From Solirubrobacterales bacterium (GTDB lineage: Bacteria > Actinomycetota > Thermoleophilia > Solirubrobacterales > 70-9): a stretch of 64,000 nt of DNA. Below the pieces are notes generated by a model. That model saw nothing but the letters and a program-made list of their open reading frames with translations. It made no database searches and had not been told where the DNA came from. The translations under genes and the position numbers were made by a program. Positions 1 through 64,000 of this stretch are shown piece by piece (the stretch's first letter is position 1; the number at the start of each line of letters is the position of its first letter). The DNA lies in contig JAWVFL010000002.1 in the NCBI GenBank assembly GCA_033856195.1, positions 39,662 through 103,661 on the forward strand, in the 5' to 3' direction.

Positions 1-1
1 C

Positions 2-1246
2 GAGGCCAGCCGCTCGTTCGGCATCTTTCGCTCCCTCTATGACCTCGTCTACAACATGAACCTGGCCCATCTCAACCCCGACGTCGAGACCCTCTTCGAG
101 CAGCTCGACGATGCCGGGTTGCGCACGGCCTGCACGCCGTTCCTGATCTATCGCGGCCGCCACCGCCACCAGGTCTCACTCGACGGCCTCCTGCGCCGCG
201 CGGTCGATGCGACCCGCCTCAAGTTCCGCCACCACACCTGGGGCCCGGCCGAGCTCTTCTACGGCGACCTCTATGCCAGCCGCGAGGTGCCCTGCAAATC
301 GACCTCGATCCCCGGCAGCCGCGATGGCTACTCGGCCTGTTGCGCGGCCGAGCTGGCAAAGGCCGACGGGTTCGACTTCCTGCTCTTCTCGCTTCCCGAC
401 AACGACAACTACTCGCACCGTTTCGGTCCCGAGGCGAGCGTCGAGTCGATCGCCAAGGCGGACCACTGCTTCGGCAAACTGGTCGAGGCGGCGGGCGGGC
501 TTGACGCTTTCTTTGACGCCTACGCGTTGATCTTGGTCGCCGATCACGCCCAGACCCCCGTGCATCGCGGACTGCCGTTGGCTGAGTTGCTGGGACGCGA
601 GTGGACGGTCCTGCAGCCCTCGGAGTCGCGGCCGGAGCCCGCCCAGCTCGCGGTCAGCCCGACAGGACGGGCAGCGCACGTCTACCTCTTGCCCGGCGCC
701 GCCGAGCGGCCCGACCCGGAAGCGGTGCGCGCGGCCCTTGGCATCATCGAGGGCGTCGACCTGGTCTGCCGCCTGGAGGACTCCGCCGGCGCGCCCTTGC
801 CCCGGCGCGAGCCGGGGCAACCCTCCGCCGGCGCGACCGCGGTGGTCGAACGCGGCGAGACGCGGTTGCGCTTCCGTCCCGGCGACCGGGTCGCCGACCT
901 CCGCGGCGCTCGCTGGCAGGTCGAAGGGGACCTCAAGGCGTTGGAAGCGAACGTCGAGGACGGCCTGCTGAGCAGTGAGAACTATCCGGATCCACTGGCC
1001 CGCGTCTGGGCAGCGCTCAGCAGCCCTCACGCGGGAGACTTCATCCTCTCCCTCGCGCCGGGCTTCGAGGCCGTCGACTGGGGCGGCGTCACCCACGCCG
1101 GCGGTGGCAGCCACGGCTCGCTGCACGCCGGCGACTCGCTCGGCCCGCTGCTCTTCGTCGGCTGCGGCCCGGCAGACGCGAGCGAGCGAGCGCAGTGGAC
1201 GCTCTCCGACGTGGCCCCGGCGGCGCGGGACCACTTCGGACTATGA
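2..1246 (+). CDS. Alkaline-phosphatase-superfamily phosphodiesterase / nucleotide pyrophosphatase-like protein; the 5' end probably lies outside the window.
   Basis: The frame is open from base 2 and the first Met at 56 is probably internal. The C-terminal GGSHGSLHAGDS motif is typical of type I phosphodiesterase/AlkP-like enzymes. The stop overlaps the next start (ATGA at 1243-1246). Confidence 0.5.
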   Translation, partial: EASRSFGIFRSLYDLVYNMNLAHLNPDVETLFEQLDDAGLRTACTPFLIYRGRHRHQVSLDGLLRRAVDATRLKFRHHTWGPAELFYGDLYASREVPCKSTSIPGSRDGYSACCAAELAKADGFDFLLFSLPDNDNYSHRFGPEASVESIAKADHCFGKLVEAAGGLDAFFDAYALILVADHAQTPVHRGLPLAELLGREWTVLQPSESRPEPAQLAVSPTGRAAHVYLLPGAAERPDPEAVRAALGIIEGVDLVCRLEDSAGAPLPRREPGQPSAGATAVVERGETRLRFRPGDRVADLRGARWQVEGDLKALEANVEDGLLSSENYPDPLARVWAALSSPHAGDFILSLAPGFEAVDWGGVTHAGGGSHGSLHAGDSLGPLLFVGCGPADASERAQWTLSDVAPAARDHFGL

Positions 1247-2835
1247 GGTGGCTCGCGGCGGGCCTGCTCGCCGCGCTGCTGTGCCTTCCTGCCGTCGCCA
1301 CCGCGGCGCCGGCGGAAGTCAGCGCGGCAGAGGCCGCCCGCATCGCCGCCAAGAACCCGAAGGTGGTCGACGAGCGGCAGGCGAACGGAGGGCTCACCCA
1401 CGTCGCCAACAAGGTCGACGGCAACTGGGAGGTCGGCTACTTCGCTGGCGACAAGGAGGTCGCGCTTGTCATCGTCGACCCGTCCACCGGCCTCGTGCGC
1501 GAGTCCTGGACCGGCTACCAGGTCGCCTGGAGGATGGCGCGCGGCTATTCCGGCGCCTTCGGCCACAAGCTCAACGCGCCCTACGTCTTCCTGCCGCTCT
1601 GCGCGATCTTCCTGCTCGGGCTGCTCGACTGGCGCCGCCTCCGCCGGGTGGCCAACCTCGACCTCCTCGTCCTGCTCGGCTTCGGCGTCTCCCACTTCTT
1701 CTTCAACCGGGCGGATATCGGCGTTTCGGTGCCGCTCCAGTACTTGCCGCTCGTCTATCTCTTCGGCCGAGCGCTGTGGATCGGACTGCGGGGCGGAGGA
1801 GGGGGGGTCAACCCACGCTGGCCGGCAGCCTGGCTCCTCATAGCCGCACTCTTCTTGATCGGCTTCCGAGTGGGACTCAACATGGCCGACTCGGGCGCGA
1901 TCGACGTCGGCTACGCCGGCGTGGTCGGCGCTGACCGCATCGCCCACGGCGAACCGATCTACGACAACTTCCCCGAAGACGTCTCACAGGGCGACACCTA
2001 CGGGCCGGTCAACTACCTCGCCTACGTGCCCTTCGAGCGGATCTGGCCCTGGTCGGGAACCTGGGACGACCTGCCGGCGGCCCACGGCGCGGCGGTCTTC
2101 TTCGACCTCGCCACCTTCGCCCTGCTGATCCTGCTCGGCCGCCGCATCCGCCCAGGCCCCGCCGGCAACAAGCTCGCCGCGACCCTCGCCTTCGGCTGGG
2201 CCGCCTACCCCTACACAGCCTTCGCCCTGCTCTCCAACTCCAACGACACCCTCGTAGCAATGCTCCTGGTCGCCACCCTCCTCGCCCTGGCCCGGCCCGC
2301 TGCTCGCGGAGTCATGGCCGCGCTGGCAACCCTGGCGAAGTTCGCTCCCGCCATCCTCCTACCGATGCTCGCCACCCACGGCGAGAGACGTTGGCGCTTC
2401 GTCCTTGCCTTCGCCGCGACCGCCGTCGCCCTGCTCCTATGGCCGGCAATCGACCCCGGCCTCCACACCCTCTACGACCGCACCATCGCCTACCAATCCG
2501 GCCGCAACTCCCCCTTCAGCATCTGGGGCCAGGCCCCGTCGCTGGAGCCCCTCCGCGTAGCCATCCTGATCGCAGTTGCCGCCCTCTCCCTGCTCTTCGC
2601 CTTTCGCCCCAAGGAAAAGAAGCTCTTCCAAGTGGCAGCGTTGGGGGCGGCTCTCCTGATCAGCGTGCAGCTGACGATGCACCACTGGTTCTACCTCTAC
2701 ATAGTCTGGTTCTACCCACTCTTCCTTGTCGCGCTGTCTGTTTTGGAGCCTGAGAAGCGGCCGGGGGCTGTCTCGCCGGATCCTCGCGAAGCGGCTCCGC
2801 AGAGTTACGCGAGGGTCCCCGCAGGGGACCACTGA
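1243..2835 (+). CDS. Polytopic membrane protein, GT-C-like glycosyltransferase (DUF2029/GT87-like).
   Basis: It has a signal/anchor (MRWLAAGLLAALLCLPAVATAAPA) and many hydrophobic helices. The start is coupled to the upstream stop. The function is only inferred from general resemblance. Confidence 0.45.
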   Translation: MRWLAAGLLAALLCLPAVATAAPAEVSAAEAARIAAKNPKVVDERQANGGLTHVANKVDGNWEVGYFAGDKEVALVIVDPSTGLVRESWTGYQVAWRMARGYSGAFGHKLNAPYVFLPLCAIFLLGLLDWRRLRRVANLDLLVLLGFGVSHFFFNRADIGVSVPLQYLPLVYLFGRALWIGLRGGGGGVNPRWPAAWLLIAALFLIGFRVGLNMADSGAIDVGYAGVVGADRIAHGEPIYDNFPEDVSQGDTYGPVNYLAYVPFERIWPWSGTWDDLPAAHGAAVFFDLATFALLILLGRRIRPGPAGNKLAATLAFGWAAYPYTAFALLSNSNDTLVAMLLVATLLALARPAARGVMAALATLAKFAPAILLPMLATHGERRWRFVLAFAATAVALLLWPAIDPGLHTLYDRTIAYQSGRNSPFSIWGQAPSLEPLRVAILIAVAALSLLFAFRPKEKKLFQVAALGAALLISVQLTMHHWFYLYIVWFYPLFLVALSVLEPEKRPGAVSPDPREAAPQSYARVPAGDH

Positions 2836-2838
2836 ATT

Positions 2839-2859
2839 CGCCCCACCAAAGGTGGGGCG
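2839..2859. terminator. GC-rich hairpin between convergent genes.
   Basis: The hairpin is cgccccacc-aaa-ggtggggcg, 9 bp perfect. There is no clear T-tract. Confidence 0.35.
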
Positions 2860-2894
2860 TGGGATCCGGCGAGACAGCCCCCGGCCGCTCCCCG

Positions 2895-3671
2895 CTACGA
2901 AGCAGGAGCCGGAACCATCACCGGCTCGATCGAGTCAGCCAACCCTTGGTCGTTGACGTCCACCACCGCCCCCATCACCCAAACATCCTCCTCAGCCGTC
3001 TCAAACTTAACCGGCATCTGAGTGATCATCGACTCCAGGATCAGCTCCGGTTTCACCCCAAGCACACTGGTCCGCGACCCGGTCATCCCCACATCGGAGA
3101 TGAAAGCGGTGCCCTGCGGCAGCACCCGCGCATCCGCCGTCGGCACGTGCGTATGGGTGCCGAGCACGCCGGCCACTCGACCGTCGAGGTGCCAGCCCAT
3201 CGCCACCTTCTCGCTCGTCACCTCTGCGTGGAAGTCGACGAGGACGAAGTCGCACTCGATTTTCTCGAGGACGTTGTCGGCCTCGTGGAAGGGTGAGCGG
3301 GCGACGCGCAGCCCGACGGCGCCGCTGAGGTTGATTATCCCCGCACGCCGTCCACCGATCTCGACAACCGTGTAGCCGCGGCCGGGATTGGCGTAGGGAT
3401 AGTTGGCGGGACGGATCACCCGATCGCTGCGGTTGAGGAAGCCGTAGACCTCGCGGTGGCGATAGACGTGGTTGCCGGTGGTGATCACGTCGACGCCGGC
3501 ATCGAAGATCGCCGTGGCGGTCTTCTCGGTGATCCCCATCCCCCCAGCGGAGTTCTCGCCGTTGACGATGACCATCTCGGGGGCGTAGCGCTCGCGCAGT
3601 CCGGGCATCGCGGCGGCGAGACCGCGGCGCCCTGGACCACCGACCACGTCGCCGATGAAGAGGACCTTCAT
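2895..3671 (-). CDS. ymdB: YmdB-like metallophosphoesterase (TIGR00282 family, 2',3'-cyclic-nucleotide phosphodiesterase).
   Basis: The N-terminus MKVLFIGDVVG and the motifs VNGENSAGG and GNHV are characteristic of the family. Confidence 0.75.
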   Translation of the reverse strand: MKVLFIGDVVGGPGRRGLAAAMPGLRERYAPEMVIVNGENSAGGMGITEKTATAIFDAGVDVITTGNHVYRHREVYGFLNRSDRVIRPANYPYANPGRGYTVVEIGGRRAGIINLSGAVGLRVARSPFHEADNVLEKIECDFVLVDFHAEVTSEKVAMGWHLDGRVAGVLGTHTHVPTADARVLPQGTAFISDVGMTGSRTSVLGVKPELILESMITQMPVKFETAEEDVWVMGAVVDVNDQGLADSIEPVMVPAPAS

Positions 3672-3703
3672 GAGCCTGACCCTATCCGCGCAATTGCGAA
3701 AGG

Positions 3704-4399
3704 GTGTGCAGGGTGAACGAGCGAAACGACGTGGTCGAGCGCGCCCTGGGCTATCCCTACGGCGCGCCGTCAGAGCCCTTCGTCCAGCTTGGGCACAAAA
3801 CCCTCGACCCGGCCGAGCTCAAGATCGACCGCGACGCGCGCACGCCGGTACTCGCCTATGGCTCGAACGCGGCCCCCCGGGTGCTCTCGCGAAAGCTCGC
3901 GCTCAGCGATCAGCCGGTGCTCGTAGTCCCCGCCCGGCTCAGCGAGCTCGACGTCGTCTACTCCTCTCACATCTCTCCCTACGGAGCCTTGCCCGCGACC
4001 CTTCAGCGCAGCCCCGGGACCGAGGTCCGGGTCCACGTCATCTACATGACCAGCGCTCAGATCGGCGTCATCTCGGCTACCGAGCCGAACTACGAACCGC
4101 AGCTGCTCGAGGGAATCGAGTGTCGGCTCGAAGACGGCGAGGAGCTGAACGAGGTCTCGGCCTACCTCAGTCGCCATGGCTGCCTCCTCGTCGACGGCTC
4201 CGAGGTCGCGCTCGCGGCAGTCGCGGCGAGTGGCAGGACGCTGACCGCGCTCAGCGAGCCCGAGGCGATCGAGTGGGTCAGGTCCTCGCTCTGCCCCGAC
4301 GACAGCCTTGAGTCCTTCGTCCTCGCCAACGTCACAGATCCCGACCTGTCCCAGGCCCGTTCGGCGCAGCTTCCGGGCCGGCCCCTCCTAGCGCGGTAG
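3704..4399 (+). CDS. Hypothetical protein, possibly with a gamma-glutamylcyclotransferase/AIG2-like fold.
   Basis: The ORF has coding-like composition and VLAYGSNAAP resembles GGCT-like N-termini. GTG starts are possible at 3704 or 3713. Confidence 0.4.
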   Translation: MCRVNERNDVVERALGYPYGAPSEPFVQLGHKTLDPAELKIDRDARTPVLAYGSNAAPRVLSRKLALSDQPVLVVPARLSELDVVYSSHISPYGALPATLQRSPGTEVRVHVIYMTSAQIGVISATEPNYEPQLLEGIECRLEDGEELNEVSAYLSRHGCLLVDGSEVALAAVAASGRTLTALSEPEAIEWVRSSLCPDDSLESFVLANVTDPDLSQARSAQLPGRPLLAR

Positions 4400-4402
4400 C
4401 GC

Positions 4403-5755
4403 TCAGACTGCGCTGAAGCGGCGCAGCGCCAGGCGGGCGAGCAGCCCGTAGGCGACGATCAAGATCGCGAGGTGAAGAAGCGCGGCGCCGATGCTGGGTC
4501 CGGCGGGATCGAGCGCCGCCGTCATCGCTTGCAAGGCGGGCTTGAAGGGGAAGAGCGCAGTGATCACCCTGATCGCGTTGTAGAGCGCCGGCCCAACCGT
4601 GCCGGAGGGGATCAGCGAGAGGAAGGCGACGGGCAGCGTGACCATGAACGCCAGCAGCGCGACCGCCCGCACCTCACGCGCCGCGGCCCCGAGCGCCGCC
4701 CCGGCAGCGCCGAGCGCGGCGCCCCCGGCGACGATCGCCAGCAGCCACAGCCCGAACCGACTCCAATGCAAGGGAACGAAGAGCGCCAGCCCGGCCAGCA
4801 TCAGCAGGGTCACCACCAGGCCGGCGACGACGCCGAGCGCGACCTTCTCGGTCAGCAGGGCCCAGCGCGAGACCAACCCGCGGGTCAGCCGCGGGAAGGC
4901 ATTCTCCTCCCGCTCGAGCGCCAGCGAGCCGGCGACCAGCAGCACGGTGACAAAGGCGAGGGTGAAGGTGGCGGCAACGGCAATCGCGAAGACTTCGAGC
5001 GGTGGGGTGGACGCGTTGACGACCTGCTTGTCGACCGCGATCGGCTGGGTCAGCCGGGCCAGCAGCGGCGCCGCGGTGTCGAGGTTGTTGCGGGCGAGGA
5101 TGGTGAACCGGATGACCTGGTCGACCGAGGCGCGCAGCGGCCCTCGCGGCAGGGCCGGCCGAACCGATTCGAGGATGCGGGCGCTGTTGCGCAGGCCGAG
5201 GATCTGAATTGCCTGGCCGAGCACGCGGAACTCTCCGCCGTTGAGGACGAGGCCGAGGAATTTGCCGCCTTCGCCGGCAATCCGCCGCGCGATCACCAGG
5301 TTGGCCTGGGTCAGCAGCGAGTTGATCCGGTCGTTGACGAGACGGGCCTTGACCGGGTCCTCCTCGTTGACGATCACCTCGACTTCCGGCGTGCTCGGCG
5401 CCGGCGTCGAGAGCGAGTTGATGCGATCGACCAGGTCGGCCGGCAGGATCAGCGCCGCCAGGACGTCGCCGGAGCTCACCTCGTCGACCGCTTCGGCACG
5501 GCTCCTCACGTGCACGCACTCGACCCGTGCGCAGATGCGCCCGCCGACGCCGATATTCGGCAGCTCGCTGGTGCCGACGCTGACCCGGGCGTCCGCGGGA
5601 ACCTCGTTGAGGAAGGCGACGCGGGGCTTGTCCGGCGAGCGCGAGATCGCGAAGCCGACGAGAACGGCGATCAGCACGGGATAGGCGACCAGCAGAAACG
5701 CCTGGAGAGGAGAGCGGCGGAGGATCTGCAGGTCCTTGAGCAGCAGCCAGCGCAT
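4403..5755 (-). CDS. ABC-2 type transporter permease.
   Basis: It has an N-terminal TM helix, a large extracytoplasmic loop and a C-terminal multi-TM bundle. Its start overlaps the stop of the ATPase gene (TGATG). Confidence 0.65.
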   Translation of the reverse strand: MRWLLLKDLQILRRSPLQAFLLVAYPVLIAVLVGFAISRSPDKPRVAFLNEVPADARVSVGTSELPNIGVGGRICARVECVHVRSRAEAVDEVSSGDVLAALILPADLVDRINSLSTPAPSTPEVEVIVNEEDPVKARLVNDRINSLLTQANLVIARRIAGEGGKFLGLVLNGGEFRVLGQAIQILGLRNSARILESVRPALPRGPLRASVDQVIRFTILARNNLDTAAPLLARLTQPIAVDKQVVNASTPPLEVFAIAVAATFTLAFVTVLLVAGSLALEREENAFPRLTRGLVSRWALLTEKVALGVVAGLVVTLLMLAGLALFVPLHWSRFGLWLLAIVAGGAALGAAGAALGAAAREVRAVALLAFMVTLPVAFLSLIPSGTVGPALYNAIRVITALFPFKPALQAMTAALDPAGPSIGAALLHLAILIVAYGLLARLALRRFSAV

Positions 5756-6492
5756 CAGTGCCCCCGGTGATGGAGGAAGGCGACGAAGGCGGTCTCGAAG
5801 TCCTGATCAGCGGCCCCGGCCGCCTCCCGGCGCACCGCTTCGCGCAGGCCCTCGGCAGAGCCGTCGAAGAGCGCCTCGCCGTCGGCGAGCACCAGCACCC
5901 GCTTGCCGTAGCGCTCGGCCTCCTGAATGTCGTGCGTGGAAAAGATCACCGTCGTCCCGCCAGTCGCCAGCGCCGAGACGAACTCCCACAACCGCGCCCG
6001 CTGCCGCGGATCGAGCCCGACACTGGGCTCGTCGAGCAGCAGCACCGACGGCCGCGCCAGCAGCCCGATCGCGATATTGATCCGCTGCTGGTTCCCCCCC
6101 GACAACCGAGCCACGATCTCTCCCCGCCGATCGCCCAGCCCGGTCAACTCAAGCATCTCCTCGACCGAGCTACGCGGATCCTCGCGCCTCTCGAGCCGCG
6201 CAAAGAGCAGCAGGTTCTCCTCTACCGTCAGCCGCCGGTAGAGCGCCGCCTGCTGAGGCACCCAACCCACCTCCCCTTGCGGCACGTGTACCTCACCGCT
6301 GTCGGGCTTGGAGATGCCGGCAAGGATCGAGAGAAGCGTCGTCTTACCGGCGCCGTTGGGCCCGATGACAGCCACAAGCTCACCAGCCGACGCTTCGAAG
6401 TCGATACCCCGCAGAGCTTCCCGCTCCCCGAAGCGTTTGACCAGCTTGCGCGCCTCCAACACGGCCTCTCGAGTCCCGCTCCCTGCTCCCAT
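5755..6492 (-). CDS. ABC transporter ATP-binding protein.
   Basis: Walker A is GPNGAGKTT, the signature is LSGGNQQR and Walker B is LLLDEP. The likely start is the Met at 6490-6492, because the longer ORF to 6576 runs into the palindromic element. Confidence 0.85.
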   Translation of the reverse strand: MGAGSGTREAVLEARKLVKRFGEREALRGIDFEASAGELVAVIGPNGAGKTTLLSILAGISKPDSGEVHVPQGEVGWVPQQAALYRRLTVEENLLLFARLERREDPRSSVEEMLELTGLGDRRGEIVARLSGGNQQRINIAIGLLARPSVLLLDEPSVGLDPRQRARLWEFVSALATGGTTVIFSTHDIQEAERYGKRVLVLADGEALFDGSAEGLREAVRREAAGAADQDFETAFVAFLHHRGH

Positions 6493-6547
6493 GCCGCCGA
6501 AAGCTACCCATCGAGGGAAGCCGCTTGTGTTAGCCACCGCTTGAGCA

Positions 6548-6624
6548 AGGGACGCGGGTGCCCCAATCCCAGACACACAAGCCCGGCGAAGCCGGGCGGC
6601 TGGGATAGGGGCACCCGCGTCCCT
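6548..6624. repeat. Triple-nested palindrome in a divergent intergenic region.
   Basis: The outer arms are 17 bp (agggacgcgggtgcccc / ggggcacccgcgtccct). The middle stem is 7 bp (atcccag/ctgggat). The inner stem is 7 bp (gcccggc-gaa-gccgggc). Confidence 0.8.
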
Positions 6625-6643
6625 CCCTTAAACTCGGCTTTGA

Positions 6644-7615
6644 ATGCCGTTTCCTGCCACCCGCATGCGTCGCCTCCGCCGCACGGAGGCGCTCCGAGCG
6701 CTGGTCCGAGAGACTGAGCTCTCCCCGCGCCACCTGATCCAGCCCCTCTTCGTAGTAGCCGGCGAGAACGTCCGCGAGGAGGTCGACTCGATGCCCGGCA
6801 TCGAGCGCTTCTCGATCTCCGAGCTGGTCGCCGAGGCAACCGAGATCGCCACCGCCGGCGTCGGCGCCGTCCTCCTCTTCGGCGTCCCCGCAGCCAAGGA
6901 CGAGTCCGGCTCGGGCGCCTACGACGACGAGGGCGTCGTGCAGATGGCGGTGCGGGCGCTGAAGGAGGCTCATCCCGATCTCACTGTGATCACCGACGTC
7001 TGTCTCTGCGAGTACACCTCGCACGGCCACTGTGGCTTCGTCCGCGACGGCGAGGTCGACAACGACATCACGGTCGAGCTGCTGGCCAAAGTCGCGATCT
7101 CCCACGCAGAGGCCGGCGCTGACGCGGTCGCTCCCAGCGACATGATGGACGGCCGGGTCGGGACCATCCGCCACCAGCTCGACGAAGAGGGCCACGCCGG
7201 GGTGCCGATCGTCGCCTACAGCGCCAAGTACGTCTCCGCTTTCTACGGTCCCTTCCGCGACGCCGCCGAGTCCGCTCCTGAATTCGGTGACCGCCGCGGC
7301 TACCAGATGGATCCCGCCAACGCCGCCGAAGCGGTGCGCGAGGCCGAGCTGGACCTCGAGGAGGGCGCCGACATGCTGATGGTCAAGCCCGCCACCCCCT
7401 ACCTCGACGTGGTCCGCCAGGTGAAGGACGCGACAGGCGCTCCGCTGGCGGCCTACCACGTCTCCGGCGAGTACTCGATGCTGAAGGCCGCCGCCGAGCA
7501 GGGCTGGATCGACGAGCGCGCCGCCGTGCTGGAGACGCTGACCTCGATCCGCCGCGCCGGCGCCGACGCGATCGTCACCTACTACGCCAAGGAGGCGGCT
7601 GGATGGCTTCGGTAA
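6644..7615 (+). CDS. hemB: Porphobilinogen synthase (delta-aminolevulinate dehydratase).
   Basis: The Zn-site motif DVCLCEYTSHGHCG and the MVKPA and YHVSGEY motifs are present. Confidence 0.95.
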   Translation: MPFPATRMRRLRRTEALRALVRETELSPRHLIQPLFVVAGENVREEVDSMPGIERFSISELVAEATEIATAGVGAVLLFGVPAAKDESGSGAYDDEGVVQMAVRALKEAHPDLTVITDVCLCEYTSHGHCGFVRDGEVDNDITVELLAKVAISHAEAGADAVAPSDMMDGRVGTIRHQLDEEGHAGVPIVAYSAKYVSAFYGPFRDAAESAPEFGDRRGYQMDPANAAEAVREAELDLEEGADMLMVKPATPYLDVVRQVKDATGAPLAAYHVSGEYSMLKAAAEQGWIDERAAVLETLTSIRRAGADAIVTYYAKEAAGWLR

Positions 7616-8688
7616 AGGTCCCGCAGTCGAAGGCGCGCTCGCGCAAGGACGGCGCCGCGATCCCGCTCGACGAGACCGACAAGCGGCTGATGAACCTGCT
7701 GCAGTCGAGCTTCCCGCTCGACCCGGAGCCCTTCGCGCTCGTCGCCTCGGAGGCGGACCTGGAGCTGGACGACGTCCTCGCCCGCACGAAGCGCCTGCTC
7801 GACGAGCGGATCATCCGGGAGATCACGCCGATCTTCGACACCCGCGCGCTCGGCTACGAGTCGATGCTGGTCGCCGCCAAGGTCGACAGCGATCACCCCC
7901 ACCGGGCCGCCCAGATCGTCAACTCTCACCCCGGCGTCTCGCACAACTATCTGCGCACCCACGACTTCAACCTCTGGTTCACGATCGCCACGCCGCCCGA
8001 CTCCGAGCTCGGCCTCGCCGGCACTCTCGAGACGCTGATGCGCGAGACCGGCGCCGAGTCGATGCGGGAGCTGCCCACCCTGACCCTGTTCAAGATCAAC
8101 ATGAACCTGGAGATGGAGAAGGGCACCGACGCCCTCTCCGCGCCGATCGACGCCTCGCCGCCGCGCGAGCTCGAGGCCCAGCCCTACGACGAGCGCGACG
8201 TCGCCGTGATCCGCGCCCTGCAGGGACCGATGGAGGCGGTCGAGCGGCCCTACGACGACGCCGCGGCTGAGGTGGGGATGACGACGGAGGAGCTGCTTGC
8301 GCACCTCGGCGGCATGGTCGACCGCAAGCTGCTGCGCCGCGTCGCGGCGATCCTCTTCCACCGCCGCGCCGGTTTCTCCGCCAACGGCATGGGCGTCTGG
8401 AAGGTACCCGAGGCGGAGATCATGGCGGCGGGCAGCCGCATGGCCTCCTTCCGTGGCATCTCCCACTGCTACCAGCGCCCCACGTATGAGGACTGGCCCT
8501 ACAGCGTCTTCACGATGGCGCACGGCCGCTCCAAGGAGGAGTGCGACGCAGTCCTCGACTCGATCGCCGAGGACTGCGGGATGGGGCCCGACGACCGTGC
8601 CACCCTCTACTCCTCGACCGAGTACAAGAAGATCCGCCTCCATTACTTCACCGACGATTACGCCAGGTGGGAAGCGGAGCACTCGTAG
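7603..8688 (+). CDS. Fused siroheme decarboxylase-like protein (AhbA/AhbB or NirD/NirL type, two AsnC-like halves).
   Basis: There are two tandem Lrp/AsnC-like modules. The first half carries SHPGVSHNYLR and the second carries ISHCYQRPTYEDWPYSVFTMAH, both hallmarks of NirDL/AhbAB. The gene overlaps the hemB stop. Confidence 0.7.
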   Translation: MASVKVPQSKARSRKDGAAIPLDETDKRLMNLLQSSFPLDPEPFALVASEADLELDDVLARTKRLLDERIIREITPIFDTRALGYESMLVAAKVDSDHPHRAAQIVNSHPGVSHNYLRTHDFNLWFTIATPPDSELGLAGTLETLMRETGAESMRELPTLTLFKINMNLEMEKGTDALSAPIDASPPRELEAQPYDERDVAVIRALQGPMEAVERPYDDAAAEVGMTTEELLAHLGGMVDRKLLRRVAAILFHRRAGFSANGMGVWKVPEAEIMAAGSRMASFRGISHCYQRPTYEDWPYSVFTMAHGRSKEECDAVLDSIAEDCGMGPDDRATLYSSTEYKKIRLHYFTDDYARWEAEHS

Positions 8689-8804
8689 ATGCCAGGCCCG
8701 GCAGGGATTCCGCTTAACTTTTTCGGTGGGTCCGCGTCTGCTGGCGCCCGCAGCGCGTGCCGAAAAAGTACAAGACGCTCCACTCCTGCCGGGCCTGGCA
8801 TCTA
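8686..8804 (+). repeat. Palindromic element, copy A (conserved core with copy-specific 20-bp stem).
   Basis: The stem is tagatgccaggcccggcagg (8686-8705) paired with cctgccgggcctggcatcta (8785-8804). The core halves are taactttttcggtgg (8715-8729) and gccgaaaaagtacaag (8759-8774), 29 nt apart. Confidence 0.85.
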
Positions 8805-8812
8805 GCGGCCCC

Positions 8813-10078
8813 GTGGGTTCCCACGAGCTGTACGAGCGGGCGCTGAAGGTTCTTCCGGGGGGAGTTAACAGCCCCGTGCGGGCGATGCGGCAGATCGGGC
8901 GCGAGCCGATCTTCATCGAGCGCGGCGAGGGCTGCGAGCTGGTCGACGTCGACGGCAACCGCTACGTCGACTGGGTCGGCTCCTGGGGCCCGCTGATCCT
9001 CGGTCACGCCAACCCCGCCGTGCTGGCGGCGGTCGAGTCCGCCGCGGTGCGCGGCACCAGCTTCGGCGCCGCCACCGCGGCCGAGGTCGAGCTGGCCGAG
9101 GAGGTCGTCGCCCGGGTCCCCTCCGCCGAGATGGTCCGCATGACCAGCTCCGGCACCGAGGCGGCGATGAGCGCGATCCGGCTCGCCCGCGCCGCCACCG
9201 GCCGCGGGGTCGCGGTCAAGTTCGCCGGGGCATACCACGGCCACTCCGACGGCCTGCTCGCCGAGGCGGGCTCGGGGATCGCGACACTGGCGCTGCCGGC
9301 GAGCCCCGGCGTCACCGCGGCCCAGACCGCCGGCACGGTCGTGGTCCCGTGGAACGATCGAGCGGCGCTGATCGGGGCCCTCGCCGACCATCCGGTCGCC
9401 GCTGTGATCCTGGAGCCGATCGCCGCCAACATGGGCGTGGTCCCGCCCGCCGAGGGCTTTCTCGAGCACGCCGCCGCGGCCACCCGCGACGCCGGCGCCC
9501 TGCTGATCTTCGATGAGGTGATCACCGGCTTCCGCGTCGCCCGCGGCGGTGCCCAGCAGCTCTACGGCGTCGAACCCGACCTGACCGTGCTCGGCAAGAT
9601 CCTCGGCGGCGGCCTGCCTGCCGCGGCTTTCGCCGGCTCGCGGCAGCTGATGGAGCGCATCGCCCCGGCCGGCGACGTCTACCAAGCGGGGACGCTCTCC
9701 GGCAACCCGCTCGCGACCGCCGCCGGCCTGGCCACGCTGCGCCAGCTCGACGCCGCCGCCTACGAGCGCCTGGAGCAACTGACCGAGCGCTTCCGTGCCG
9801 GCCTCGTCAGCCTTGCCGAAGGCAGGCCCCTGCAGGTCGCTTCCGCGCCGGGTCTGCTCACCCTCTTCTTCAGCGCCGAGCCGGTTGCCGACTTCGCCGC
9901 GGCCGCCGCCTGCGACCTCGGGGCCCACGCCCGCTTCTGCCGGGCGATGCTGGACCGTGGCGTCTACCCGCCCCCATCCCAGTTCGAGGCCTGGTTTGTC
10001 TCCCTCGCCCACGACGAGGCGACGATCGACCGCACGCTCGAAGCGGCGGCCGAGTCGCTCGACGGGGCTCTTCAATGA
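8813..10078 (+). CDS. hemL: Glutamate-1-semialdehyde 2,1-aminomutase.
   Basis: A GTG start at 8813 gives VGSHELYERALKVLPGGVNSPVRA, the canonical HemL N-terminus. The upstream 8297-8812 extension is Arg/Ser-rich junk that overlaps the previous gene. Confidence 0.93.
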   Translation: MGSHELYERALKVLPGGVNSPVRAMRQIGREPIFIERGEGCELVDVDGNRYVDWVGSWGPLILGHANPAVLAAVESAAVRGTSFGAATAAEVELAEEVVARVPSAEMVRMTSSGTEAAMSAIRLARAATGRGVAVKFAGAYHGHSDGLLAEAGSGIATLALPASPGVTAAQTAGTVVVPWNDRAALIGALADHPVAAVILEPIAANMGVVPPAEGFLEHAAAATRDAGALLIFDEVITGFRVARGGAQQLYGVEPDLTVLGKILGGGLPAAAFAGSRQLMERIAPAGDVYQAGTLSGNPLATAAGLATLRQLDAAAYERLEQLTERFRAGLVSLAEGRPLQVASAPGLLTLFFSAEPVADFAAAAACDLGAHARFCRAMLDRGVYPPPSQFEAWFVSLAHDEATIDRTLEAAAESLDGALQ

Positions 10079-10080
10079 AA

Positions 10081-10125
10081 GGTGCAACGCTTTTCGGCGC
10101 TCACAGAGCCATAAAACGTTGCACC
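10081..10125. repeat. Hairpin after hemL; a possible degenerate relative of the core element or a terminator.
   Basis: The stem is ggtgcaacg / cgttgcacc (9 bp). The 27-nt loop starts cttttcgg, reminiscent of the CAACTTTTTCGG core. Confidence 0.4.
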
Positions 10126-10136
10126 ATTTGAAGGCG

Positions 10137-10589
10137 ATGGGTTCCAGCCCTAAAGATGCCCTGGGCCTCCTCGCTGCACGCCTGCGTGAGGCGGAGGCGC
10201 CGATCTCGGCCCACGTGGTCGACTCGGTCGAGCGGCCCGTCTTTGGCCTGCTCGCCGCCCTCGGACCTCGCTCGGCCGCGTCGCCGGGGGAGTACGCCCT
10301 GGTGGTCGAGGCTGTGCGCGAGGGCTACCTCCTGCACTACGGCGAGCCGCGCCTGCTGCGCGGCCACGACGACGACCTGGCCCTGCTCGCCGGCGACTAC
10401 CTCTACGCCCTCGGCATCGAGCGCCTCGCCGCCCTCGGCGACGCCGAGGCGGTCGCCGTGCTGGCGGAGTTGATCGGCCGCTGTGCCCAGCTGCACAGCG
10501 AGGGACGCGAGCCCGAGGTGCCAGCGCTCTGGCGCGCGTCGGCTTTCGCCGTCGGCGGCAGGGACCATGACGACCGCGACGCGGCGTGA
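10137..10589 (+). CDS. Hypothetical protein; possibly a HepS-like (non-catalytic) polyprenyl synthase component.
   Basis: The ATG at 10137 lies within the longer ORF. LLAGDYLYALG resembles polyprenyl synthase helices but there is no DDxxD motif. It sits at the head of the qcr/menaquinone cluster. Confidence 0.4.
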   Translation: MGSSPKDALGLLAARLREAEAPISAHVVDSVERPVFGLLAALGPRSAASPGEYALVVEAVREGYLLHYGEPRLLRGHDDDLALLAGDYLYALGIERLAALGDAEAVAVLAELIGRCAQLHSEGREPEVPALWRASAFAVGGRDHDDRDAA

Positions 10590-10622
10590 GTCAATAGACT
10601 CTGAACTTCTGAGGTTGAGCTG

Positions 10623-11297
10623 TTGAGCGACGACGCGGACAAGCAGAACGGGGCCGAGAAGGCCGGACGGCCGGAGCGCCTGAAGCCCGACCCACCCGGC
10701 TATTTCGAGGGCGAGTCGATGACTCGGCGGCGCGCCTTCACGGTCGCGGTGCAGGGCCTGGGTGGCGTGGCCGGCGCGGCGATCGTCCTGCCCGCCGTCG
10801 GCTTCGCCGTAGCGCCGATCTTCCACCGCGGCGAGGAGCGCTGGGAGGCCGTCGGCCCGGTCAACGATTTCGTCGAGGACACCTATCGCCAGGTCGTCTT
10901 CACCGAAACCGAGGGGATCGGCGACGCCGGCAAGACGACTGCCTACGTTCGCAAGAGCTCCAAGCAGCTCGGCGAGGAAGCCGGCAAGTTCGTCGCCGTC
11001 TCCAACCGCTGTGTCCATCTCGGCTGCCCGGTCCGCTTCGTCGAGGCCGCCGGCAACTTCATCTGCCCCTGTCACGGCGGCGTCTACGACTTCCAGGGCA
11101 AGCGCATCGGCGGTCCGCCGGTACGGCCGCTCGATCAGTTCCAGACTCGCGTCCGCGACGGTCAGGTCGAGGTCGGCCCGCGCTACAGCGTCACCTCGCA
11201 GCTGGAGCCGGTACGCGCTCGCGACCCCGGCGAGTTCACCGGCGGAGTCTGGGAATATCTGTACCCGCCGCGTCCGTCCACCTTCCCACCCCCCTGA
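10623..11297 (+). CDS. qcrA: Menaquinol-cytochrome c reductase Rieske iron-sulfur subunit.
   Basis: The Rieske motifs are CVHLGC and CPCHGG. An N-terminal Tat-like RRRAF motif and a TM helix are present. Confidence 0.88.
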   Translation: MSDDADKQNGAEKAGRPERLKPDPPGYFEGESMTRRRAFTVAVQGLGGVAGAAIVLPAVGFAVAPIFHRGEERWEAVGPVNDFVEDTYRQVVFTETEGIGDAGKTTAYVRKSSKQLGEEAGKFVAVSNRCVHLGCPVRFVEAAGNFICPCHGGVYDFQGKRIGGPPVRPLDQFQTRVRDGQVEVGPRYSVTSQLEPVRARDPGEFTGGVWEYLYPPRPSTFPPP

Positions 11298-11311
11298 TCG
11301 GCTAGGCGCAG

Positions 11312-12193
11312 ATGAAGCTCGACTCCCTGATTCCCGCCCCGCTCCGCAAACCGGCCAAACCGGGCACGGGCAATGGCGCCAAGGGCGCGGCCCCGGGCGA
11401 CCTCAAGTCGGCGCCGCCGGAGCGACCCTCCGACGCGCAGCGCCTCGGCGACCGCGCCAAGGAAGCGCCGGCCGACGTGCTCGCCTGGGTCGACCAGCGC
11501 ACCGCCGCCACCGGCTTTCTCACTGGGATGCTCTATCGCAAGGTGCCGAAGGGGACCAACTGGTTCTACACGCTTGGCTCGGCGACCCTGATCGCCTTCG
11601 TCTCGCAGGCGATCACGGGGGTCTTCCTGGCGATGTTCTACACGCCGTCGACCACCCAGGCCTACGCCTCGATCGCCCACATCAACAACGACGTCTTCCT
11701 CGGCCAGCTGGTCCACGGCATGCACAAGTGGGGCTCGAGCGTGATGGTGATCCTGGTCTTCCTCCACATGGGGCGCACCTTCTTCTTCGGCGCCTACAAG
11801 TACCCGCGCGAGCTCAACTGGGTGATCGGCGTGGTGCTCTTGATCCTGACGATGACGATGGCCTTCACCGGCTACCTGCTGCCCTTCGACCAGCGTTCCT
11901 TCTGGGCTTCGGTGGTCGGCATCAACATCAACGGCACCGGCCCGGTGATCGGCCCTTACCTGAGCGACTTCCTGCGCGCCGGCCCCGAGCTGGGGGCGAC
12001 GACCCTCTCACGCTTCTACGCGATCCACATGCTGCTCGTCCCCGGCGCGATCATCGCCCTGATCGGCGCCCATCTCTACCTGGTCGTCAAGCTCGGCACG
12101 ACCGCGCCGCCCTGGCTGAAAGCGGATAAGCCCAAGGTCGCCGCCCCGGTCTCCCAGCTCGACGCCGGCGGCAACGGCACGGCCCCCAGATGA
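11312..12193 (+). CDS. qcrB: Cytochrome b6-type cytochrome b subunit (N-terminal four-helix part).
   Basis: The TGVFLAMFYTP, HKWGSS and FFGAYKYPRELNW motifs are typical of cytochrome b/b6. The protein is about 290 aa, so it is the split type. Confidence 0.88.
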   Translation: MKLDSLIPAPLRKPAKPGTGNGAKGAAPGDLKSAPPERPSDAQRLGDRAKEAPADVLAWVDQRTAATGFLTGMLYRKVPKGTNWFYTLGSATLIAFVSQAITGVFLAMFYTPSTTQAYASIAHINNDVFLGQLVHGMHKWGSSVMVILVFLHMGRTFFFGAYKYPRELNWVIGVVLLILTMTMAFTGYLLPFDQRSFWASVVGININGTGPVIGPYLSDFLRAGPELGATTLSRFYAIHMLLVPGAIIALIGAHLYLVVKLGTTAPPWLKADKPKVAAPVSQLDAGGNGTAPR

Positions 12194-12209
12194 TCCATGG
12201 GGATCAGAC

Positions 12210-12911
12210 GTGAAGCCAGCTGACAAGCAGGCATATCTGGAGGAGTACGAGCTGCTGAAGAAGAAGGGCAAGCCCTTCTTCCCCTACGCGGTGCTGAAGG
12301 ACTCGGCGATGATGGTGCTGGTCGTCGGCGTGATCATCCTGATGGCCGTCCTTTTCGGCGCTGAGCAGGGCCCCAAGGCGGACCCGACCTCGACCACCTA
12401 CGTGCCGCGGCCGGAGTGGTACTTCTTCTTCCTCTTCGAGGTCCTGCGCGTGATCAAACCGCCGGAGCTGGTCCCGATCGCGACAATCGGCATCCCGACG
12501 ATCTGCATGGTGCTGCTCCTGCTGCTGCCGTTCTACGACCGTGGCCCGGAGCGCAACCCGATTCGCCGCCCGATCGCGACGACCGCCGGCATCCTGACGA
12601 TCATCGCGATGGCCTACCTCAGCTTCCTCGGCGCAACCGGCGGCTCGCCGACCGAGATCGACATGAAGGTCGCGCCCCAATACGAAGCGGGCAAGGAGAT
12701 CGTCGCCGCCTCGGGCTGCCTGGCCTGCCACAAGCTCGGCGAGAACGGCAACAACGGCCAGGGGCCGGAACTGACGCACATCGCCCAGCGCATTCCGCGG
12801 GCCGCGATCATCCGTTCGATCGAGATCGGCCCCGGTATCATGCCCTCTTTCCGCGACTTGTCGCCGAAGAAGCTCAACGAGCTCGCTGATTTCCTCTCCT
12901 CGCTCGACTAA
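12210..12911 (+). CDS. qcrC: Subunit IV-like cytochrome b C-terminal domain fused to a monoheme cytochrome c.
   Basis: PEWYFFFLFE is a subunit IV/cytochrome b C-terminal motif. A C-terminal CLACH heme-c site is present. The architecture matches Bacillus QcrC. Confidence 0.8.
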   Translation: MKPADKQAYLEEYELLKKKGKPFFPYAVLKDSAMMVLVVGVIILMAVLFGAEQGPKADPTSTTYVPRPEWYFFFLFEVLRVIKPPELVPIATIGIPTICMVLLLLLPFYDRGPERNPIRRPIATTAGILTIIAMAYLSFLGATGGSPTEIDMKVAPQYEAGKEIVAASGCLACHKLGENGNNGQGPELTHIAQRIPRAAIIRSIEIGPGIMPSFRDLSPKKLNELADFLSSLD

Positions 12912-12954
12912 GCCCGCACGGGACTCCGCCCAGTTCGCGGGGCAGGTCAACCGT

Positions 12955-13623
12955 ATGTTCGATCGCGTCGCGAGCCGCTATGACGCGCTCAACTCGGTGA
13001 TGACGGCGGGGCTGCACCACCGCTGGCGCGAGCGTGCCGCCGATCGCGCCGAGCTGCAGCCAGGCGACTCGGCGCTCGACGTCTGCTGCGGCACCGGCGA
13101 TCTCGCGCTCGAGCTGGCCGGTCGGGTGGCGCCCGGCGGCCGCGTCGTCGGCTGCGATTTCTCCGAGCCGATGCTCGACTTGGCTCGCGACAAGGCGCGT
13201 GAGCGGGATGCGCCCGGCGTTCGCTTCGAGTGGGCCGACGCCCTCAGCTTGCCCTACGACGCGGCTCGCTTCGACGCGGTCACGGTTGGCTTCGGCGTTC
13301 GCAACCTTGCCAATCTCGAGCGTGGCCTTGGAGAGATGACCCGGGTGCTGAGACCCGGGGGCCGGCTGGTGGTGCTCGAGATAACCCAGCCCACTCGGCC
13401 GCCGCTCTCGACCTTCTTCTCGCTTTGGTTCGACCGGATCGTGCCGCTGCTGGGCACCCTCTCGGAGGAGTCCGAGGCCTACTCCTACCTGCCTGAGTCG
13501 GTTCGGAGCTTCCCCGGGCCCCAGCGCCTGGGCGAGCTGATGGACGGCGCCGGACTCGAGCGAATCCGCTGGACGGTCCTCGCCGGCGGGATAATCGCGA
13601 TCCACAGCGGCATCGGCGGGTGA
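12955..13623 (+). CDS. ubiE: Demethylmenaquinone methyltransferase (UbiE/MenG family).
   Basis: The N-terminus FDRVASRYDALNSVMTAG and the SAM motif LDVCCGTGD are present. Confidence 0.88.
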   Translation: MFDRVASRYDALNSVMTAGLHHRWRERAADRAELQPGDSALDVCCGTGDLALELAGRVAPGGRVVGCDFSEPMLDLARDKARERDAPGVRFEWADALSLPYDAARFDAVTVGFGVRNLANLERGLGEMTRVLRPGGRLVVLEITQPTRPPLSTFFSLWFDRIVPLLGTLSEESEAYSYLPESVRSFPGPQRLGELMDGAGLERIRWTVLAGGIIAIHSGIGG

Positions 13624-14585
13624 CCCGACCTTCCGCCGTGCCGCCGCCGGTGACGGCGGTGCTTGACGCCTCGAGTCGCTGGTTGCCGGCGCGGCTGGGC
13701 GAGGCCGAGGACCTCCTGCGCGAGCAGAGCGGCGGGCACGGCGAGCTGCTCGGCGCCGATGCGGCCGCCACTCTGGCCGCTGGAGGCAAGCGCCTGCGAC
13801 CGCTGCTGGTGTTGCTCTGCGCCGGCGCCGAGGGTGGGGAGGAGGCGGTGCGAGCCGCCGCCGCAATCGAGCTGGTCCACATGGCGACGCTGGTCCACGA
13901 CGACGTGCTCGACGACGCGCCCCTGCGCCGTGGCGTTCCCACGGTGGCCGCAAGCTCGGGGCGCGAGCGAGCTGTAGCGGTCGGCGACCTCCTCTTCTCC
14001 CGTGCCTTCGCCCTGCTCGCCGAGCATCGCGACGGACGGGCTGTCTCACTCCTCGCCGCGGCCTCGGTGGCGCTGGCGGAAGGCGAGCTCGCCCAGCGTC
14101 ATGACGCCTATGACACGGGCATCTCCGAAGAGCGCTATCTGGAGCGCTGTCGATTGAAGACGGCGACCCTGTTCGAATGCGCCTGCTTGATGGGCCGGGA
14201 TGTCGAGGCCCTCGGTTCCTTTGGGGCTCCGGTTGGGTTGGCTTTCCAGCTGCTCGATGACGTGCTGGACGTCTCCGGCCCAGCTGAGCGCACCGGCAAG
14301 GCGCGTGGTACCGACCTGCTCGACGGCACCGTCACGCTGCCGCTGATCGCGGCCGCGGCGGTCGATCCGTCTCTACGAGACGTCGACCTGCACAGCCTCG
14401 ACCCGGCAACCGCCGATCAGCTCTGCGATCGCATCGCGGCGACCGGCGCTCTGGAGCAGGTGCGATCGCGTGCGCTGGAGATGGTCAGCGCGGCAAAGGC
14501 CCAGCTCGACTCGGACTCCTTTGACGCCGAGCAGCGCCAGCTCCTTGGCCTCGTCGCCGACGGCGTCGTGCAGCGCTACAGCTAG
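13620..14585 (+). CDS. Polyprenyl diphosphate synthase (HepT/GGPPS type).
   Basis: The two Asp-rich motifs are LVHDDVLDD and FQLLDDVLD. The start overlaps the ubiE stop. Confidence 0.88.
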   Translation: MTRPSAVPPPVTAVLDASSRWLPARLGEAEDLLREQSGGHGELLGADAAATLAAGGKRLRPLLVLLCAGAEGGEEAVRAAAAIELVHMATLVHDDVLDDAPLRRGVPTVAASSGRERAVAVGDLLFSRAFALLAEHRDGRAVSLLAAASVALAEGELAQRHDAYDTGISEERYLERCRLKTATLFECACLMGRDVEALGSFGAPVGLAFQLLDDVLDVSGPAERTGKARGTDLLDGTVTLPLIAAAAVDPSLRDVDLHSLDPATADQLCDRIAATGALEQVRSRALEMVSAAKAQLDSDSFDAEQRQLLGLVADGVVQRYS

Positions 14586-14914
14586 CGGAAGTCGTCGGCG
14601 GTGATCAGGTCGGCGTCGAGCGCGGCGCTGAACGTGTCGACGACGAACTGCATGTTCTCGTGCTCGAGCGCCTTCAGCACGTCGCTCAAAGCGCGGGTTC
14701 CCAGGTCGAGCTCCTCGTCGAAGGCGTCGATCTCGGCTTCGGCGTGGATCTCGTTGTTGCGCCATTCACACTCCGGGCAGCGCCGCCAGAGTCGCCAGTG
14801 GCCGCGGTCGCCGGCCTGCTCCCAGCAGGTCGGCTGCACCAGCGCCGATTTGCATTGCGGGCAGACGTGCAGCCCGGCGGCGGTCTGGATCTGGCTGGTG
14901 CTCGCGTCTCGCAT
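14582..14914 (-). CDS. Small zinc-ribbon protein, hypothetical.
   Basis: It has CPQC and CPEC pairs and an acidic C-terminus. It is convergent with the polyprenyl synthase gene and overlaps its end by 4 nt. Confidence 0.5.
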   Translation of the reverse strand: MRDASTSQIQTAAGLHVCPQCKSALVQPTCWEQAGDRGHWRLWRRCPECEWRNNEIHAEAEIDAFDEELDLGTRALSDVLKALEHENMQFVVDTFSAALDADLITADDFR

Positions 14915-15064
14915 ACCTGCACTATCGAACCCGCGAAACGATCACTCCATCCTCACTTTCCCGTAGAGAGGCCAGAAAAGCCGATTACCAGGTAGGCCAC
15001 CCCCCCAATTAGATGCGACGCCAGATGTGATCCGATCGAGCATCGGGGCCGTTACCATGGGTCG

Positions 15065-15316
15065 ATGCCAAACGTCGGACCTCTCGAGCTTGCGATCGTC
15101 CTGATCATCGCCCTCGTCGTCTTCGGGCCGAAACGGCTGCCGGAGCTGGGCCGCTCGCTGGGCCGGGGGATTCGCGAGTTCCGCGGCTCGGTCGGCGGCG
15201 ACAACCATGAGCCGGAGCGCGCCGAGGCAATCGAGCCGCCGAAGTCCGAAGCTGAGCAGAGCGCCGAGGCCAAGAAGAGCGCCGAGGCCGAGACCGTCGC
15301 TCACGACCGCCGCTAG
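15065..15316 (+). CDS. tatA: Twin-arginine translocase TatA/E.
   Basis: The signature is GPLELAIVLIIALVVFGPKRLPELGRSLG. Confidence 0.92.
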   Translation: MPNVGPLELAIVLIIALVVFGPKRLPELGRSLGRGIREFRGSVGGDNHEPERAEAIEPPKSEAEQSAEAKKSAEAETVAHDRR

Positions 15317-15325
15317 GACGCCGCC

Positions 15326-16096
15326 ATGGCCCGGATGAGGCCGGTCTCCCACGAGGACCAGCTCACCTTGGTCGAGCACCTCGACGAGCTGCGCACCCGC
15401 ATCGTCGTCTGCCTCGTCGTCCTCGCCGTCGCCCTGGCGCTTTGCTTCTGGCAGAACCATCTGCTGCTGGAAATTGCCTCGGGGCCGCTGCCGAGCAACC
15501 ACGACAAGCTGCTCACCTTCGGCGTCACCGAGGCCTTCACGACGACGCTCACCGTTGCCACCTACGGGGCGCTGATCCTCGCGATGCCGATCCTGCTCTA
15601 CCAGCTCTACGCGTACCTCCTGCCTGCCTTCAGTGACCACGAGCGGCGCACGATCCTGCCGATCCTGCTCTTCGTCCCGGTCCTCTTCCTCGCCGGCGTC
15701 GCCTTTGCCTATTTCGTCGTGATGCCGCCGGCGGTGAAGTTCCTGCTTGGCTTCAACGACACCCAGTTCAACGTCCAAGTCCGCGCCCGCGACTACTACA
15801 GCTTCTTCTCGACCACGCTGCTGGCGGGTGGCATCGTCTTCCAGCTGCCACTGGCGATCCTCGCAGTCACCCGGCTCGGCATCGTCAGCGTCCAGCAGCT
15901 CTCGCGCAACCGCCGCTACGCCTACCTGATCATCGCCGTGATCGCCGCCGCATTGCCCGGGATCGACCCGATCTCGATGCTGATCGAGATGGTTCCTCTG
16001 CTTGTGCTGTTCGAGTTGAGTATCTTGATTGCTCGTGCTTTCGGTACGCCGAAGGCGGCGGGAGGAATGGCAAAGCCCTCAACCCAGGAGCGCTGA
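15326..16096 (+). CDS. tatC: Twin-arginine translocase TatC.
   Basis: The N-terminus LTLVEHLDELRTRI, a six-TM pattern and its position after tatA support the call. Confidence 0.92.
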   Translation: MARMRPVSHEDQLTLVEHLDELRTRIVVCLVVLAVALALCFWQNHLLLEIASGPLPSNHDKLLTFGVTEAFTTTLTVATYGALILAMPILLYQLYAYLLPAFSDHERRTILPILLFVPVLFLAGVAFAYFVVMPPAVKFLLGFNDTQFNVQVRARDYYSFFSTTLLAGGIVFQLPLAILAVTRLGIVSVQQLSRNRRYAYLIIAVIAAALPGIDPISMLIEMVPLLVLFELSILIARAFGTPKAAGGMAKPSTQER

Positions 16097-16102
16097 TTCG
16101 AG

Positions 16103-16906
16103 TTGGCGGAAAACGGCGAGCGACGGATGCTGTTCGACATCCGTGGGCGACGGAAGCACGTCGTCCGGGTCGTCTACGCGATCCTCGCGCTGCTGATGGG
16201 CGCCAGCCTCTTCCTCGTCGTCGGCCCCTTCAGCCTCGGCAGCCTGGGAGGCAGCGGCAGCTCCACCAGCGCCGGCAAGGTCCTCCAGGAACAGGCCGAA
16301 CGGACCGAAGAGAAACTGCGGCGGAATCCCGAAGACGAAGCTCTGCTGCTCGCCCTGACCCGCGCTCGCATCGGGGCCGGCAACGCCCTGACCGAAGTGA
16401 ACTCGGAAACCGGGTTGACCAGCTTCACCCCGGAAGGGCGGCAGGAACTCGAACGTGGAATCGAATCCTGGGATAGCTACCTGAAGCAGGCCAAGGAACC
16501 GAAGGCTTCCACTGCCCTGCTGGTATCGAGCAGCTACTTCGGCCTAGCCGAATCGGCGCCGAGCTTCGAAGAAGCGGTCGAGAACGTCGACGGCGCCGCC
16601 AAAACGCAACGCATCGCGGCCGAAGCGCAGCCGACGGTCAACTCGCTGACCACCCTTGCCATCTACGAGTATTACTCGGGCAACTTCACCGCCGGCGACA
16701 AGGCCGTCAAGGAAGCCGAAAGCAAAGCCCCGAGCAAGGCCGAAGCCAAGGAAATCGGCAAACAGATGGCGGAATTCCGCCAGCGCGGCAAAGCCTTCGA
16801 AGCCCAGAAGAAAGAAGTCGCCAAAGAAGAAAAGAAACTGGGCAAAGAACGCCTGCAGAACCCCCTCGGCGGCCTCTCCGGCGGCACGGGCTCCCTTGGT
16901 GAATAG
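16103..16906 (+). CDS. Membrane-anchored hypothetical protein with a Lys/Glu/Ala-rich helical ectodomain.
   Basis: It has a single N-terminal TM helix (VVYAILALLMGASLFLVVGPF) and a charged coiled-coil-like C-terminus. Confidence 0.5.
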   Translation: MAENGERRMLFDIRGRRKHVVRVVYAILALLMGASLFLVVGPFSLGSLGGSGSSTSAGKVLQEQAERTEEKLRRNPEDEALLLALTRARIGAGNALTEVNSETGLTSFTPEGRQELERGIESWDSYLKQAKEPKASTALLVSSSYFGLAESAPSFEEAVENVDGAAKTQRIAAEAQPTVNSLTTLAIYEYYSGNFTAGDKAVKEAESKAPSKAEAKEIGKQMAEFRQRGKAFEAQKKEVAKEEKKLGKERLQNPLGGLSGGTGSLGE

Positions 16907-16930
16907 GGTCCCCCGGCAATCCCGAGTTCA

Positions 16931-17004
16931 TGGGCCGCGAAGGACTCGAACCTTCAACCTTGAGCTTAAGAGGCTCCTGCTCTAACCAGTTGAGCTAGCG
17001 GCCC
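16931..17004 (-). tRNA. tRNA-Lys (anticodon CTT); CCA is not encoded.
   Basis: The cloverleaf was folded by hand as GGGCCGC-TA-GCTC..GAGC-A-GGAGC-CTCTTAA-GCTCA-AGGTT-GAAGG-TTCGAGT-CCTTC-GCGGCCC-A. Confidence 0.9.
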
Positions 17005-17036
17005 GGGGGGCTGGCAATTATAAGAAGATTGAGCCG

Positions 17037-17789
17037 TTAGCGGACGGTGCAGGCCTTTTCGACGCTGCCGTCGATGATCGTGCCCTCGGCGAAGGTGAAG
17101 CGGCCGTGAGTGCGGAAGATGCCGTCGCCGCAGCGAGCGGTGACGTAGCTGCGCTCCTTGCCGCCGAAGCGGTAGCGCTTGCCGATCGAGGCGTCGATGT
17201 GGATCAGCGATCCATGGCCGCCGGCGATCGGCGGCAGATCGACGGTGGCGCGGTAGCGGTAGCGGCCGGGCCGTTTTTCGATTGGGATCGTGATCACGAA
17301 GTTCTGCACCGCGGGAACGGAGATGCGCGCATGCATGATCACGGTTGGCTTGCCCGCCAGCCGCGGGCCGTTGAAGAAGGTCAGCAGTGAGCTGGCGAGG
17401 ACCGGGGGCTGGCCTTCGCGAGCGATCATCGCGCTGGCGTGCCCGGCGCCGACGATGGCGTTGGGACAGCGGTTACGAGCCTCCACGGGAGTAGCTTCCT
17501 CCAGCGCTGCGGGTCGGCAGACGGGGAGCCCCGCGGTCGTCAGCCTGCCGTCGCGATCGAAGTCGAGAATCAGCTGCTGCAAGGCGGCGGGAACGCTGCC
17601 GTCGACCGCCTTCAGGTCGGCGCGCCCTTTGAACTCGATCGGCGCGTAGGTGCTGCGGGGCAGGCTGTGCGGCGTGAAGCCCCCGTCCGCGGTGAGCACG
17701 AGGTTGCCGACCTTGACCAGCGCGGCGTTGGCCGCGCCCGCGAAGAGGACGCAGCAGAGCAAGGCCCCAGCTGCCAAAAGCCGCTTCAA
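17037..17789 (-). CDS. Secreted 4-Cys hypothetical protein (paralog of 40945-41712).
   Basis: It has a TTG start with a GGAGGAG RBS and the signal peptide MKRLLAAGALLCCVLFAGAANA. It aligns along its length with the product of 40945-41712. Confidence 0.6.
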   Translation of the reverse strand: MKRLLAAGALLCCVLFAGAANAALVKVGNLVLTADGGFTPHSLPRSTYAPIEFKGRADLKAVDGSVPAALQQLILDFDRDGRLTTAGLPVCRPAALEEATPVEARNRCPNAIVGAGHASAMIAREGQPPVLASSLLTFFNGPRLAGKPTVIMHARISVPAVQNFVITIPIEKRPGRYRYRATVDLPPIAGGHGSLIHIDASIGKRYRFGGKERSYVTARCGDGIFRTHGRFTFAEGTIIDGSVEKACTVR

Positions 17790-17980
17790 GTTCTCCTCCA
17801 GAACCAGGCTAGCGCGCCGTTCAAGCCGGCCGTTGAAACGATCCTTAACACAGTCTTCTGCAACATTCGCCCCCCCCCGGCCGCCGGGACCGCCAAACTA
17901 CGGGTGTGCCTGTGAGGAGGAGCAGGGGGCGGAGCGATGACGCGCGCGCTGAGCGGGGGGATGAGAAGCGCCCGCCGCTG

Positions 17981-20900
17981 ATGCTGCGCCATCCACGCCG
18001 CGCGTTGGCGGTCGCCGCCCTCCTGATCGCGCTGCTCGCGTCCTTCGGCTTCAGCCTCGAGGACCGGCTCAGCCCGAGCACGATCGACATCGGCGGCACC
18101 TCGGTCCACGAGGCGAACGGGATGCTGAGCAGGTACTTCGGCGACTCGGCTCCCTTCGTGGTCTTCCTGCAGGGCCCGCCGGCCGCGATCGACCGGCAGG
18201 GGCCCGAGCTGGTCCGCGTGCTCCGCGAGGACCCGAAGGTGACGACGCTCTCACCCTGGGATCGCGGCAGTGTGGGACAGCTGCGCCCGAAGCCGCGCCG
18301 CGCCTTCATCCTCGTCGACTTCCACGTCGACTCCAACGCGGCGGTCGACGACAAGGTGCCGCTGCTCAACCGCATCCTCGAAGACAAGCTCCATGCCCCG
18401 GTGCGCGGTACGCAGACCGGCTTCGCCACGCTTTCGAGGTCGATCGAGGACGAATCGATCTCCAGCACCGAGCGCGCCGAGCTGATCGCCCTGCCGATTC
18501 TCCTGATCGTCCTCTTGCTCGTCTTCCGCTCTCCGATCGCCGCCGCGATCCCGCTCGGATTTGGCGCGATCGCGGTGCTCACGTCCCGTGGCCTGCTTTC
18601 GATCCTCACCAACTTCTTCGAAGTCAGCGCCCTCGCCCTGGTGGTCTGCTCGATGATGGGCCTTGCGCTCGGAGTCGATTACGCCCTTCTGCTGGTCTCC
18701 CGCTTTCGCGAGGAGCTGGCGAAAGGCGCCGACCCCGTGGACGCTGCCTGGGAGACCCGCCGCACCGCCGGGCGAACGACGGTCTTCGCCGGCAGCACCC
18801 TGGTCCTCTCGATGGTCGTGGCGCTCTTCGTCGTGCCAGGCGCACTGCTCGCCTCCCTCGCCGGGACCCTCGCCCTGGTCGTCCTCCTGACTGTCCTCGT
18901 CGCCACCCTGCTGGGGCCGCCGGTCCTGGTCCTGGCCGGCGCCAACATCGACCGTTGGCGGATCGGTTCAGCCCCGAACGGCGAACGCTCGCGGCTGATG
19001 ACGATCGTCTCCGCGGCTCTGAAGCGGCCCGTGCCGGTGTCGATAGCGATCGGCGCCGTCGTGCTCCTGCTCGCCGCACCCGCACTTGCGCTGAAGACCG
19101 GCCCCTTCAGCATCGGGCAGCTGCCAAAAGACAACTCGGCACGCAAGGACGCAGAACTGATCCAAAGCTCTGCCGGAGGGGGCTTCGAAGCCCCCTTTGT
19201 GGTCGTCGCCGCAACGCGGACGGGAACCATCACCGACGACGACAACCTCGCGGCTCTGAGTCGCTGGCAGCGCCGCATCGCCCGCACGCCGGGCGTGCAG
19301 AGCGTGGTCGGCCCGTCCCAGGTGTCGCGATCGGTGAAACCGCTGCAGAAAGGCCTCGCGGGCCTCCTTGCCTCAAACGACAAAGTGGGGCCGCTGTCGA
19401 ACCTGACCAGGGTGGGCGATGGCATGGAACGCATCGCGGACGGCGTCGCGGCGATCCGCGGTGGCCTCTCGCGGGCGACCTTCGGCGCCGCGATCTTGGC
19501 TGACGGCTCCGGCAGGGCCGAAGAAGGTGCGATCCAGATCGCCAGTGGCATCGGCCAGGCAGCCGCCGGCAGCCAGGAAGCGATCGACGCAATCGACGAA
19601 GTGGCGAAAGGGAACAAGGAACTGGCCAAGGCAAACGAAAGGGCGGCACTCGGCGGCCTGCAGATCAAGTTCGGCAGCCACGACCTGGTCCCCAACTTCA
19701 ATGTCAACGGCCTGCCGCGGGCGAACAGGCTGAAGCGCTCGCTCGACAAAGCCTCGACCGCGACCGTCCCGCAGATCCAGGCCACCGCTCAGGCCAGCGA
19801 CGAAAAGACGAAAGCCGCGCTGCAGCAGGTCGAAGGCATGACCGTCGGCAAGTCCGACCCGAACTATGCGGCGGCCCTGGACGCTCTCCGCCAGGCTTCC
19901 AGCACGGCCGCAACACTGCCGGCCGAACTCGCCCCACTGCAGGAAAGTCTCGTCGACGACGCCCACGAAGCCCAGGAAATCAAGTTCTGGATCGAAAGCA
20001 CGCTCGTCCAGATGAAGCAGCTGGCCGCCGCTTCGAAACGGCTCTACGACGGACTGAACACAATCAAAACGGGCAGCAAGAAACTCGCGACCGGCACAGC
20101 CGAACTCGACCGCGAAGTGACGAAGGAATTCGGTCAGCTCGGCTCCTTCGAGGCAGGCGCCAACGAACTGGTCTCCGGCCTGGCTCGCCTCACCGGCGGC
20201 ACGACTCAGCTCGAACAGCGGCTTGGCGAATTCTATTCCCGCTCTTACCCGGTTCAGAGCGGCGCCCGGCGGATCGCGGTGCGGGTGCAATCCCAGAGCG
20301 AGACCATCAACCGCCGCGTCGACAACATCCGCAACGTCACGCCAGGGATCTTCGACTCCGGCTACTTCGTCCTCTCCGCCCTCGACGGCACCCAGGGCCG
20401 CCTGCACGAACGCGCTTCCGAAGCGGTCGACCTGGAGCACGGCGGCCAGGCCGCCACCCTGTTGGTGATTCCCGATGATCCGCTCAACACGCCAGGCTCG
20501 ATCGCCCTCAACAAGCGCCTGGACGACGACGCGGCCGCCTTGGGCAAGGAAGCGAACCTGAAGACCGGCGTCGCCGGCAGCCCGGCGACCCTCAACACCT
20601 TCAGTCGCGTCACCAGGGACCGCATCCCGATGGTGATTGCGGCGATCACCCTGGCGACCTTCCTCGTCCTTGTCCTCGTCCTGCGATCGCTGCCGCTGGC
20701 CGCGATCGCGATCGGGCTCAACATGGCGTCGGTCGGCGTCGCCTTCGGTGTCTTGATGCTGTTGACCAACGTCCCCGACGGCTGGCCGCTTGGCGGCCGC
20801 ACCTACGTGGACGCGGTCGGGACGGTGATGATCTTCGGCGTCGTCTTTGGGCTCTCGATCGACTACGCGGTCTTCCTGCTCGTGCGCATGCGCGAGCATT

Positions 20901-21184
20901 ACGACAAACACGGCGACAACGCCGCCGCGATCGAGTTCGGGCTGGAGAAGACCGCGCGGGTGATCACCGGCGCCGCCGTGATCATGATGGCCGTCTTCAT
21001 CGCCTTCGCCGGCGCGCCGATCGCGACGGTCAGCCAGCTCGGGGTTGGCCTCACCGTCGCGGTCATCCTCGACGCCACCGTCGTGCGCATCGTCCTGCTG
21101 CCAGCCCTGATGCTGCTGGTCGGCGACAAGGTCTGGTGGCTGCCACGCCCGCTGGAGCGGGTGCTGCCGCGGCTCAACGTCTGA
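17981..21184 (+). CDS. MMPL/RND-superfamily transporter with a very long second extracytoplasmic domain.
   Basis: The two MMPL signatures are GLALGVDYALLLVSRFREEL and GLSIDYAVFLLVRMREHY. The ORF opens at 17906, but the Met at 17981 precedes the first TM helix. Confidence 0.8.
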   Translation: MLRHPRRALAVAALLIALLASFGFSLEDRLSPSTIDIGGTSVHEANGMLSRYFGDSAPFVVFLQGPPAAIDRQGPELVRVLREDPKVTTLSPWDRGSVGQLRPKPRRAFILVDFHVDSNAAVDDKVPLLNRILEDKLHAPVRGTQTGFATLSRSIEDESISSTERAELIALPILLIVLLLVFRSPIAAAIPLGFGAIAVLTSRGLLSILTNFFEVSALALVVCSMMGLALGVDYALLLVSRFREELAKGADPVDAAWETRRTAGRTTVFAGSTLVLSMVVALFVVPGALLASLAGTLALVVLLTVLVATLLGPPVLVLAGANIDRWRIGSAPNGERSRLMTIVSAALKRPVPVSIAIGAVVLLLAAPALALKTGPFSIGQLPKDNSARKDAELIQSSAGGGFEAPFVVVAATRTGTITDDDNLAALSRWQRRIARTPGVQSVVGPSQVSRSVKPLQKGLAGLLASNDKVGPLSNLTRVGDGMERIADGVAAIRGGLSRATFGAAILADGSGRAEEGAIQIASGIGQAAAGSQEAIDAIDEVAKGNKELAKANERAALGGLQIKFGSHDLVPNFNVNGLPRANRLKRSLDKASTATVPQIQATAQASDEKTKAALQQVEGMTVGKSDPNYAAALDALRQASSTAATLPAELAPLQESLVDDAHEAQEIKFWIESTLVQMKQLAAASKRLYDGLNTIKTGSKKLATGTAELDREVTKEFGQLGSFEAGANELVSGLARLTGGTTQLEQRLGEFYSRSYPVQSGARRIAVRVQSQSETINRRVDNIRNVTPGIFDSGYFVLSALDGTQGRLHERASEAVDLEHGGQAATLLVIPDDPLNTPGSIALNKRLDDDAAALGKEANLKTGVAGSPATLNTFSRVTRDRIPMVIAAITLATFLVLVLVLRSLPLAAIAIGLNMASVGVAFGVLMLLTNVPDGWPLGGRTYVDAVGTVMIFGVVFGLSIDYAVFLLVRMREHYDKHGDNAAAIEFGLEKTARVITGAAVIMMAVFIAFAGAPIATVSQLGVGLTVAVILDATVVRIVLLPALMLLVGDKVWWLPRPLERVLPRLNV

Positions 21185-21317
21185 GTTGCAAGCCCAAAGT
21201 AGCGCGTTGAATTCCAGTTAAGTCCCTGCTTGGCACGACGGTGGCGGCGGGTCGCTCGGATACGATTCTGCAGCCGTTCCACCGGATCGGAGGCCGGGGA
21301 ACCGCAAGCGACGATCC

Positions 21318-22730
21318 GTGGCTGCCAACTCTTCAGGCGAGGACAAAAGCTCGGCGCAAAGCCGGGGGGTCACCCCCGCCCGGATTGCGGTCATCGCCGT
21401 ACTCGGAATTGCCGTGGTCGCGCTCGGCTACGTGATCTTCAGCGGCAGTGGCGAACACAAGTACAACCTTCTCTTCCAGAACGCCAGCCAGCTGGTCCCC
21501 GACAACCAGGTGCTGATCGGCGGCCAACCGGTTGGCTCGGTTGAAAGCATCGAGCTGACCGACGACAACCTGGCCAAGGTCGTGGTCAGCGTCAGCCAGG
21601 AGCTGCACGAGGGCACGACGGCGACGATCCGCGCGACCTCGCTCTCCGGCGTCGCCAACCACTACGTCTCGATCAGCCCCGGCCCGAACAGCAACCCGTC
21701 GCTTGGAAACGACGGCACCCTGGGCCTGGCCTCAACCACGACCCCAGTCGACATCGACCAGCTCTTCAACACCTTCCCGGCGCCGGTGCGGCGCGGGCTC
21801 GCCCAGTTCATCGAAGGCAACGCGCAGTGGTACGCGGGTCGCGGCAAGGACGGCACCGCCAACGACACCTTCAAATACATCGGGGTCGGCTTCAACCGGG
21901 CCGGCGCCTTCGCCCATGACCTCAACGCCGACGAAAAGCTCTTCGCTCGTTTCCTGGTCAGCTCGAGCAAACTCGGCACGGCGGTCGCCGAACGCGGCGG
22001 GGAGCTCTCCAGCGCGATCGGCAATGCCAACGCAGCTTTCAACGCGATCGCGAGCCAGAACGCCGCCCTCAGCACCAGCCTGAGCCTGCTGCCTCCGACC
22101 TTCAGGCAGGCCAACACGACCTTCGTCAACCTGCGCGCGGCCCTCGACGACGTCGAACCGCTGATCAACACCTCGCGGACGGCGACCAAAGACCTGGCTC
22201 CCTTCCTCGCCGAACTGCGCCCGGTGCTCTCCAAGGCGGTCCCCGTCTTCAAGAACCTGCGCCTCACCGTGCGGCGCAAGGGCTCTGCCAACGACACGGC
22301 CGAACTGCTGGGTGTGCTGCCGGCGGTGCAGCAGCGCGCCTCGAAGGCGTTCCCGCACTCCGAAGAAGCGATCGCGGCCTTCCAGCCCAACCTCAACTTC
22401 ATTCGCGCCTACACGCCGGACCTCTTCAACGGCTTTGCCCGGCTGGGTCAGGTCAGCGCGCCCTACGACGGCAACGGCCATTACGTGCGCAGCAGCTTCA
22501 GCGACCTCAACATCTTCAACTACAACAGCGGCAGCCGCGTTCTGGAACCGATCAAACCCTCCGAACAGTACGACGCGTTCGGCGCCTCCGCGGGCGTCAA
22601 GCGTCCCTGCCCCGGCGGCGCCAGCCAACCGGCCGCCGATGGCTCCAGCCCCTTCGTCGAACCGCCGTTCAGCGGCTCCGGCGTGACCACCGACGACTGC
22701 AATCCGGCCGACGCGCCACCCGGCCCATGA
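21318..22730 (+). CDS. MCE (MlaD-domain) family protein 1 of 6.
   Basis: It has an N-terminal TM helix followed by an MCE domain (LLFQNASQLVPDNQVLIGGQPVGSVESIEL) and a helical region. Confidence 0.8.
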   Translation: MAANSSGEDKSSAQSRGVTPARIAVIAVLGIAVVALGYVIFSGSGEHKYNLLFQNASQLVPDNQVLIGGQPVGSVESIELTDDNLAKVVVSVSQELHEGTTATIRATSLSGVANHYVSISPGPNSNPSLGNDGTLGLASTTTPVDIDQLFNTFPAPVRRGLAQFIEGNAQWYAGRGKDGTANDTFKYIGVGFNRAGAFAHDLNADEKLFARFLVSSSKLGTAVAERGGELSSAIGNANAAFNAIASQNAALSTSLSLLPPTFRQANTTFVNLRAALDDVEPLINTSRTATKDLAPFLAELRPVLSKAVPVFKNLRLTVRRKGSANDTAELLGVLPAVQQRASKAFPHSEEAIAAFQPNLNFIRAYTPDLFNGFARLGQVSAPYDGNGHYVRSSFSDLNIFNYNSGSRVLEPIKPSEQYDAFGASAGVKRPCPGGASQPAADGSSPFVEPPFSGSGVTTDDCNPADAPPGP

Positions 22731-24250
22731 GAAGGGCACTCGTCATAGGCGCGCTGGTCGCGGCGGTCATCGTCGCGATCGTGCTGATCTCCTCCGGCGG
22801 CAGCGGCGGCAACGACTACGTCGTGCGGGCGATCTTCGACAGCGGTGGATTCATGGTCAAAGGCGAGCAGGTTCGGGTCGCCGGCGCCAACGTCGGCGAG
22901 ATCGAATCGGTCGGGGTCACCTTGCCGGGCGAGATCGACAGCTACGAAAACGGCAAGGAACAGGCGCTCGACGGCAAGGCCGTGATCGTGATGAACATCA
23001 CCGACGCCGGCTTCCAGGACTTCCGCAGCGACGCCAGCTGCCAGATCCGCCCGCAGTCGCTGATCGGAGAGAAGTTCGTCGACTGCCGTCCGACCCTGCC
23101 ACGGGCGCCGGGGTCGCAGCCGGCGCCGCCGCTGAAGGAGATTCCCGAAGACCAGCCCGGCGCCGGGCAGCTGCTGTTGCCGCTGGAGAACAACAGCACC
23201 AGCGTCGACCCGGACCTGATCAACGACATCAACAAACTGCCCTACGCGCAGCGCTTCCGCCTGATCTTCAACGAACTCGGCGCCGGCCTGGCCGGCCGCG
23301 GGGAGGACATCGAGGCGGTGGTCAAGCGCGCCAACCCGGCGCTGCGCGACGTCGATCGCCTGCTCGGCATCCTCGACGCACAGCGCGATCAGTTGACCCG
23401 ACTCGCGGCCGACTCCGAGCAGATCCTCGAGCCGCTCTCGCGCGAACGCGCCCACGTCGCCGGCTTCTTCACCAACTCCGGCGCAGCGGCACAGGCCACC
23501 ACCGAGCGGGGCGAAGACCTTGAAGCCTCGCTGCAGAAGTTCCCCGCCTTCCTGCGCGAGTTCCGCCTCACGATGCGCAGCCTGCAGGGCTTCTCCGATG
23601 CGGCCACCCCGACCTTCGCGGCCCTCGGCAAAGCGGCGCCCGGGTTCACCGAAGCGACCCGCCTGCTGACGCCGTTCTCGGCCGCCTCGACGGTGGCGCT
23701 GAAGTCACTTGGGACGACCGGTGAAGAAGCGGGCCCGACGCTGCGTGCGGCCGACCCGATCGTGCGCAAGACGACGGCGCTGGCCCGCACCGGGGTCAGC
23801 CCGACGACGAACCTGGCGAAGTTCCTCGCCAGCACCGAGGAAACGAAGGGCTTCGACGGGCTTGTTGACCTGATTTACAACACAACGGCGGCCACGAACG
23901 GCTTTGATCAATACGGCCACTTCACGCGCATCCTGGTCACCCTCACTAACTGCCTCGAATATGGGCTCGAAGAAAGCGGTTGCTCGGCGCAGTTCACCGG
24001 GACAAACGCGGGTGACTCGTCAGTCTCCACGGCGCAGCTGTACCGCCTGCTCCAAGAGGAGCAGGCGCGGGAAGCAGGTGAGGCGGGCGGCACACTGGCG
24101 CTGCCGAAGGCTCCGGGTGCCGGCCTTGCCCCATCCACGCCACTTACGCGCGAAGCTCCTGAAATCGCACAGGGCCGACAGCTCGAAGGGAAGAGCGCTC
24201 TGGCGGGGCCACGACAACGTGCCCTTCTCGACTACCTCCTCGGCCCATGA
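22727..24250 (+). CDS. MCE family protein 2 of 6.
   Basis: It has a TM helix plus an MCE domain (FMVKGEQVRVAGANVGEIESVGV). An ATGA overlap links it to the upstream gene. Confidence 0.8.
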   Translation: MRRALVIGALVAAVIVAIVLISSGGSGGNDYVVRAIFDSGGFMVKGEQVRVAGANVGEIESVGVTLPGEIDSYENGKEQALDGKAVIVMNITDAGFQDFRSDASCQIRPQSLIGEKFVDCRPTLPRAPGSQPAPPLKEIPEDQPGAGQLLLPLENNSTSVDPDLINDINKLPYAQRFRLIFNELGAGLAGRGEDIEAVVKRANPALRDVDRLLGILDAQRDQLTRLAADSEQILEPLSRERAHVAGFFTNSGAAAQATTERGEDLEASLQKFPAFLREFRLTMRSLQGFSDAATPTFAALGKAAPGFTEATRLLTPFSAASTVALKSLGTTGEEAGPTLRAADPIVRKTTALARTGVSPTTNLAKFLASTEETKGFDGLVDLIYNTTAATNGFDQYGHFTRILVTLTNCLEYGLEESGCSAQFTGTNAGDSSVSTAQLYRLLQEEQAREAGEAGGTLALPKAPGAGLAPSTPLTREAPEIAQGRQLEGKSALAGPRQRALLDYLLGP

Positions 24251-25686
24251 GAAATCGCAGCGGCATACAGGGAGTCGCGAGCAGCCCGGTGATCGTCGGG
24301 GCGGTGACCGTGCTGGTCATCATCGTCGCCGTCTTCCTCGCCTACAACGCCAACAACGGCCTGCCCTTCGTCTCCACCTACAACTTGAAGGCCCGGGTGC
24401 CCAACGCAAACGCGCTGGTCAAGGGCAACGAGGTGCGGATCGGCGGCGCCCGCGTCGGTGTCGTCAAGTCCGTGGTCCCGGTGCAGACCGGCAATGGCCA
24501 GGTCGCGGCCGAACTCAGCCTCAGCCTCGACAAGAACGTCGAACCGCTGCCGGACAACTCGCTGATGATCATCCGGCCCAAATCCCCACTCGGCCTCAAG
24601 TACCTGCAGATCGTTCCCGGCGACTCAAGGGAAGGCTACGCAGCCGGCGAAACGATCCCAGTCAGGGCGGCGCGGCCGGAACCGGTCGACATCGACCAGT
24701 TCTTCGACATGTTCGACGAGCGCACGCGGCAGGCGATCCAGCGCAACCTGGCGGGCTTCGGCAACGCGCTGGCGGGCCGCGGGCCGCAGATCAACAACGC
24801 CTTCATCGCCCTCCGCATGCTGGCCGAAGACAGCCAGCCGACGCTGGCTAACCTGGTTGCGCCGAGCACCGGCTTCGGCGAATTCTGGCGCGCCCTCGAG
24901 GCGCTCTCGGCGACCGTGGCGCCGGTGGCCGAGGAACAGGCGAGCATGTTCGCCGCCCTCGACCGCACCTTCGCCGCCTTCGCGCGCGTATCGCGCCCCT
25001 ACATCCAGGAAACGATCTCCAAGGGACCCGAGACGCTCGACACGGTCACCGCGGACCTGCCCGCCCTGCGCCCCTTCCTCCATGATTCGGAACGCTTCTT
25101 CGCCGCGCTGCGGCCGGGGGCGAAGGTGCTGGGAGAAACCTCGCCGACGATCGCGGCCGCGCTTCGCGCCGGCATCCCGGCGCTGAACCGCTCACCCAGC
25201 CTCAACGCCCAGCTGCCGCCCACGGCCGATGCGCTGCTTGCCTTCCAGCAGTCGACAGGCGTTTTCAATGGCCTCGACCTGCTGATCGACACCAACAACG
25301 TGCTCGGTCCGGCGATCCGCTTCATCGCCCCCGCACAGACCACTTGCAACTACCTCACCATCGCCTTCCGCAATCTTTCCAACTCATCCAGCGAAGACAA
25401 CGGACTGGGCGGTTGGTTCAATGCGATCTCCTTCCAGTCTCCTGAAGGGCCGAACAGCGAGGGCGGCCAAGCCTCGGCACCGGCCAACGGCGGCTCGACC
25501 AACCGGTTCAACCACCTCCACTCAAATCCCTACCCCAATACAGCGTCTCCGGGTCAGCCAAAAGAGTGTGAAGCTGGCAACGAGCGTTACGAAACCGGCA
25601 TCACCCGAATCGGCAACACGCCGCGCAACGACGGCATCGTCACATCCGGCCAGACCAAGAAGCAGCGCGGGGAAGAGGAAAAGTAA
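24247..25686 (+). CDS. MCE family protein 3 of 6.
   Basis: It has a TM helix plus an MCE domain (LVKGNEVRIGGARVGVVKSV). An ATGA overlap links it to the upstream gene. Confidence 0.8.
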   Translation: MRNRSGIQGVASSPVIVGAVTVLVIIVAVFLAYNANNGLPFVSTYNLKARVPNANALVKGNEVRIGGARVGVVKSVVPVQTGNGQVAAELSLSLDKNVEPLPDNSLMIIRPKSPLGLKYLQIVPGDSREGYAAGETIPVRAARPEPVDIDQFFDMFDERTRQAIQRNLAGFGNALAGRGPQINNAFIALRMLAEDSQPTLANLVAPSTGFGEFWRALEALSATVAPVAEEQASMFAALDRTFAAFARVSRPYIQETISKGPETLDTVTADLPALRPFLHDSERFFAALRPGAKVLGETSPTIAAALRAGIPALNRSPSLNAQLPPTADALLAFQQSTGVFNGLDLLIDTNNVLGPAIRFIAPAQTTCNYLTIAFRNLSNSSSEDNGLGGWFNAISFQSPEGPNSEGGQASAPANGGSTNRFNHLHSNPYPNTASPGQPKECEAGNERYETGITRIGNTPRNDGIVTSGQTKKQRGEEEK

Positions 25687-27194
25687 TGGGTCGGCTGCCG
25701 GAGAGAGACATGCGGGCGGGGGCGACCGACAGTCGCTTCAAGTGGCGGCCGAGCAACGCCCTGATTGCGGTGATCTTCCTGCTCATCTTCACGGTCGGGC
25801 CCTACCTTGCCTTCACCGGCCACGTGCCCTTCACCAGCTACGGCTACGAGCTCAAGGCGACCTTCGGCAACGGAGCCAACATCTCCACCAACTCGCCGGT
25901 TCGGATCGCCGGCGTCGACGTCGGCCGCGTGATCGCCACCGAACGCGATGGCGACGCGACGACCGTTACCTTCACGGTCGAAGGCAAAGGCCGGCCGATC
26001 CACGAGGATGCCTTCGCCGCGATCCGGCCGCGGATCTTCCTCGAGGGCAACTTCTTCATCGATCTCTCGCCCGGCAGCCCCAGCGCAGCCGAGCTGGACA
26101 GCGACGCGACGATCCCGGTCAGCCGCACGTCCACCTGGGTGCAGATCGATGAGGTCCTCACCGCGCTGCAGGCGCCGGTACGAGCCGACCTCAGTCACCT
26201 GCTGGAGAGCTACGGCACGGCGCTGACCCATAAGCCGACCGCAGCCGAAGACGCCGGCCAGCTGCCCGAGGTGCACGGCAAGAGCGGCGCCGAGGGGCTC
26301 AACGGAGGCTTCCGCTACGGCGGCGACGCCGGTCGCTACAGCGCCCAGGTCACCAACGCGCTGCTCGGCACTCAGCCGCACGACCTTTCGCGGCTGATCG
26401 CCGGCACCGGTCGCACCTTTGCGGCGCTCGCCCAGAACGAGGAAGACCTGAAGGGGCTGATCGTCAACTTCGACGTCTTCACCGGCGCGCTCGCTTCCCA
26501 GTCGGCCAATCTCTCGACCACGATCCATCGTCTGGCGCCGACGCTGAAGGAATTCCACGGTTCGCTGGTCAGTCTCAACCAGGCGCTGCCGCCGCTGCGG
26601 GCCTGGGCGATCGAGCTGAACCCGGCAGTCGCCGAGCTGCCCGACTTGATCAGCGCCGGCCGCCCCTGGATCAAGCAGGCCCGGCCGCTGCTCTCCGGCA
26701 AGGAGGCCGGCGGGACCGCGAAGCTGCTGCGCGAAGCGACCCCGGGGCTCGCCGGCGCCGCTCAGGCGGGCAAGGCGATCGCCTTGCCCCAGCTCAACCG
26801 AATCAGCCTTTGCACGACCAAGGTCATCGTCCCGACCGGCAATCAGACGATCGAAGACCAGTTCAGCACCGGCGGCCCCAACTATCGTGAGTTCCTCTAC
26901 GCCCTCACCGACTTCGCCGGCTGGGGGCAGAACTTCGACGGCAATGGACCCTTCGTGCGGGTGCAGCCCGGCGGTGGTGATCAATTGGTCGAACTGAAGA
27001 ACCCGGAAGGGAACCTGACTACGGACCAACGAACCTTCGCCCACACGATCGCTCCCCCGATCGGCACACAGCCACGGCTCGGTGGCCGCCCGCCAAAGAA
27101 GCCCGACGTGCGCTGCGATAGCAATCCAGTGCCGAACGTAAATGGCCATCTTGGCCAGGTCGGCGCCCCAACTCCGGCGGCGGTGAGCCCATGA
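25686..27194 (+). CDS. MCE family protein 4 of 6.
   Basis: It has a TM helix plus an MCE domain (NISTNSPVRIAGVDVGRVIATE). A TAATG overlap links it to the upstream gene. Confidence 0.8.
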   Translation: MGRLPERDMRAGATDSRFKWRPSNALIAVIFLLIFTVGPYLAFTGHVPFTSYGYELKATFGNGANISTNSPVRIAGVDVGRVIATERDGDATTVTFTVEGKGRPIHEDAFAAIRPRIFLEGNFFIDLSPGSPSAAELDSDATIPVSRTSTWVQIDEVLTALQAPVRADLSHLLESYGTALTHKPTAAEDAGQLPEVHGKSGAEGLNGGFRYGGDAGRYSAQVTNALLGTQPHDLSRLIAGTGRTFAALAQNEEDLKGLIVNFDVFTGALASQSANLSTTIHRLAPTLKEFHGSLVSLNQALPPLRAWAIELNPAVAELPDLISAGRPWIKQARPLLSGKEAGGTAKLLREATPGLAGAAQAGKAIALPQLNRISLCTTKVIVPTGNQTIEDQFSTGGPNYREFLYALTDFAGWGQNFDGNGPFVRVQPGGGDQLVELKNPEGNLTTDQRTFAHTIAPPIGTQPRLGGRPPKKPDVRCDSNPVPNVNGHLGQVGAPTPAAVSP

Positions 27195-28582
27195 GTCGTT
27201 GGTCGCATTTCCGCTCTTCCCTTTCCCGCCAGTCCCGGGGGCGCAGCAAGGACACGATCGCGATCGTCATCCTCGCTGCCGCAGGGGTCGTGATGACGCT
27301 CTGGATCTTCACCCAGCAGAAAGCCTCGCTGCCGGCCTGGGTCCCGGCCGTCGGCGAAGAGTTCGCCCACGTCACGGGGGAGTTCACTACCGCTCAAGCG
27401 GTGACCCCGGGCCAGGGCCAGGCCGTCGACATCGCCGGCATCCAGGTCGGCAAGGTCACCTCGGTCGACCTCGAAGATGGCCACGCGGTCGTTGGGATGG
27501 ACATCGAACCGAAGTACATGGACCTGATCCATCCCGACGCGAGCCTGCTGCTGCGGCCGAAAACGAACCTCAACGACATGGTCGTCGAGGTAGATCCCGG
27601 CAATGCCAAGGGCCATATCGAGGATGGCTACAACTTCCCGCTCTCGCGCACGGAACCGAACGTCAACCTCGACGCTTTCCTCGCCACCCTCGACGCCGAC
27701 ACGCGCCAGTACATCCAGCTGCTCGTCGCCGGCGGCGCCCAGGGAATCGGCGGCCGCGGCCGCCAGCTCGGCAACGCCCTCCGTCGCCTGCAGCCCTTCG
27801 CCCATTACATTGCCGACCTCAACAAAGCCGTGGCCACGCGCCGCGTCGCGCTCGCCCGGGTGATCCACGACTTCGGGCTGCTGACCACCGAACTGGGCCG
27901 TCACGACGCCGAGATCGAACGCTGGGTCACGGCCTCCAAGGGGGCGCTCGGCAACTTCGCCAACCAGCAGAGCTCGATCCAGGAAATCCTCACCGAATTC
28001 CCCTCGACGCTGACCACGGCGGAATCGGCCTTCGCCAGCGCCAACCGCTTCTCGCAAGCGGCGCGCCCGGCGCTGCTCGGCCTGATCCCGCAGGCGCAGG
28101 CGCTGAAGCCGGCGCTGAAGGCCAACGAGCGGCTCTTCGAGCAGACCACCGTGCCGATCCGCGATCAGATCCGGCCCTTCACGCGTCAAATTCGCCCTGT
28201 CCTCACCCACGCCAAGCAGGGCTCCGCCCAGTTCAGCAAGACGGTGCGCGGCTTCGGCAACTCGCTCGCCGCCTTCAACAGCTTCCTCAACGAGCTCGCC
28301 TACAAGCCAAAGGGCTCACGACAGAGCTACCTCTTCTACCTGCCGTGGCTCAACCATGACGTAAACGCCAGCTTCAACCTCGATGACCCTGCCGGTCCGA
28401 TTGGTAGGGGACTGACACTTATCTCCTGCAACGGCACCTCGCTCGCCTATCCGTTCGCCAGCGCCAGGCCCTATGTCCAGGCGCTGCTAAGAGGCGGAAA
28501 CATTCCGCGCGCCGACCAACTGCCGGTTGTTCCGGAGGATCCCTCATTCCCCGGCCACGGGTGCGGACCCGGAGCAGAATGA
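27191..28582 (+). CDS. MCE family protein 5 of 6.
   Basis: It has a TM helix plus an MCE domain (VTPGQGQAVDIAGIQVGKVTSVDL). An ATGA overlap links it to the upstream gene. Confidence 0.8.
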   Translation: MSRWSHFRSSLSRQSRGRSKDTIAIVILAAAGVVMTLWIFTQQKASLPAWVPAVGEEFAHVTGEFTTAQAVTPGQGQAVDIAGIQVGKVTSVDLEDGHAVVGMDIEPKYMDLIHPDASLLLRPKTNLNDMVVEVDPGNAKGHIEDGYNFPLSRTEPNVNLDAFLATLDADTRQYIQLLVAGGAQGIGGRGRQLGNALRRLQPFAHYIADLNKAVATRRVALARVIHDFGLLTTELGRHDAEIERWVTASKGALGNFANQQSSIQEILTEFPSTLTTAESAFASANRFSQAARPALLGLIPQAQALKPALKANERLFEQTTVPIRDQIRPFTRQIRPVLTHAKQGSAQFSKTVRGFGNSLAAFNSFLNELAYKPKGSRQSYLFYLPWLNHDVNASFNLDDPAGPIGRGLTLISCNGTSLAYPFASARPYVQALLRGGNIPRADQLPVVPEDPSFPGHGCGPGAE

Positions 28583-30150
28583 GTAAGCGCGCCCCCAGCA
28601 CAACCCAGCTCCTCGTGATCGCCGGCTTCGCGCTGTCCTGCTTCGGCATCCTGCTCTTCCTCTGGATCACCTTCGGCGGGCCGACCCCATTCAAGGCGAA
28701 GCCCTACGAGATCAACGTGCCCTTCAAGGAGGCGACCCAGCTCGCCCAGCAGTCCGACGTGCGGATCTCCGGCGTCTCGGTCGGCAAGGTGCAGGACATC
28801 GTCCTGGCGCCCGACGGCGAACAGGCGATGGCCAAGGTCGACATCGACGACAAGTACGGGCCACTGCCGGCAAACACCCGCGCCGTGTTGCGCACGAAGA
28901 CGCTGCTCGGCGAGACCTACATCGAGCTCACCCCGGGCGACCGCGACGGCCCTAAGCTTGCCGACGGCGGCATCCTTCCCCGTGCCCAGATCGCCGAATC
29001 GGTGCAGCTCGACGAGATCTTCCGCACCTTCAACGCAAAAACCCGTGCCGCCTTCCAGAGCTGGCAGCAGGAAGCTGCCCTGTCGATCGAGGGGCAGGGG
29101 GCAAGCCTCTCCTACGCCTTCGGCGAGCTCGAACCCACGTTCACCCAGTTCGATCGCCTCTTTCGCGTCCTCGACAGCCAGCGCCTCGCGGTCAAGACGC
29201 TCTTCCGCAACGGCGCCACCTCGCTGCGCGCTCTGCGCGGCCGCCAGGGAGAGCTCGCCGCCCTGATCCAGAGCTCGAACGCGGTTTTCAGCACCACCGC
29301 CGCTCGCGACCGCGAGATCGAAGCGCTCTTCCGCGCCTTCCCCACCTTCCAGGACGAGTCAAGGCTGACGCTCGAGCGCCTGAAGAGCTTCTCGGTCAAC
29401 GCCGACCCGGTGATGAAGCAGCTCGTTCCGGTCGCCGAACAGCTCTCGCCGACCCTGATCGCCTTCTCCAGGTTTGCGCCGGAAGCGAAGGGCTTCTTCG
29501 AAGGGCTCGAACCCGTCATCGACCGCGCCCCTACCGGCTTCCCCGCCGTGCGCAAGCTCTTCCGGGACGAGTTTCCGCCGCTGCTGCGCGCCATCGATCC
29601 GTTCCTGCGCAACCTCAACCCTGTCCTCACCGGTCTCGGCCTCTACAAGCATGAGCTGACCGCGACGATGGGCAATATCGCCTCGATGACCAATGCCGAA
29701 TTGGTAGACGAAAATGCTGCGGGTGAGAAGCTCCACTACCTGCGCGCTATGGGTCCCTTCACCCCGGAATCACTGGCCACCTATCCCAGCCGCACGACCA
29801 TCGGGCGATCAAACGCCTATCCGCAGCCTTTGGCGACGAAAAGTCTCGCCACCGGATTCCCGAGCTTCGACACTCGCGGCTGCACATCGGGCGTGACAGC
29901 AACTCTCGATCCCGAAACCTACAAAAATCCGGTGTTCGCGGAACGCTCCAAACAGGCGAACAAGACACCCGAAGAGAACGAAAAATTCTCTAAGTCCTTC
30001 TTCGATGCGCTGAAAAAGTACGCCTTCGCCGAACAAACCGACTCGGCGTTGGTCCCGGCGCCTGGCTGCTATCAACAGGCGCCCTTCAACCCGATCGGCA
30101 GAAGCGGCCCGTCGACGACCTACCAGCACACGTTCGAACAGAGCGAATAG
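28579..30150 (+). CDS. MCE family protein 6 of 6.
   Basis: The ATG at 28579 overlaps the upstream TGA. It has a TM helix plus an MCE domain (LAQQSDVRISGVSVGKVQDIVL). Confidence 0.8.
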   Translation: MSKRAPSTTQLLVIAGFALSCFGILLFLWITFGGPTPFKAKPYEINVPFKEATQLAQQSDVRISGVSVGKVQDIVLAPDGEQAMAKVDIDDKYGPLPANTRAVLRTKTLLGETYIELTPGDRDGPKLADGGILPRAQIAESVQLDEIFRTFNAKTRAAFQSWQQEAALSIEGQGASLSYAFGELEPTFTQFDRLFRVLDSQRLAVKTLFRNGATSLRALRGRQGELAALIQSSNAVFSTTAARDREIEALFRAFPTFQDESRLTLERLKSFSVNADPVMKQLVPVAEQLSPTLIAFSRFAPEAKGFFEGLEPVIDRAPTGFPAVRKLFRDEFPPLLRAIDPFLRNLNPVLTGLGLYKHELTATMGNIASMTNAELVDENAAGEKLHYLRAMGPFTPESLATYPSRTTIGRSNAYPQPLATKSLATGFPSFDTRGCTSGVTATLDPETYKNPVFAERSKQANKTPEENEKFSKSFFDALKKYAFAEQTDSALVPAPGCYQQAPFNPIGRSGPSTTYQHTFEQSE

Positions 30151-30793
30151 CTCTCGCGGCGCTAACTCTCGGTTTGCGAGATCGCAGAAGTGGTTGGAGC
30201 CTGTCCGGAGGCTGCCGGTTTTTATCCCGCAGTAAGAAAACGTTGTCATCAACGATCGCTGATCGGGTTAAATGGCCCGTGAGGATTCGTACTCTCTGGC
30301 TACGATCATCTGCGATTCCGACGATGATCCTAGTCGGGGGATCTTGGTGCATCTGCCCATCAATCACTACGCTCGCAAGTCCATGCTTAATCACGACTGA
30401 CGTTGGAGCGCATACCTGACCGATGCTCCCGTCTGCTTCTTTGCTCACGATGCACAAAAAGCCGTCTCCTGGAATGACCCAAAATCCCCGCTGAGATCGA
30501 ATTGGTATGCGCTGGGCAAAGGCAAAATTTATACCATAGGTTGAGGCGGGTATCACCGCTCTAACATCTGCGGGCAGCCCCTCCGGCGCGGTATCGAGAA
30601 GCGAAAAGCTACGACGAAGCTTTGTTTCGACATGCTGCACGATTGGGAGATGCATAGAAATAGCATCCCTACCAGAGGGAGGGTGTTCAGTTAGGACCGG
30701 CCATTCCTGGGAGGATCCGCAACCTGCGAAAATCGCAAAAGTCACCAGGCCGACGCTAATGCGCCAGCCCGGTGACTTTTGAGGGGAGTCCAC
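30086..30793 (-). CDS. Putative lipoprotein, hypothetical (in the low-G+C island).
   Basis: A GTG at 30791-30793 gives a signal peptide ending in the lipobox FAGC. The 3' tail overlaps the end of the last MCE gene. The start and the stop are both uncertain. Confidence 0.4.
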   Translation of the reverse strand: MDSPQKSPGWRISVGLVTFAIFAGCGSSQEWPVLTEHPPSGRDAISMHLPIVQHVETKLRRSFSLLDTAPEGLPADVRAVIPASTYGINFAFAQRIPIRSQRGFWVIPGDGFLCIVSKEADGSIGQVCAPTSVVIKHGLASVVIDGQMHQDPPTRIIVGIADDRSQRVRILTGHLTRSAIVDDNVFLLRDKNRQPPDRLQPLLRSRKPRVSAARAIRSVRTCAGRSSTGRFCRSG

Positions 30794-30822
30794 CTTGCCC
30801 TTAATGTAAAAGAGGGGTAGCG

Positions 30823-31335
30823 CTATCCACAGGTGATGCAGGTCTGCGTCCCACTTACATGAGCCCCTGATCCAGTTGTGTTGTTCCGAAGGACGCCCCG
30901 TCGCCAAACCCCATCCTCGGCGAACCACTTTACTCCGGTGTAGTTATTCGAACCGGGGGTACATAGCCAGCTAGAGCTCACGTCGCCTTTATTGTTCAGG
31001 ACACTGACACAAGCACTGTGCTCGTAGCTCTGCCCCGATACGGCCCAAAGATAGCCCCCGAGATTAGCTGCACACTTATCCCCAGCTTGACCGTACGGCG
31101 CCACCCACGAGTAGCTGCAAATTGACATGTTGCCTTGGACGTCTGCCTGGGCCCTAGTCAAAGGCCCGGTCGAAAGCCAGACGGTGGCGAGAAGCGCCAG
31201 AATTGCCGAAGCGATCAGCCTATACCTCCGAAAGTGGCTAGGAACGTGACCCGAAACGTCGGTAAGTTGATTCAACTGAATTCCTTTCAGTAGAGGGAGC
31301 TTTGACCCTCTCTGATATGAGTTACTGAAACGCAT
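30823..31335 (-). CDS. Small secreted Cys-rich protein, hypothetical.
   Basis: It has a TM/signal segment (LIASAILALLATVWLSTGPLTRAQA). The mature part is about 105 aa with 7 Cys and ends CITCG. The gene has lower G+C. Confidence 0.5.
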   Translation of the reverse strand: MRFSNSYQRGSKLPLLKGIQLNQLTDVSGHVPSHFRRYRLIASAILALLATVWLSTGPLTRAQADVQGNMSICSYSWVAPYGQAGDKCAANLGGYLWAVSGQSYEHSACVSVLNNKGDVSSSWLCTPGSNNYTGVKWFAEDGVWRRGVLRNNTTGSGAHVSGTQTCITCG

Positions 31336-31374
31336 TGCGATCTGGCAATTCTCCGCCGTTGAAACTTGACGATG

Positions 31375-32577
31375 TCAAGTCGCAGGGTTGAACAAGACTT
31401 CAGTTTTGGCTGGACTTGCCAAGTCGTCTAGGGCGAGCGCTGTTTCGATCTCGGAGGCGCAGGCAGAAAGCGGCCGCCCGACCCGGTCTTCTACTGACTT
31501 CAGCCTGTTCAAAACGGTTTGACGGCTGACTTTCAGCGCAGCTGCCGTCGAGGCACCATTGCGATTCGCGGCAAAATAAGCACGGAGAGTGAGTCGAAGG
31601 GTTACGCCGCCATCGGATGCACCGGATAGCGGCGCAAGGTAGAGGTCACGAAGCGACGCTGACAGCAGCTCATCTCGCGCTATTGAGGCGAGGGTGGCAA
31701 CGTTCGCATAGCGGATGAGGCTGCCGGGACGACGCGCGGCGATAGCGAATGCCGCTTCGGCTTGGTGATAGGTACGACGCCAGCCAGCTAAGCCGCAAGC
31801 AGCCTCGCCAATAGCCAGAGTAACTCGTTCCGGCCAGTGAGAGGCTACGAGCTCTTCGATCTGGCCGATATCAGGTTGCTCTCTGCGCCCGAGCCACGCC
31901 CAGACCGTGTGGTTGCCATTACGGACAAGGAACGCAACGCAGTCGAGGGCATTGGCCAGCCCCGTGACCACACTCAAAGCGCCGGGACCACCCGCGATCG
32001 CCGCAATGTGACAGACATCAAAGTCATACCGCAGCTCGCTGGTGTCGAGAGCTTCACCTGCGAGCAATCCCTTTACAATCGCGAGCCGTCTCAGTGTAGG
32101 AGACACAACTCTTTCGCTTTCCAGCCTGTGCTCTTCACTGACGGCAGCAACTAGTCGGTCGAAAAGGACGCCTTGGATGCGCAGCAGATCAGAGAGCTTC
32201 ACCCGCTCTACAAGGCCGGCTTCTTCCGCCTCTTTTGTCAAGAGGTCTTTAACGAGTGTGTCGCACGCTGCGTAGCGCCGCACAACGGCATCGACGGGCA
32301 AACCGTTGCGAGCAGCGAGCCTTGCCTGGCTGAGCAGCACCGCCGGGATCGGCCGCATATGCAGTTCGCTGCACTTGATCGCATCAAGCCCATAGGTGAG
32401 GCCTGCAGTTACGGCCCTTGGTAGGCCATCCACATATTCGGGATCGGTAATGCCAGCGCTGTCGGCGACCGATTTGATCCGATTGAGAAGATCGCGCTCG
32501 ATTTCATCTCGCCGGGCTTCGAGCCGAGCGCAGATTGCCTGGCGGTCCTGCCGTAACGAGTGTAAGCCCACGCGCAC
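31375..32577 (-). CDS. PucR/CdaR-like transcriptional regulator.
   Basis: The C-terminal HTH (TLRAYFAANRNGASTAAALKVSRQTVLNRLKSVE) is typical of the PucR C-terminal domain. Confidence 0.65.
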   Translation of the reverse strand: MRVGLHSLRQDRQAICARLEARRDEIERDLLNRIKSVADSAGITDPEYVDGLPRAVTAGLTYGLDAIKCSELHMRPIPAVLLSQARLAARNGLPVDAVVRRYAACDTLVKDLLTKEAEEAGLVERVKLSDLLRIQGVLFDRLVAAVSEEHRLESERVVSPTLRRLAIVKGLLAGEALDTSELRYDFDVCHIAAIAGGPGALSVVTGLANALDCVAFLVRNGNHTVWAWLGRREQPDIGQIEELVASHWPERVTLAIGEAACGLAGWRRTYHQAEAAFAIAARRPGSLIRYANVATLASIARDELLSASLRDLYLAPLSGASDGGVTLRLTLRAYFAANRNGASTAAALKVSRQTVLNRLKSVEDRVGRPLSACASEIETALALDDLASPAKTEVLFNPAT

Positions 32578-32742
32578 CCTCCGCTACATCGCCTGCTCGG
32601 ACAACTCAATCAGTCCAAAATAGGACTCTGTTCTCATGCCGACGCGGCACTGTAACAAGTTGATGGGCGACAATGAAAAAGAGTATTTTTCCGGTCTTCG
32701 GTGTGAGTCAGGATGCCATTCGGCGGCGGTGGATCCGCAAAA

Positions 32743-32786
32743 GGGCTTGGCGTTGGCAACTTCATCAGCCGGCCACCGCCAAGCCC
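32743..32786 (-). terminator. Terminator-like hairpin in the leader region of the PucR-like gene.
   Basis: The stem is gggcttggcg / cgccaagccc (10 bp) with a 24-nt loop. It is followed on the minus strand by TTTTGCGG. Confidence 0.35.
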
Positions 32787-32795
32787 CTGCCTATC

Positions 32796-32855
32796 TCATC
32801 GCGGCTTGACGGTCGAAACTGCAGGAATCACTGGCGATACCGACTTGATTGTCAT
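32796..32855 (-). other. 19-codon mini-ORF (MTIKSVSPVIPAVSTVKPR) with an SD-like GAAGGGGG; a possible leader.
   Basis: The ATG is at 32853-32855 and the TGA at 32796-32798. It is followed on the same strand by a 10-bp hairpin (32743-32786) and TTTTG. Confidence 0.2.
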
Positions 32856-32880
32856 GGGCACCCCCTTCTAGTTATCTGAT

Positions 32881-32894
32881 TCAAGAATTCTTGA
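32881..32894. promoter_or_regulatory. Perfect 14-bp palindrome TCAAGAATTCTTGA in an AT-rich divergent promoter region; a candidate operator.
   Basis: It was read directly from the sequence. It lies between the divergent PucR-like and ArsR-like genes. Confidence 0.4.
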
Positions 32895-33036
32895 TTAAAA
32901 TAAGAAGATTAAAGCAATCAATAAGGATTGATGCGTAGCGCTCGCTTTGCATGTACTTTCCGGTCTAAACAGCGGGGCTGTACCGAATTGGCGAACTACC
33001 GGTACCGCCTCAAAGCGAGAGGAGCTACCGGGGCCC

Positions 33037-33678
33037 ATGGCAAAGCAGCAGAAGAAGAAGGCAGACCGCAAGAAGAGCGATGAACTAGTCGATCAGAAGC
33101 TCATCGCCGGTCTTGGGCACCCACTGAGAGTGCGCTGCCTCGCCCTTCTATGCGACAAAACGTGGAGTCCTCGCCAACTCTCGGATGAGCTCTGTGAGGG
33201 GCTAAGCCAAGTCTCCTACCACATCAAAGTGCTTCGGGAAACAGGCTTGATCGAGCCGGCAGGTACGCGCCCGGCTCGCGGAGCCACCGAGCACTTCTAT
33301 CGCTCCGTTCACCCGCTCGTCATTCCTGAGGGTCTTTGGTCGAAGCTCCCCAAGGGTGCGCGGATGAAAATCGTGGGGGACGTGCTGAAGGACATCGATA
33401 ATGACGTGACCGCGTCCGTCAAGGCCGGAACCTTTGACGGCCGCGAGGACTTTCATGTGAGCTGGACACCGATGCAGCTCGACGACAAGGGCTGCAAAGA
33501 GCTGGCAGCCAAGACCGATCGCTTTATGGAAGAGCTCCTAGAGGTCCAAGCCGAATCTTCAAAACGACTCGCAGAGGAGCCCGGCGAGGCAATCCCCACC
33601 TCCGCGGCGATACTGGTTTTCGGATCGGCCCGCGGCTCCGATGACGGCAGGAGAGCTTCAGCCCGCAAGCGCGGCTGA
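33037..33678 (+). CDS. ArsR-family winged-helix regulator with a basic N-tail and an extra C-terminal domain.
   Basis: LGHPLRVRCLALLCDKTWSPRQLSDELCEGLSQVSYHIKVLRETGLIE is an ArsR-type HTH. The Met at 33037 (MAKQQKKK) is preferred over the Met at 32947. Confidence 0.65.
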   Translation: MAKQQKKKADRKKSDELVDQKLIAGLGHPLRVRCLALLCDKTWSPRQLSDELCEGLSQVSYHIKVLRETGLIEPAGTRPARGATEHFYRSVHPLVIPEGLWSKLPKGARMKIVGDVLKDIDNDVTASVKAGTFDGREDFHVSWTPMQLDDKGCKELAAKTDRFMEELLEVQAESSKRLAEEPGEAIPTSAAILVFGSARGSDDGRRASARKRG

Positions 33679-33914
33679 GCACGTTTTTGGCGCTAGGAGT
33701 TCGTTCGAAGGAGAGTGCATGCCGAGGTAGTCGGCTCACCCGGCATCGCCGAGTTGGCATCGGTAGATGACGGCTTGGCCTAGTCCTCAACTTGCGGTGA
33801 TCGTCGCCTCTGTTTCGTCCGCAAAGGGCGGATTCACGATTCGCCACAGAGCGGCCGCTTGACTACCTTGCGCTGACCCGGTCTACCGCCGGCCCAGGTT
33901 CCACACTGAGATAC

Positions 33915-36608
33915 ATGGCTTCCGCTCCCACAGCCCACGTTCCGCCGCAGAACATTGAGGCGGAGGAATCGGTGCTGGGCGCGATGCTGGTCTCCGAGCC
34001 GACGCTGACGCGGGTGATCGACGAGGTCAAGCTCAACGCGGGCGACTTCTATCTGGAGAAGCACGCGGCGATCTTCACCTGTGCTCACGATCTCTACGCG
34101 GCCTCCAAGCCGGTAGACGAGCTCAGCGTCACCGAGGCGCTGGTGCAGCGCAACCAGATCGAGGGGGCCGGTGGCAAGCACTACGTCTCCGAGCTGGCCG
34201 CCAAGGTCCCAGCCGCCGGCAACGCCAAGCACTACGCCGAGATCGTCCAGCAGAACTCGCTGCTCCGCCGCCTGCTCGGCGCCGGCCAGCAGATCCAAGG
34301 CTGGGTGCACGAGCGCGACGGCGAACCACGCGAGCTCTCCGAGCGGGCCGAGAAGCTGCTTTTCGACGTCGCCCACAAAGAGCAGGCGAGCGACTTCAAA
34401 CTGCTCTCGGAGATCCTCCACCTCGAGGTCGACCGCCTCGAGAAGCTCTCCACTGGCGAGCTCGAGCTGACCGGCACCCCGTCCGGCTTCCGCGACATCG
34501 ACTCGATCACCGGGGGATTCCAGCCGGGGAACTTGATCATCGTGGCTGCACGGCCGGCGATGGGGAAGTGCCAATCCGCACAAAGTCTGGTGTATGACCC
34601 TAGTACGGGCGCTCGCCGGCGGGTGGCAGAGCTCTTCGCGGCGCACACTCGAGGTGAGGAGGTGTGGGTTGCTTCTCTGGGTCCCGACCTGCAGATGAAG
34701 CCTGCAAAGGTCGCTGCGATAGAGAGCAATGGTCGTAAGAAGGTGTACCGGCTGACCACGCGCCTGGGCAGGTGGACCGAGGCCACCGCGAACCACCCCG
34801 TGCTGACCAGCTCCGGTTGGCGGGAGTTGGGCGATGTCGAACCGGCCATGAGGGTCGCCGTCCCGCGTCGCCTTCCTGGACCCAACAGGAGTGCCGAGCT
34901 TCCAGACGCGGAGGTTGTTTTGCTCGCCGCCCTCATCGCCGACGGATCGATCGGAGGTGGAACTCCGGCCTACTGCTACGGCTCAGATTCCGGTGTCGTC
35001 TCGGTAGTGGAGGAGGCCGCTCAGGAATATGGCGTTCGGTTCAAGCCGGCGCGGCGAGATGCCAAGGGGAGTTCGTATCTGACCTCGGGCAATCGACGAG
35101 GCGGAAATCCGGTCAGTCAAATGCTGTGTGGCCATGGGCTCATGGGTCTTCGCTCCGCGGAGAAGTTTGTCCCGGACGCAGTCTTCGGACTTGGCGACGA
35201 TCAGATTGCCCGCTTTCTCGGCGTCATGTACGCCTGCGACGGGCACGTCTACTGCAGCGACCGCCTGGCGCAGATCGGCTACACGACGATCAGCGAGCGC
35301 TTGGCCCGAGACGTTCAGCATCTGCTGCTGCGCTTGGGCATCGTGGCGACGATCAGAACGTTGAAGCGCCCTGCCTATGACGGGACGGGAAAAGTTGCCC
35401 GGGAGGTCAGGATCACCGGGCAGGCCGGCATGCGGCGGTTCTGCGAGCTGATTGCCGTCCCCGGCAAGGAGGAGAAACAAGCCGAGGTCTTGGGGCGGAT
35501 TGCTGTCTCACCACGGTCGACGAATACAGACACGTTGCCAGCCGAGATCTGGGACGATATTTTGCTTGCCAAGGGCGACCGTCCTTGGGCCGACGTCAGC
35601 GAGTCGACCGGTCGGCCGCGCAACCACAACTGGCACATCGGCGGGCGCTGTCCCTCACCGGGGTTGGTGGCGGAGCTCGCAACGGCGACTGCATCGCCGG
35701 CCCTCGAGGAGCTCTGCGACTCGGACATCTGGTGGGACGAAGTCGAGTCGGTCGAGTACGTGGGCGAAGAAGAGACTTACGACCTCGACGTCCCCGGGCT
35801 GCGCAATTTCGTCGCCGACGACATCATCGTCCACAACAGCGCCCTGGTCGCCAACATCGCCGAAAACGTGGCGGTCAAGCGGCAGCGGCCGGTTGCCTTC
35901 TTCTCGCTCGAGATGTCCGAGGTCGAGCTGGCCCAGCGCTTCATCGCCTGCCGGGCGCGGATCTCCGGCGACAAGCTGCGCAAGGGCCAGGTCTCCCAGA
36001 AGGACTGGCCGAAGGTGGTGCGGGCCTGCAACGAGCTGGAGGAAGCGCCACTCTGGTTTGACGACTCCTCTGACCTCGGCGTGCTCGACCTGCGGGCCAA
36101 GGCGCGTCGCCTGCACGCCCAGGAACAAGACAAGGGCGGGCTCGGGCTGATCATCGTCGACTACCTGCAGCTGATGCGCACCGACGATCCCCGCGCCAAC
36201 CGGGTCGAGCAGGTGGGGCAGATCAGCCGCGGGCTGAAGATCCTCGCCCGCGAGCTGGAGGTGCCGGTGCTGGCTATCTCCCAGCTCTCACGCGCGCCCG
36301 AGCAGCGCCACCCGCCCAAGCCGATGCTCTCCGATCTGCGCGAATCCGGGAACCTCGAGCAGGACGCCGACGTCGTCGCCTTCCTCTTCCGCGAGGACTA
36401 CTATCGCGACCCCGAAGACGAGCCCGACGGCCTCGCCGACCTGATCATCGCCAAGCATAGGAACGGGCCGATCGCCTCGCCGAAGCTGGTCTTCCTCGAC
36501 CGCTTCCCCAAGTTCGCCGACTTCGCCGGCCAGGACCAGCCGATCGAGCAGCCCGCCGGCGAGGGCTCGCCGATCGACGACGTGGCGGCCGCGGGGCCGG
36601 AGTTCTAG
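33915..36608 (+). CDS. dnaB: Replicative DNA helicase DnaB, interrupted by an intein in the P-loop.
   Basis: The N-terminus PPQNIEAEESVLGAML is canonical. Walker A is split as ARPAMGK | intein | SALVANIA. The C-terminal half carries LIIVDYLQLM and ISQLSR. Confidence 0.95.
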   Translation: MASAPTAHVPPQNIEAEESVLGAMLVSEPTLTRVIDEVKLNAGDFYLEKHAAIFTCAHDLYAASKPVDELSVTEALVQRNQIEGAGGKHYVSELAAKVPAAGNAKHYAEIVQQNSLLRRLLGAGQQIQGWVHERDGEPRELSERAEKLLFDVAHKEQASDFKLLSEILHLEVDRLEKLSTGELELTGTPSGFRDIDSITGGFQPGNLIIVAARPAMGKCQSAQSLVYDPSTGARRRVAELFAAHTRGEEVWVASLGPDLQMKPAKVAAIESNGRKKVYRLTTRLGRWTEATANHPVLTSSGWRELGDVEPAMRVAVPRRLPGPNRSAELPDAEVVLLAALIADGSIGGGTPAYCYGSDSGVVSVVEEAAQEYGVRFKPARRDAKGSSYLTSGNRRGGNPVSQMLCGHGLMGLRSAEKFVPDAVFGLGDDQIARFLGVMYACDGHVYCSDRLAQIGYTTISERLARDVQHLLLRLGIVATIRTLKRPAYDGTGKVAREVRITGQAGMRRFCELIAVPGKEEKQAEVLGRIAVSPRSTNTDTLPAEIWDDILLAKGDRPWADVSESTGRPRNHNWHIGGRCPSPGLVAELATATASPALEELCDSDIWWDEVESVEYVGEEETYDLDVPGLRNFVADDIIVHNSALVANIAENVAVKRQRPVAFFSLEMSEVELAQRFIACRARISGDKLRKGQVSQKDWPKVVRACNELEEAPLWFDDSSDLGVLDLRAKARRLHAQEQDKGGLGLIIVDYLQLMRTDDPRANRVEQVGQISRGLKILARELEVPVLAISQLSRAPEQRHPPKPMLSDLRESGNLEQDADVVAFLFREDYYRDPEDEPDGLADLIIAKHRNGPIASPKLVFLDRFPKFADFAGQDQPIEQPAGEGSPIDDVAAAGPEF
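34569..35837 (+). mobile_element. DnaB intein (423 aa) with a LAGLIDADG homing-endonuclease domain.
   Basis: It starts with Cys (CQSAQSLVYD). Block B is TANHPVLT. The LAGLIDADG-like motifs are LLAALIADGSI and FLGVMYACDGHV. It ends IIVHN, followed by the +1 Ser. Confidence 0.9.
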
Positions 36609-39462
<2,854 letters not shown>

Positions 39463-39494
39463 CGTCAACGATTGTATTCGATCGGCCTGAGCGT

Positions 39495-40019
39495 TCAGTT
39501 CAACTGTTTGGGAGAGAGGGAAGCGATCTTCCACTCGCTGCCTTCGCGGTTCAGCGGCATCGTGTAGACGGCTTCGCTGCCTCCGTAATAGATCAGAAAC
39601 GCCCGTGGGCCCTGTTCGCGCAGGCTGCCGGCGTCGACGATCGTGCTTTCCTTTCGTTCCTCGGCCGAGAGACGCATGAAGGCTCCGAGGAAGGATGGGC
39701 ACGACGTGTCCACGAGACCCGTCGCCGTCGTCGCCAGGTGCTTGATTTTGTCCAGCACCGAGCGCGAGAGCTGAGCACAGGTGCCCGCCCAGTCTCCCTC
39801 GGCGCGCGCCGCGAAGAAGCCCTGGACCACCTCCGCACCTTCTTCGAGCGCCGATTTGCTGCCCTCTTCGCCGAAATCGAGGAGGGCGCTTTTGGTCTGG
39901 TCGCGGAACTGGTCGGAGCCGCCGTCCGATCCGGAGCTTCCACACGCGCCGAGGACGGCCGCCGCCAGCGCTGCCGAGACGAGCATGAGAAGCGGTCGCG
40001 TTGCGTCCTGCCCGATCAC
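39495..40019 (-). CDS. Lipoprotein (tandem paralog 2).
   Basis: The signal peptide ends in the lipobox LGAC. The C-terminal domain is homologous to that of the downstream gene. Confidence 0.6.
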   Translation of the reverse strand: MIGQDATRPLLMLVSAALAAAVLGACGSSGSDGGSDQFRDQTKSALLDFGEEGSKSALEEGAEVVQGFFAARAEGDWAGTCAQLSRSVLDKIKHLATTATGLVDTSCPSFLGAFMRLSAEERKESTIVDAGSLREQGPRAFLIYYGGSEAVYTMPLNREGSEWKIASLSPKQLN

Positions 40020-40104
40020 GGCGGCGATTGTAGTGGCCGTCTTCCAATAGAGACACGCAGGTACAGAAGTCGCGCGGCCCGGTCTTCTGGTCTACAGTCT
40101 GAGC

Positions 40105-40794
40105 GTGGCTTCAGGTAGACGCACGGCTAGGTTGAGCGAGCGGCTGCCAAGGGGCCGGCACGGGTTGCCGCGGGAGGCCGTGACGGAATCCCAGCGCAAC
40201 CGCATCCTGCAGGCGATGATCGAGGTCGTCTCCGAGCGCGGCTACCCCGATACCCGGGTCGTCGATGTGATCGGCGTCGCTGGCGTCTCACGCAAGACGT
40301 TCTACGAACTCTTCTCCAGCAAGGAGGACTGCTTCCTCGCCACCTACGACGTGCTGCTGGGAAACCTGCTCGGCGACACCGCTCGTGGCTTCGAGTCCAA
40401 GCCCGGCTCGCCCTGGGCTGAGCGCGTGGCCGGCGGGCTCGGCGAGCTGCTCAAACACCTGGCAGAGCACCCCGACGAGGCGCGCTTCGCGATCGTCGAG
40501 GTCCTCGCGGCCGGCCCGAAGGCGCTGGCCCGCCGCGACGCGGCGCTGCGCCAGTTCACCGGCTTCCTCGACGCCGGCCGGGCGGAGACCTCGGTCGAGC
40601 TGCCGGGAATCACCTCGCTCTCGCTCGCCGGCGGCATCAACGAGCTGCTCTACAGCGAGATCCTGCATGGAGCCGCAACGCAGCTGCCGAGCCGCCTGCC
40701 CGACCTGATGTTCTGGATCACCCTGCCCTTCCTCGGGCCCGAGGGAGCCGCTGAGGAGCGCGAGCGGACCAGGCTCTCGATGCTGGAGAGTTAG
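40105..40794 (+). CDS. TetR-family transcriptional regulator.
   Basis: The N-terminal HTH is RNRILQAMIEVVSERGYPDTRVVDVIGVAGVSRKTFYELFSSKEDCF. Confidence 0.85.
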   Translation: MASGRRTARLSERLPRGRHGLPREAVTESQRNRILQAMIEVVSERGYPDTRVVDVIGVAGVSRKTFYELFSSKEDCFLATYDVLLGNLLGDTARGFESKPGSPWAERVAGGLGELLKHLAEHPDEARFAIVEVLAAGPKALARRDAALRQFTGFLDAGRAETSVELPGITSLSLAGGINELLYSEILHGAATQLPSRLPDLMFWITLPFLGPEGAAEERERTRLSMLES

Positions 40795-40944
40795 GCAGCG
40801 CACCTGTTAAGGCGCTCCTTTCTGTGAATGGCCGGGTTTATCTAGATTGGGATACTGATAATTTGGGCAATGGAGGGAATGTCCAAGGCTTATCTATGGC
40901 CGGGGCTCTGAACGGCCAGGCCGCAAAGGAGAGAGAACGAGCAC

Positions 40945-41712
40945 ATGCGCAAGCGCTTGATTACGACACTGGCCCTGGGGGCGGTACTTGCCCTCGCGGC
41001 GGCCGGAATAGCTACAGCAGAGAAGCCCACCATCGTCCAGGCTGGGAACCTGAAGTTGACCCTGAACGGGAGCTTCAGCCCAAAGAAGCTGCCGAAGAGT
41101 GGGAAGGCCGCCCCGATCACGCTGAACGTCAGCGGCAAGATCGAGACGACCGACGGCACGCACGCGCCGGCCCTGAAAGAAGTCGTCGTCGAAACCGACA
41201 AGAACGGCTCGATCGATGTCAAGGGCTTGCCGACCTGCACCTCGGGGAAACTGCAGGCTCAGGACACCAGCCATGCGGAAGCGATCTGCAGGAAGGCGAT
41301 CATCGGCAGCGGCATCACCAACGTCGAGGTCGAATTCCCCGAATCGAATCCGTTCATCGCGAAAAGTAAATTGCTCGCCTTCAACGGTGGGACCAGCGGT
41401 GGTAAGACGACGATCTTCATCCACGCTTACCTGACCTCTCCGGTCTCGGCGGCGGTTGTCACCACGGTCAAAATCTCGAAAATCCACAACGGTCGCTACG
41501 GCACGAAATCGGTTGCTTCGGTGCCGAAGATCGCTGGTGGGTACGGCTCGGTAAAGGAATTTGCACTGACCTTCGACCGCGGCTACAAAAACACACCGTT
41601 CCTGTTTGCCAAGTGCCCCGACGGTCACCTCAACGCCAAGGCCACGTCCGTCTTCGCCGACGGCACGCGCCTGACGGGCACCTTCGTCCGCTCCTGCACC
41701 CCGAAGGGCTAA
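40945..41712 (+). CDS. Secreted 4-Cys hypothetical protein (paralog of 17037-17789, Lys-rich, lower G+C).
   Basis: The signal peptide is MRKRLITTLALGAVLALAAAGIATA. It is colinear with the other copy (GNL.LT..G.F.P..LP, GLP.C, G.YG/GS). Confidence 0.6.
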   Translation: MRKRLITTLALGAVLALAAAGIATAEKPTIVQAGNLKLTLNGSFSPKKLPKSGKAAPITLNVSGKIETTDGTHAPALKEVVVETDKNGSIDVKGLPTCTSGKLQAQDTSHAEAICRKAIIGSGITNVEVEFPESNPFIAKSKLLAFNGGTSGGKTTIFIHAYLTSPVSAAVVTTVKISKIHNGRYGTKSVASVPKIAGGYGSVKEFALTFDRGYKNTPFLFAKCPDGHLNAKATSVFADGTRLTGTFVRSCTPKG

Positions 41713-41748
41713 GAAGCGCATCACGCTTTAATCAGGACGAAAAAGGGG

Positions 41749-41779
41749 AAGAAAGGGCGGCCATGGGCCGCCCTTTCTT
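41749..41779. terminator. Bidirectional intrinsic terminator hairpin.
   Basis: The hairpin is aagaaagggcggcc-atg-ggccgccctttctt (14 bp perfect) with A/T runs on both sides. It lies between convergent genes. Confidence 0.65.
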
Positions 41780-41783
41780 TGCC

Positions 41784-42506
41784 CTAGTCCCGCGGATCGA
41801 TCAGGTCGGCCGGGGCGGGTGGGATCAAGCCCTCCGCTTCGCGCCGCCGCTCGCCGCGCCTGAGCATTCTCTGGGTGAGGATCGCGATGCTGAGGATCGC
41901 GGTGGCGCCGAGACTCAACTGAACGCTGAGCAGGCCCTGGCGAGTCCAGTAGACGTCGCGCAGATCGAGCAGGAGCGCCGCCTCGTCGAAGGTCAGCCCC
42001 ATGCCGATGCCGGTCGTGACCGCGAGCCGCTCTTCGAGCGCCGCGTCGTCGGTCAGCAGCGCCGTCGTCCCAGAGGCGAAGGCGAGCACGATGCCGGGCA
42101 CGAAGTGGTGGATGTGGCGGCCGCCGACGCTGACGTTGCGGAACGGCCACCACTCGTCGCGGATGCCCAGGGTCGAGAGGCGCACCAGCGCGAAGGAGCC
42201 GAGGAAGCCGGCAAGCAAGTTGAAGAGGACGGTTTCGGAGCGCGGCGCCTCGTCGTAGCCGCCCACCGCGACGCTGACCGTGTCGAGTGCGGCGGCCGGC
42301 GCCGCCTCGACCAGCCCCTCGCCGTCGGCCTCCTGGTGGGAGCGGCGCTGCAGCATGCGGCCGAACTGTCCGGCCAGGACGACGCCCGCACCGCCCAGCG
42401 CGACAGCGGCGAGCCCGACGGTGGCGCGCTCGGAATGGCCCCAGCCGAGCCTGGTCCTGGCCTTGGCGCGCCGGGTCAGGCGAGTCGGCAAGCGCGGCGA
42501 ACCCAT
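41784..42506 (-). CDS. Hypothetical integral membrane protein.
   Basis: It has several hydrophobic helices and no recognisable motif. Confidence 0.45.
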   Translation of the reverse strand: MGSPRLPTRLTRRAKARTRLGWGHSERATVGLAAVALGGAGVVLAGQFGRMLQRRSHQEADGEGLVEAAPAAALDTVSVAVGGYDEAPRSETVLFNLLAGFLGSFALVRLSTLGIRDEWWPFRNVSVGGRHIHHFVPGIVLAFASGTTALLTDDAALEERLAVTTGIGMGLTFDEAALLLDLRDVYWTRQGLLSVQLSLGATAILSIAILTQRMLRRGERRREAEGLIPPAPADLIDPRD

Positions 42507-42528
42507 GCCCCGCAGCCTAGCGTCGGGT

Positions 42529-42981
42529 TCAGCGTTCCTCGGTGACGATCGTCTTCACCGTGGCGACGGCGCCGTCGGCGAGCTCGATCTCGACCATGTG
42601 GGTGCCGATCTCACGGATCGGCTGCTCGAGGCGGACCTTGCGCCGGTCGATGCGCAGGTCGCGAGCGTCCTGGATCGCGTCGGCGATCTCCTTCGCGCCC
42701 ACGGAGCCGAAGAGCTTGCCGTCCTCGCCAGCACGCTGGTAGATCGTCAGAACGGTCTTGGAGAGCAGCGAGGCCGCCTGCTCTTCCCGCTCGGAGCGGG
42801 CTTTCTCGGCTTTCTCAGCCGCGGCACGCCGCCGCTGGGCCTCCTCCAGCGCCCCCGCGGTGGCTGCCGCCGCCAGTTTGCGCGGGATCAGGTAGTTGCG
42901 CAGGTAGCCGGGGGATACGTCAACCGGATCGCCGCGCTGGCCGAGCTGCTCGACGTCCTCGAGCAGGATCGCCTGCGTCAT
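42529..42981 (-). CDS. rplI: 50S ribosomal protein L9.
   Basis: ILLEDVEQLGQRGDPVDVSPGYLRNYLIPRKLA matches the L9 N-terminus. Confidence 0.93.
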   Translation of the reverse strand: MTQAILLEDVEQLGQRGDPVDVSPGYLRNYLIPRKLAAAATAGALEEAQRRRAAAEKAEKARSEREEQAASLLSKTVLTIYQRAGEDGKLFGSVGAKEIADAIQDARDLRIDRRKVRLEQPIREIGTHMVEIELADGAVATVKTIVTEER

Positions 42982-43244
42982 CAGCGCTCTCCGACGTAAG
43001 GCAGGAGAGCGATCTCACGGGCGCGCTTCACCGCCACCGAGAGCTGGCGCTGGTGCTTGCGCGAGAGGCCGGTGACCCGGCGTCCCCGCGTCTTCCCCTT
43101 GTCGGAGAGGAAGCGGCGCAGCAGGTTGAGGTCCTTGTAGTCGACCGCCTCGGAGTTGATCCGGGTGTATTTGCGCGGCCGAGCGCGGTCGTCGCGACGA
43201 CCGCGCCTGGGCGTTGATGAGGTTGCGTCTTTAGTCCTAGCCAT
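42981..43244 (-). CDS. rpsR: 30S ribosomal protein S18.
   Basis: [49 protein letters not shown] matches S18. The start is the Met at 43244. Confidence 0.93.
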
Positions 43245-43373
43245 GCGGGTTCGGAATCCTACAGACCTGCCGACGGCGAACACTGCGCGGTGCGGCGTCC
43301 TCAGTCGCTCACGTGCAGAGCACGCATCGCTCCCTGCGTCCTTGCCCCGCTTGGTCCGTCGCCGGCGGGCAGG

Positions 43374-43862
43374 CTAAAAGGGGATGTCGTCGTCCCCGCC
43401 ACCGCCACCGCCAGCTGCCGCGCCGGCGAAGTCGGAGGAGTCGGCCGGTACGTCGCTGCTGGGACTGAAGCCACCGCCTTCGCCACCGCCACCCCCGTTG
43501 CCCGAGCCATCGCGGGAGCCGAGGAACTGCACCGAGTTGGCGATGATCTCGACGCTCTGGCGTTTGCCGCCCCCGTCTTTTGCCTCCCACTCGCGCCAGT
43601 CGAGGCGACCTTCGACCGCGACCGGCCGACCCTTGGCGAGGTAGTTGGCGCAGTTCTCGCCCTGGGCGCCCCAGACGGTGACGTCGAAGTAGTTGGGCTT
43701 GTCCACCCATTCGCCCGTCTGACCGTCCTTGCGACGGCTGTTGACCGCCACGCGCAGCTTGCAGACCGAGGTTCCGCCCGGCGTGCTGCGCAGCTCCGGA
43801 TCGCGGGTCAGGTTTCCGGTGATGACCACCACGTTCACGTTCGACGCTGCCACGGCTCTCAA
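43374..43862 (-). CDS. ssb: Single-stranded DNA-binding protein.
   Basis: It has an OB-fold N-terminus (NVVVITGNLTRDPELR), a Gly-rich tail and the acidic tip DDDIPF. Confidence 0.93.
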   Translation of the reverse strand: MRAVAASNVNVVVITGNLTRDPELRSTPGGTSVCKLRVAVNSRRKDGQTGEWVDKPNYFDVTVWGAQGENCANYLAKGRPVAVEGRLDWREWEAKDGGGKRQSVEIIANSVQFLGSRDGSGNGGGGGEGGGFSPSSDVPADSSDFAGAAAGGGGGGDDDIPF

Positions 43863-43950
43863 CTCCTCTGGATCGTTGTCTGGAGTCCAGTCTAAGAGCG
43901 TCGGCGGCGCGACTCACCCCTTCGCCCCCGCAATCTGCGCAGGAAACCGA

Positions 43951-44460
43951 CTACTCGTCGGCGGCGACGGGAACGTCGGCGCTCTCGGGAGCGCTCTCAG
44001 CCGGCTCGGCGGCCGATTCGGCCGGCTCAGCGGCGGCCGGCTCAGCTGACTCGGCGGCGACAGCAGCGCGGGGATCGCCCTGAGGGCCGCGGTCGCCGCG
44101 ATCGCCGCGATCGCGTGAGGCGCCGGCGGCCGGGGCAGCGACTGCGGGCGGCACCAATACAGGTGAGTCCACGTCGACTTTGAAGATGCGGAAGCGCAGC
44201 ACGCCGTCGGCGATCTTCAAGTTGTGGTTGAGCTCGTCGAGCAGCTCCGTGGGGGCCTCGAAGCGGAACCAGCGGTAATCGGCCTCGTTGCGCAGCTCGA
44301 TCTCGTAGGCCATCTTGCGCAGACCCCATTTGTTCTCATGCTTGAGCGTCCCTTTGCCCTCGATCCGTGATTTCACGTCTTGGGCAAGCACGTCGCGACC
44401 GGCCTCGTCGGGACCTGGGTCAAGCATGAGGACCAACTCGTATTCGCGTGGGACTGCCAA
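43951..44460 (-). CDS. rpsF: 30S ribosomal protein S6 with an extended acidic Ala/Glu/Pro-rich C-terminus.
   Basis: REYELVLMLDP..WGLRKMAYEI aligns with S6. The start codon is TTG. Confidence 0.9.
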   Translation of the reverse strand: MAVPREYELVLMLDPGPDEAGRDVLAQDVKSRIEGKGTLKHENKWGLRKMAYEIELRNEADYRWFRFEAPTELLDELNHNLKIADGVLRFRIFKVDVDSPVLVPPAVAAPAAGASRDRGDRGDRGPQGDPRAAVAAESAEPAAAEPAESAAEPAESAPESADVPVAADE

Positions 44461-44478
44461 AGCGGCGAGGGACTATAG

Positions 44479-44928
44479 CTAGTGCGGCGCAAACTCCATG
44501 GACCCGTCGTCGGGCGGAACTGGGGCGGGGACTGGTTCTGGGGAGGGGACCGGAACGGGTTCCGGTGAAGGGACGGGCGGATAGGCGGGCGGGTCCTGCC
44601 GTCGGGTTGGGGTACTCGGCTTGCGCTGCGCGCTTCTTCGGGCGCCGGGACCTCGCGCCCTTCGGGACGAAGCTTTGCCCTCAGAAGCCTCCGCGCGGCG
44701 CCGACCACCCCAACCCGACACCACCCGCCCGAGATTCCGCACAGCCCGCTTCCTCGGAGCCGGCTTCGGGACAGCAGAAGCTTCCACTCGTGGCAGACCA
44801 ACGTCGGCAGGTAGAGGAGGTGGCGCCGGCGGTGTCAGCAAGCTTGGGGCAACCCGCAGCGCCAGGAGGATTCCAGCTGCGGCAAGGAGCACCACCCCAG
44901 CTTGAGACCACCGAATTCGGACACGCAT
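44479..44928 (-). CDS. Putative membrane-anchored Pro-rich protein, hypothetical.
   Basis: The internal Met at 44928 precedes a TM helix (AGVVLLAAAGILLAL). It ends 18 nt upstream of rpsF on the same strand. The low-complexity sequence makes the call weak. Confidence 0.3.
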   Translation of the reverse strand: MRVRIRWSQAGVVLLAAAGILLALRVAPSLLTPPAPPPLPADVGLPRVEASAVPKPAPRKRAVRNLGRVVSGWGGRRRAEASEGKASSRRARGPGARRSAQRKPSTPTRRQDPPAYPPVPSPEPVPVPSPEPVPAPVPPDDGSMEFAPH

Positions 44929-44977
44929 CCCAGCACAAGCCCTCAACCCTGGGATGTCTCCCCCGAAACGATGGCTG

Positions 44978-45087
44978 GACGGGTTGGGCACCCCTCCGAA
45001 CGGCTTGTACTTTTTCGGCAATCCAACCTCGGACGGCCCCAGCCGCCCCACCGAAAATGTTGAGAGAGGAGGGGTGCCCAACCCGTC
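44978..45087 (-). repeat. Palindromic element, copy B (inverted orientation).
   Basis: The stem is gacgggttgggcacccctcc (44978-44997) paired with ggaggggtgcccaacccgtc (45068-45087). The core halves are cttgtactttttcggc (45004-45019) and ccaccgaaaatgttga (45048-45063), 28 nt apart. Confidence 0.85.
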
Positions 45088-45139
45088 TCACCACCAACCT
45101 TTTGCGTGAGCAAACGAGGGGTCTGGGTAGTCTGAGCCC

Positions 45140-46603
45140 GTGCCCGAATCCGACCCACTGATCATCGTCTCGAACAGGGGCCCCGCCCAGTTCGAACTAG
45201 ACGAGTCCGGCGAGCGGACCGTCCAGCGCGGCGGCGGCGGCCTGGTGACAGCCCTCTCGGGCCTGGTCTCCCACCGCGACGCCCTCTGGATCGCCTCGGC
45301 GATGACCGACGAGGACGTCGTCGTCAGCGAGGAGCGGGGCGGCCCGGTCGAGCTTTCGATCGACGGCATCGACTACCGCGTGCTGCTGGTCGGCTCTGAC
45401 GCCGAAGCCTACGACCGCTTCTACAACATCATCGCCAACCCGATCCTCTGGTTCATCCAGCACTACCTCTGGGATCTCTCCAACGCGCCCGACATCCGCC
45501 AAGAGGAGCTCGACGCCTGGGACTTCGGCTACCAGGCGGTCAACCGCGACATCGCCAACGCCGTGCTGGGCCAGATCGAGGGTCGCGAGCGGCCGCTGGT
45601 GATGCTGCACGACTATCACCTCTATACGGCCCCAGGGATGATCCGGGAAGCCCGCCCCGACGCCTTCCTGCACCACTTCGTCCACATCCCCTGGTCCCAG
45701 CCCGACAGCTGGCGCATCCTGCCGGGACGGATCCGCGAGGCGCTCTTCCGCGGCATGCTCGCCAACGACATCATCGGCTTCCACACGCACGCCTACTGCA
45801 TCAACTTCATCCGCTGCTGCGACGAACTGCTCGAGGTCGACGTCGACTACGAGCAGGGGATCGTGCGGCATGCGGGCGGCGAGACCCACACCCGCGCCTA
45901 CCCCCTCTCGATCGATGCCGAACGGCTGCGCCGAGCGGCCGAAACACCGGAGGTTGCGGCGGCCGAGCGCGAGGTGCTGGAGCGCCGGCGCAAGCACCTG
46001 ATCATCCGCGTCGACCGCGCCGATCTCTCCAAGAACGTCCTGCGCGGCTTCACCGCTTTCGACGTCTTCCTCACCCAGCACCCGGAGTTCCGCGAACAGG
46101 TCACCTTCATCGCCCACCTGCAGCCCTCGCGCCAGGACGTGCCCGAGTACGCCGAGTACCTGGAGCGGATCGAGGCTCTCGTCGCCGTCGTCAACCACAG
46201 CCACGGCACCACCGACTGGATGCCGATCGACCTGAAGATCTACGAGAACTTCTACGACGCGGTCGCCCGCTACAAGCACTTCGACCTGCTGATGGTCAAC
46301 TCGCTCTTCGACGGCATGAACCTGGTCGCCAAGGAGGCGCCCGCGGTCAACACCCGCGACGGCGTGCTGATGCTCTCCGAGAACACCGGCTCCCACGAGG
46401 AGCTCTCCGACTGCACTCTCACGGTCAACCCCTTCGACATCCAGGAGCAGGCCGACGCGATCTACCGCGCCCTGACCATGGACCCCGAGGAGCGCCGCCT
46501 GCGCGCCCAGCACCTCAAGGAGCTGGTCTTCGCGCGCAACCCCGGCGACTGGGTCGACGATCAGCTGAAAGACATCGCCGAGCTGCGCGAGGCAGTCGCC
46601 TAG
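45140..46603 (+). CDS. otsA: Trehalose-6-phosphate synthase (GT20).
   Basis: The motifs LIIVSNRGP, LWIASAMTDED, HDYHLY and LVNSLFDGMNLVAKE are present. Confidence 0.88.
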   Translation: MPESDPLIIVSNRGPAQFELDESGERTVQRGGGGLVTALSGLVSHRDALWIASAMTDEDVVVSEERGGPVELSIDGIDYRVLLVGSDAEAYDRFYNIIANPILWFIQHYLWDLSNAPDIRQEELDAWDFGYQAVNRDIANAVLGQIEGRERPLVMLHDYHLYTAPGMIREARPDAFLHHFVHIPWSQPDSWRILPGRIREALFRGMLANDIIGFHTHAYCINFIRCCDELLEVDVDYEQGIVRHAGGETHTRAYPLSIDAERLRRAAETPEVAAAEREVLERRRKHLIIRVDRADLSKNVLRGFTAFDVFLTQHPEFREQVTFIAHLQPSRQDVPEYAEYLERIEALVAVVNHSHGTTDWMPIDLKIYENFYDAVARYKHFDLLMVNSLFDGMNLVAKEAPAVNTRDGVLMLSENTGSHEELSDCTLTVNPFDIQEQADAIYRALTMDPEERRLRAQHLKELVFARNPGDWVDDQLKDIAELREAVA

Positions 46604-46615
46604 CGGGGGACCCGC

Positions 46616-47854
46616 TCAGGTGTCGAGCTCGGCCAGCAGCTCGACCCAGTCGCGCAGCAGGCGTGGCGAGAGAAAGTGGTGGCGGGCGTGTTCCTTGCCG
46701 GCGCGGCCGAGCCGCTTGCCCAGCTCGGGGTCGGCGAGGATCTCCAGGCAGCGCTGCGCGCACTGCTCGGATGAGTCGACCAGGAAGCCGGTCTCGCCGT
46801 CGGTGATCTGCAGCGGGATGCCGCCGACGTTGCCGGCGACCGTCGGCCGCCCCTTCCAGAGCGCCTCGGTGACCGTCAGGCCGAAGCCCTCGCGGATCGA
46901 CTTCTGCAGGCAGACGTCGGACTGCGACTGGAAGGCGTTGACCTCGATCGCGCCGACGTTGTTGAGGTTGTTGAGGATCTTGATGTCTTCGTCGCCTTCG
47001 GCGTACTCGAAGGTGTGCTGGAAGAACTCCCAGCCCTCCGGGTCGTCGGTGGCCATCGAGCCGACCAGGGCCAGCTGCACCTCGGGCATCTGCTCGTGGA
47101 CGATCCGGTAGGCGTCGATCACGCCCATCGGGTCCTTCCAGGGATCGAAGCGCGAGACCTGGGTCAGCAGCGGCCGGTCGACGTCGATGCCGAACTGGCG
47201 GGCGACGAAGGCGGCGTCGTCGGGCGAGAAGGCCATGTTCTTCGGCGAGAGCGGGTCGATCGCCGGCGGGATGATCTTCACCCCGTTGTGCCCGTTGACC
47301 CCTTTCGGCACGTAGGTGGGCAGGTGCCAGACGGTTGCGTCGTATTCCTCGATCATCGGCAGCAGGCGGGCGATCGGCTCCGGGTTGGGCTCGGAGAGGT
47401 CGATGTGGCAGCGCCAGATCCAGTTGCGGCTCTTCTCCCTGGCGCCGCGGCGCAGGCCGATCGGCTGCGGGTCGTGGACGATGATCGTGTCCCACTCGCC
47501 TTCGAGCCCCTCGGCGTTGATCTTGTTTATCTCGTCGAAGACCTGCCACTGCTCGGCGCTCAGCGTCTCCTCCGCCCCTTGCAGCGAGTTGTGGAGGAGC
47601 TTGGTCGCGTTGAAGAACTCCTCTTTGCCGAAGATCACGTGCCAGTGGGCGTCGATGCCGATGTCGCGCATCAGCGGCACGATCGTGTAGAGGATCTCCG
47701 AGACGCCGCCACCGAAGGCCGTGGCGCTGACGTGCAGGACGCGGTGCCCCTTCATCGGCTCCGCCAGCTCGCGAATCCGTTCGATCGTCTCCTTGCCGGC
47801 GATATGGGTGTAGTCGGCGAGGGACTTCTGACCTAGGGTGACTTCCTGAAGCAT
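46616..47854 (-). CDS. treT: GT4 glycosyltransferase, TreT-like trehalose synthase.
   Basis: HVSATAFGGGVSEILYTIVPLMRDIGIDAHWHVI..FFNATKLLHNSLQG closely resembles archaeal/bacterial TreT N-termini as I recall them. The GT-B C-terminus carries EGFGLTVTEALWKG. Confidence 0.6.
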   Translation of the reverse strand: MLQEVTLGQKSLADYTHIAGKETIERIRELAEPMKGHRVLHVSATAFGGGVSEILYTIVPLMRDIGIDAHWHVIFGKEEFFNATKLLHNSLQGAEETLSAEQWQVFDEINKINAEGLEGEWDTIIVHDPQPIGLRRGAREKSRNWIWRCHIDLSEPNPEPIARLLPMIEEYDATVWHLPTYVPKGVNGHNGVKIIPPAIDPLSPKNMAFSPDDAAFVARQFGIDVDRPLLTQVSRFDPWKDPMGVIDAYRIVHEQMPEVQLALVGSMATDDPEGWEFFQHTFEYAEGDEDIKILNNLNNVGAIEVNAFQSQSDVCLQKSIREGFGLTVTEALWKGRPTVAGNVGGIPLQITDGETGFLVDSSEQCAQRCLEILADPELGKRLGRAGKEHARHHFLSPRLLRDWVELLAELDT

Positions 47855-47890
47855 CCGGGATTTCTACATCGCCCGGCGGTCGCTTGCTCT

Positions 47891-49027
47891 TTAGCCCTGC
47901 GGGCGCTTGCCCAGAGTGACCTCGACCTGCTGGCGTTCGTTGTCGCGCAGGATCTCCAGCGTCACCGTCTGCCCCGGGTTGCGGAGCGCGATGTCCTGGG
48001 CAAGATCTTCGGGCCGCACGACCGGGTGGCCGTCGATCGAGAGGATCACGTCGCCACCGGTTTCGTAGGCGTTCGCCTGGAATTTGATTTCGCTGTCGCC
48101 GCCGCGCAGGCCCGCCTTGTCGGCCGGGCCGCCGGGGACGACTTCGGAGAGCAGGCCGCCGTGGTCGGTGTCGAGCCCCAGCTTCTCGGCGAGCTGGGGG
48201 TAGACCGCCTGGGTGGCGACCCCGATGTAGGCGTATTCGGCTTCCCCCTTCTCTTCCAGCTGGGCAACCGAGCGCTTGATCGCCGAGACCGGTACGGCGA
48301 AGCCGACACCGGAATTGGAGCCGGAATTGGTCTCGATCTGCTCGTTGATGCCGAGCACGCGGGCGCCGGCGTCGAGCAGCGGGCCGCCGGAGTTGCCTGG
48401 GTTGATCGAGGCGTCGGTCTGGATCGCTCCCTCGATCTGGAAGCGGGTCAGCGATTCGACCGAGCGATCGGTGGCGGAGATGACTCCGACCGAGAGCGAT
48501 TGCTGCTCGCCGAATGGGCTGCCTATCGCCGCGACAGGCTGGCCGACGACCAGCTCGTTGTCGTCGCCGAGCTGCAGCGGGTGCAGCCTGAAGCCGTCCG
48601 GCTTCACCTCCAGCAGGGCGACGTCGGCGAAGGGGTCGAAGCCGACGATCGTGGCTGGGAGGACGTTGCGGTCGGGGAACTCGACGAAGACTTCCTTGGC
48701 CGCCTTGCGGGCGCCGGTCGATTCGTCGGTGACGACGTGAGCGTTGGTGACGATGCGACCGTCGGCATCGAGGACGAAGCCCGAGCCCTCGGCGGCACCG
48801 CCGCCGCCTTTGAAGACCGAGCGGATCGTGACCACCCCCGGCGAGGCTTCGCGGAAGACCCTCGCCGCGTCGAAGCCGTGCTCCGCCGTCTGCACGACGA
48901 CCTGTGGCGCTGTTGTCTCGGTGACGGTTGCCGTCTGCGTGGCGGAATCGCCGTCGCCGTTCCCCCCACCGCATCCCGCCAGCGTGATCGCCAGCGCCGC
49001 CGCGGCCCAGAGGGTCCGCGCCCTCAC
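47891..49027 (-). CDS. htrA: HtrA/DegP-family serine protease with a PDZ domain (PepD-like).
   Basis: It has a lipoprotein-like signal (LAGC). The catalytic motifs are TNAHVV and GNSGGPL. A C-terminal PDZ domain is present. Confidence 0.88.
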   Translation of the reverse strand: MRARTLWAAAALAITLAGCGGGNGDGDSATQTATVTETTAPQVVVQTAEHGFDAARVFREASPGVVTIRSVFKGGGGAAEGSGFVLDADGRIVTNAHVVTDESTGARKAAKEVFVEFPDRNVLPATIVGFDPFADVALLEVKPDGFRLHPLQLGDDNELVVGQPVAAIGSPFGEQQSLSVGVISATDRSVESLTRFQIEGAIQTDASINPGNSGGPLLDAGARVLGINEQIETNSGSNSGVGFAVPVSAIKRSVAQLEEKGEAEYAYIGVATQAVYPQLAEKLGLDTDHGGLLSEVVPGGPADKAGLRGGDSEIKFQANAYETGGDVILSIDGHPVVRPEDLAQDIALRNPGQTVTLEILRDNERQQVEVTLGKRPQG

Positions 49028-50094
49028 GCTGTTGCCCTGGGCGCCGCTGTCACGGTTGGCTCGGCCACGCCCGTGCGTGAGCGCGGCAGGTCGAGCGTAA
49101 AGGCGGTGAAGCGCTTGCTGGAGGCGATCGCGACCCGGCCCTCCATGCGCTGGGAGAGCTCACGAGCGATCGCCAGGCCCAGCCCGGAGCCACCGGCCGA
49201 GTCTGCGGTGTAGAAGCGCTCGAAGATGCGGCTGTGGACGCGGCGCGGGATGCCCGGCCCGTCGTCGGACACGGTCAGCTCTGCACGGCGGTTGACGGAG
49301 TAGGTGGTCACGGTCACCTTGGTGCCCTCGGGGGTGTGGGTGAGGGCGTTGTCGAGCAGGATACGGATGACCTGGCGCACGCGGTCGGGGTCGGCGCTGG
49401 CGATCACCGCCTCCTCGGGGGTGCGCAGCTCGAGGCGGGAGCCGCGGCGATCGGCCCGCGGACCGAACTCGCGGGCCACTTCGCGCGCCAGCGTGCCGAG
49501 GTCGACGCTGCTGCTCTTCATCGCCACGGCGCCGGCGTCGAGCTGGGAGAGGTCGAGCAGGTCGGCGGTGAGCTTGGTCAGGCGGACGATCTGTTCGCGC
49601 ATCGTGTGCACGAACTCGGCCCGCTCCTCAGGGCTCGGGTCCTCGTCCTCGAGCAGTTCGACGAAGCCGCCGAGGCTGAAGATCGGCGTGCGCAGCTCGT
49701 GCGAGGCGTTGGCGATGAACTGCTTGCGGGCGCTGTCGAGCTCGGAGAGTCGCCGCTGCATCTCGTTGAAGGTGCGGGCGAGCTGGCCGAACTGGCCGAC
49801 GGAGGAGATCGGAATCGGAGTTTCGAAGTTGCCGTCGGCCACTTTGCGAGCGGCGTCTTGGAGGCGGCGGATGTTGCGGCTGGCGATGTACGCGTAGTAG
49901 CTGCCACCGGCGCCGGCGAGGATTACCGCCAGCGCGCCTCCCGCGAGGATCTCGGCCTTGACTTCGCCGGACCCGCTGGCGCCACCCCCGATCGCGACCG
50001 TGTAGCCGTAGATCATCAGCGTGGTCCCGGCCGCGATGGCCACCGAGATCACGATGATCCGGTTGCCGACGCTGGTCAGCCTGAGCCGGCGCAC
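49024..50094 (-). CDS. Sensor histidine kinase (HAMP-HisKA-HATPase, MprB-like).
   Basis: The H-box is SHELRTP, the N-box is LLDNALTHT and the G-boxes are DDGPGI and GSGLGL. Confidence 0.88.
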   Translation of the reverse strand: MRRLRLTSVGNRIIVISVAIAAGTTLMIYGYTVAIGGGASGSGEVKAEILAGGALAVILAGAGGSYYAYIASRNIRRLQDAARKVADGNFETPIPISSVGQFGQLARTFNEMQRRLSELDSARKQFIANASHELRTPIFSLGGFVELLEDEDPSPEERAEFVHTMREQIVRLTKLTADLLDLSQLDAGAVAMKSSSVDLGTLAREVAREFGPRADRRGSRLELRTPEEAVIASADPDRVRQVIRILLDNALTHTPEGTKVTVTTYSVNRRAELTVSDDGPGIPRRVHSRIFERFYTADSAGGSGLGLAIARELSQRMEGRVAIASSKRFTAFTLDLPRSRTGVAEPTVTAAPRATA

Positions 50095-50098
50095 GGTC

Positions 50099-50800
<702 letters not shown>

Positions 50801-50870
50801 AGCGTATCTCTGGCCAGCTTGGACAGATGTGCGAGTACCAAGTACTAAGGTTGCTGGGTAGAAAGCCGAT

Positions 50871-51059
50871 ATGAAGCGCAGAATGCAACCACGACAGTTG
50901 AAGAGCCTTGTCGAGACGGGTCATTACAAGCCCGAGCCGTCGCTGATCGCCGACGCGATGCTGCAGCGGCGCGGCGTGCGGGAACTGCTCACCAGCGAGA
51001 GCTTCATGCGAGCTGGTCGAATCCCGCCGGCTCCAGAAGCCGGCCGCCGGGCAGCCTGA
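50871..51059 (+). CDS. Small FlgM-like (anti-sigma-28-like) ORF, hypothetical.
   Basis: LKSLVETGHYKPEPSLIADAMLQ resembles the FlgM C-terminal helix region. The ORF overlaps the thiL 3' end by 56 nt. Confidence 0.3.
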   Translation: MKRRMQPRQLKSLVETGHYKPEPSLIADAMLQRRGVRELLTSESFMRAGRIPPAPEAGRRAA

Positions 51060-51987
51060 TCTCGACTCCCGATCCGGCGACGACCGCGCCGATCACCGTC
51101 AGCGCGGTGCCGTTTTCCGCCTCCTGCACGCGCAGCCGCGCCTCCGCGACGCGCTCGGGCGGGATGCTGGCCAGCAGCTCGTAGTCCTCACCGCCATTGA
51201 GCAGCCGCCACTGATCGCGCTTCGTGCTGGCGCTCAGCTCGATGCCGCCGGCGGCGAGCGGGATCGCCTCGGCCTCGATTCGGAGTCCGAGGCCGCTCTG
51301 CTCGGCTAGATGGCCGGCGTCGGCGCCGACGCCATCGCTGAGATCGATCATCGCCCTTGCGCCGGCGCCGGCGAGCGCCTGGCCGGCGCCAAGTCTGGGA
51401 GTGGGTTCGAGCTGGCGGGCACGCAGAGCCTCGGCCGAGTCCCGATCCAGCGTCGCGGCGAGCTGGCGATCCTCGAGTAGCTCGAGCCCGGCAGCCGCGC
51501 CACCGATCTCGCCGGTCAGCACGAGCGCATCGCCAGGTTGAGCGCCGCCGCGATGCACGAGCGCGTCGGGATCGGTCGCGTGGCCGACGACGGTGATCGC
51601 CAGGAAGAGCTCCGCGGCGCGGGTGAGGTCCCCACCGGCGAGATCGGTGCCGGCGGCGGCGGCGAGGGCCAGCATGCCGTCGAGCAGCTCGATGCACTCC
51701 TCCTCACCGAGGTCCAGGGGGATCCCGATTACGACATAGGCCTCGCCGGGCGCGGCTCCCATCGCCGCCAGGTCCGATAGCGCCGTTGCCAGCGCCTTGT
51801 GGCCGATCTGCGCCGGAGTGGCCAGCTCGCGGCGGAAGTGGACGCCGTCGACGAGGGCGTCCACCGAGGTCGCCGTCGCCCCCCCCGGGACCGCGATCGC
51901 GGCGTCGTCGCCGCTGCCGAGGCGAATACGGGAGCCCGGGGCGGGTAGCCGCTCCCGTATCCGCGCCAAGAGCTCGAACTCACCCAT
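51004..51987 (-). CDS. thiL: Thiamine-monophosphate kinase.
   Basis: The motifs MGEFELLARIRERL, GSGDDAA, DALVDGVHF and AIGGD-type are present. The start is the Met at 51987. Confidence 0.9.
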   Translation of the reverse strand: MGEFELLARIRERLPAPGSRIRLGSGDDAAIAVPGGATATSVDALVDGVHFRRELATPAQIGHKALATALSDLAAMGAAPGEAYVVIGIPLDLGEEECIELLDGMLALAAAAGTDLAGGDLTRAAELFLAITVVGHATDPDALVHRGGAQPGDALVLTGEIGGAAAGLELLEDRQLAATLDRDSAEALRARQLEPTPRLGAGQALAGAGARAMIDLSDGVGADAGHLAEQSGLGLRIEAEAIPLAAGGIELSASTKRDQWRLLNGGEDYELLASIPPERVAEARLRVQEAENGTALTVIGAVVAGSGVEIRLPGGRLLEPAGFDQLA

Positions 51988-52014
51988 GCGCCCATTGTCC
52001 CTGAGCCCAACCAC

Positions 52015-52059
52015 TGAGTTCGCCTTTTTTCGCCATATGGACGAGAAAAGGCGAACTCA
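52015..52059. repeat. 14-bp perfect hairpin in a divergent promoter region.
   Basis: The stem is tgagttcgcctttt / aaaaggcgaactca with a 17-nt loop that contains catatg. Confidence 0.6.
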
Positions 52060-52076
52060 CCGACCTCGTCAATAGG

Positions 52077-53171
52077 GTGGCGACCCACGTGAAGCGCCCG
52101 CAGCCCCTACTGCACCGCATCGGCGAGGCCGGCGCCAAATTCGGCACCAAGCCGCCGCGCAGCAAACGCGTGCGATTGGCGATCCAGCTCGGCATCGCCG
52201 TCCTCGTCTTCGGCTTCCTCGTCCTCACCGTCGTCGATCAGTGGGCCGAGATCAAGGACAAGGGCGTTCATTTCCACGTCCTCTGGCTGATCCCGGCTTT
52301 CGTCATCCTGCCGATCTTCTACTCGCTCAACGCGCTCGGCTGGGACCTGATCCTGCGCTTCCTCGGCTACAAGCTGGGCGCCCGGCGCGCGCAGGTCGCC
52401 TGGGGTCAGCCGCTGCTAGCCCGCTATGTGCCCGGCAGCGTGCTTTACGTGCTCGGCCGCGTGCTGCTCTCCGAGCGGGCCGGCGTGCCGCGCCGGCTGA
52501 CGATCGCCAGCATCGTCTACGAACAGGCCCTGCAGGCGACTTCGGCGATCGTCGTTGCCGCCTACTTCCTGATCGACCATCCCGACCTGCACGGGCAGCC
52601 GCTGCGCTGGGGGGTGCTGCTGTTGATTCCGCTCTTGGTCGCGCTTCTGCACCCGCGCGTCTTCGGGCCGCTGGCCAACCGCGTGCTGCGGGCGTTCGGG
52701 CGCGAACCGCTGCCCGAGGTGATGTCGCTGCAGGGCGTGATCGCGGTGATGGCCTTCTACGTGCTCAACTGGGGCGTGATCGCGGTGGGAATTTGGTGCG
52801 TGGCCCGTTCGGTGAGCGGCGTCTCGGCGGGCGACATCGCTGTCGCCGGCGCAGCCCAGGCCTTTGGCTATGTGGCGGCACTGGTGACCCTGGTCGCGCC
52901 GGCGGGCCTCGGCATTCGCGACGCGGCGTTTGCCTGGGCCTTCAAGGTGGCGACTCCCGGAAACAGCTTCGCCGTCGCCTCCCTGATCGCGATTGTGGTG
53001 CGCGGTGTGCTGACCGTGGTCGAGATTTTTTATGTCGGGATCGTGACTGCTATGGGGCGGCGGGAGGGGTGGTCCATACATACCGGGGTGATTCATCCGT
53101 CTGCCGAGGAGGAAGAGGCGGCCGAGGAGGACGGACCCCCTGGCCAGACTCGCGGGCTTCGCCCGCTCTGA
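52077..53171 (+). CDS. Lysylphosphatidylglycerol-synthase-TM-region-like (UPF0104, flippase-like) membrane protein.
   Basis: It has a GTG start and about 8 TM helices. The call rests on general family resemblance only. Confidence 0.5.
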   Translation: MATHVKRPQPLLHRIGEAGAKFGTKPPRSKRVRLAIQLGIAVLVFGFLVLTVVDQWAEIKDKGVHFHVLWLIPAFVILPIFYSLNALGWDLILRFLGYKLGARRAQVAWGQPLLARYVPGSVLYVLGRVLLSERAGVPRRLTIASIVYEQALQATSAIVVAAYFLIDHPDLHGQPLRWGVLLLIPLLVALLHPRVFGPLANRVLRAFGREPLPEVMSLQGVIAVMAFYVLNWGVIAVGIWCVARSVSGVSAGDIAVAGAAQAFGYVAALVTLVAPAGLGIRDAAFAWAFKVATPGNSFAVASLIAIVVRGVLTVVEIFYVGIVTAMGRREGWSIHTGVIHPSAEEEEAAEEDGPPGQTRGLRPL

Positions 53172-53209
53172 GTGTCTGGCCAGGGGGTCCGTCCTCCTCG
53201 ATGTCAGCG

Positions 53210-54271
53210 TCACAGCGGGATGCGGGCCCCGAGTTGATAGGCCGTTAGGGCAAGCACCAGAAGCTGCAGAGCACGGTCCCTTGTGAGAGCTGCGGCGGGC
53301 AATGGCCACAGGAGGTACCAGGGGAGGAGCCAGGCGGTGGCTAGGAGGAGACCGGTGGTCGCCCAAGCGGTGGCGCGGAGCCAGTCGTTGCCCCGGTAGG
53401 TCCAGATGAGGAGGTAGACGATCAGGGCCGCGAAGAGGGCTCCGAAGGCAATGCGGACGGCATCCCGGTCGAGGCCGGTTAGGCGAGCTGTGGTGATCGG
53501 GATGCTCATGTGGCTGGTGCGGCTTTGGTTCTCGCCGGCTAGGGCGAAGGCGTGGAGCCAGTTCCACTCGAAGGCGAGGTAGGACACCAGGACCACCAGC
53601 GCGGTCGCTGCCATCGCGCCGAGGAGAAACCGAGGGCGACGCGGCGCCCCGAGCAGCGCGAACGGGATGGCGATTGCGGCTGTCGTCTTTGTCGCGCATG
53701 CCGCGACAAAAGCGCCGGCGCCGAGGCCCCTGCGCACGGTGAGCATGCCGGCGATGCCGAGCGTCATCAGCAGCACGGCGATGCCGTCGTTGTGAGGGCC
53801 GCCGACGACGTGGACGAGGACCAAGGGGTTGAGGGCGACAAACGCGCCGGCGCGCAGCGGGTCGACGCCGCGGGCCGGCGCCAGGCGGGCGACGAGCAGT
53901 GCGATGGCGAGGACGGCGGACGCGGAGATCGCCTTGAGGACGTATACGGCGACTTCGACCGGCAGCCAGGCGAGCGGGTAGGTCGCGAGGGTGAAGAGGG
54001 GACCGTAGGCGCTGGTTGCTTCGGTCCAAGTGACCTGGGAGAAGGCTGGGTCCCCCGGGGCGCTCGCCGGGGCGTGGACGTAGGGGTCGAGGCCGTGCAG
54101 GACTTCGAGGCGGGCGTAGTCGACGTAGCTGTAGACGTCGTGGGAGAGCAGTGGTGGCAGGCAGGCGAAGACGATGAGGAGGACGACGATCGATCCCCAG
54201 ACCGCCCGCCGGCCCAGCCGCGGCGCCCAGACGAGCACGCCGAGGTAGGCGGCGAAGCCGGCCCAGATCAA
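53210..54271 (-). CDS. GT-C membrane glycosyl/mannosyltransferase-like protein (DUF2029/MptB-like).
   Basis: The SHDVYSYVDYARLEVLHGLDPY motif and its polytopic topology support the call. Confidence 0.55.
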   Translation of the reverse strand: MIWAGFAAYLGVLVWAPRLGRRAVWGSIVVLLIVFACLPPLLSHDVYSYVDYARLEVLHGLDPYVHAPASAPGDPAFSQVTWTEATSAYGPLFTLATYPLAWLPVEVAVYVLKAISASAVLAIALLVARLAPARGVDPLRAGAFVALNPLVLVHVVGGPHNDGIAVLLMTLGIAGMLTVRRGLGAGAFVAACATKTTAAIAIPFALLGAPRRPRFLLGAMAATALVVLVSYLAFEWNWLHAFALAGENQSRTSHMSIPITTARLTGLDRDAVRIAFGALFAALIVYLLIWTYRGNDWLRATAWATTGLLLATAWLLPWYLLWPLPAAALTRDRALQLLVLALTAYQLGARIPL

Positions 54272-54301
54272 GCCGTAGGCGACCCCCGGGGAGAGGCTCA
54301 G

Positions 54302-56440
54302 TTATTCGCTCCCGGGGCCCGGCGCCGCGCCGCCGTCGACTCCCGCCGCCGGTGGGGTAGGAGGCACCGGCGTCGGTTCCTGCCCCGCGCCGGGCGCGTA
54401 GGCGTCGGGGTTGTAGCCGCCGGTCACTTCTTCGCCGATTTCGCGGGCGCGATCGGCTTCCTCTGCGGCCACTCCGCCTGGCCCGCTTTTGTCGCTCCGG
54501 GGCGTCGGGCCGGTGAACTGGCCGAAGAACGGCGCCCAGCTGATCGGCGTCTTCGGCTTCTCGAATTCCTCGCAGAGGACTTCGGCGCCCGAGTAGAGCG
54601 AGTGCCAGATTTCGGCCGGGAAGGTGCCACCGAAGACGGTGATCCCGTGCACGCTGGTCATTTCGATCGCGTTGGACTCGGGGTAGCCGACCCAGACGAC
54701 CGTGGACAGGTTGGGCTGGTAGCCGGCGAACCAGGCGTCGGTCTCGCGATCGGTCGTGCCGGTCTTGCCGGCCTGGCCGGGGCAACCGGTGTATGCGGCA
54801 GTGCCGGTCCCTTCGGTGATGTTGTCGTGCAGGAGGCGGGTCACCTCGTAGGCGACCGCTTCGGAGACGACGCGGCGCGGCGGCGTGCGCTCAGGACGCT
54901 CGGTGCGCCCACCTGGGAAGACGACGCGCTTGACCGCGACCGGGTCGTGGCGGATGCCGCCGGCGGCGAGGGTGGCGTAGGCATCGGCCATTTCCAGCGG
55001 CGAGACGCCGATGCGCAGGCCGCCGATGCCCTCGGCCGGGATGCCGTCGAGTGGGCTGGTGATGCCGAGCGAGTGCGCCGTTTCGGCAACCTGGCGCGGC
55101 CCGACGTCGAGGTCGAGCTGGGCGAAGACGGTGTTGTCGGAAGCCACCGTCGCCTGCTGCAGGTTGACGTTGCCGAGGTAGCCTTCGTCGGCGGTGTGGA
55201 CCTCCCAGTGGCCCCACTTGGGCAGGTCGAGATCGAGCGGTTTCGAGGTGTAGTAGGTGTTGTAGGGGTCGATTCCCTGCTTGATCGCAGTCGTCAGCAC
55301 GAAGGCCTTGAAGGTCGAGCCCGGCTGGCGGTGGCCCTGGGCAGCGAGGTTGAACTGGCTGGCGTCATAGCTTGTGCTGGAGACCATCGACTCGATCTCG
55401 CCATTGCTCGGGTTTATCGAGACCAGCGCCGAGGAAGGATCGGTCGAGTAGGGCAGCGCCGAGCGCATTGCTTCCAGGCCGATTTCCTGCAGGCGGGGCT
55501 CCAGAGTCGTGTAGATCTCCAGGCCACCGTTGCGGACCGCATCGGCGCCGTAGTGCTCGATCAGCTCGTGTTCGACGTAGTCGAAGAAGAAAGGCTCGCG
55601 CTGGGCGAAGTAGGAGCCCGAGACGTTCAGCCCGAGGCCACGCGCTTGGGCCTGTCGGGTCCGCGCCGGCGTCAGGTAGCCGAGCTTGCCCATCTTGGCC
55701 AGCACGGCGTTGCGGCGCTGCAGTGCTTCGTTTGGATGGAGGATCGGGTTGTAGTCGGTCGGCGCCTGCGGCAGGCCGGCCAGCAGCGCGGCCTGCACCA
55801 GGTTCAGCTTCCAGACCGGCCGGGAGAAGTAGATCTTTGCCGCGGCGCCGACGCCGATCGCGGTCGAGCCTTCGACCGTCCCGTATGAGGCGGTGTTGAG
55901 GTACTGGTCGAGGATCTCCTTGCGCGAGTGGTGCTCGGAGTACTCGATCGCCAGCTTCGCCTCGATGATCTTGCGTTCGAGGTCGCGCTTGGGGTTGCGC
56001 AGGCAGAGGTTGCGAACCAGCTGCTGGGTGATCGTCGAGCCGCCCTCTACGGTCTTGCCCGCTTCCAGGTTCTTGACCGCGGCGCGGAGAATGCCCTCGG
56101 GGTCGACGCCTCCGTGCTCGTAGAAGCGCTGATCCTCGATCGCGACGGTGGCGAGCTGCAGCCGCTTGGGGATGCGCTCGATCGAGACCGGCGCGCGCGC
56201 CTCTTCGGACTCGATCAGGCCAAGCTTGCTGCCATCGCCGGCGTAGATCACCGAGTTGCCGGTGCGGTCGACCTTCTTGCAGGCCGCCAGCGAGGGGGCG
56301 TCGGCGGCGACGTCGAGCACCCATGAGGCGACCGCGAACACCCCGAGCACGATCACGACGAAGAGGGCGCCGCCGACCAGGGCGAGCTTGCCTCCGATTC
56401 CCCCACGCCGCCGCTGACGTCGCCGATTGCGCTGCGCCAT
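54302..56440 (-). CDS. Class A penicillin-binding protein (transglycosylase/transpeptidase).
   Basis: The GT51 motifs are IEDQRFYEHGGVD and GGSTITQQL. The transpeptidase motifs are STFK and KTGT. Confidence 0.92.
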   Translation of the reverse strand: MAQRNRRRQRRRGGIGGKLALVGGALFVVIVLGVFAVASWVLDVAADAPSLAACKKVDRTGNSVIYAGDGSKLGLIESEEARAPVSIERIPKRLQLATVAIEDQRFYEHGGVDPEGILRAAVKNLEAGKTVEGGSTITQQLVRNLCLRNPKRDLERKIIEAKLAIEYSEHHSRKEILDQYLNTASYGTVEGSTAIGVGAAAKIYFSRPVWKLNLVQAALLAGLPQAPTDYNPILHPNEALQRRNAVLAKMGKLGYLTPARTRQAQARGLGLNVSGSYFAQREPFFFDYVEHELIEHYGADAVRNGGLEIYTTLEPRLQEIGLEAMRSALPYSTDPSSALVSINPSNGEIESMVSSTSYDASQFNLAAQGHRQPGSTFKAFVLTTAIKQGIDPYNTYYTSKPLDLDLPKWGHWEVHTADEGYLGNVNLQQATVASDNTVFAQLDLDVGPRQVAETAHSLGITSPLDGIPAEGIGGLRIGVSPLEMADAYATLAAGGIRHDPVAVKRVVFPGGRTERPERTPPRRVVSEAVAYEVTRLLHDNITEGTGTAAYTGCPGQAGKTGTTDRETDAWFAGYQPNLSTVVWVGYPESNAIEMTSVHGITVFGGTFPAEIWHSLYSGAEVLCEEFEKPKTPISWAPFFGQFTGPTPRSDKSGPGGVAAEEADRAREIGEEVTGGYNPDAYAPGAGQEPTPVPPTPPAAGVDGGAAPGPGSE

Positions 56441-56470
56441 GGGCAGAGGGTACTTCCGCTCAGGCCTCGC

Positions 56471-56887
56471 TCAGGCCTGCGTGTCTTCGGTCGAGAGGTT
56501 GTGGATGATCCCTTCGACCAGCATCTGGTTGGGGATCACGACGGTGGTCCCGTCGCCGGGGCTGATGTAGGTGTAGGAGAGGGTGATGTCGGTGACCCGG
56601 CCGTCCACATCCTCAAAGGAGATGCGGTCGCCGATCTTGATCGGCTGCGAGACGGCGAGCTGAACGCCGGCGACCATGTTGCCGATCGTGTGCTGGGCGG
56701 CGAAGCCGACGATCGCCGCCAGCACCGCGGTCGAGGCGAGGATGCCGGTTGCCAGCCGCTTAAGCTCGGTGAACTGGCTGAGCGCGATCGCGACGAGGAC
56801 GAGAAAGACGATCAGGATCAGCAGGCGGCGGAGGAAGCGCAGCCGCGTTTTGGTCGAGCGCGAGACCTGTGAGACTGCGGGCGTCAT
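56471..56887 (-). CDS. Short MscS-family mechanosensitive channel-like protein.
   Basis: GNMVAGVQLAVSQPIKIGDRI..GRVTDITL is the MscS TM3/beta-domain signature. The Met at 56887 is preferred because the longer ORF start (56935) lies inside repeat copy C. Confidence 0.6.
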   Translation of the reverse strand: MTPAVSQVSRSTKTRLRFLRRLLILIVFLVLVAIALSQFTELKRLATGILASTAVLAAIVGFAAQHTIGNMVAGVQLAVSQPIKIGDRISFEDVDGRVTDITLSYTYISPGDGTTVVIPNQMLVEGIIHNLSTEDTQA

Positions 56888-56908
56888 GGCCTGCAACTTA
56901 GAGGTGGG

Positions 56909-57016
56909 GGGCGTCGGGCAGCCCTCCCGGCTCAACTTTTTCGGTGGATCGCCGATCGCCGTCCGAGCATGAATTGCCGAAAAAGTACAAGCTGCCGGGA
57001 GGGCTGCCCGACGCCC
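56909..57016 (+). repeat. Palindromic element, copy C.
   Basis: The stem is gggcgtcgggcagccctcccggc (56909-56931) paired with gccgggagggctgcccgacgccc (56994-57016). The core halves are tcaactttttcggtgg (56932-56947) and gccgaaaaagtacaag (56976-56991), 28 nt apart. Confidence 0.85.
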
Positions 57017-57676
57017 TTTCCATACTCCAACTGGGGCCCGTTGGCCGCAGTTTTGGGGGTGCTTCTGGCCCTCGGGACCGGGATTGTGCTTTCGGTGCCG
57101 GTGGCGATCGTCGATAAGCCGGCGGCTGGGCAGGATCTAAGCGATGTGGCGAATGCGCTGGTGCAGTTGGCGACGGCGCTCGGTTTCCTGTTGGTGCCCT
57201 TTGCGATCGCGGCGGGGCGGGGGGCGACTGTGCGTCAGGCGGCCTCGCAGCTCGGGCTGCGGCGCTTCCGCCCCTCGGCCATCAAGTGGATGTTCGCGGC
57301 GATTGGCGCCTACCTGCTCTTCGCGATCGTCTACACGGCGATCTTCGGCCAGCCCGAGCAGAAAGACATCGCCGAAGACTTCGGCACGGTGCCGGTGCAG
57401 ATCCTGCTGATCGTGATCGCCGCCCCGATCAGCGAGGAGGTCTGCTTCCGCGGCATGCTCTTCGGCGGCCTGCGCGAGCGCTGCCCCCGCATCGCTGCTG
57501 CGCTGGTCAGTGCCCTGATCTTCGGCGGCCTGCACGCCTTCACCGGCCTCAGCGCCGTGCCGCCGCTGATCGCCTTCGGCTTCATCCTCGCCCTGCTCTA
57601 CGAGAGGACCGGCTCGATCGTCCCCGGGGTCCTCCTGCACATGCTGAACAACTCGGTGGCTTTGCTCGGGCAGTAG
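56969..57676 (+). CDS. CPBP-family (CAAX) intramembrane protease.
   Basis: The motifs are ISEEVCFRG, FGGLHA and HMLNNS. The first ATG lies inside repeat copy C, so the real start is probably a downstream GTG/TTG near 57050. Confidence 0.75.
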   Translation: MNCRKSTSCREGCPTPFPYSNWGPLAAVLGVLLALGTGIVLSVPVAIVDKPAAGQDLSDVANALVQLATALGFLLVPFAIAAGRGATVRQAASQLGLRRFRPSAIKWMFAAIGAYLLFAIVYTAIFGQPEQKDIAEDFGTVPVQILLIVIAAPISEEVCFRGMLFGGLRERCPRIAAALVSALIFGGLHAFTGLSAVPPLIAFGFILALLYERTGSIVPGVLLHMLNNSVALLGQ

Positions 57677-57684
57677 GGGCAATA

Positions 57685-57710
57685 AAACGGCCCGCCGGGG
57701 CGGGCCGTTT
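57685..57710 (+). terminator. Intrinsic terminator of the CPBP gene.
   Basis: The stem is aaacggcccg-ccgggg-cgggccgttt, a 10-bp stem ending in TTT. Confidence 0.65.
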
Positions 57711-57866
57711 CGGGTGAAGGGGGCTTCTAAACCCCCGAACGAATGACACTCATGAGACCACGAAGCCTAACAGCGGAGGGCGGGGGACTCGAACCCCATT
57801 CGGACATGAGCCCGAACTCGTGAGTGTCATTCGTTCGCCTCGACCTCGCGGCTTCACCCTCCGCTG
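57711..57866. other. tRNA-like structured element with a 22-bp inverted repeat and mutually exclusive helices.
   Basis: The minus strand shows an 8-bp acceptor-like stem (GGAGGGTG/CGCCCTCC), a 6-bp D-like stem with a 4-nt loop, a GGGG-TTCGAGT-CCCC T-arm and a variable-arm-like hairpin, but no valid anticodon arm. The inverted repeat is 57736-57756 / 57817-37. Confidence 0.3.
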
Positions 57867-57973
57867 CGCTGGAACGTATTAGCTGCATTTGACAAATCAA
57901 GGGTTGCGCCTCTTATTTGACGAAGAGTTGACTCTTTCGTCACACGACCGTTCGATCGGTAAGAATCCGGTCC

Positions 57974-58939
57974 GTGATTCGCCGCCTCTTCCCTTTCCTC
58001 GCTCTTCTCTGCGCTTTCGCCGTTCCGGCGACGGCTCAGGGTGCCGCGCCAAAAGCGCCCAGGGAAACCGGTCCGCCTGAGGCGACGGTGAAGATCCGCG
58101 TCGGCCACCTGCACGGGGGGAAGGCGCAGATCTACAGCAAGGTGCCGGTAATTGGGACGATCGCGCCGTTCGCACCCGGGCAGAAGGTCGAGGTCTCCTT
58201 CTATCTGGACGGAAAGCCGCTGCTCAGCCGCAAGGTCGCGGTGCAGAAGAGCAAGGGGGACTCCGGCAGCTTCCGCGCCAGCATCCTGCTGCGGGAAGGC
58301 GGCAAGTACGCGGTCAGCGCCCAGCACGAGGCGACCGCGGCGCTGGGTGGCGACGGCACCGTGCGGAAGAGCTGGAAGGTCAGCTATCCCGCCCTGCATC
58401 AAGGTCAGTGCGGCGACGTCGTCGTCGGCTTCAAGAAGGCGATGCGGAGGATGGGCTACATCGCCAACAGCGGCCGTTGCTTCGGCGCCAAGACGGCGCG
58501 CGGGGTGCTCGCCTACCGCAAAGTCAACGGCATGGCGCGCAGCTATCGGGCTGGCGCCGGCCTGGTCAAGCAAGCCTTCTCCGGCAAGGGCGAATACCAC
58601 GTGGTCCATCCCGCGGCCGGCGAACACGTCGAGGCCCCGCTCTCCAAGCAGGTCCTCGTCTTCGCCAAGGACGACAAGCCGTTTGCCGTCTACCCGATCT
58701 CCTCGGGTAAGGGCTCGACCCCGACCGTGACCGGTCACTTCACCTTCATCCGCACCGAACCGGGCTACAACTCGCACGGCATGTACTACTCATTCTACTT
58801 CTACGGCGGCTACGCGGTGCACGGCTACGAATCGGTGCCCGACTATCCGGCCAGCCACGGCTGCATCCGCACCTTCATCGCCGACCAGCCCGAGATCTAC
58901 GAGCGCATCAATTACGGCGAGAGCATCTTCGTCTTCTAA
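57974..58939 (+). CDS. L,D-transpeptidase (YkuD) with a peptidoglycan-binding-like domain.
   Basis: The catalytic motif is ASHGCIRTF. It has a signal peptide and a PG-binding-like segment (GDVVVGFKKAMRRMGY). Confidence 0.85.
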   Translation: MIRRLFPFLALLCAFAVPATAQGAAPKAPRETGPPEATVKIRVGHLHGGKAQIYSKVPVIGTIAPFAPGQKVEVSFYLDGKPLLSRKVAVQKSKGDSGSFRASILLREGGKYAVSAQHEATAALGGDGTVRKSWKVSYPALHQGQCGDVVVGFKKAMRRMGYIANSGRCFGAKTARGVLAYRKVNGMARSYRAGAGLVKQAFSGKGEYHVVHPAAGEHVEAPLSKQVLVFAKDDKPFAVYPISSGKGSTPTVTGHFTFIRTEPGYNSHGMYYSFYFYGGYAVHGYESVPDYPASHGCIRTFIADQPEIYERINYGESIFVF

Positions 58940-58952
58940 ACCGAGGCTGACG

Positions 58953-59360
58953 GTGATAAGCGAGAGAGCCCTGAAAGCGGTGCTCGTCGTCATCGCCGCC
59001 TACCACGTCGTCACGGGGATGCTGGCCCTGGTCGCACCCGACACCTTCTTCGACCAGATCGGGCACTACGGGATCGAGAACTCCCATTACGTGGGGGATG
59101 TCGGGGCGTTCATCCTCGCCTTTGGCGTCGCCGTGGGCATCTCGGTGGTCCGGCCGTCGTGGCGGGCGCCGATCCTTTGGCTGGGGGCGCTCTGGTACGG
59201 CTTCCATGCGATCAATCATGCATTCGACACGGGGGAGGCGAAGAGCGAGGCGCGCGGTTGGAGCGACACGCTGGCTATCGCTTTCGGCGCCGTGGCGTCC
59301 GCCTGGCTGGCGCGGGTATCGGAACGGATGAGTGCTGCAACCGGCGTAGGAGGTACCTGA
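58953..59360 (+). CDS. Hypothetical 4-TM membrane protein.
   Basis: It has a hydrophobic helix pattern. Its stop overlaps the next start (TGATG). Confidence 0.5.
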   Translation: MISERALKAVLVVIAAYHVVTGMLALVAPDTFFDQIGHYGIENSHYVGDVGAFILAFGVAVGISVVRPSWRAPILWLGALWYGFHAINHAFDTGEAKSEARGWSDTLAIAFGAVASAWLARVSERMSAATGVGGT

Positions 59361-60304
59361 TGAAAGTCTTCGTTGCGGGCGCGAGTGGCGTGATCGGGCG
59401 GCCGCTTGTGCGCCAGCTCGTTGCGGCCGGACACGAGGTGACGGGTATGACGCGGAGCGAGGACCGGGCAGTCGATATCCGTGCGGCGGGGGCGGCAGCC
59501 GTCGTCTGCGACGTCTTCGACGCGGCGGCGCTCGAGGCGGCGCTTCGGGAGGCGACGCCGGAAGTGGTCATCCATGAGCTGACCGCGCTGCCGCCGCGAC
59601 TCGACTACAAGGCCAAGGAGGATCCCCTGGCGCCAACCAATCGCGTGCGCCGCGAGGGCACGCGCAAGCTGCTCGCCGCGGCGAAGGTGGCCGGGGTGCG
59701 GCGTCTTGTCGCCGAGAGCGTCGCTTTTTTCTACGCGCCCGAAGGCACTTGGGTGAAGGACGAGGAGGCGCCACTGTTCCTTGGCGCCCCCGGCGTGTTC
59801 GGAGCGGCCGCGGAGGCCCTCGCCGACCTCGAGCGCCAGGTGAGGGGCACCGAGGGGATCGAGGGCGTGGTCCTGCGCTATGGCTGGTTCTATGGCCCCG
59901 GCACCTTCTTCGATCGGGTCGGCTCGCAAACCGAGGACGCGCTGAAGCGCCGCCTGCCGATCGTCGGGAAGGGCGCCGGCACCTTCAGCTTCGTCCAGGT
60001 TGAGGATGCCGCCGCCGCGACGGTGGCGGCGGTCGAGGGTGGGGCGCCCGGCATCTACAACGTCGTCGACGACGAGCCGGCCCCGATGCGCGAGTGGGTG
60101 CCGGTCTTCTGCCAGGCCGTGGGCGCCAAGAAGCCGCGCCGGGTCCCGGTTTGGCTGGCGCGCCTGGTTGCCGGCTCGGCCGCGGTCGCCTCGGCAACCC
60201 AGTTGCGCGGCGCCTCCAATGCCAAGGCAAAGCGCCAGCTCGGCTGGCAGCCGCGCCACCCGAGCTGGCGCGAGGGCTTCGGGGACGCGGTGGCGCGAGG
60301 ATAG
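59360..60304 (+). CDS. NAD(P)-dependent epimerase/dehydratase-family oxidoreductase.
   Basis: MKVFVAGASGVIGRPLV is a Rossmann GxxGxxG motif. A GGAGG RBS lies upstream. Confidence 0.8.
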   Translation: MKVFVAGASGVIGRPLVRQLVAAGHEVTGMTRSEDRAVDIRAAGAAAVVCDVFDAAALEAALREATPEVVIHELTALPPRLDYKAKEDPLAPTNRVRREGTRKLLAAAKVAGVRRLVAESVAFFYAPEGTWVKDEEAPLFLGAPGVFGAAAEALADLERQVRGTEGIEGVVLRYGWFYGPGTFFDRVGSQTEDALKRRLPIVGKGAGTFSFVQVEDAAAATVAAVEGGAPGIYNVVDDEPAPMREWVPVFCQAVGAKKPRRVPVWLARLVAGSAAVASATQLRGASNAKAKRQLGWQPRHPSWREGFGDAVARG

Positions 60305-60335
60305 CTCTACTCCGCAGCGCGTCGCCGACCATAGG

Positions 60336-60911
60336 ATGCTCGGCGTGGCCGACCTGGACGCCGCCAAGGAGACCCTGCTCGCTGAGCTGCGCGAGCACTC
60401 GCTGGTGATCGGCGAGGTGACGCTTTCCAGCGGTGCGACCGCGCAGTACTACGTTGACGCCAGGCGGGCGCTGCTGCGGCCTGCCGGGTTTCTGGCCGCT
60501 GGTGAGCTGATCGCGGCGATGGCCGCCGAGCTGGGGGCGACCGCCGTGGGGGGCCCCGCGACCGCCGCGATTCCTCCCTCCTGCGCCGCGCTCGCGGTGC
60601 CGGCGGGCAAGGACCTCCTTGGCTACTTCGTGAGAGGTGAGCGCAAGCAGCACGGGCTGCAGCGCTGGGTCGAGGGCGCGGCTGCGCCCGGCGCTCGCTG
60701 CCTTGTGGTCGAGGACACGGTGACGACTGGGGGCTCGACGGCGCGGGCGATCGAACGGATCGGCGAGCAGGGGCTCGACGTGGTCGGCGTGGTCGCGGTG
60801 GTCGATCGCCTCGCCGGCGGCGGCGAGAAGATCGAAGCCGCCGCGAACGCCCCCTACCGCGCCCTGATCACGATCGACGAGATCTACCCCGACCGTCCCG
60901 ACCGGGACTGA
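60336..60911 (+). CDS. pyrE: Orotate phosphoribosyltransferase.
   Basis: The PRPP motif VVEDTVTTGGS and the LSSGATAQYYVD motif are present. Confidence 0.88.
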   Translation: MLGVADLDAAKETLLAELREHSLVIGEVTLSSGATAQYYVDARRALLRPAGFLAAGELIAAMAAELGATAVGGPATAAIPPSCAALAVPAGKDLLGYFVRGERKQHGLQRWVEGAAAPGARCLVVEDTVTTGGSTARAIERIGEQGLDVVGVVAVVDRLAGGGEKIEAAANAPYRALITIDEIYPDRPDRD

Positions 60912-61093
60912 AGTCGTGCGCTCCTACCGCGGAAAGTGAGCGCGATCAGCAACACACCAAGAACCAAGGTCAGGATTGACGAAGTCCCTTCGTGTCCTAG
61001 TCCAGCCCATCGACCCATGGTAAGGAGCGCAATTGCAGTGACAATTCCCAAGGCCGTGTGTCGGAGCGTTCCATCACTCATCTCAACAACCAT
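60884..61093 (-). CDS. Small 2-TM hypothetical protein.
   Basis: The ORF has two hydrophobic segments and lies in a lower-G+C patch. The call is weak. Confidence 0.25.
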   Translation of the reverse strand: MVVEMSDGTLRHTALGIVTAIALLTMGRWAGLGHEGTSSILTLVLGVLLIALTFRGRSARLQSRSGRSG

Positions 61094-61310
61094 AGCCCTT
61101 CGACAAGGGCTCGGCAGATGCCCAGTGCACCTCCGGAAACCAAGCCCCAGGCGATGTAGTCAGGAAGCTCCTCGTCATGCCGAGCCAACGAAATCGCTGC
61201 GCCGACAACCGCCCCGACGCCGGCCATGTCCGCGATCGTCCCGATAGGGTCCACCGGAACCCAAGCCCTCGATCTCTGACTTTCTCCCCTCTCATATCGA
61301 TATTGCTGCA

Positions 61311-61942
61311 ATGGAGCCCGACGCCGTAGAGATCCGCGTGCTCGGCTGCCTGATCGAGAAGCAGCACACCACGCCGGACGCTTACCCGCTCTCGCTCAAC
61401 GCGCTGCGCCTCGCCTGCAACCAGTCGACCAATCGCGAGCTGGTCGTCGACTACGACGAGCAGACCGTGGTCGAGGCGCTGCGCCGCCTTGCTTTACGCG
61501 GCTGGACTCGCCTTGCCAGCGGTGCCGGCAGTCGCGCGCGCAAGTACCGTCACCTGCTCGATCAAGCCTTCGGCCTCGAAGACGCCGAGGTCTGCCTGCT
61601 CGCCGTGCTGATGCTGCGCGGTCCCCAGACGCCCGGTGAGTTGAAGCAACGCGGCCAGCGCCTTCACGACTTCGCTGATCTCAGCGCCGGCAGGAGACGC
61701 TCGAGCGCCTGGTCGAGCGAGACCTGGTCACTCGCCACGCTCGACAGCCAGGGCAGAAGGAGGATCGCTACGAGCAGCTGCTCGGCAGCGGGGAGGAGCG
61801 GCCGGAGAGCGGGCAACGTGCCGAGGTCGTCCCTCCGAGTGAAGAGCTCACTCCTGCCGAGGACCGCCTTACCCGCTTGGAGCGTGAAGTCACCGAGCTG
61901 CGAGACGAGCTCTCAACATTGCGCGCCGAGCTCGGCGACTGA
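61311..61942 (+). pseudogene. yceH: YceH/DUF480-family gene carrying a -1 frame disruption near 61689-61690.
   Basis: The N-terminal 126 codons match DUF480 (VLGCLIEKQHTTPDAYPLSLNAL..CNQSTNRE..RGPQTPGELK). The conserved C-terminus (ETLERLVERDLV..QPGQKEDRYEQLL..ELRDELSTLRAELGD*) continues in the frame ending with TGA at 61940-61942. Confidence 0.65.
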
Positions 61943-62058
61943 GCAGGCTCACAAACCCTTAAAGCCGGGGTCCTTGACGGCGGCCGGCGATCCGCTACCG
62001 TGGTCCCCGGTCCCGGACGTAAACGACCTGGTTCGCAAGCAGGGGAGGTAGGAGGTCG

Positions 62059-63885
62059 ATGTCCAGACTGTCGCCGCGCGCTCGTGTTCGGCTGGGAGCA
62101 GCGCTGCTTCTCTCGCTCACCATGCTGGTTCTTCCGCTTCCGGCCGCAAGCGCCGCTCCGGGCTACCAGCTCAGCTCGCCCGCCTCGATCGAACTCGGCG
62201 CCGAAGTGCCGATCGGTGTCGCCGTCGACCAGAGCAGCGAAGAGATCTACGTCGCTGAGCTGACTACGGGCCTGTTGAGCTTTGCCCACGGGCAGGTCGA
62301 ACAGCTCGATCCTTCGGGGGTCCCCACGGAAGACTCGCCGTTCACCACCGGGGGCGAAGATCTCTTCGCCTCAGTCGCCGTCAACCCGGTGACGCACGGC
62401 ATCTACGCCTACCAGATCGAAGGCGAGACTCCGGCCGGCCACAAAGGCAAATCTACGCTGAGCAGTTTTTCCTCATCCGGCGTCCCCGGCACGTCCTTTT
62501 TCCCGGAAAAGTCGGCGGCCGGAACTATTGCCGCCGACTCCTCAGGTCGCCTCTACCTTCCCAACAGTGAAGCCGGCAGCGTGCAGATCTTCAGCTCCTC
62601 GGGAACGCTGGAAGAAACGCTCACCTGCGCGGGTTGTCCAGGCGGCAGCTTCAGCGAACCGACCGCCGTCGCCTTTGACTCGGCCGGGAAGCTCTACGTG
62701 GTAGACCAGGCAAGCGGGGGGCGGGTGATCCGCCTTGCCCCCTCGTCCGGCAGCTACGCCTATGACTCGACCCTGCAGACCGGCGGCTTCCCGGTCGCGG
62801 TCGCGGCCGACATCTCGAACGACGTCGTCTTCGTCGGCAATCGCGTCAGCGGCAAATACCATGTGATCGCATACGACTCGTCCGGCGGCGCCTTTGACGA
62901 TTTCGGCGCCGGGCTCGTCAGCGCCTCACCGGTGGAAGCAGCAACCGGGCAGCTCGCCGTGAACTCGACCACCGCTGCGCTGTACCTCAGCAACCCCGGC
63001 GGCAAACAGCTCTGGGTCTTCGAACCCACCGCCTCGATCCCGGCGCCGACGGCGACCGTTGCGGCGCCGACGCCCGTGGGCCAGGTCGAAGCGACGTTGC
63101 GGGCGACGGTCAATCCGAAAGCCCACGTGCTGACCACCTGTCGTTTCGAGTACACCAACCACGCTGACTTCCTCGCCAACGGCTATGCGAACGCAAAAAC
63201 CGCCTCGTGCCCGGCGGTGGTGGGGAACCCGGAAAGCATCACCGTTTCAGCCTCGGTGAGCGGTCTCTCGCCGAACACGAGCTACGACTACCGCATCGTC
63301 ATAGCCAGCCACGGTGGCTCGGACGAAGACGGTGACCAGGCCCTTCAAACCCTGCCCGCGGCTGCGCCCGAAGCAACCACCGAAGCGGCCGGCGCGATCA
63401 GCCTGACCGGGGCGACCCTGGCGGGCTCGGTCAACGCCAAGGGTGGGAAAGTCTCCAACTGCCATTTCGACTACGTGACCGAGGCCCAGTTCCAGAGCAC
63501 CGCCTTCGCGGGCGCCAAAACGAAAGTCTGCTCGGTGACTCCAAGTGGCACCACGACAACCGCGGTCACGGCCAAAGTGACCGGTCTCGTTGCCGGTACC
63601 GCCTATCGCTTCCGGGTCGTAGCCACCAACAACGCCGGCACCACAGCGGCCGGGGACAAATCCTTCTCGACGACGGCTGAAAGCTGCAGTGAAAACCCGG
63701 CGATGTGCCCGCCGCCCACCGGCGGAGGAAGTTCGCAGCCGTCCTCGCCCGAGCCATCCACGACGCCTCCGAGCGCACCTCCCGCCCCGACCAAGCCGCT
63801 CAAGTGCCGCAAGGGCTTCAAGAAGAAGAAGATCCGCGGCAAGCTGAAGTGCGTGAAGGTCAAAAAAGCGCGTAGTAGGCGCTAG
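62059..63885 (+). CDS. Secreted NHL-repeat beta-propeller-like protein with two FN3-like modules and a polybasic C-terminal tail.
   Basis: It has a signal peptide. The NHL-like repeats include GVAVDQSSEEIYVAE, AVAFDSAGKLYVVDQ and others. The two FN3-like modules are C.FEYT..SGLSPNTSYDYRIVA and CHFDYV..TGLVAGTAYRFRVVATN. The tail is KPLKCRKGFKKKKIRGKLKCVKVKKARSRR. Confidence 0.65.
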   Translation: MSRLSPRARVRLGAALLLSLTMLVLPLPAASAAPGYQLSSPASIELGAEVPIGVAVDQSSEEIYVAELTTGLLSFAHGQVEQLDPSGVPTEDSPFTTGGEDLFASVAVNPVTHGIYAYQIEGETPAGHKGKSTLSSFSSSGVPGTSFFPEKSAAGTIAADSSGRLYLPNSEAGSVQIFSSSGTLEETLTCAGCPGGSFSEPTAVAFDSAGKLYVVDQASGGRVIRLAPSSGSYAYDSTLQTGGFPVAVAADISNDVVFVGNRVSGKYHVIAYDSSGGAFDDFGAGLVSASPVEAATGQLAVNSTTAALYLSNPGGKQLWVFEPTASIPAPTATVAAPTPVGQVEATLRATVNPKAHVLTTCRFEYTNHADFLANGYANAKTASCPAVVGNPESITVSASVSGLSPNTSYDYRIVIASHGGSDEDGDQALQTLPAAAPEATTEAAGAISLTGATLAGSVNAKGGKVSNCHFDYVTEAQFQSTAFAGAKTKVCSVTPSGTTTTAVTAKVTGLVAGTAYRFRVVATNNAGTTAAGDKSFSTTAESCSENPAMCPPPTGGGSSQPSSPEPSTTPPSAPPAPTKPLKCRKGFKKKKIRGKLKCVKVKKARSRR

Positions 63886-64000
63886 CCAAACTCAAGCTCT
63901 CAGCTGCTGCGTCGCGGACACCAACGGCGCGCTTCCTCCACGGCAGGGCGAAGCTCCACCCGGTCATTTTTGCGCCGTTTGCAGGCAAGACACGCGTGTC

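Follow-up and report, generated by a model that had tools for sequence, protein, structure and literature searches.

A family of hairpin-forming repeats with conserved interiors and variable but paired termini at gene boundaries in Solirubrobacterales

MITE-type repeats with flanking direct repeats and compensatory base changes are known in the form of bcr1, ERIC and Correia (PMC3184786), and REPINs provide a further MITE-type precedent (PMC3116915). The bcr1 repeats of the Bacillus cereus group, ERIC/IRU of the Enterobacteriaceae and Correia/CREE of Neisseria are non-coding, 100-160 bp in length and present in many copies (PMC3184786). They are intergenic, often located at gene 3′ ends, inserted in both orientations, form long stable palindromes, and are found as filled and empty sites. 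All of these features recur in the family described here, a previously undescribed group of roughly 120-bp hairpin-forming repeats at gene boundaries in uncultured soil Actinobacteria (Solirubrobacterales), whose copies are non-coding and 117-123 bp long. Short flanking direct repeats, seen here at some copies, are TA in ERIC and Correia and 5 bp in bcr1 (PMC3184786), and compensatory base changes like those seen in this family have been reported for bcr1 (PMC3184786).

Three copies, A, B and C, are present in the window, the 64-kb stretch of DNA that was analyzed ( Table 1 ). A preliminary description of this DNA had proposed three palindromic copies; all three are found where it placed them, and the window contains no others. 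The core pattern TTTTCGGTGG-N28/29-GCCGAAAAAGT has exactly three matches in the window against none expected (100 shuffles), and the conserved 16-mers TCAAC(T/A)TTTTCGGTGG and GCCGAAAAAGTACAAG are present as described, as is the apical GCCGTCCGAG common to copies B and C. The window has six exact or near-exact 10-mer sites, all within the three copies. The enclosing inverted repeats, given earlier as perfect and 18-23 bp long, measure 20 bp in copies A and B and 23 bp in copy C, and each of the two arm differences between copies B and C is indeed mirrored in the partner arm. The arms do differ between copies, as had been noted, but they are not unrelated: they form two stem types, which diverge toward their outer ends. 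When a covariance model built from 102 family members was run on the window, the next best hits after the three copies scored at most 29 bits and were generic hairpins.

Copy A forms a full hairpin between two genes placed by Pfam context, one for a nirDL-like siroheme decarboxylase and the other hemL. Copies B and C both lie in divergent regions, the former between otsA and an operon of a Pro-rich ORF and rpsF (- strand), the latter between an MscS-like gene (- strand) and a CPBP gene (+ strand). In the relative L088, the orthologue of copy B differs by two compensated arm changes.

Table 1. Positions of the repeat copies, their parts and neighboring features in the window.
Feature	Position	Strand	Remarks
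Sister repeat family	6541-6631
Copy A	8686-8804	+	type-1 stem; covariance model 111.4 bits
Stop codon TAG of nirDL	8686-8688		first three bases of the left arm of copy A
Copy A, outer helix 5′ arm, TAGATGCCAGGCCCGGCAGG	8686-8705	+	pairs with 8785-8804; 20 nt, 100% complementary
Copy A, asymmetric internal loop, 5′ side with 2-bp mini-helix, GATTCCGCTTA	8706-8716	+
Copy A, core helix 5′ strand, ACTTTTTCGGTG	8717-8728	+	compensated core variants in other copies
Copy A, variable apex, variant i with GCTGGCGCC	8729-8758	+
Copy A, core helix 3′ strand, GCCGAAAAAGT	8759-8769	+
Copy A, internal loop 3′ side, ACAAGACGCTCCACT	8770-8784	+	4 nt longer than the 5′ side
Copy A, outer helix 3′ arm	8785-8804	+	complementary to 8686-8705
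Second TAG	8803-8805		completed by G at 8805, just after the 3′ arm; direct orientation to the nirDL stop codon
Start codon GTG of hemL	8813		downstream of copy A
Empty counterpart of the second family copy of L088, upstream of rpsF	44464-44486		no palindrome; reads ...ATAGCTAGTGCGG...
Copy B	44978-45087	-	type-2 stem; apex variant ii; covariance model 101.5 bits
Copy B, arms	45087-45068 and 44997-44978	-	perfect 20-bp inverted repeat
Copy B, core strands	within 45063-45048 and 45019-45004	-
otsA	45140-46603	+
Sister repeat family	53123-53200
Copy C	56909-57016	+	type-2 stem; apex variant ii; covariance model 103.7 bits
Copy C, arms	56909-56931 and 56994-57016	+	perfect 23-bp inverted repeat
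Copy C, core 16-mers	56932-56947 and 56976-56991	+

When 185,579 species genomes were scanned for the exact pattern, more than 115 matching stretches came up, which is a lower bound; among the matches listed, 110 are family members with the same anatomy. Pattern scan and covariance model together located at least 120 further copies outside the window, nearly all in Solirubrobacterales MAGs. Absence outside the window, which the preliminary description would have taken as a refutation, is contradicted by these copies. The window holds three copies in 64 kb, and the family probably reaches tens of copies per genome in the Solirubrobacterales, an order of soil Actinomycetota. The estimate that 95% of copies have the exact core is biased by locus ascertainment: at the nirDL|hemL locus, where copies were found via protein similarity, the exact pattern is present in only 5 of 11. 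Six pattern matches (L031, L039, L059, L069, L087 and L089) are chance matches. L040, from a Gammaproteobacteria MAG, shares the 21 specified bases, but its palindrome is continuous and, like its locus, unrelated; it too is considered a match by chance, or a distant analogue at best. Rfam gave no match to the element at the gathering threshold or at E<=1, and its only matches in the whole window were to tRNA and, below threshold, to tRNA-Sec. At least one sister repeat family of the same build is found in the same genomes, including two places in the window ( Table 1 ).

Each copy consists of four parts, an outer helix, an asymmetric internal loop, an A/T-tract core helix and an apex. The outer helix (19-21 bp) is fixed in length and register and variable in sequence; it occupies the stretch about 11 to 30 nt away from the core, with a sharp end at approximately 30-31 nt. 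The internal loop is conserved and holds a 2-bp helix, whose G-C/A-U pair covaries (family alignment, columns 26-33), and its 3′ strand is 4 nt longer than the 5′ strand (offset +4 in 102 of 110 copies). The core helix, of 10-12 bp, is nearly invariant. The apex, of 27-32 nt, comes in three variants or so. Variation is greatest in the outermost 8-10 bp of the element, and the interior is nearly invariant. The earlier characterization of a conserved interior within variable, compensated termini was accurate: the core hardly changes, and the arms vary yet stay paired. That terminal arms of 19-21 bp should be 94-97% paired and still differ in sequence from copy to copy is atypical for a MITE.

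The pairing of the outer helix is far above that of controls. Across the alignment, 96.0% of outer-helix cells are paired, compared with 70.7% after shuffling and 41-50% in slid controls; changes on both sides of a pair number 887 cells against 271 in shuffled data and occur at all 21 outer-helix pairs, and the covariation score is 0.622 versus 0.157. Even the core helix has compensated variants, namely C-G to T-A in L003, TTTCGG/CCGAAA to CTCGGG/CCCGAG in L060, and CGG/CCG to CCG/CGG in L141, L154, L168 and L173. The same pattern is seen between orthologues. In 34 orthologous pairs at 22 loci, comprising 646 stem pairs, 163 stem pairs differ, of which 112 are compensated double changes and 38 are one-sided, while the inner loop region differs at only 6.9% of positions. 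The arms therefore co-evolve after insertion in a manner that keeps Watson-Crick pairing. Selection on a long hairpin, one of the two explanations offered at the outset, is in keeping with this strong pairing constraint, given covariation well beyond the shuffled and slid controls and compensated changes between orthologues. As a separate observation, the core is invariant across species whose flanks are only 75-93% identical, which could equally reflect a host function at each locus.

Orthologous gene junctions either carry the whole hairpin or lack it entirely. L060 has a copy at a site that is empty in L055 and L051, L104 has one where L084 and L080 have none, and the copy of L088(-) is matched by an empty site in the window; the unit of insertion or deletion is the whole hairpin of about 117 nt, stems included. 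At the nirDL|hemL junction of 82 related genomes, 49 are empty, 11 contain the family and about 20 contain unrelated hairpins. Two of these junctions (L129 and L127) carry deletion footprints, and in a tree of the flanks the filled and empty genomes are interleaved.

The boundaries of the elements often lie close to stop codons: in 37 of 44 cases, the distance from the stem to the upstream stop codon is between -3 and +10 nt. Identical 6-mers are found at both boundaries in 9 copies (2.5 +/- 1.5 expected), and the motif CTNAG occurs 17 and 17 times at the boundaries versus 4 and 1 times in control windows. Copy A and its orthologues read TAG[...]TAG when filled and TAG in empty relatives, and short direct repeats at other copies are CTGAG or GATGAG. 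A target-site duplication of 3-9 nt has statistical support for a subset only, and most copies are without a flanking repeat. A strict TA or YTAR target was rejected, since TA is found at just 26-29% of boundaries. The number of copies with a matching stop trinucleotide on both sides, 10, is not significantly above the 6.7 expected, and the boundaries of copies in divergent regions are mostly free of stop-like repeats.

The best reading of the family is that of a mobile palindromic repeat of the MITE/REPIN/ERIC/bcr1 kind with an unusual build, in which a recognition core lies inside and the termini are free to vary provided that they remain paired. We consider it likely that these are lineage-specific, non-coding, MITE-like repeats that are gained and lost as whole blocks, with co-evolving arms, a core acting as recognition module, and pairing upheld at the DNA level.

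A different possibility is that the hairpin is a structured RNA selected by the host, in which a co-transcribed copy serves as a factor-independent “I-shaped” terminator, a 3′-end stabilizer or an RNase III site, and core and stem are conserved locus by locus. As RNA, either strand is predicted to fold into a very stable hairpin (-63 to -76 kcal/mol), the compensatory changes at orthologous loci and the stems abutting stop codons suit such a role, and unrelated strong hairpins are found at the same junctions in other genomes. A precedent exists in ERIC, Correia and bcr1, which act on mRNA (PMC3184786). The gene contexts of approximately 100 copies, however, comprise 31 co-directional forward, 23 co-directional reverse, 29 convergent and 17 divergent cases; convergent sites are somewhat enriched over divergent ones, but 17% of copies lie in divergent promoter regions, and the asymmetric loop has no preferred orientation to transcription. 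The preliminary description had held that the forward orientation faces a start codon. Orientation is instead random over these copies, and because copies B and C lie in divergent regions, a start codon is faced whichever way the element points. The distribution is also patchy, the 49 element-free nirDL|hemL junctions having spacers of 0-16 nt, mostly 0-7 nt. A promoter and terminator scan of copy A gave no sites, and none of copies A, B and C has after its 3′ arm the T-run (U-tract) of an intrinsic terminator; nor, as noted above, was there a match in Rfam.

Among the wobble pairs in co-directional contexts, those that fit the transcribed strand number 16 and those that do not number 14, a comparison of about 30 events that uses crude gene calls from GC3 and copies lacking phylogenetic independence. 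A.C pairs exceed G.T pairs in every context (53 versus 16, although two positions of one subfamily account for 27 of the A.C pairs), with no link to the direction in which the host genes are transcribed, and G-U pairs are generally rare in the family stems. This evidence leans against a constraint acting on RNA only. Because the wobble pairs have no RNA signature, pairing appears to be maintained at the DNA level. Taking both sides together, we regard a host-selected RNA as an unlikely explanation of the family.

It has also been suggested that only the interior (~60-80 nt) is mobile and inserts into, or replaces, the loops of palindromes specific to each locus. Interiors are indeed exchanged as blocks between copies: in at least 6 of 22 loci the interior was replaced between orthologues while the homologous outer stems were kept, for example in L047 versus L077 and in L008/L086 versus L028/L052/L065. 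All apex variants are found with both stem types, and a second repeat family in the same genomes combines similar outer stems with a different interior. These exchanges could be explained equally well by gene conversion anchored in the shared inner stem. A palindrome was missing from every empty counterpart examined, and a fixed outer-helix length and register with two stem lineages would not be expected of arbitrary host palindromes. In 1.3 Mb of loci, neither half-cores on their own nor cores without the standard stem around them were seen. The proposal of insertion into pre-existing palindromes consequently fails at loci with empty sites, which have no palindrome and differ by the whole ~117 nt, and what persists is a weaker version, the replacement of interior blocks within conserved stems; as an account of the family it is quite improbable. 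A third reading takes the conserved 10-16-mers for a dyad to which a DNA-binding protein attaches, or for a motif of such a protein akin to an uptake signal, and regards the hairpin as incidental. It would suit core half-sites that are near-invariant AT-rich islands in a 67% GC genome and lack orientation bias, but it is barely credible and already largely contradicted by the covariation evidence: compensated changes occur in the core helix, and covariation is strong in the 20-bp helix that flanks it. The 10-mer, moreover, is never single, with no solo halves in the 1.3 Mb of loci.

Under the mobile palindromic repeat reading, the conserved core and loop could be the recognition module for a trans-acting mobilizing protein, which may read folded DNA, as a hairpin or cruciform, rather than the termini. 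The complementarity of the arms would be kept mainly at the DNA level, possibly because the hairpin serves as template for correction by template switching, as in quasi-palindromes, because a foldable palindrome is selected for, or for both reasons, and gene conversion between copies may reinforce the similarity of the interiors. A co-transcribed element would be expected to fold and, closing at the stop codon, is probably harmless or a mildly useful 3′ hairpin. A classical DDE/TIR mechanism does not easily accommodate variable termini. The only transposase found beside copies is that of an IS1595-family element in L003, which lies between two copies and has its own TIRs; these are unrelated to the family stems, and the gene was rejected as the mobilizer. 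ORFs between paired copies otherwise were KhpB-like, SNase-like or without a match, with no RAYT seen, and no larger IS carrying half-elements was found in the 1.3 Mb of loci. Identical stems were not seen at two non-orthologous copies within one genome, and there is consequently no direct sign of recent transposition. More speculatively, and with considerable doubt on our part, the family and at least one sister family could belong to a class of mobile elements with hairpin structure that are recognized via an internal helix and asymmetric loop in folded DNA, with termini kept paired by arm-to-arm correction and interiors exchanged. Their mobilization would then be structure-guided and unlike that of DDE/TIR MITEs or the REP/RAYT system.

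Repeats are normally thought to be recognized via their termini, and the freely varying termini seen here challenge that picture; they point to a structure-reading mechanism of mobilization or maintenance in an abundant uncultured soil lineage. With 21 covarying pairs, about 120 copies, and filled and empty orthologous series, the family is a clean case of pairing constraint, in which RNA-level selection, DNA-level palindrome correction and gene conversion between copies could be separated. The covariance model is of practical use in Solirubrobacterales MAGs, where it can mark strain-level indels and the boundaries of genes. It also serves as a warning for annotation, as ORFs that start inside an element are suspect, the first ATG of the CPBP gene being one example.

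Comparison with known systems places the family among several that it resembles in part. The motif of DNA uptake sequence pairs is also frequent as single copies, whereas the 10-mer of this family occurs only inside elements. Integron attC sites, like the family, conserve structure over sequence, have a variable apex and directly follow a stop codon, and in both the asymmetric interior could mark one strand. In attC, however, conserved R/L boxes are at the base and variable sequence is inside, the reverse of the family, whose base is most variable; attC sites also stand in cassette arrays beside intI, while family copies are scattered among housekeeping genes (hemL, rpsF, otsA). Quasi-palindrome template-switch correction (PMC7202029, PMC3820800) perfects inverted repeats at the DNA level and, by analogy, would give compensated arms without selection on RNA. 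It is a mutational mechanism rather than an element family, and alone would erase the asymmetric loop, which persists. REPINs, doublets of REP sequences mobilized by RAYT tyrosine transposases, share with the family a pair of inverted conserved 16-25-mers in one long hairpin (PMC3116915; bioRxiv 10.1101/2021.07.10.451892). They too are non-autonomous, persist vertically for long periods at orthologous sites and maintain hairpin symmetry, and their recognition is thought to proceed via folded single-stranded DNA rather than TIRs, a further likeness. REPINs have conserved REP arms around a variable spacer, whereas the conserved pair of the family lies inside a variable 20-bp stem and an asymmetric loop, and its copies are singletons that do not cluster around a RAYT gene. 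The bcr1, ERIC and Correia repeats differ from the family in lacking sequence similarity to it and in belonging to different phyla, and no related autonomous IS was found for the family in the loci searched; their terminal inverted repeats are conserved, whereas in the family it is the termini that vary and the interior that is conserved.

The three hairpin copies named in the preliminary description (A, B and C; see table) were confirmed in the window. They belong to a repeat family of ~117–123 bp, here called the TTTTCGG family, which is undescribed and whose reality is statistically overwhelming. The pattern TTTTCGGTGG-N28/29-GCCGAAAAAGT has exactly three matches in the window versus none in 100 shuffles, and a covariance model (A1/R1) built from 102 copies finds exactly three members there at 101–111 bits, the next best matches (≤29 bits) being generic hairpins. 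When 185,579 species genomes were scanned for the exact pattern, at least 115 stretches matched; those listed are almost all from Solirubrobacterales MAGs, 110 of the matches listed have the family anatomy in common, and a handful in other phyla are attributed to chance. One of the fetched loci, L040, a Gammaproteobacteria MAG contig, carries the same 21 core bases in an unrelated, continuous palindrome adjoining a giant repetitive gene, probably a chance match. Within the fetched loci the model added a handful of copies whose cores are not exact. Sequence that was not selected for the element contains a few copies per Mb, pointing to tens in a genome of ~2.8 Mb. Absence outside the window, raised earlier as a refuting outcome, is contradicted by the genome scan. 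An Rfam search returned no match to the element, with the gathering threshold and with E≤1 alike.

The element is described in the "forward" orientation of the preliminary description. Its outer helix comprises 19–21 bp starting 11 nt outside the core, is ~97% Watson-Crick and shows all four pair types at most positions; beyond ~30–31 nt from the core pairing is random, so length and register are fixed. The internal loop is conserved and asymmetric (5′ ..C-T-[T/C]-A-A, 3′ ACAAG[A/C]C...), its 3′ strand being 4 nt longer in 102/110 copies, and holds a 2-bp helix with a covarying G-C/A-U pair. The core, ACTTTTTCGGTG paired with (T/C)GCCGAAAAAGT, is a real helix, because its rare variants are compensated; it encloses an apex of 27–32 nt with about three sequence variants. 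Type 1 stems read ..CCCGGTAGGGGTTCCGCTTAACT.. (copy A) and type 2 stems ..TCGGGCACCCCTCC..CTCAACT.. (copies B and C), with divergence greatest in the outermost 8–10 bp. These two lineages indicate that the stems are diverged descendants of a few ancestors, not arbitrary sequences. Paired cells amount to 96.0% (70.7% shuffled, 41–50% slid), cells changed on both sides number 887 versus 271 in the control, and the covariation score is 0.622 versus 0.157 in the shuffled control. Changes on both sides occur at 21/21 outer pairs. The proposed conserved interior with variable but compensated termini is borne out.

Positions and states of the features discussed (window coordinates unless a locus is named)
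Feature	Position or locus	Details
Copy A (+)	8686-8804	Perfect outer inverted repeat 8686-8705 + 8785-8804; between same-direction genes nirDL-like siroheme decarboxylase and hemL (Pfam); left arm contains stop TAG (8686-8688); hemL start GTG at 8813, 8 nt past right arm
Copy B (-)	44978-45087	Perfect outer inverted repeat 44978-44997 + 45068-45087; divergent region, otsA vs Pro-rich ORF/rpsF operon
Copy C (+)	56909-57016	Perfect outer inverted repeat 56909-56931 + 56994-57016; divergent region, MscS-like gene vs CPBP gene
Second-family hairpins	6541-6631; 53123-53200	Arms 32 nt at 88%; 27 nt at 100%
Long hairpin	2756-2889	28-bp perfect inverted arms; 78-nt interior holding three small hairpins
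Inverted repeat in Pro-rich ORF	44601-44719	20 nt, 90% complementary; 79-nt spacer
tRNA-Sec candidate (-)	57774-57863	selC-like; TCA anticodon, good T-arm
Inverted anticodon-arm duplicate	57736-57756	21 nt; forms 21-bp inverted repeat with 60-nt spacer (57736-57837)
IS1595-family insertion sequence	L003 1548-2577	Pfam DDE_Tnp_IS1595 + Zn ribbon
Continuous palindrome	L040 5338-5442	32-bp arms
Filled/empty site	L060 / L055, L051	
Filled/empty site	L104 / L084, L080	
Filled/empty site	second L088 copy / window ~44464-44486	
nirDL/hemL junction, empty	49 of 82 genomes	Spacer 0-16 nt, mostly 0-7, e.g. TAGCCAC
nirDL/hemL junction, this family	11 of 82 genomes	
nirDL/hemL junction, unrelated hairpin	~20 of 82 genomes	
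nirDL/hemL junction, family deletion footprint	2 of 82 genomes	L129, L127
Interior-block difference	L047 vs L077	
Interior-block difference	L008/L086 vs L028/L052/L065	

Flank searches placed many copies orthologously in different species, with flanks 75–93% identical. Across 34 orthologous comparisons at 22 loci, 163/646 stem pairs differ (112 compensated doubles, 38 one-sided changes and 13 doubles left unpaired), and the inner loop region, not covered by the search pattern, differs by only 6.9%. Within any single genome every stem is different. Insertion into pre-existing palindromes, as suggested earlier, is contradicted at the three loci with empty counterparts, where no palindrome is present and the indel is the complete hairpin.

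A protein-anchored metagenome scan yielded 80 further nirDL loci (84–94% amino-acid identity), which with the window and L012 form an 82-genome survey of the nirDL/hemL junction. The filled junction reads TAG[ATGCC...GGCATC]TAG-CGGCCCC-GTG and the empty one TAG-CGGC or TAG-CGCC. Filled and empty genomes are intermixed on a star-like flank tree. Consequently, the element has been gained and lost here and is dispensable to the flanking genes. This junction is also a hot spot where palindromes insert. Other hairpins, each different, occur in L160/L130, L161/L165 and L145/L167/L184; a further repeat, CCCCGGACGCGGGAGC..GCGGGAGCA, present in L117, L136, L138, L192 and L193, is absent from the window.

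For genes that end at the element on its left side, the distance from stem to stop codon is −3 to +10 nt in 37/44 cases, with similar placement on the right for convergent genes. Forward-orientation stop trinucleotides peak directly past the right arm (25/102 copies), identical 6-mers occur at both boundaries of 9 copies (2.5 ± 1.5 expected), and CTNAG is enriched at the boundaries. Together these would fit a short target duplication of 3–9 nt, which we consider likely. Possible duplications include TAG, CTGAG, GATGAG and TACC(T)AGG; most copies are without any, and stop-like flanks are rare in divergent regions.

Apex variants are not confined to one stem type but are found with both, and at no fewer than 6 of the 22 loci orthologues share outer stems and differ in an interior block. 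Such swaps can be explained by gene conversion with the shared inner stem as its anchor, which also helps to account for alike interiors beside drifting outermost stems. Cross-species identity of the core needs more than conversion, namely selection, for mobilisation or a host role. No solo half-elements were found in 1.3 Mb of loci, and among the genes between paired copies a single transposase was seen, the IS1595-family gene in L003, lodged between two inverted TTTTCGG copies. It was rejected as a partner, having its own 24-bp TIRs (TGGAGCTAAGCGGGTACGCACTAG), unrelated to the element; a solo TIR pair adjoining it forms a perfect 24-bp palindrome.

Gene contexts, assigned by GC3 frame analysis, are co-directional in 31 forward and 23 reverse cases, convergent in 29 and divergent in 17. 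Although the asymmetric loop is conserved, there is no orientation preference, and the earlier proposal that copies point toward a start codon fails at the family level. G-U pairs are rare; in co-directional contexts 16 wobble pairs fit the transcribed strand versus 14 that do not, both small numbers. Read in the element's own orientation, A.C outnumbers G.T (53 vs 16), mostly because of a mismatch inherited within one subfamily. On these observations we lean toward a pairing constraint at the DNA level. Pairing could be maintained by a structure-reading protein requiring a foldable palindrome and/or by hairpin-templated correction of the kind reported for quasi-palindromes (PMC7202029, PMC3820800).

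The window also holds other hairpins. A second family of the same build combines a variable, compensated outer stem with a small apical hairpin and a conserved, asymmetric interior (..GGACACTCAGAG.. / GAACGGGCGGATACTCA..GTCCGG), and recurs in many related genomes at the junction that precedes nirDL by ~1 kb. Some of its members and type 2 TTTTCGG copies have in common an outer stem of one flavour (GGGxTxGGGTGCCCCTC) as well as the GAACGG with which the loop starts, so that the two may form one superfamily. The hairpin at 2756 occupies the exact position of a TTTTCGG copy in relatives L022 and L076. The inverted repeat in the Pro-rich ORF equals the family in dimensions, scores only 10.6–11.9 bits with its model and is partly conserved in L088. 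The tRNA-Sec candidate scores 39.2 bits with Rfam RF01852, below the gathering score of 47, and ARAGORN is silent on it. In L116–L195, a conserved TAAACT/TAGAAT/TAGACT hexamer lies ~10–12 nt upstream of the orthologue of gene 6644-7615, after a CCCTCCC tract and with the start codon just downstream, an arrangement suggestive of a −10 element whose mRNA is leaderless or nearly so. Hairpin elements have their insertion site directly upstream of this hexamer.

The element is neither an attC site nor an intrinsic terminator nor an uptake-sequence pair, and belongs to no Rfam family. It is of interest mainly for its inverted pattern of conservation, its modular interiors and the second same-build family in the same genomes. 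It behaves as a palindromic repeat of the MITE/ERIC/Correia/bcr1 type: a small intergenic sequence in multiple copies that shows compensatory changes, short direct repeats and both filled and empty sites. The closest precedent is bcr1 (PMC3184786), and REPINs (PMC3116915) are nearest in logic. Unlike in all of these, however, the conserved part here lies inside and the most variable part at the termini.

Follow-up and report, generated by a model that had tools for sequence, protein, structure and literature searches.

A conserved six-gene MCE cluster without neighbouring YrbE permease or MceG ATPase genes in Solirubrobacterales

Of the known routes by which lipids and sterols move across complex bacterial envelopes, MCE systems are the principal one. 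To our knowledge, every described actinobacterial Mce system has two permease genes in one operon with six MCE genes, each mce operon possesses its own yrbEAB, and permeases encoded in trans are without precedent. In the MlaFEDB complex of E. coli, the MCE transmembrane (TM) helices dock on a MlaE-type permease; MlaD forms a short homohexamer without a needle, and mlaE and mlaF share its operon. A precedent for MCE tunnels whose membrane partner is of a non-ABC type comes from LetAB and PqiABC, where one polypeptide contains several MCE domains and LetA or PqiA is the partner. In mycobacteria the gene for the ATPase MceG/Mkl lies apart from the mce genes, and in every Actinomycetales genome surveyed Mce is accompanied by YrbE (PMC1810536). 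MlaE homologues have been reported in Solirubrobacterales, and MlaDE homologues are described as 'of unknown function' (PMC10665443).

The window, by which we mean the whole 64 kb stretch of Solirubrobacterales DNA analysed here, carries an MMPL gene and, next to it on its 3' side, a translationally coupled series of six MCE genes. This arrangement, noticed in an earlier note on the same DNA, was confirmed by Pfam (PF03176 and PF02470). The features discussed below are the following.

17037..17789, minus strand: sec250, oriented divergently to the MMPL gene, for a secreted protein of ~250 aa that has 4 invariant Cys and a signal peptide
17981..21184, plus strand: MMPL-family RND transporter, 1067 aa (longest ORF from 17906)
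21201..21317, plus strand: conserved control/leader region 5' of the mce sextet, with invariant ...GCGTTGAaTTCCAGTTAAGTCCC... and ...CTCGGATACGATT...
21318..22730, plus strand: MCE1, 470 aa; TM helix at residues 23-42, MCE barrel, long helical region and Cys-containing C-terminal part
22727..24250, plus strand: MCE2, 507 aa, overlapping MCE1 via ATGA
24247..25686, plus strand: MCE3, 479 aa; TM helix at residues 13-32 (nt 24283-24342), SPVIVGAVTVLVIIVAVFLAYNAN
25686..27194, plus strand: MCE4, 502 aa, with a TAATG junction and an alternative start at 25710
27191..28582, plus strand: MCE5, 463 aa, matching PF02470
28579..30150, plus strand: MCE6, 523 aa; TM helix at nt 28609-28668, GFALSCFGILLFLWITFGG
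30198..30223, plus strand: terminator-like hairpin with a T-run, 48 nt 3' of the MCE6 stop codon
40945..41709, plus strand: second sec250-family paralog, 33% identical to the first

Each of the six plus-strand ORFs holds one MlaD/MCE domain (PF02470, E 3e-7 to 4e-20) and a single N-terminal hydrophobic helix, and the cluster follows the actinobacterial mce-operon pattern: six tandem genes whose products each consist of a TM helix, an MCE domain and a C-terminal helical part. The junctions from MCE1 to MCE6 (ATGA, ATGA, TAATG, ATGA, ATGA) read back identically to the series given in the earlier note. JGI gene calls start the MMPL gene at 17981, MCE4 at 25710 and MCE6 at 28579, the longest ORF of the latter beginning at 28561. 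An AF2 model of MCE1 has pLDDT >90 within the MCE domain, and its best Foldseek matches are the M. smegmatis Mce1 subunits (8fed_B/C/D/A, E 4e-14). All six proteins match TIGR00996 (Mtu_fam_mce) across ~260-290 positions, with scores of 59.9-117.7 bits, none of which reaches the curated cut-off of 140.5. The six genes would be expected to supply a heterohexameric Mce-type ring with a needle. Positional orthology to MceA-F of Mycobacteriales was considered and rejected, phmmer scores being at most 54 bits with no diagonal against the operons of Rhodococcus and M. branderi.

The canonical pair of yrbE genes directly 5' of mceA is missing from the window. A Pfam scan of every multi-TM ORF of the window detected no MlaE (PF02405), and a YrbE/MlaE profile run against six-frame ORFs of the window and 80 related loci (1.64 Mb, --max) gave a best E of 2.1, both in agreement with the earlier statement that the 64 kb contain no MlaE-like permease. 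The sole match to MceG/MlaF queries in the window and the same 80 loci is the ATPase (5755-6576) of a gene pair at 4403-6576, whose ABC-2 type, also recognised previously, is confirmed by Pfam. In 80 related Solirubrobacterales species, the cluster likewise has neither a MlaE/YrbE permease nor an Mkl/MceG ATPase gene within 10 kb. That the sextet has no yrbE or mceG beside it is a genuine and conserved feature, and an unusual one; our literature searches yielded no description of an MMPL-MCE or yrbE-less mce architecture, just as the earlier note knew of none.

What could energise an MCE hexamer encoded in such surroundings? One proposal, put forward in the earlier note, is that the hexamer is coupled to the proton-driven MMPL protein, which replaces YrbEAB/MceG in a genome devoid of yrbE and mceG. 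The absence of MlaE and MceG genes throughout the 64 kb, and within 10 kb in the 80 species, is in line with this. The MMPL gene lies on the same strand, 133 nt upstream of MCE1, and no terminator-like hairpin was found in the gap. Conserved MMPL-mce synteny, suggested earlier as a thing to look for in relatives, was observed at all 73 related loci that extend far enough upstream, spanning one entire clade within Solirubrobacterales. The protein itself has PF03176 in two stretches (E 2e-60), the two MMPL halves, and 13 hydrophobic segments, or ~12-13 TM helices. Alignment identifies Asp-Tyr relay motifs in both halves (GVDYAL and SIDYAV), which we take, from knowledge of MmpL3, to sit in the equivalents of TM4 and TM10. 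The very long, coiled-coil-like ectodomain insert of ~450 aa (residues ~400-850) bears xxxLxxG heptad repeats and matches TIGR03057 repeats. Among PDB sequences the protein comes closest to MmpL3 (6n40, E 3e-52, aligned over both halves) and MmpL4/5 (E 1e-22). The curated NCBIfam equivalogs are all missed (MmpL3 with 196 vs 1400 bits, HpnN with 27.6 vs 752, actII with 167 vs 875), and the HAE3 match is far under its cut-off.

An arrangement kept at 73 related loci is not a product of chance. The whole neighbourhood, however, is syntenic across the clade (polyprenyl synthase and TatA/C, among others), so the adjacency within this one clade is inherited and offers no independent evidence of coupling. 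At least 400 nt separate the MMPL gene from mce1 in 41 of the 73 loci, and in 38 of these 41 (38/73 overall) an opposite-strand sec250 paralog lies between them; at the locus L026 an IS-type transposase does so. The ~115 nt 5' of mce1 are alike whether they stand behind the MMPL gene or behind the opposite-strand neighbour (alignment of 16 clade members). RNA structure in this leader is unsupported (covariation term -0.05), an Rfam scan of 14-34 kb returned tRNA only, and a consensus promoter scan of 15-31.5 kb gave zero matches. Transcription of the mce genes independently of MMPL, which the earlier note had named as an argument against its own proposal, is what we conclude, because mce1 has its own conserved 5' region and an opposite-strand gene intervenes in 38/73 loci. 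On the reading that we prefer, the MMPL gene is a neighbour particular to this clade and transcribed apart from the sextet.

The ancestry of the sextet bears on the same question. The best tblastn matches of MCE1-6 sit at the same position in L085, L086, L089, L091, L092 and L093 (35-55% identity). In L085, L091 and L092, and likewise in 24 further metagenome loci, the sextet is preceded by MlaE-MlaE(-ABC ATPase); our yrbE-linked comparison set comprises 27 loci, 430 kb in all. This form, with yrbEA-yrbEB-mceG directly 5' of mce1-6, we call type A; the window carries instead the yrbE-less type B. The sextets of L086 and L089, which have neither yrbE nor an MMPL neighbour, group with the window clade with 100% bootstrap. 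Type B sextets form an old monophyletic lineage, new here, and the sextet family is best explained as specific to Solirubrobacterales, with yrbEA-yrbEB-mceG-mce1-6 as the probable ancestral operon.

The TM helices are the most conserved stretch of MCE3 and of MCE6. Their identity among yrbE-linked sextets is 0.86 for MCE3 and 0.81 for MCE6, against ~0.6 for the MCE domains. Between the window and canonical sextets it is 0.68 and 0.69, compared with 0.52 and 0.48 for the respective MCE domains and just 0.23-0.27 for the remaining four TM helices. The TM signatures of the sextet family, ..VFLAYNAN in MCE3 and GFALSCFG..LFLW..FGG in MCE6, are both present in the window. YrbEA of this family is almost invariant, with 84-92% identity, while MCE1 shows 40-60%. 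In the cryo-EM structure of Mce1, the MCE TM helices pack round YrbE1AB (PMC9882608). The retained helices of MCE3 and MCE6 therefore point to docking on the near-invariant YrbEAB. An MMPL-driven tunnel replacing the ABC importer is not supported: against it stand the descent of the sextet from ABC-linked ones, the two retained TM helices, the MMPL-less sisters and the intervening genes, and we regard it as very unlikely.

We consider it probable, though well short of certain, that the hexamer docks on YrbEA, YrbEB and MceG encoded elsewhere, that the MMPL protein is a neighbour and not the energiser, and that type B derives from an ABC-linked ancestor. Under this hypothesis, the type B lineage would have lost the ABC genes in cis and gained the company of sec250-family genes, and the conserved MCE3 and MCE6 helices would, most likely, dock the hexamer on the ABC engine. 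That engine, presumed to be encoded in the same genome, could come either from yrbEA-yrbEB-mceG alone, in an operon free of MCE genes, or from a complete type A operon, an arrangement that would resemble the use of an unlinked MceG by mycobacterial Mce systems. The MMPL protein would be a PMF-type RND lipid transporter, which may handle the same envelope lipids without energising the tunnel. MCE-less yrbEA-yrbEB-mceG operons are indeed common in Solirubrobacterales, on many contigs of up to 1.6 Mb. The orphan yrbEAB-mkl locus that the earlier note had raised as the evident alternative partner is, in this form, widespread in the order, while none was found in a genome of the window clade. The contigs of the ~190 YrbEA clusters closest to two Solirubrobacterales queries, some of them expanded into their members, include none known to bear a window-type sextet; this negative, which would suit an MMPL-coupled system, is weak, because the contig data cover cluster representatives only. 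In tetranucleotide composition the sampled MCE-less operons do not resemble close kin of the window, but their distances of 2.2-2.4 fall inside the clade range of 1.1-2.7, and the measure does not discriminate.

Another possibility is suggested by the company that type B sextets keep. Genes of the sec250 family accompany the yrbE-less sextets at 75 of 80 window-clade loci and, in three, two and two copies, at L086, L089 and L093, and are absent from the 27 yrbE-linked loci (430 kb). Among the loci compared, this uncharacterised family is thus seen only with yrbE-less sextets, and its members presumably have a role in the type B system; an AF2 model built from the two window paralogs was unusable (pLDDT 41). 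Could the type B sextet do without any ABC or RND transporter, as a wall-spanning lipid conduit or anchor cooperating with sec250-family proteins? The presence of sec250 genes with all yrbE-less sextet lineages, the age and monophyly of type B and the peptidoglycan hydrolase-like genes that stand first in the L089 and L093 sextet clusters would agree with it. Yet only the MCE3 and MCE6 helices are strongly conserved, in common with ABC-linked sextets, and such specific conservation implies a conserved intramembrane partner; moreover, we know of no energy-independent MCE system. A transporter-free conduit is rather improbable.

The preferred reading, docking on an ABC engine encoded elsewhere, leaves room for RND proteins in a lesser capacity. 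In operons of the form yrbEA-yrbEB-mceG-(mce1-6, one mce or none)-MMPL, a gap of 3-20 nt separates mceG or mce6 from the next gene, an MMPL gene of HAE3 type, and in the window another MMPL subfamily flanks the type B sextet. RND/MMPL genes thus recur beside Mce ABC modules, and some functional RND link is therefore possible: the ABC engine, RND protein(s) and MCE sextet might form one system in this order, with RND/MMPL as an accessory, not a substitute. However, the window MMPL and the HAE3-type proteins belong to different subfamilies and are not orthologous (BLASTP E 0.05), no MMPL gene was seen in the DNA available for 24 canonical yrbE-linked loci, and the two associations may be coincidence, because actinobacterial envelope loci often contain MMPL genes. 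We judge such a composite system unlikely. As a separate observation, the yrbEA-yrbEB-mceG-HAE3 operons hint at RND/MMPL proteins as Mce components in the order; in L103 and L121, yrbEA lies beside MMPL genes in loci of rearranged appearance.

A system lacking an ABC motor keeps a small share of our expectation, because a yrbEAB locus has been unseen in any window-clade genome. A similarly small chance attaches to a clade without any MlaE/YrbE, in which the type B hexamer and sec250 proteins use the MMPL transporter and RND proteins are integral to Mce transport in the order. If true, the MMPL-partnered hexamer would give a first example of an MCE tunnel that draws its power from an RND protein or is physically coupled to one. 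What is plain is that a widespread soil lineage has long kept hexamer genes without permease genes in cis. Permease-less sextets and MCE-less permease/ATPase operons together point to modularity: a single ABC engine may be used by needles whose genes lie apart from it and which are perhaps interchangeable. Leads to follow are the sec250 family tied to yrbE-less sextets and the repeated occurrence of RND/MMPL genes beside Mce modules, and the locus raises the question of what job an MCE needle performs in a monoderm bacterium.

How does this locus relate to known systems? The MCE fold of E. coli MlaFEDB matches the MCE1 model (Foldseek E 1e-9, TM-score ~0.65 normalised to the MlaD chain). Unlike LetAB and PqiABC, the window encodes one MCE domain per protein, and the partner proposed in the earlier note is an RND protein; Pfam recognised no PqiA/LetA-type protein among the multi-TM ORFs of the window, one 240-aa ORF being matchless. 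The MMPL protein resembles MmpL3, MmpL4 and MmpL5 in its two halves, Asp-Tyr motifs and big insert in the second extracytoplasmic domain, but scores under every equivalog cut-off; its ~450-aa insert is without match in a PDB sequence search, and no MmpS-like gene was recognised. With the mycobacterial and actinobacterial Mce1-4 systems (YrbEAB-MceA-F with MceG; PDB 8FED/8FEE/8FEF) the window shares six coupled tandem genes and the same domain layout, and an unlinked ATPase, as supposed here, is ordinary in mycobacterial Mce. It differs from them in having no yrbEA/yrbEB in cis, sub-cut-off TIGR00996 scores, no MceA-F positional orthology, no Mce4_CUP1 match and sec250-family genes as neighbours, and its host, unlike mycobacteria, belongs to a monoderm Thermoleophilia lineage. 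Closest of all are the type A operons of Solirubrobacterales (L085, L091, L094 and others), which share gene-by-gene MCE1-6 orthology and the MCE3 and MCE6 TM signatures, whereas the window lineage, a separate clade, is minus the three ABC genes and has in addition the sec250 association and the MMPL neighbour.

The MMPL gene and the six tandem MCE genes downstream of it (mce1 to mce6) lie on one strand, in DNA of 65-72% GC that also carries two genes for secreted proteins of about 250 amino acids (sec250):

17037-17789, minus strand: sec250, first copy
17981-21184, plus strand: MMPL-family gene (JGI gene call; longest ORF 17906-21184), Pfam MMPL in two stretches, E 2e-60
21318-22730, plus strand: mce1
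22727-24250, plus strand: mce2
24247-25686, plus strand: mce3
25686-27194, plus strand: mce4
27191-28582, plus strand: mce5
28561/28579-30150, plus strand: mce6
40945-41709, plus strand: sec250, second copy

Each MCE protein has one Pfam MlaD/MCE domain and one N-terminal hydrophobic helix. The gene junctions (ATGA, ATGA, TAATG, ATGA, ATGA) bear out the translational coupling described in the earlier note; the 133-nt gap between the MMPL gene and mce1 contains no terminator-like site, and one such site lies 48 nt 3' of the mce6 stop codon. The note had also seen no MlaE permease and a single ABC pair in the window: in a Pfam scan of all multi-TM ORFs none proved to be MlaE, and the sole pair (4403-6576) is of ABC-2 type. 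All six MCE proteins align with TIGR00996 (Mtu_fam_mce) over most of the model length, at scores below its cut-off, and no positional orthology to MceA-F of Mycobacteriales was found for any of them. For MCE1, AF2 modelling on an alignment of 76 sequences predicts a long helical region in addition to a TM helix and an MCE barrel, the barrel with high confidence; in structural comparison the M. smegmatis Mce1 subunits match this model best, and MlaD comes after them.

Is this arrangement peculiar to one genome? With MCE1 as query, a genome-collection scan found 80 species-level loci (62-94% identity), of which almost all come from uncultured Solirubrobacterales (Thermoleophilia) with chromosomes of about 2.6-3.0 Mb. 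The order polyprenyl synthase, TatA/TatC, 267-aa protein, sec250 (minus strand), MMPL, MCE1-6 is kept in every locus with enough contig. A YrbE/MlaE profile made from Rhodococcus, Mycobacterium and E. coli sequences gave a best E of 2.1 against all six-frame ORFs of the window and these loci (1.64 Mb), and no Mkl/MlaF-type ATPase was found adjoining the cluster in any of them.

Several features of the surroundings may be recorded here. The tatA and tatC genes and that of the conserved 267-aa protein, which is single-TM with a charged coiled-coil-like character, lie just 5' of the cluster in all relatives (window 15065-16906), and a tRNA gene (16931-17004, minus strand) separates them from sec250. 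Farther upstream (11312-12911) the window encodes a split, b6-like cytochrome b and, after it, a subunit IV-like protein with a fused c-type cytochrome domain. Downstream of mce6, a low-GC stretch (30001-34000; 0.57-0.58 against about 0.67) encodes a 280-aa ORF and PucR-type and ArsR-type regulators; these three genes are missing in most relatives, where DnaB stands closer behind mce6, and the stretch may be an insertion. An intein containing a LAGLIDADG endonuclease domain interrupts the DnaB helicase gene itself (33915-36608).

The earlier note proposed that the MCE hexamer is coupled to the MMPL/RND pump, which would replace the ABC importer as its engine. Both membrane halves of the MMPL protein match MmpL3 and MmpL4/5, and the protein, on inspection of its sequence, retains both Asp-Tyr motifs; it also bears a heptad-repeat ectodomain insert of about 450 aa with no sequence match in the PDB. 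Its adjacency to mce1, which the note suggested surveying, is conserved throughout the clade wherever the contig is long enough. The whole neighbourhood is syntenic, however, so that the adjacency amounts to inherited synteny and offers no independent evidence of coupling. At least 400 nt separate the MMPL stop from the mce1 start in 41 of 73 loci, and in 38 of those 41 the gap holds an opposite-strand sec250 paralog; the close spacing found in the window is derived. Insertions at the junction are evidently tolerated, since two loci carry further ORFs between the MMPL gene and mce1: a DDE-type (IS-type) transposase-like ORF (L026, 8117-9007) and another ORF (L050, 7945-8997). By contrast with clade proteins only 62-94% identical, the approximately 115 nt directly 5' of mce1 (window 21201-21317), which contain GCGTTGAATTCCAGTTAAGTCCC and CTCGGATACGATT, are almost invariant clade-wide, whatever the upstream gene. 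No RNA-structure covariation was detected within this stretch and no regulator was identified for it; it probably serves as a promoter/operator or as a leader. The frequent intervening genes and the conserved 5' stretch together indicate that the sextet has a control region of its own.

The origin of the sextet bears on the same question. When all 50%-identity representatives were searched, 360 clusters passed E <= 1e-30, and relatives matching over the full length reached as low as 31% identity. Among these clusters are the following.

Distant sextets, with MCE1 identity to the window
L085, 40%: MlaE-MlaE-ABC ATPase-MCEx6-MMPL
L091, 44%: PucR-type regulator, MlaE-MlaE-ABC ATPase-MCEx6
L092, 40%: TetR, MlaE-MlaE-MCE...
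L086, 52%: MCEx6 alone, three sec250 paralogs downstream (12625-14942, minus strand)
L089, 45%: M23 peptidase, 835-aa protein, MCEx6; sec250 at 18943-21325, plus strand
L093, 37%: MCE, 855-aa SLT/M23 protein, MCEx5; sec250 at 2454-3227 and 4852-5718, plus strand

In all six loci every MCE gene has its positional counterpart as best match in the window, and these position-by-position matches to ABC-linked sextets point to an ancestrally ABC-linked Mce system. In a neighbour-joining tree of concatenated MCE1-5 the window clade groups with L086 and L089 at 100% bootstrap, apart from the yrbE-linked sextets; the placement of L093 lacks clear resolution. In the sec250 family four Cys are invariant; Pfam and NCBIfam gave no match, and structure prediction reached a pLDDT of only 41, too low to use. 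The distribution of the family follows a similar division: its profile is positive in 75 of 80 window-clade loci (1-5 copies each) and in each of the three remaining yrbE-less loci, and gave no hit in 27 yrbE-linked loci (430 kb). Tree and distribution together show the yrbE-less form to be an old and separate variant that has an accessory family of its own. The MMPL neighbour, among yrbE-less sextets, is specific to the window clade; the downstream MMPL of L085 is an HAE3-type RND protein not orthologous to it. Directly before mce1, two other yrbE-less sextets carry a gene for an 835-855-aa protein (L089, 7326-9833; L093, 7432-9999, there preceded by the mce2 orthologue). In L093 the protein combines SLT and M23 peptidoglycan-hydrolase domains, and that of L089 has no Pfam match; such genes may reflect wall remodelling for the needle in a monoderm. 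Close to the C-terminus of the L089 MCE2 orthologue (11323-13014) there is a collagen-like triple-helix repeat.

A further line of evidence comes from the TM helices.

Identity within yrbE-linked sextets; window versus canonical sextets
MCE3 TM helix: 0.86; 0.68
MCE6 TM helix: 0.81; 0.69
MCE domains: about 0.6; 0.52 (MCE3), 0.48 (MCE6)
TM helices of MCE1, 2, 4 and 5: 0.37-0.49; 0.23-0.27

The motifs ..VFLAYNAN (MCE3) and GFALSCFG..LFLW..FGG (MCE6) are intact in the window proteins. YrbEA is 84-92% identical among loci whose MCE1 is merely 40-60% identical. Cryo-EM of Mce1 shows the YrbE1AB permeases surrounded by the packed TM helices of the MCE proteins (PMC9882608). Exactly the MCE3 and MCE6 helices would be expected to be retained if the hexamer still has the same pair of near-invariant permeases as its docking site, and the window hexamer probably still docks on YrbEA/YrbEB through them. 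The sextet without yrbE or mceG beside an MMPL gene is real, but these helices and the ABC-linked ancestry make an RND protein in place of the ABC engine unlikely. A sextet working free of any ABC engine would fit the missing genes; with the MCE3 and MCE6 helices kept, we regard it as improbable.

Where, then, might the engine be encoded? Among 31 metagenome loci retrieved by YrbEA with enough downstream DNA, 24 have yrbEA-yrbEB-mceG-mce1-6. In four, MCE genes are missing and an HAE3-type MMPL gene comes directly after yrbEA-yrbEB-mceG; in two, a single short MCE gene (248-291 aa) stands between mceG and the HAE3-type gene, a Mla-like one-MCE variant of this operon; and one (L121), with a different MMPL gene after yrbEA, looked rearranged.

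MCE-less yrbEA-yrbEB-mceG-HAE3-type MMPL/RND operons
L164: 3904-9370
L168: 9315-15339
L174-L176: 10001-15289
L188: 8001-13782
Single short MCE genes
L123: 12693-13565
L137: 13196-13939

The MCE-less operon, widespread on Solirubrobacterales contigs, sits on large MAG contigs of between 262 kb and 1.6 Mb. Its RND protein has 911-933 aa, and AhpC/TSA-like and B3/4-domain genes come next; a type III glutamine synthetase gene adjoins it, as it does canonical L091 and yrbE-less L089. MCE-less ABC modules and ABC-less sextets, both common in one order, fit split systems, and we think it reasonably probable that the yrbE-less sextet is served by an ABC engine encoded elsewhere in the genome. None of about 190 listed YrbEA clusters (contig data for representatives only) or their sampled members lay on window-clade contigs, and the sampled MCE-less operons were not placed close to the window by composition. 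A joint system, with ABC module and RND protein both serving the sextet, would recall the pairing within the MCE-less operon; it too is rather unlikely.

Known systems offer a partial parallel to a split arrangement: Mkl is unlinked in mycobacteria, and YrbE occurs in every mce-containing Actinomycetales genome (Casali and Riley, PMC1810536). According to a phylogenomic survey (PMC10665443), the monoderm Solirubrobacterales have multiple homologues of MlaD/MlaE whose function is unknown. Our literature search found no description of yrbE-less sextets, the sec250 family or MMPL genes linked to Mce modules, and a MlaEF-type ABC module and RND protein in one operon without MlaD likewise appears undescribed. 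The canonical eight-gene module is the sole form described in a 2026 review (PMC13492129), beside which the present locus is, as far as this search shows, a previously undescribed variant of the Mce-type locus.
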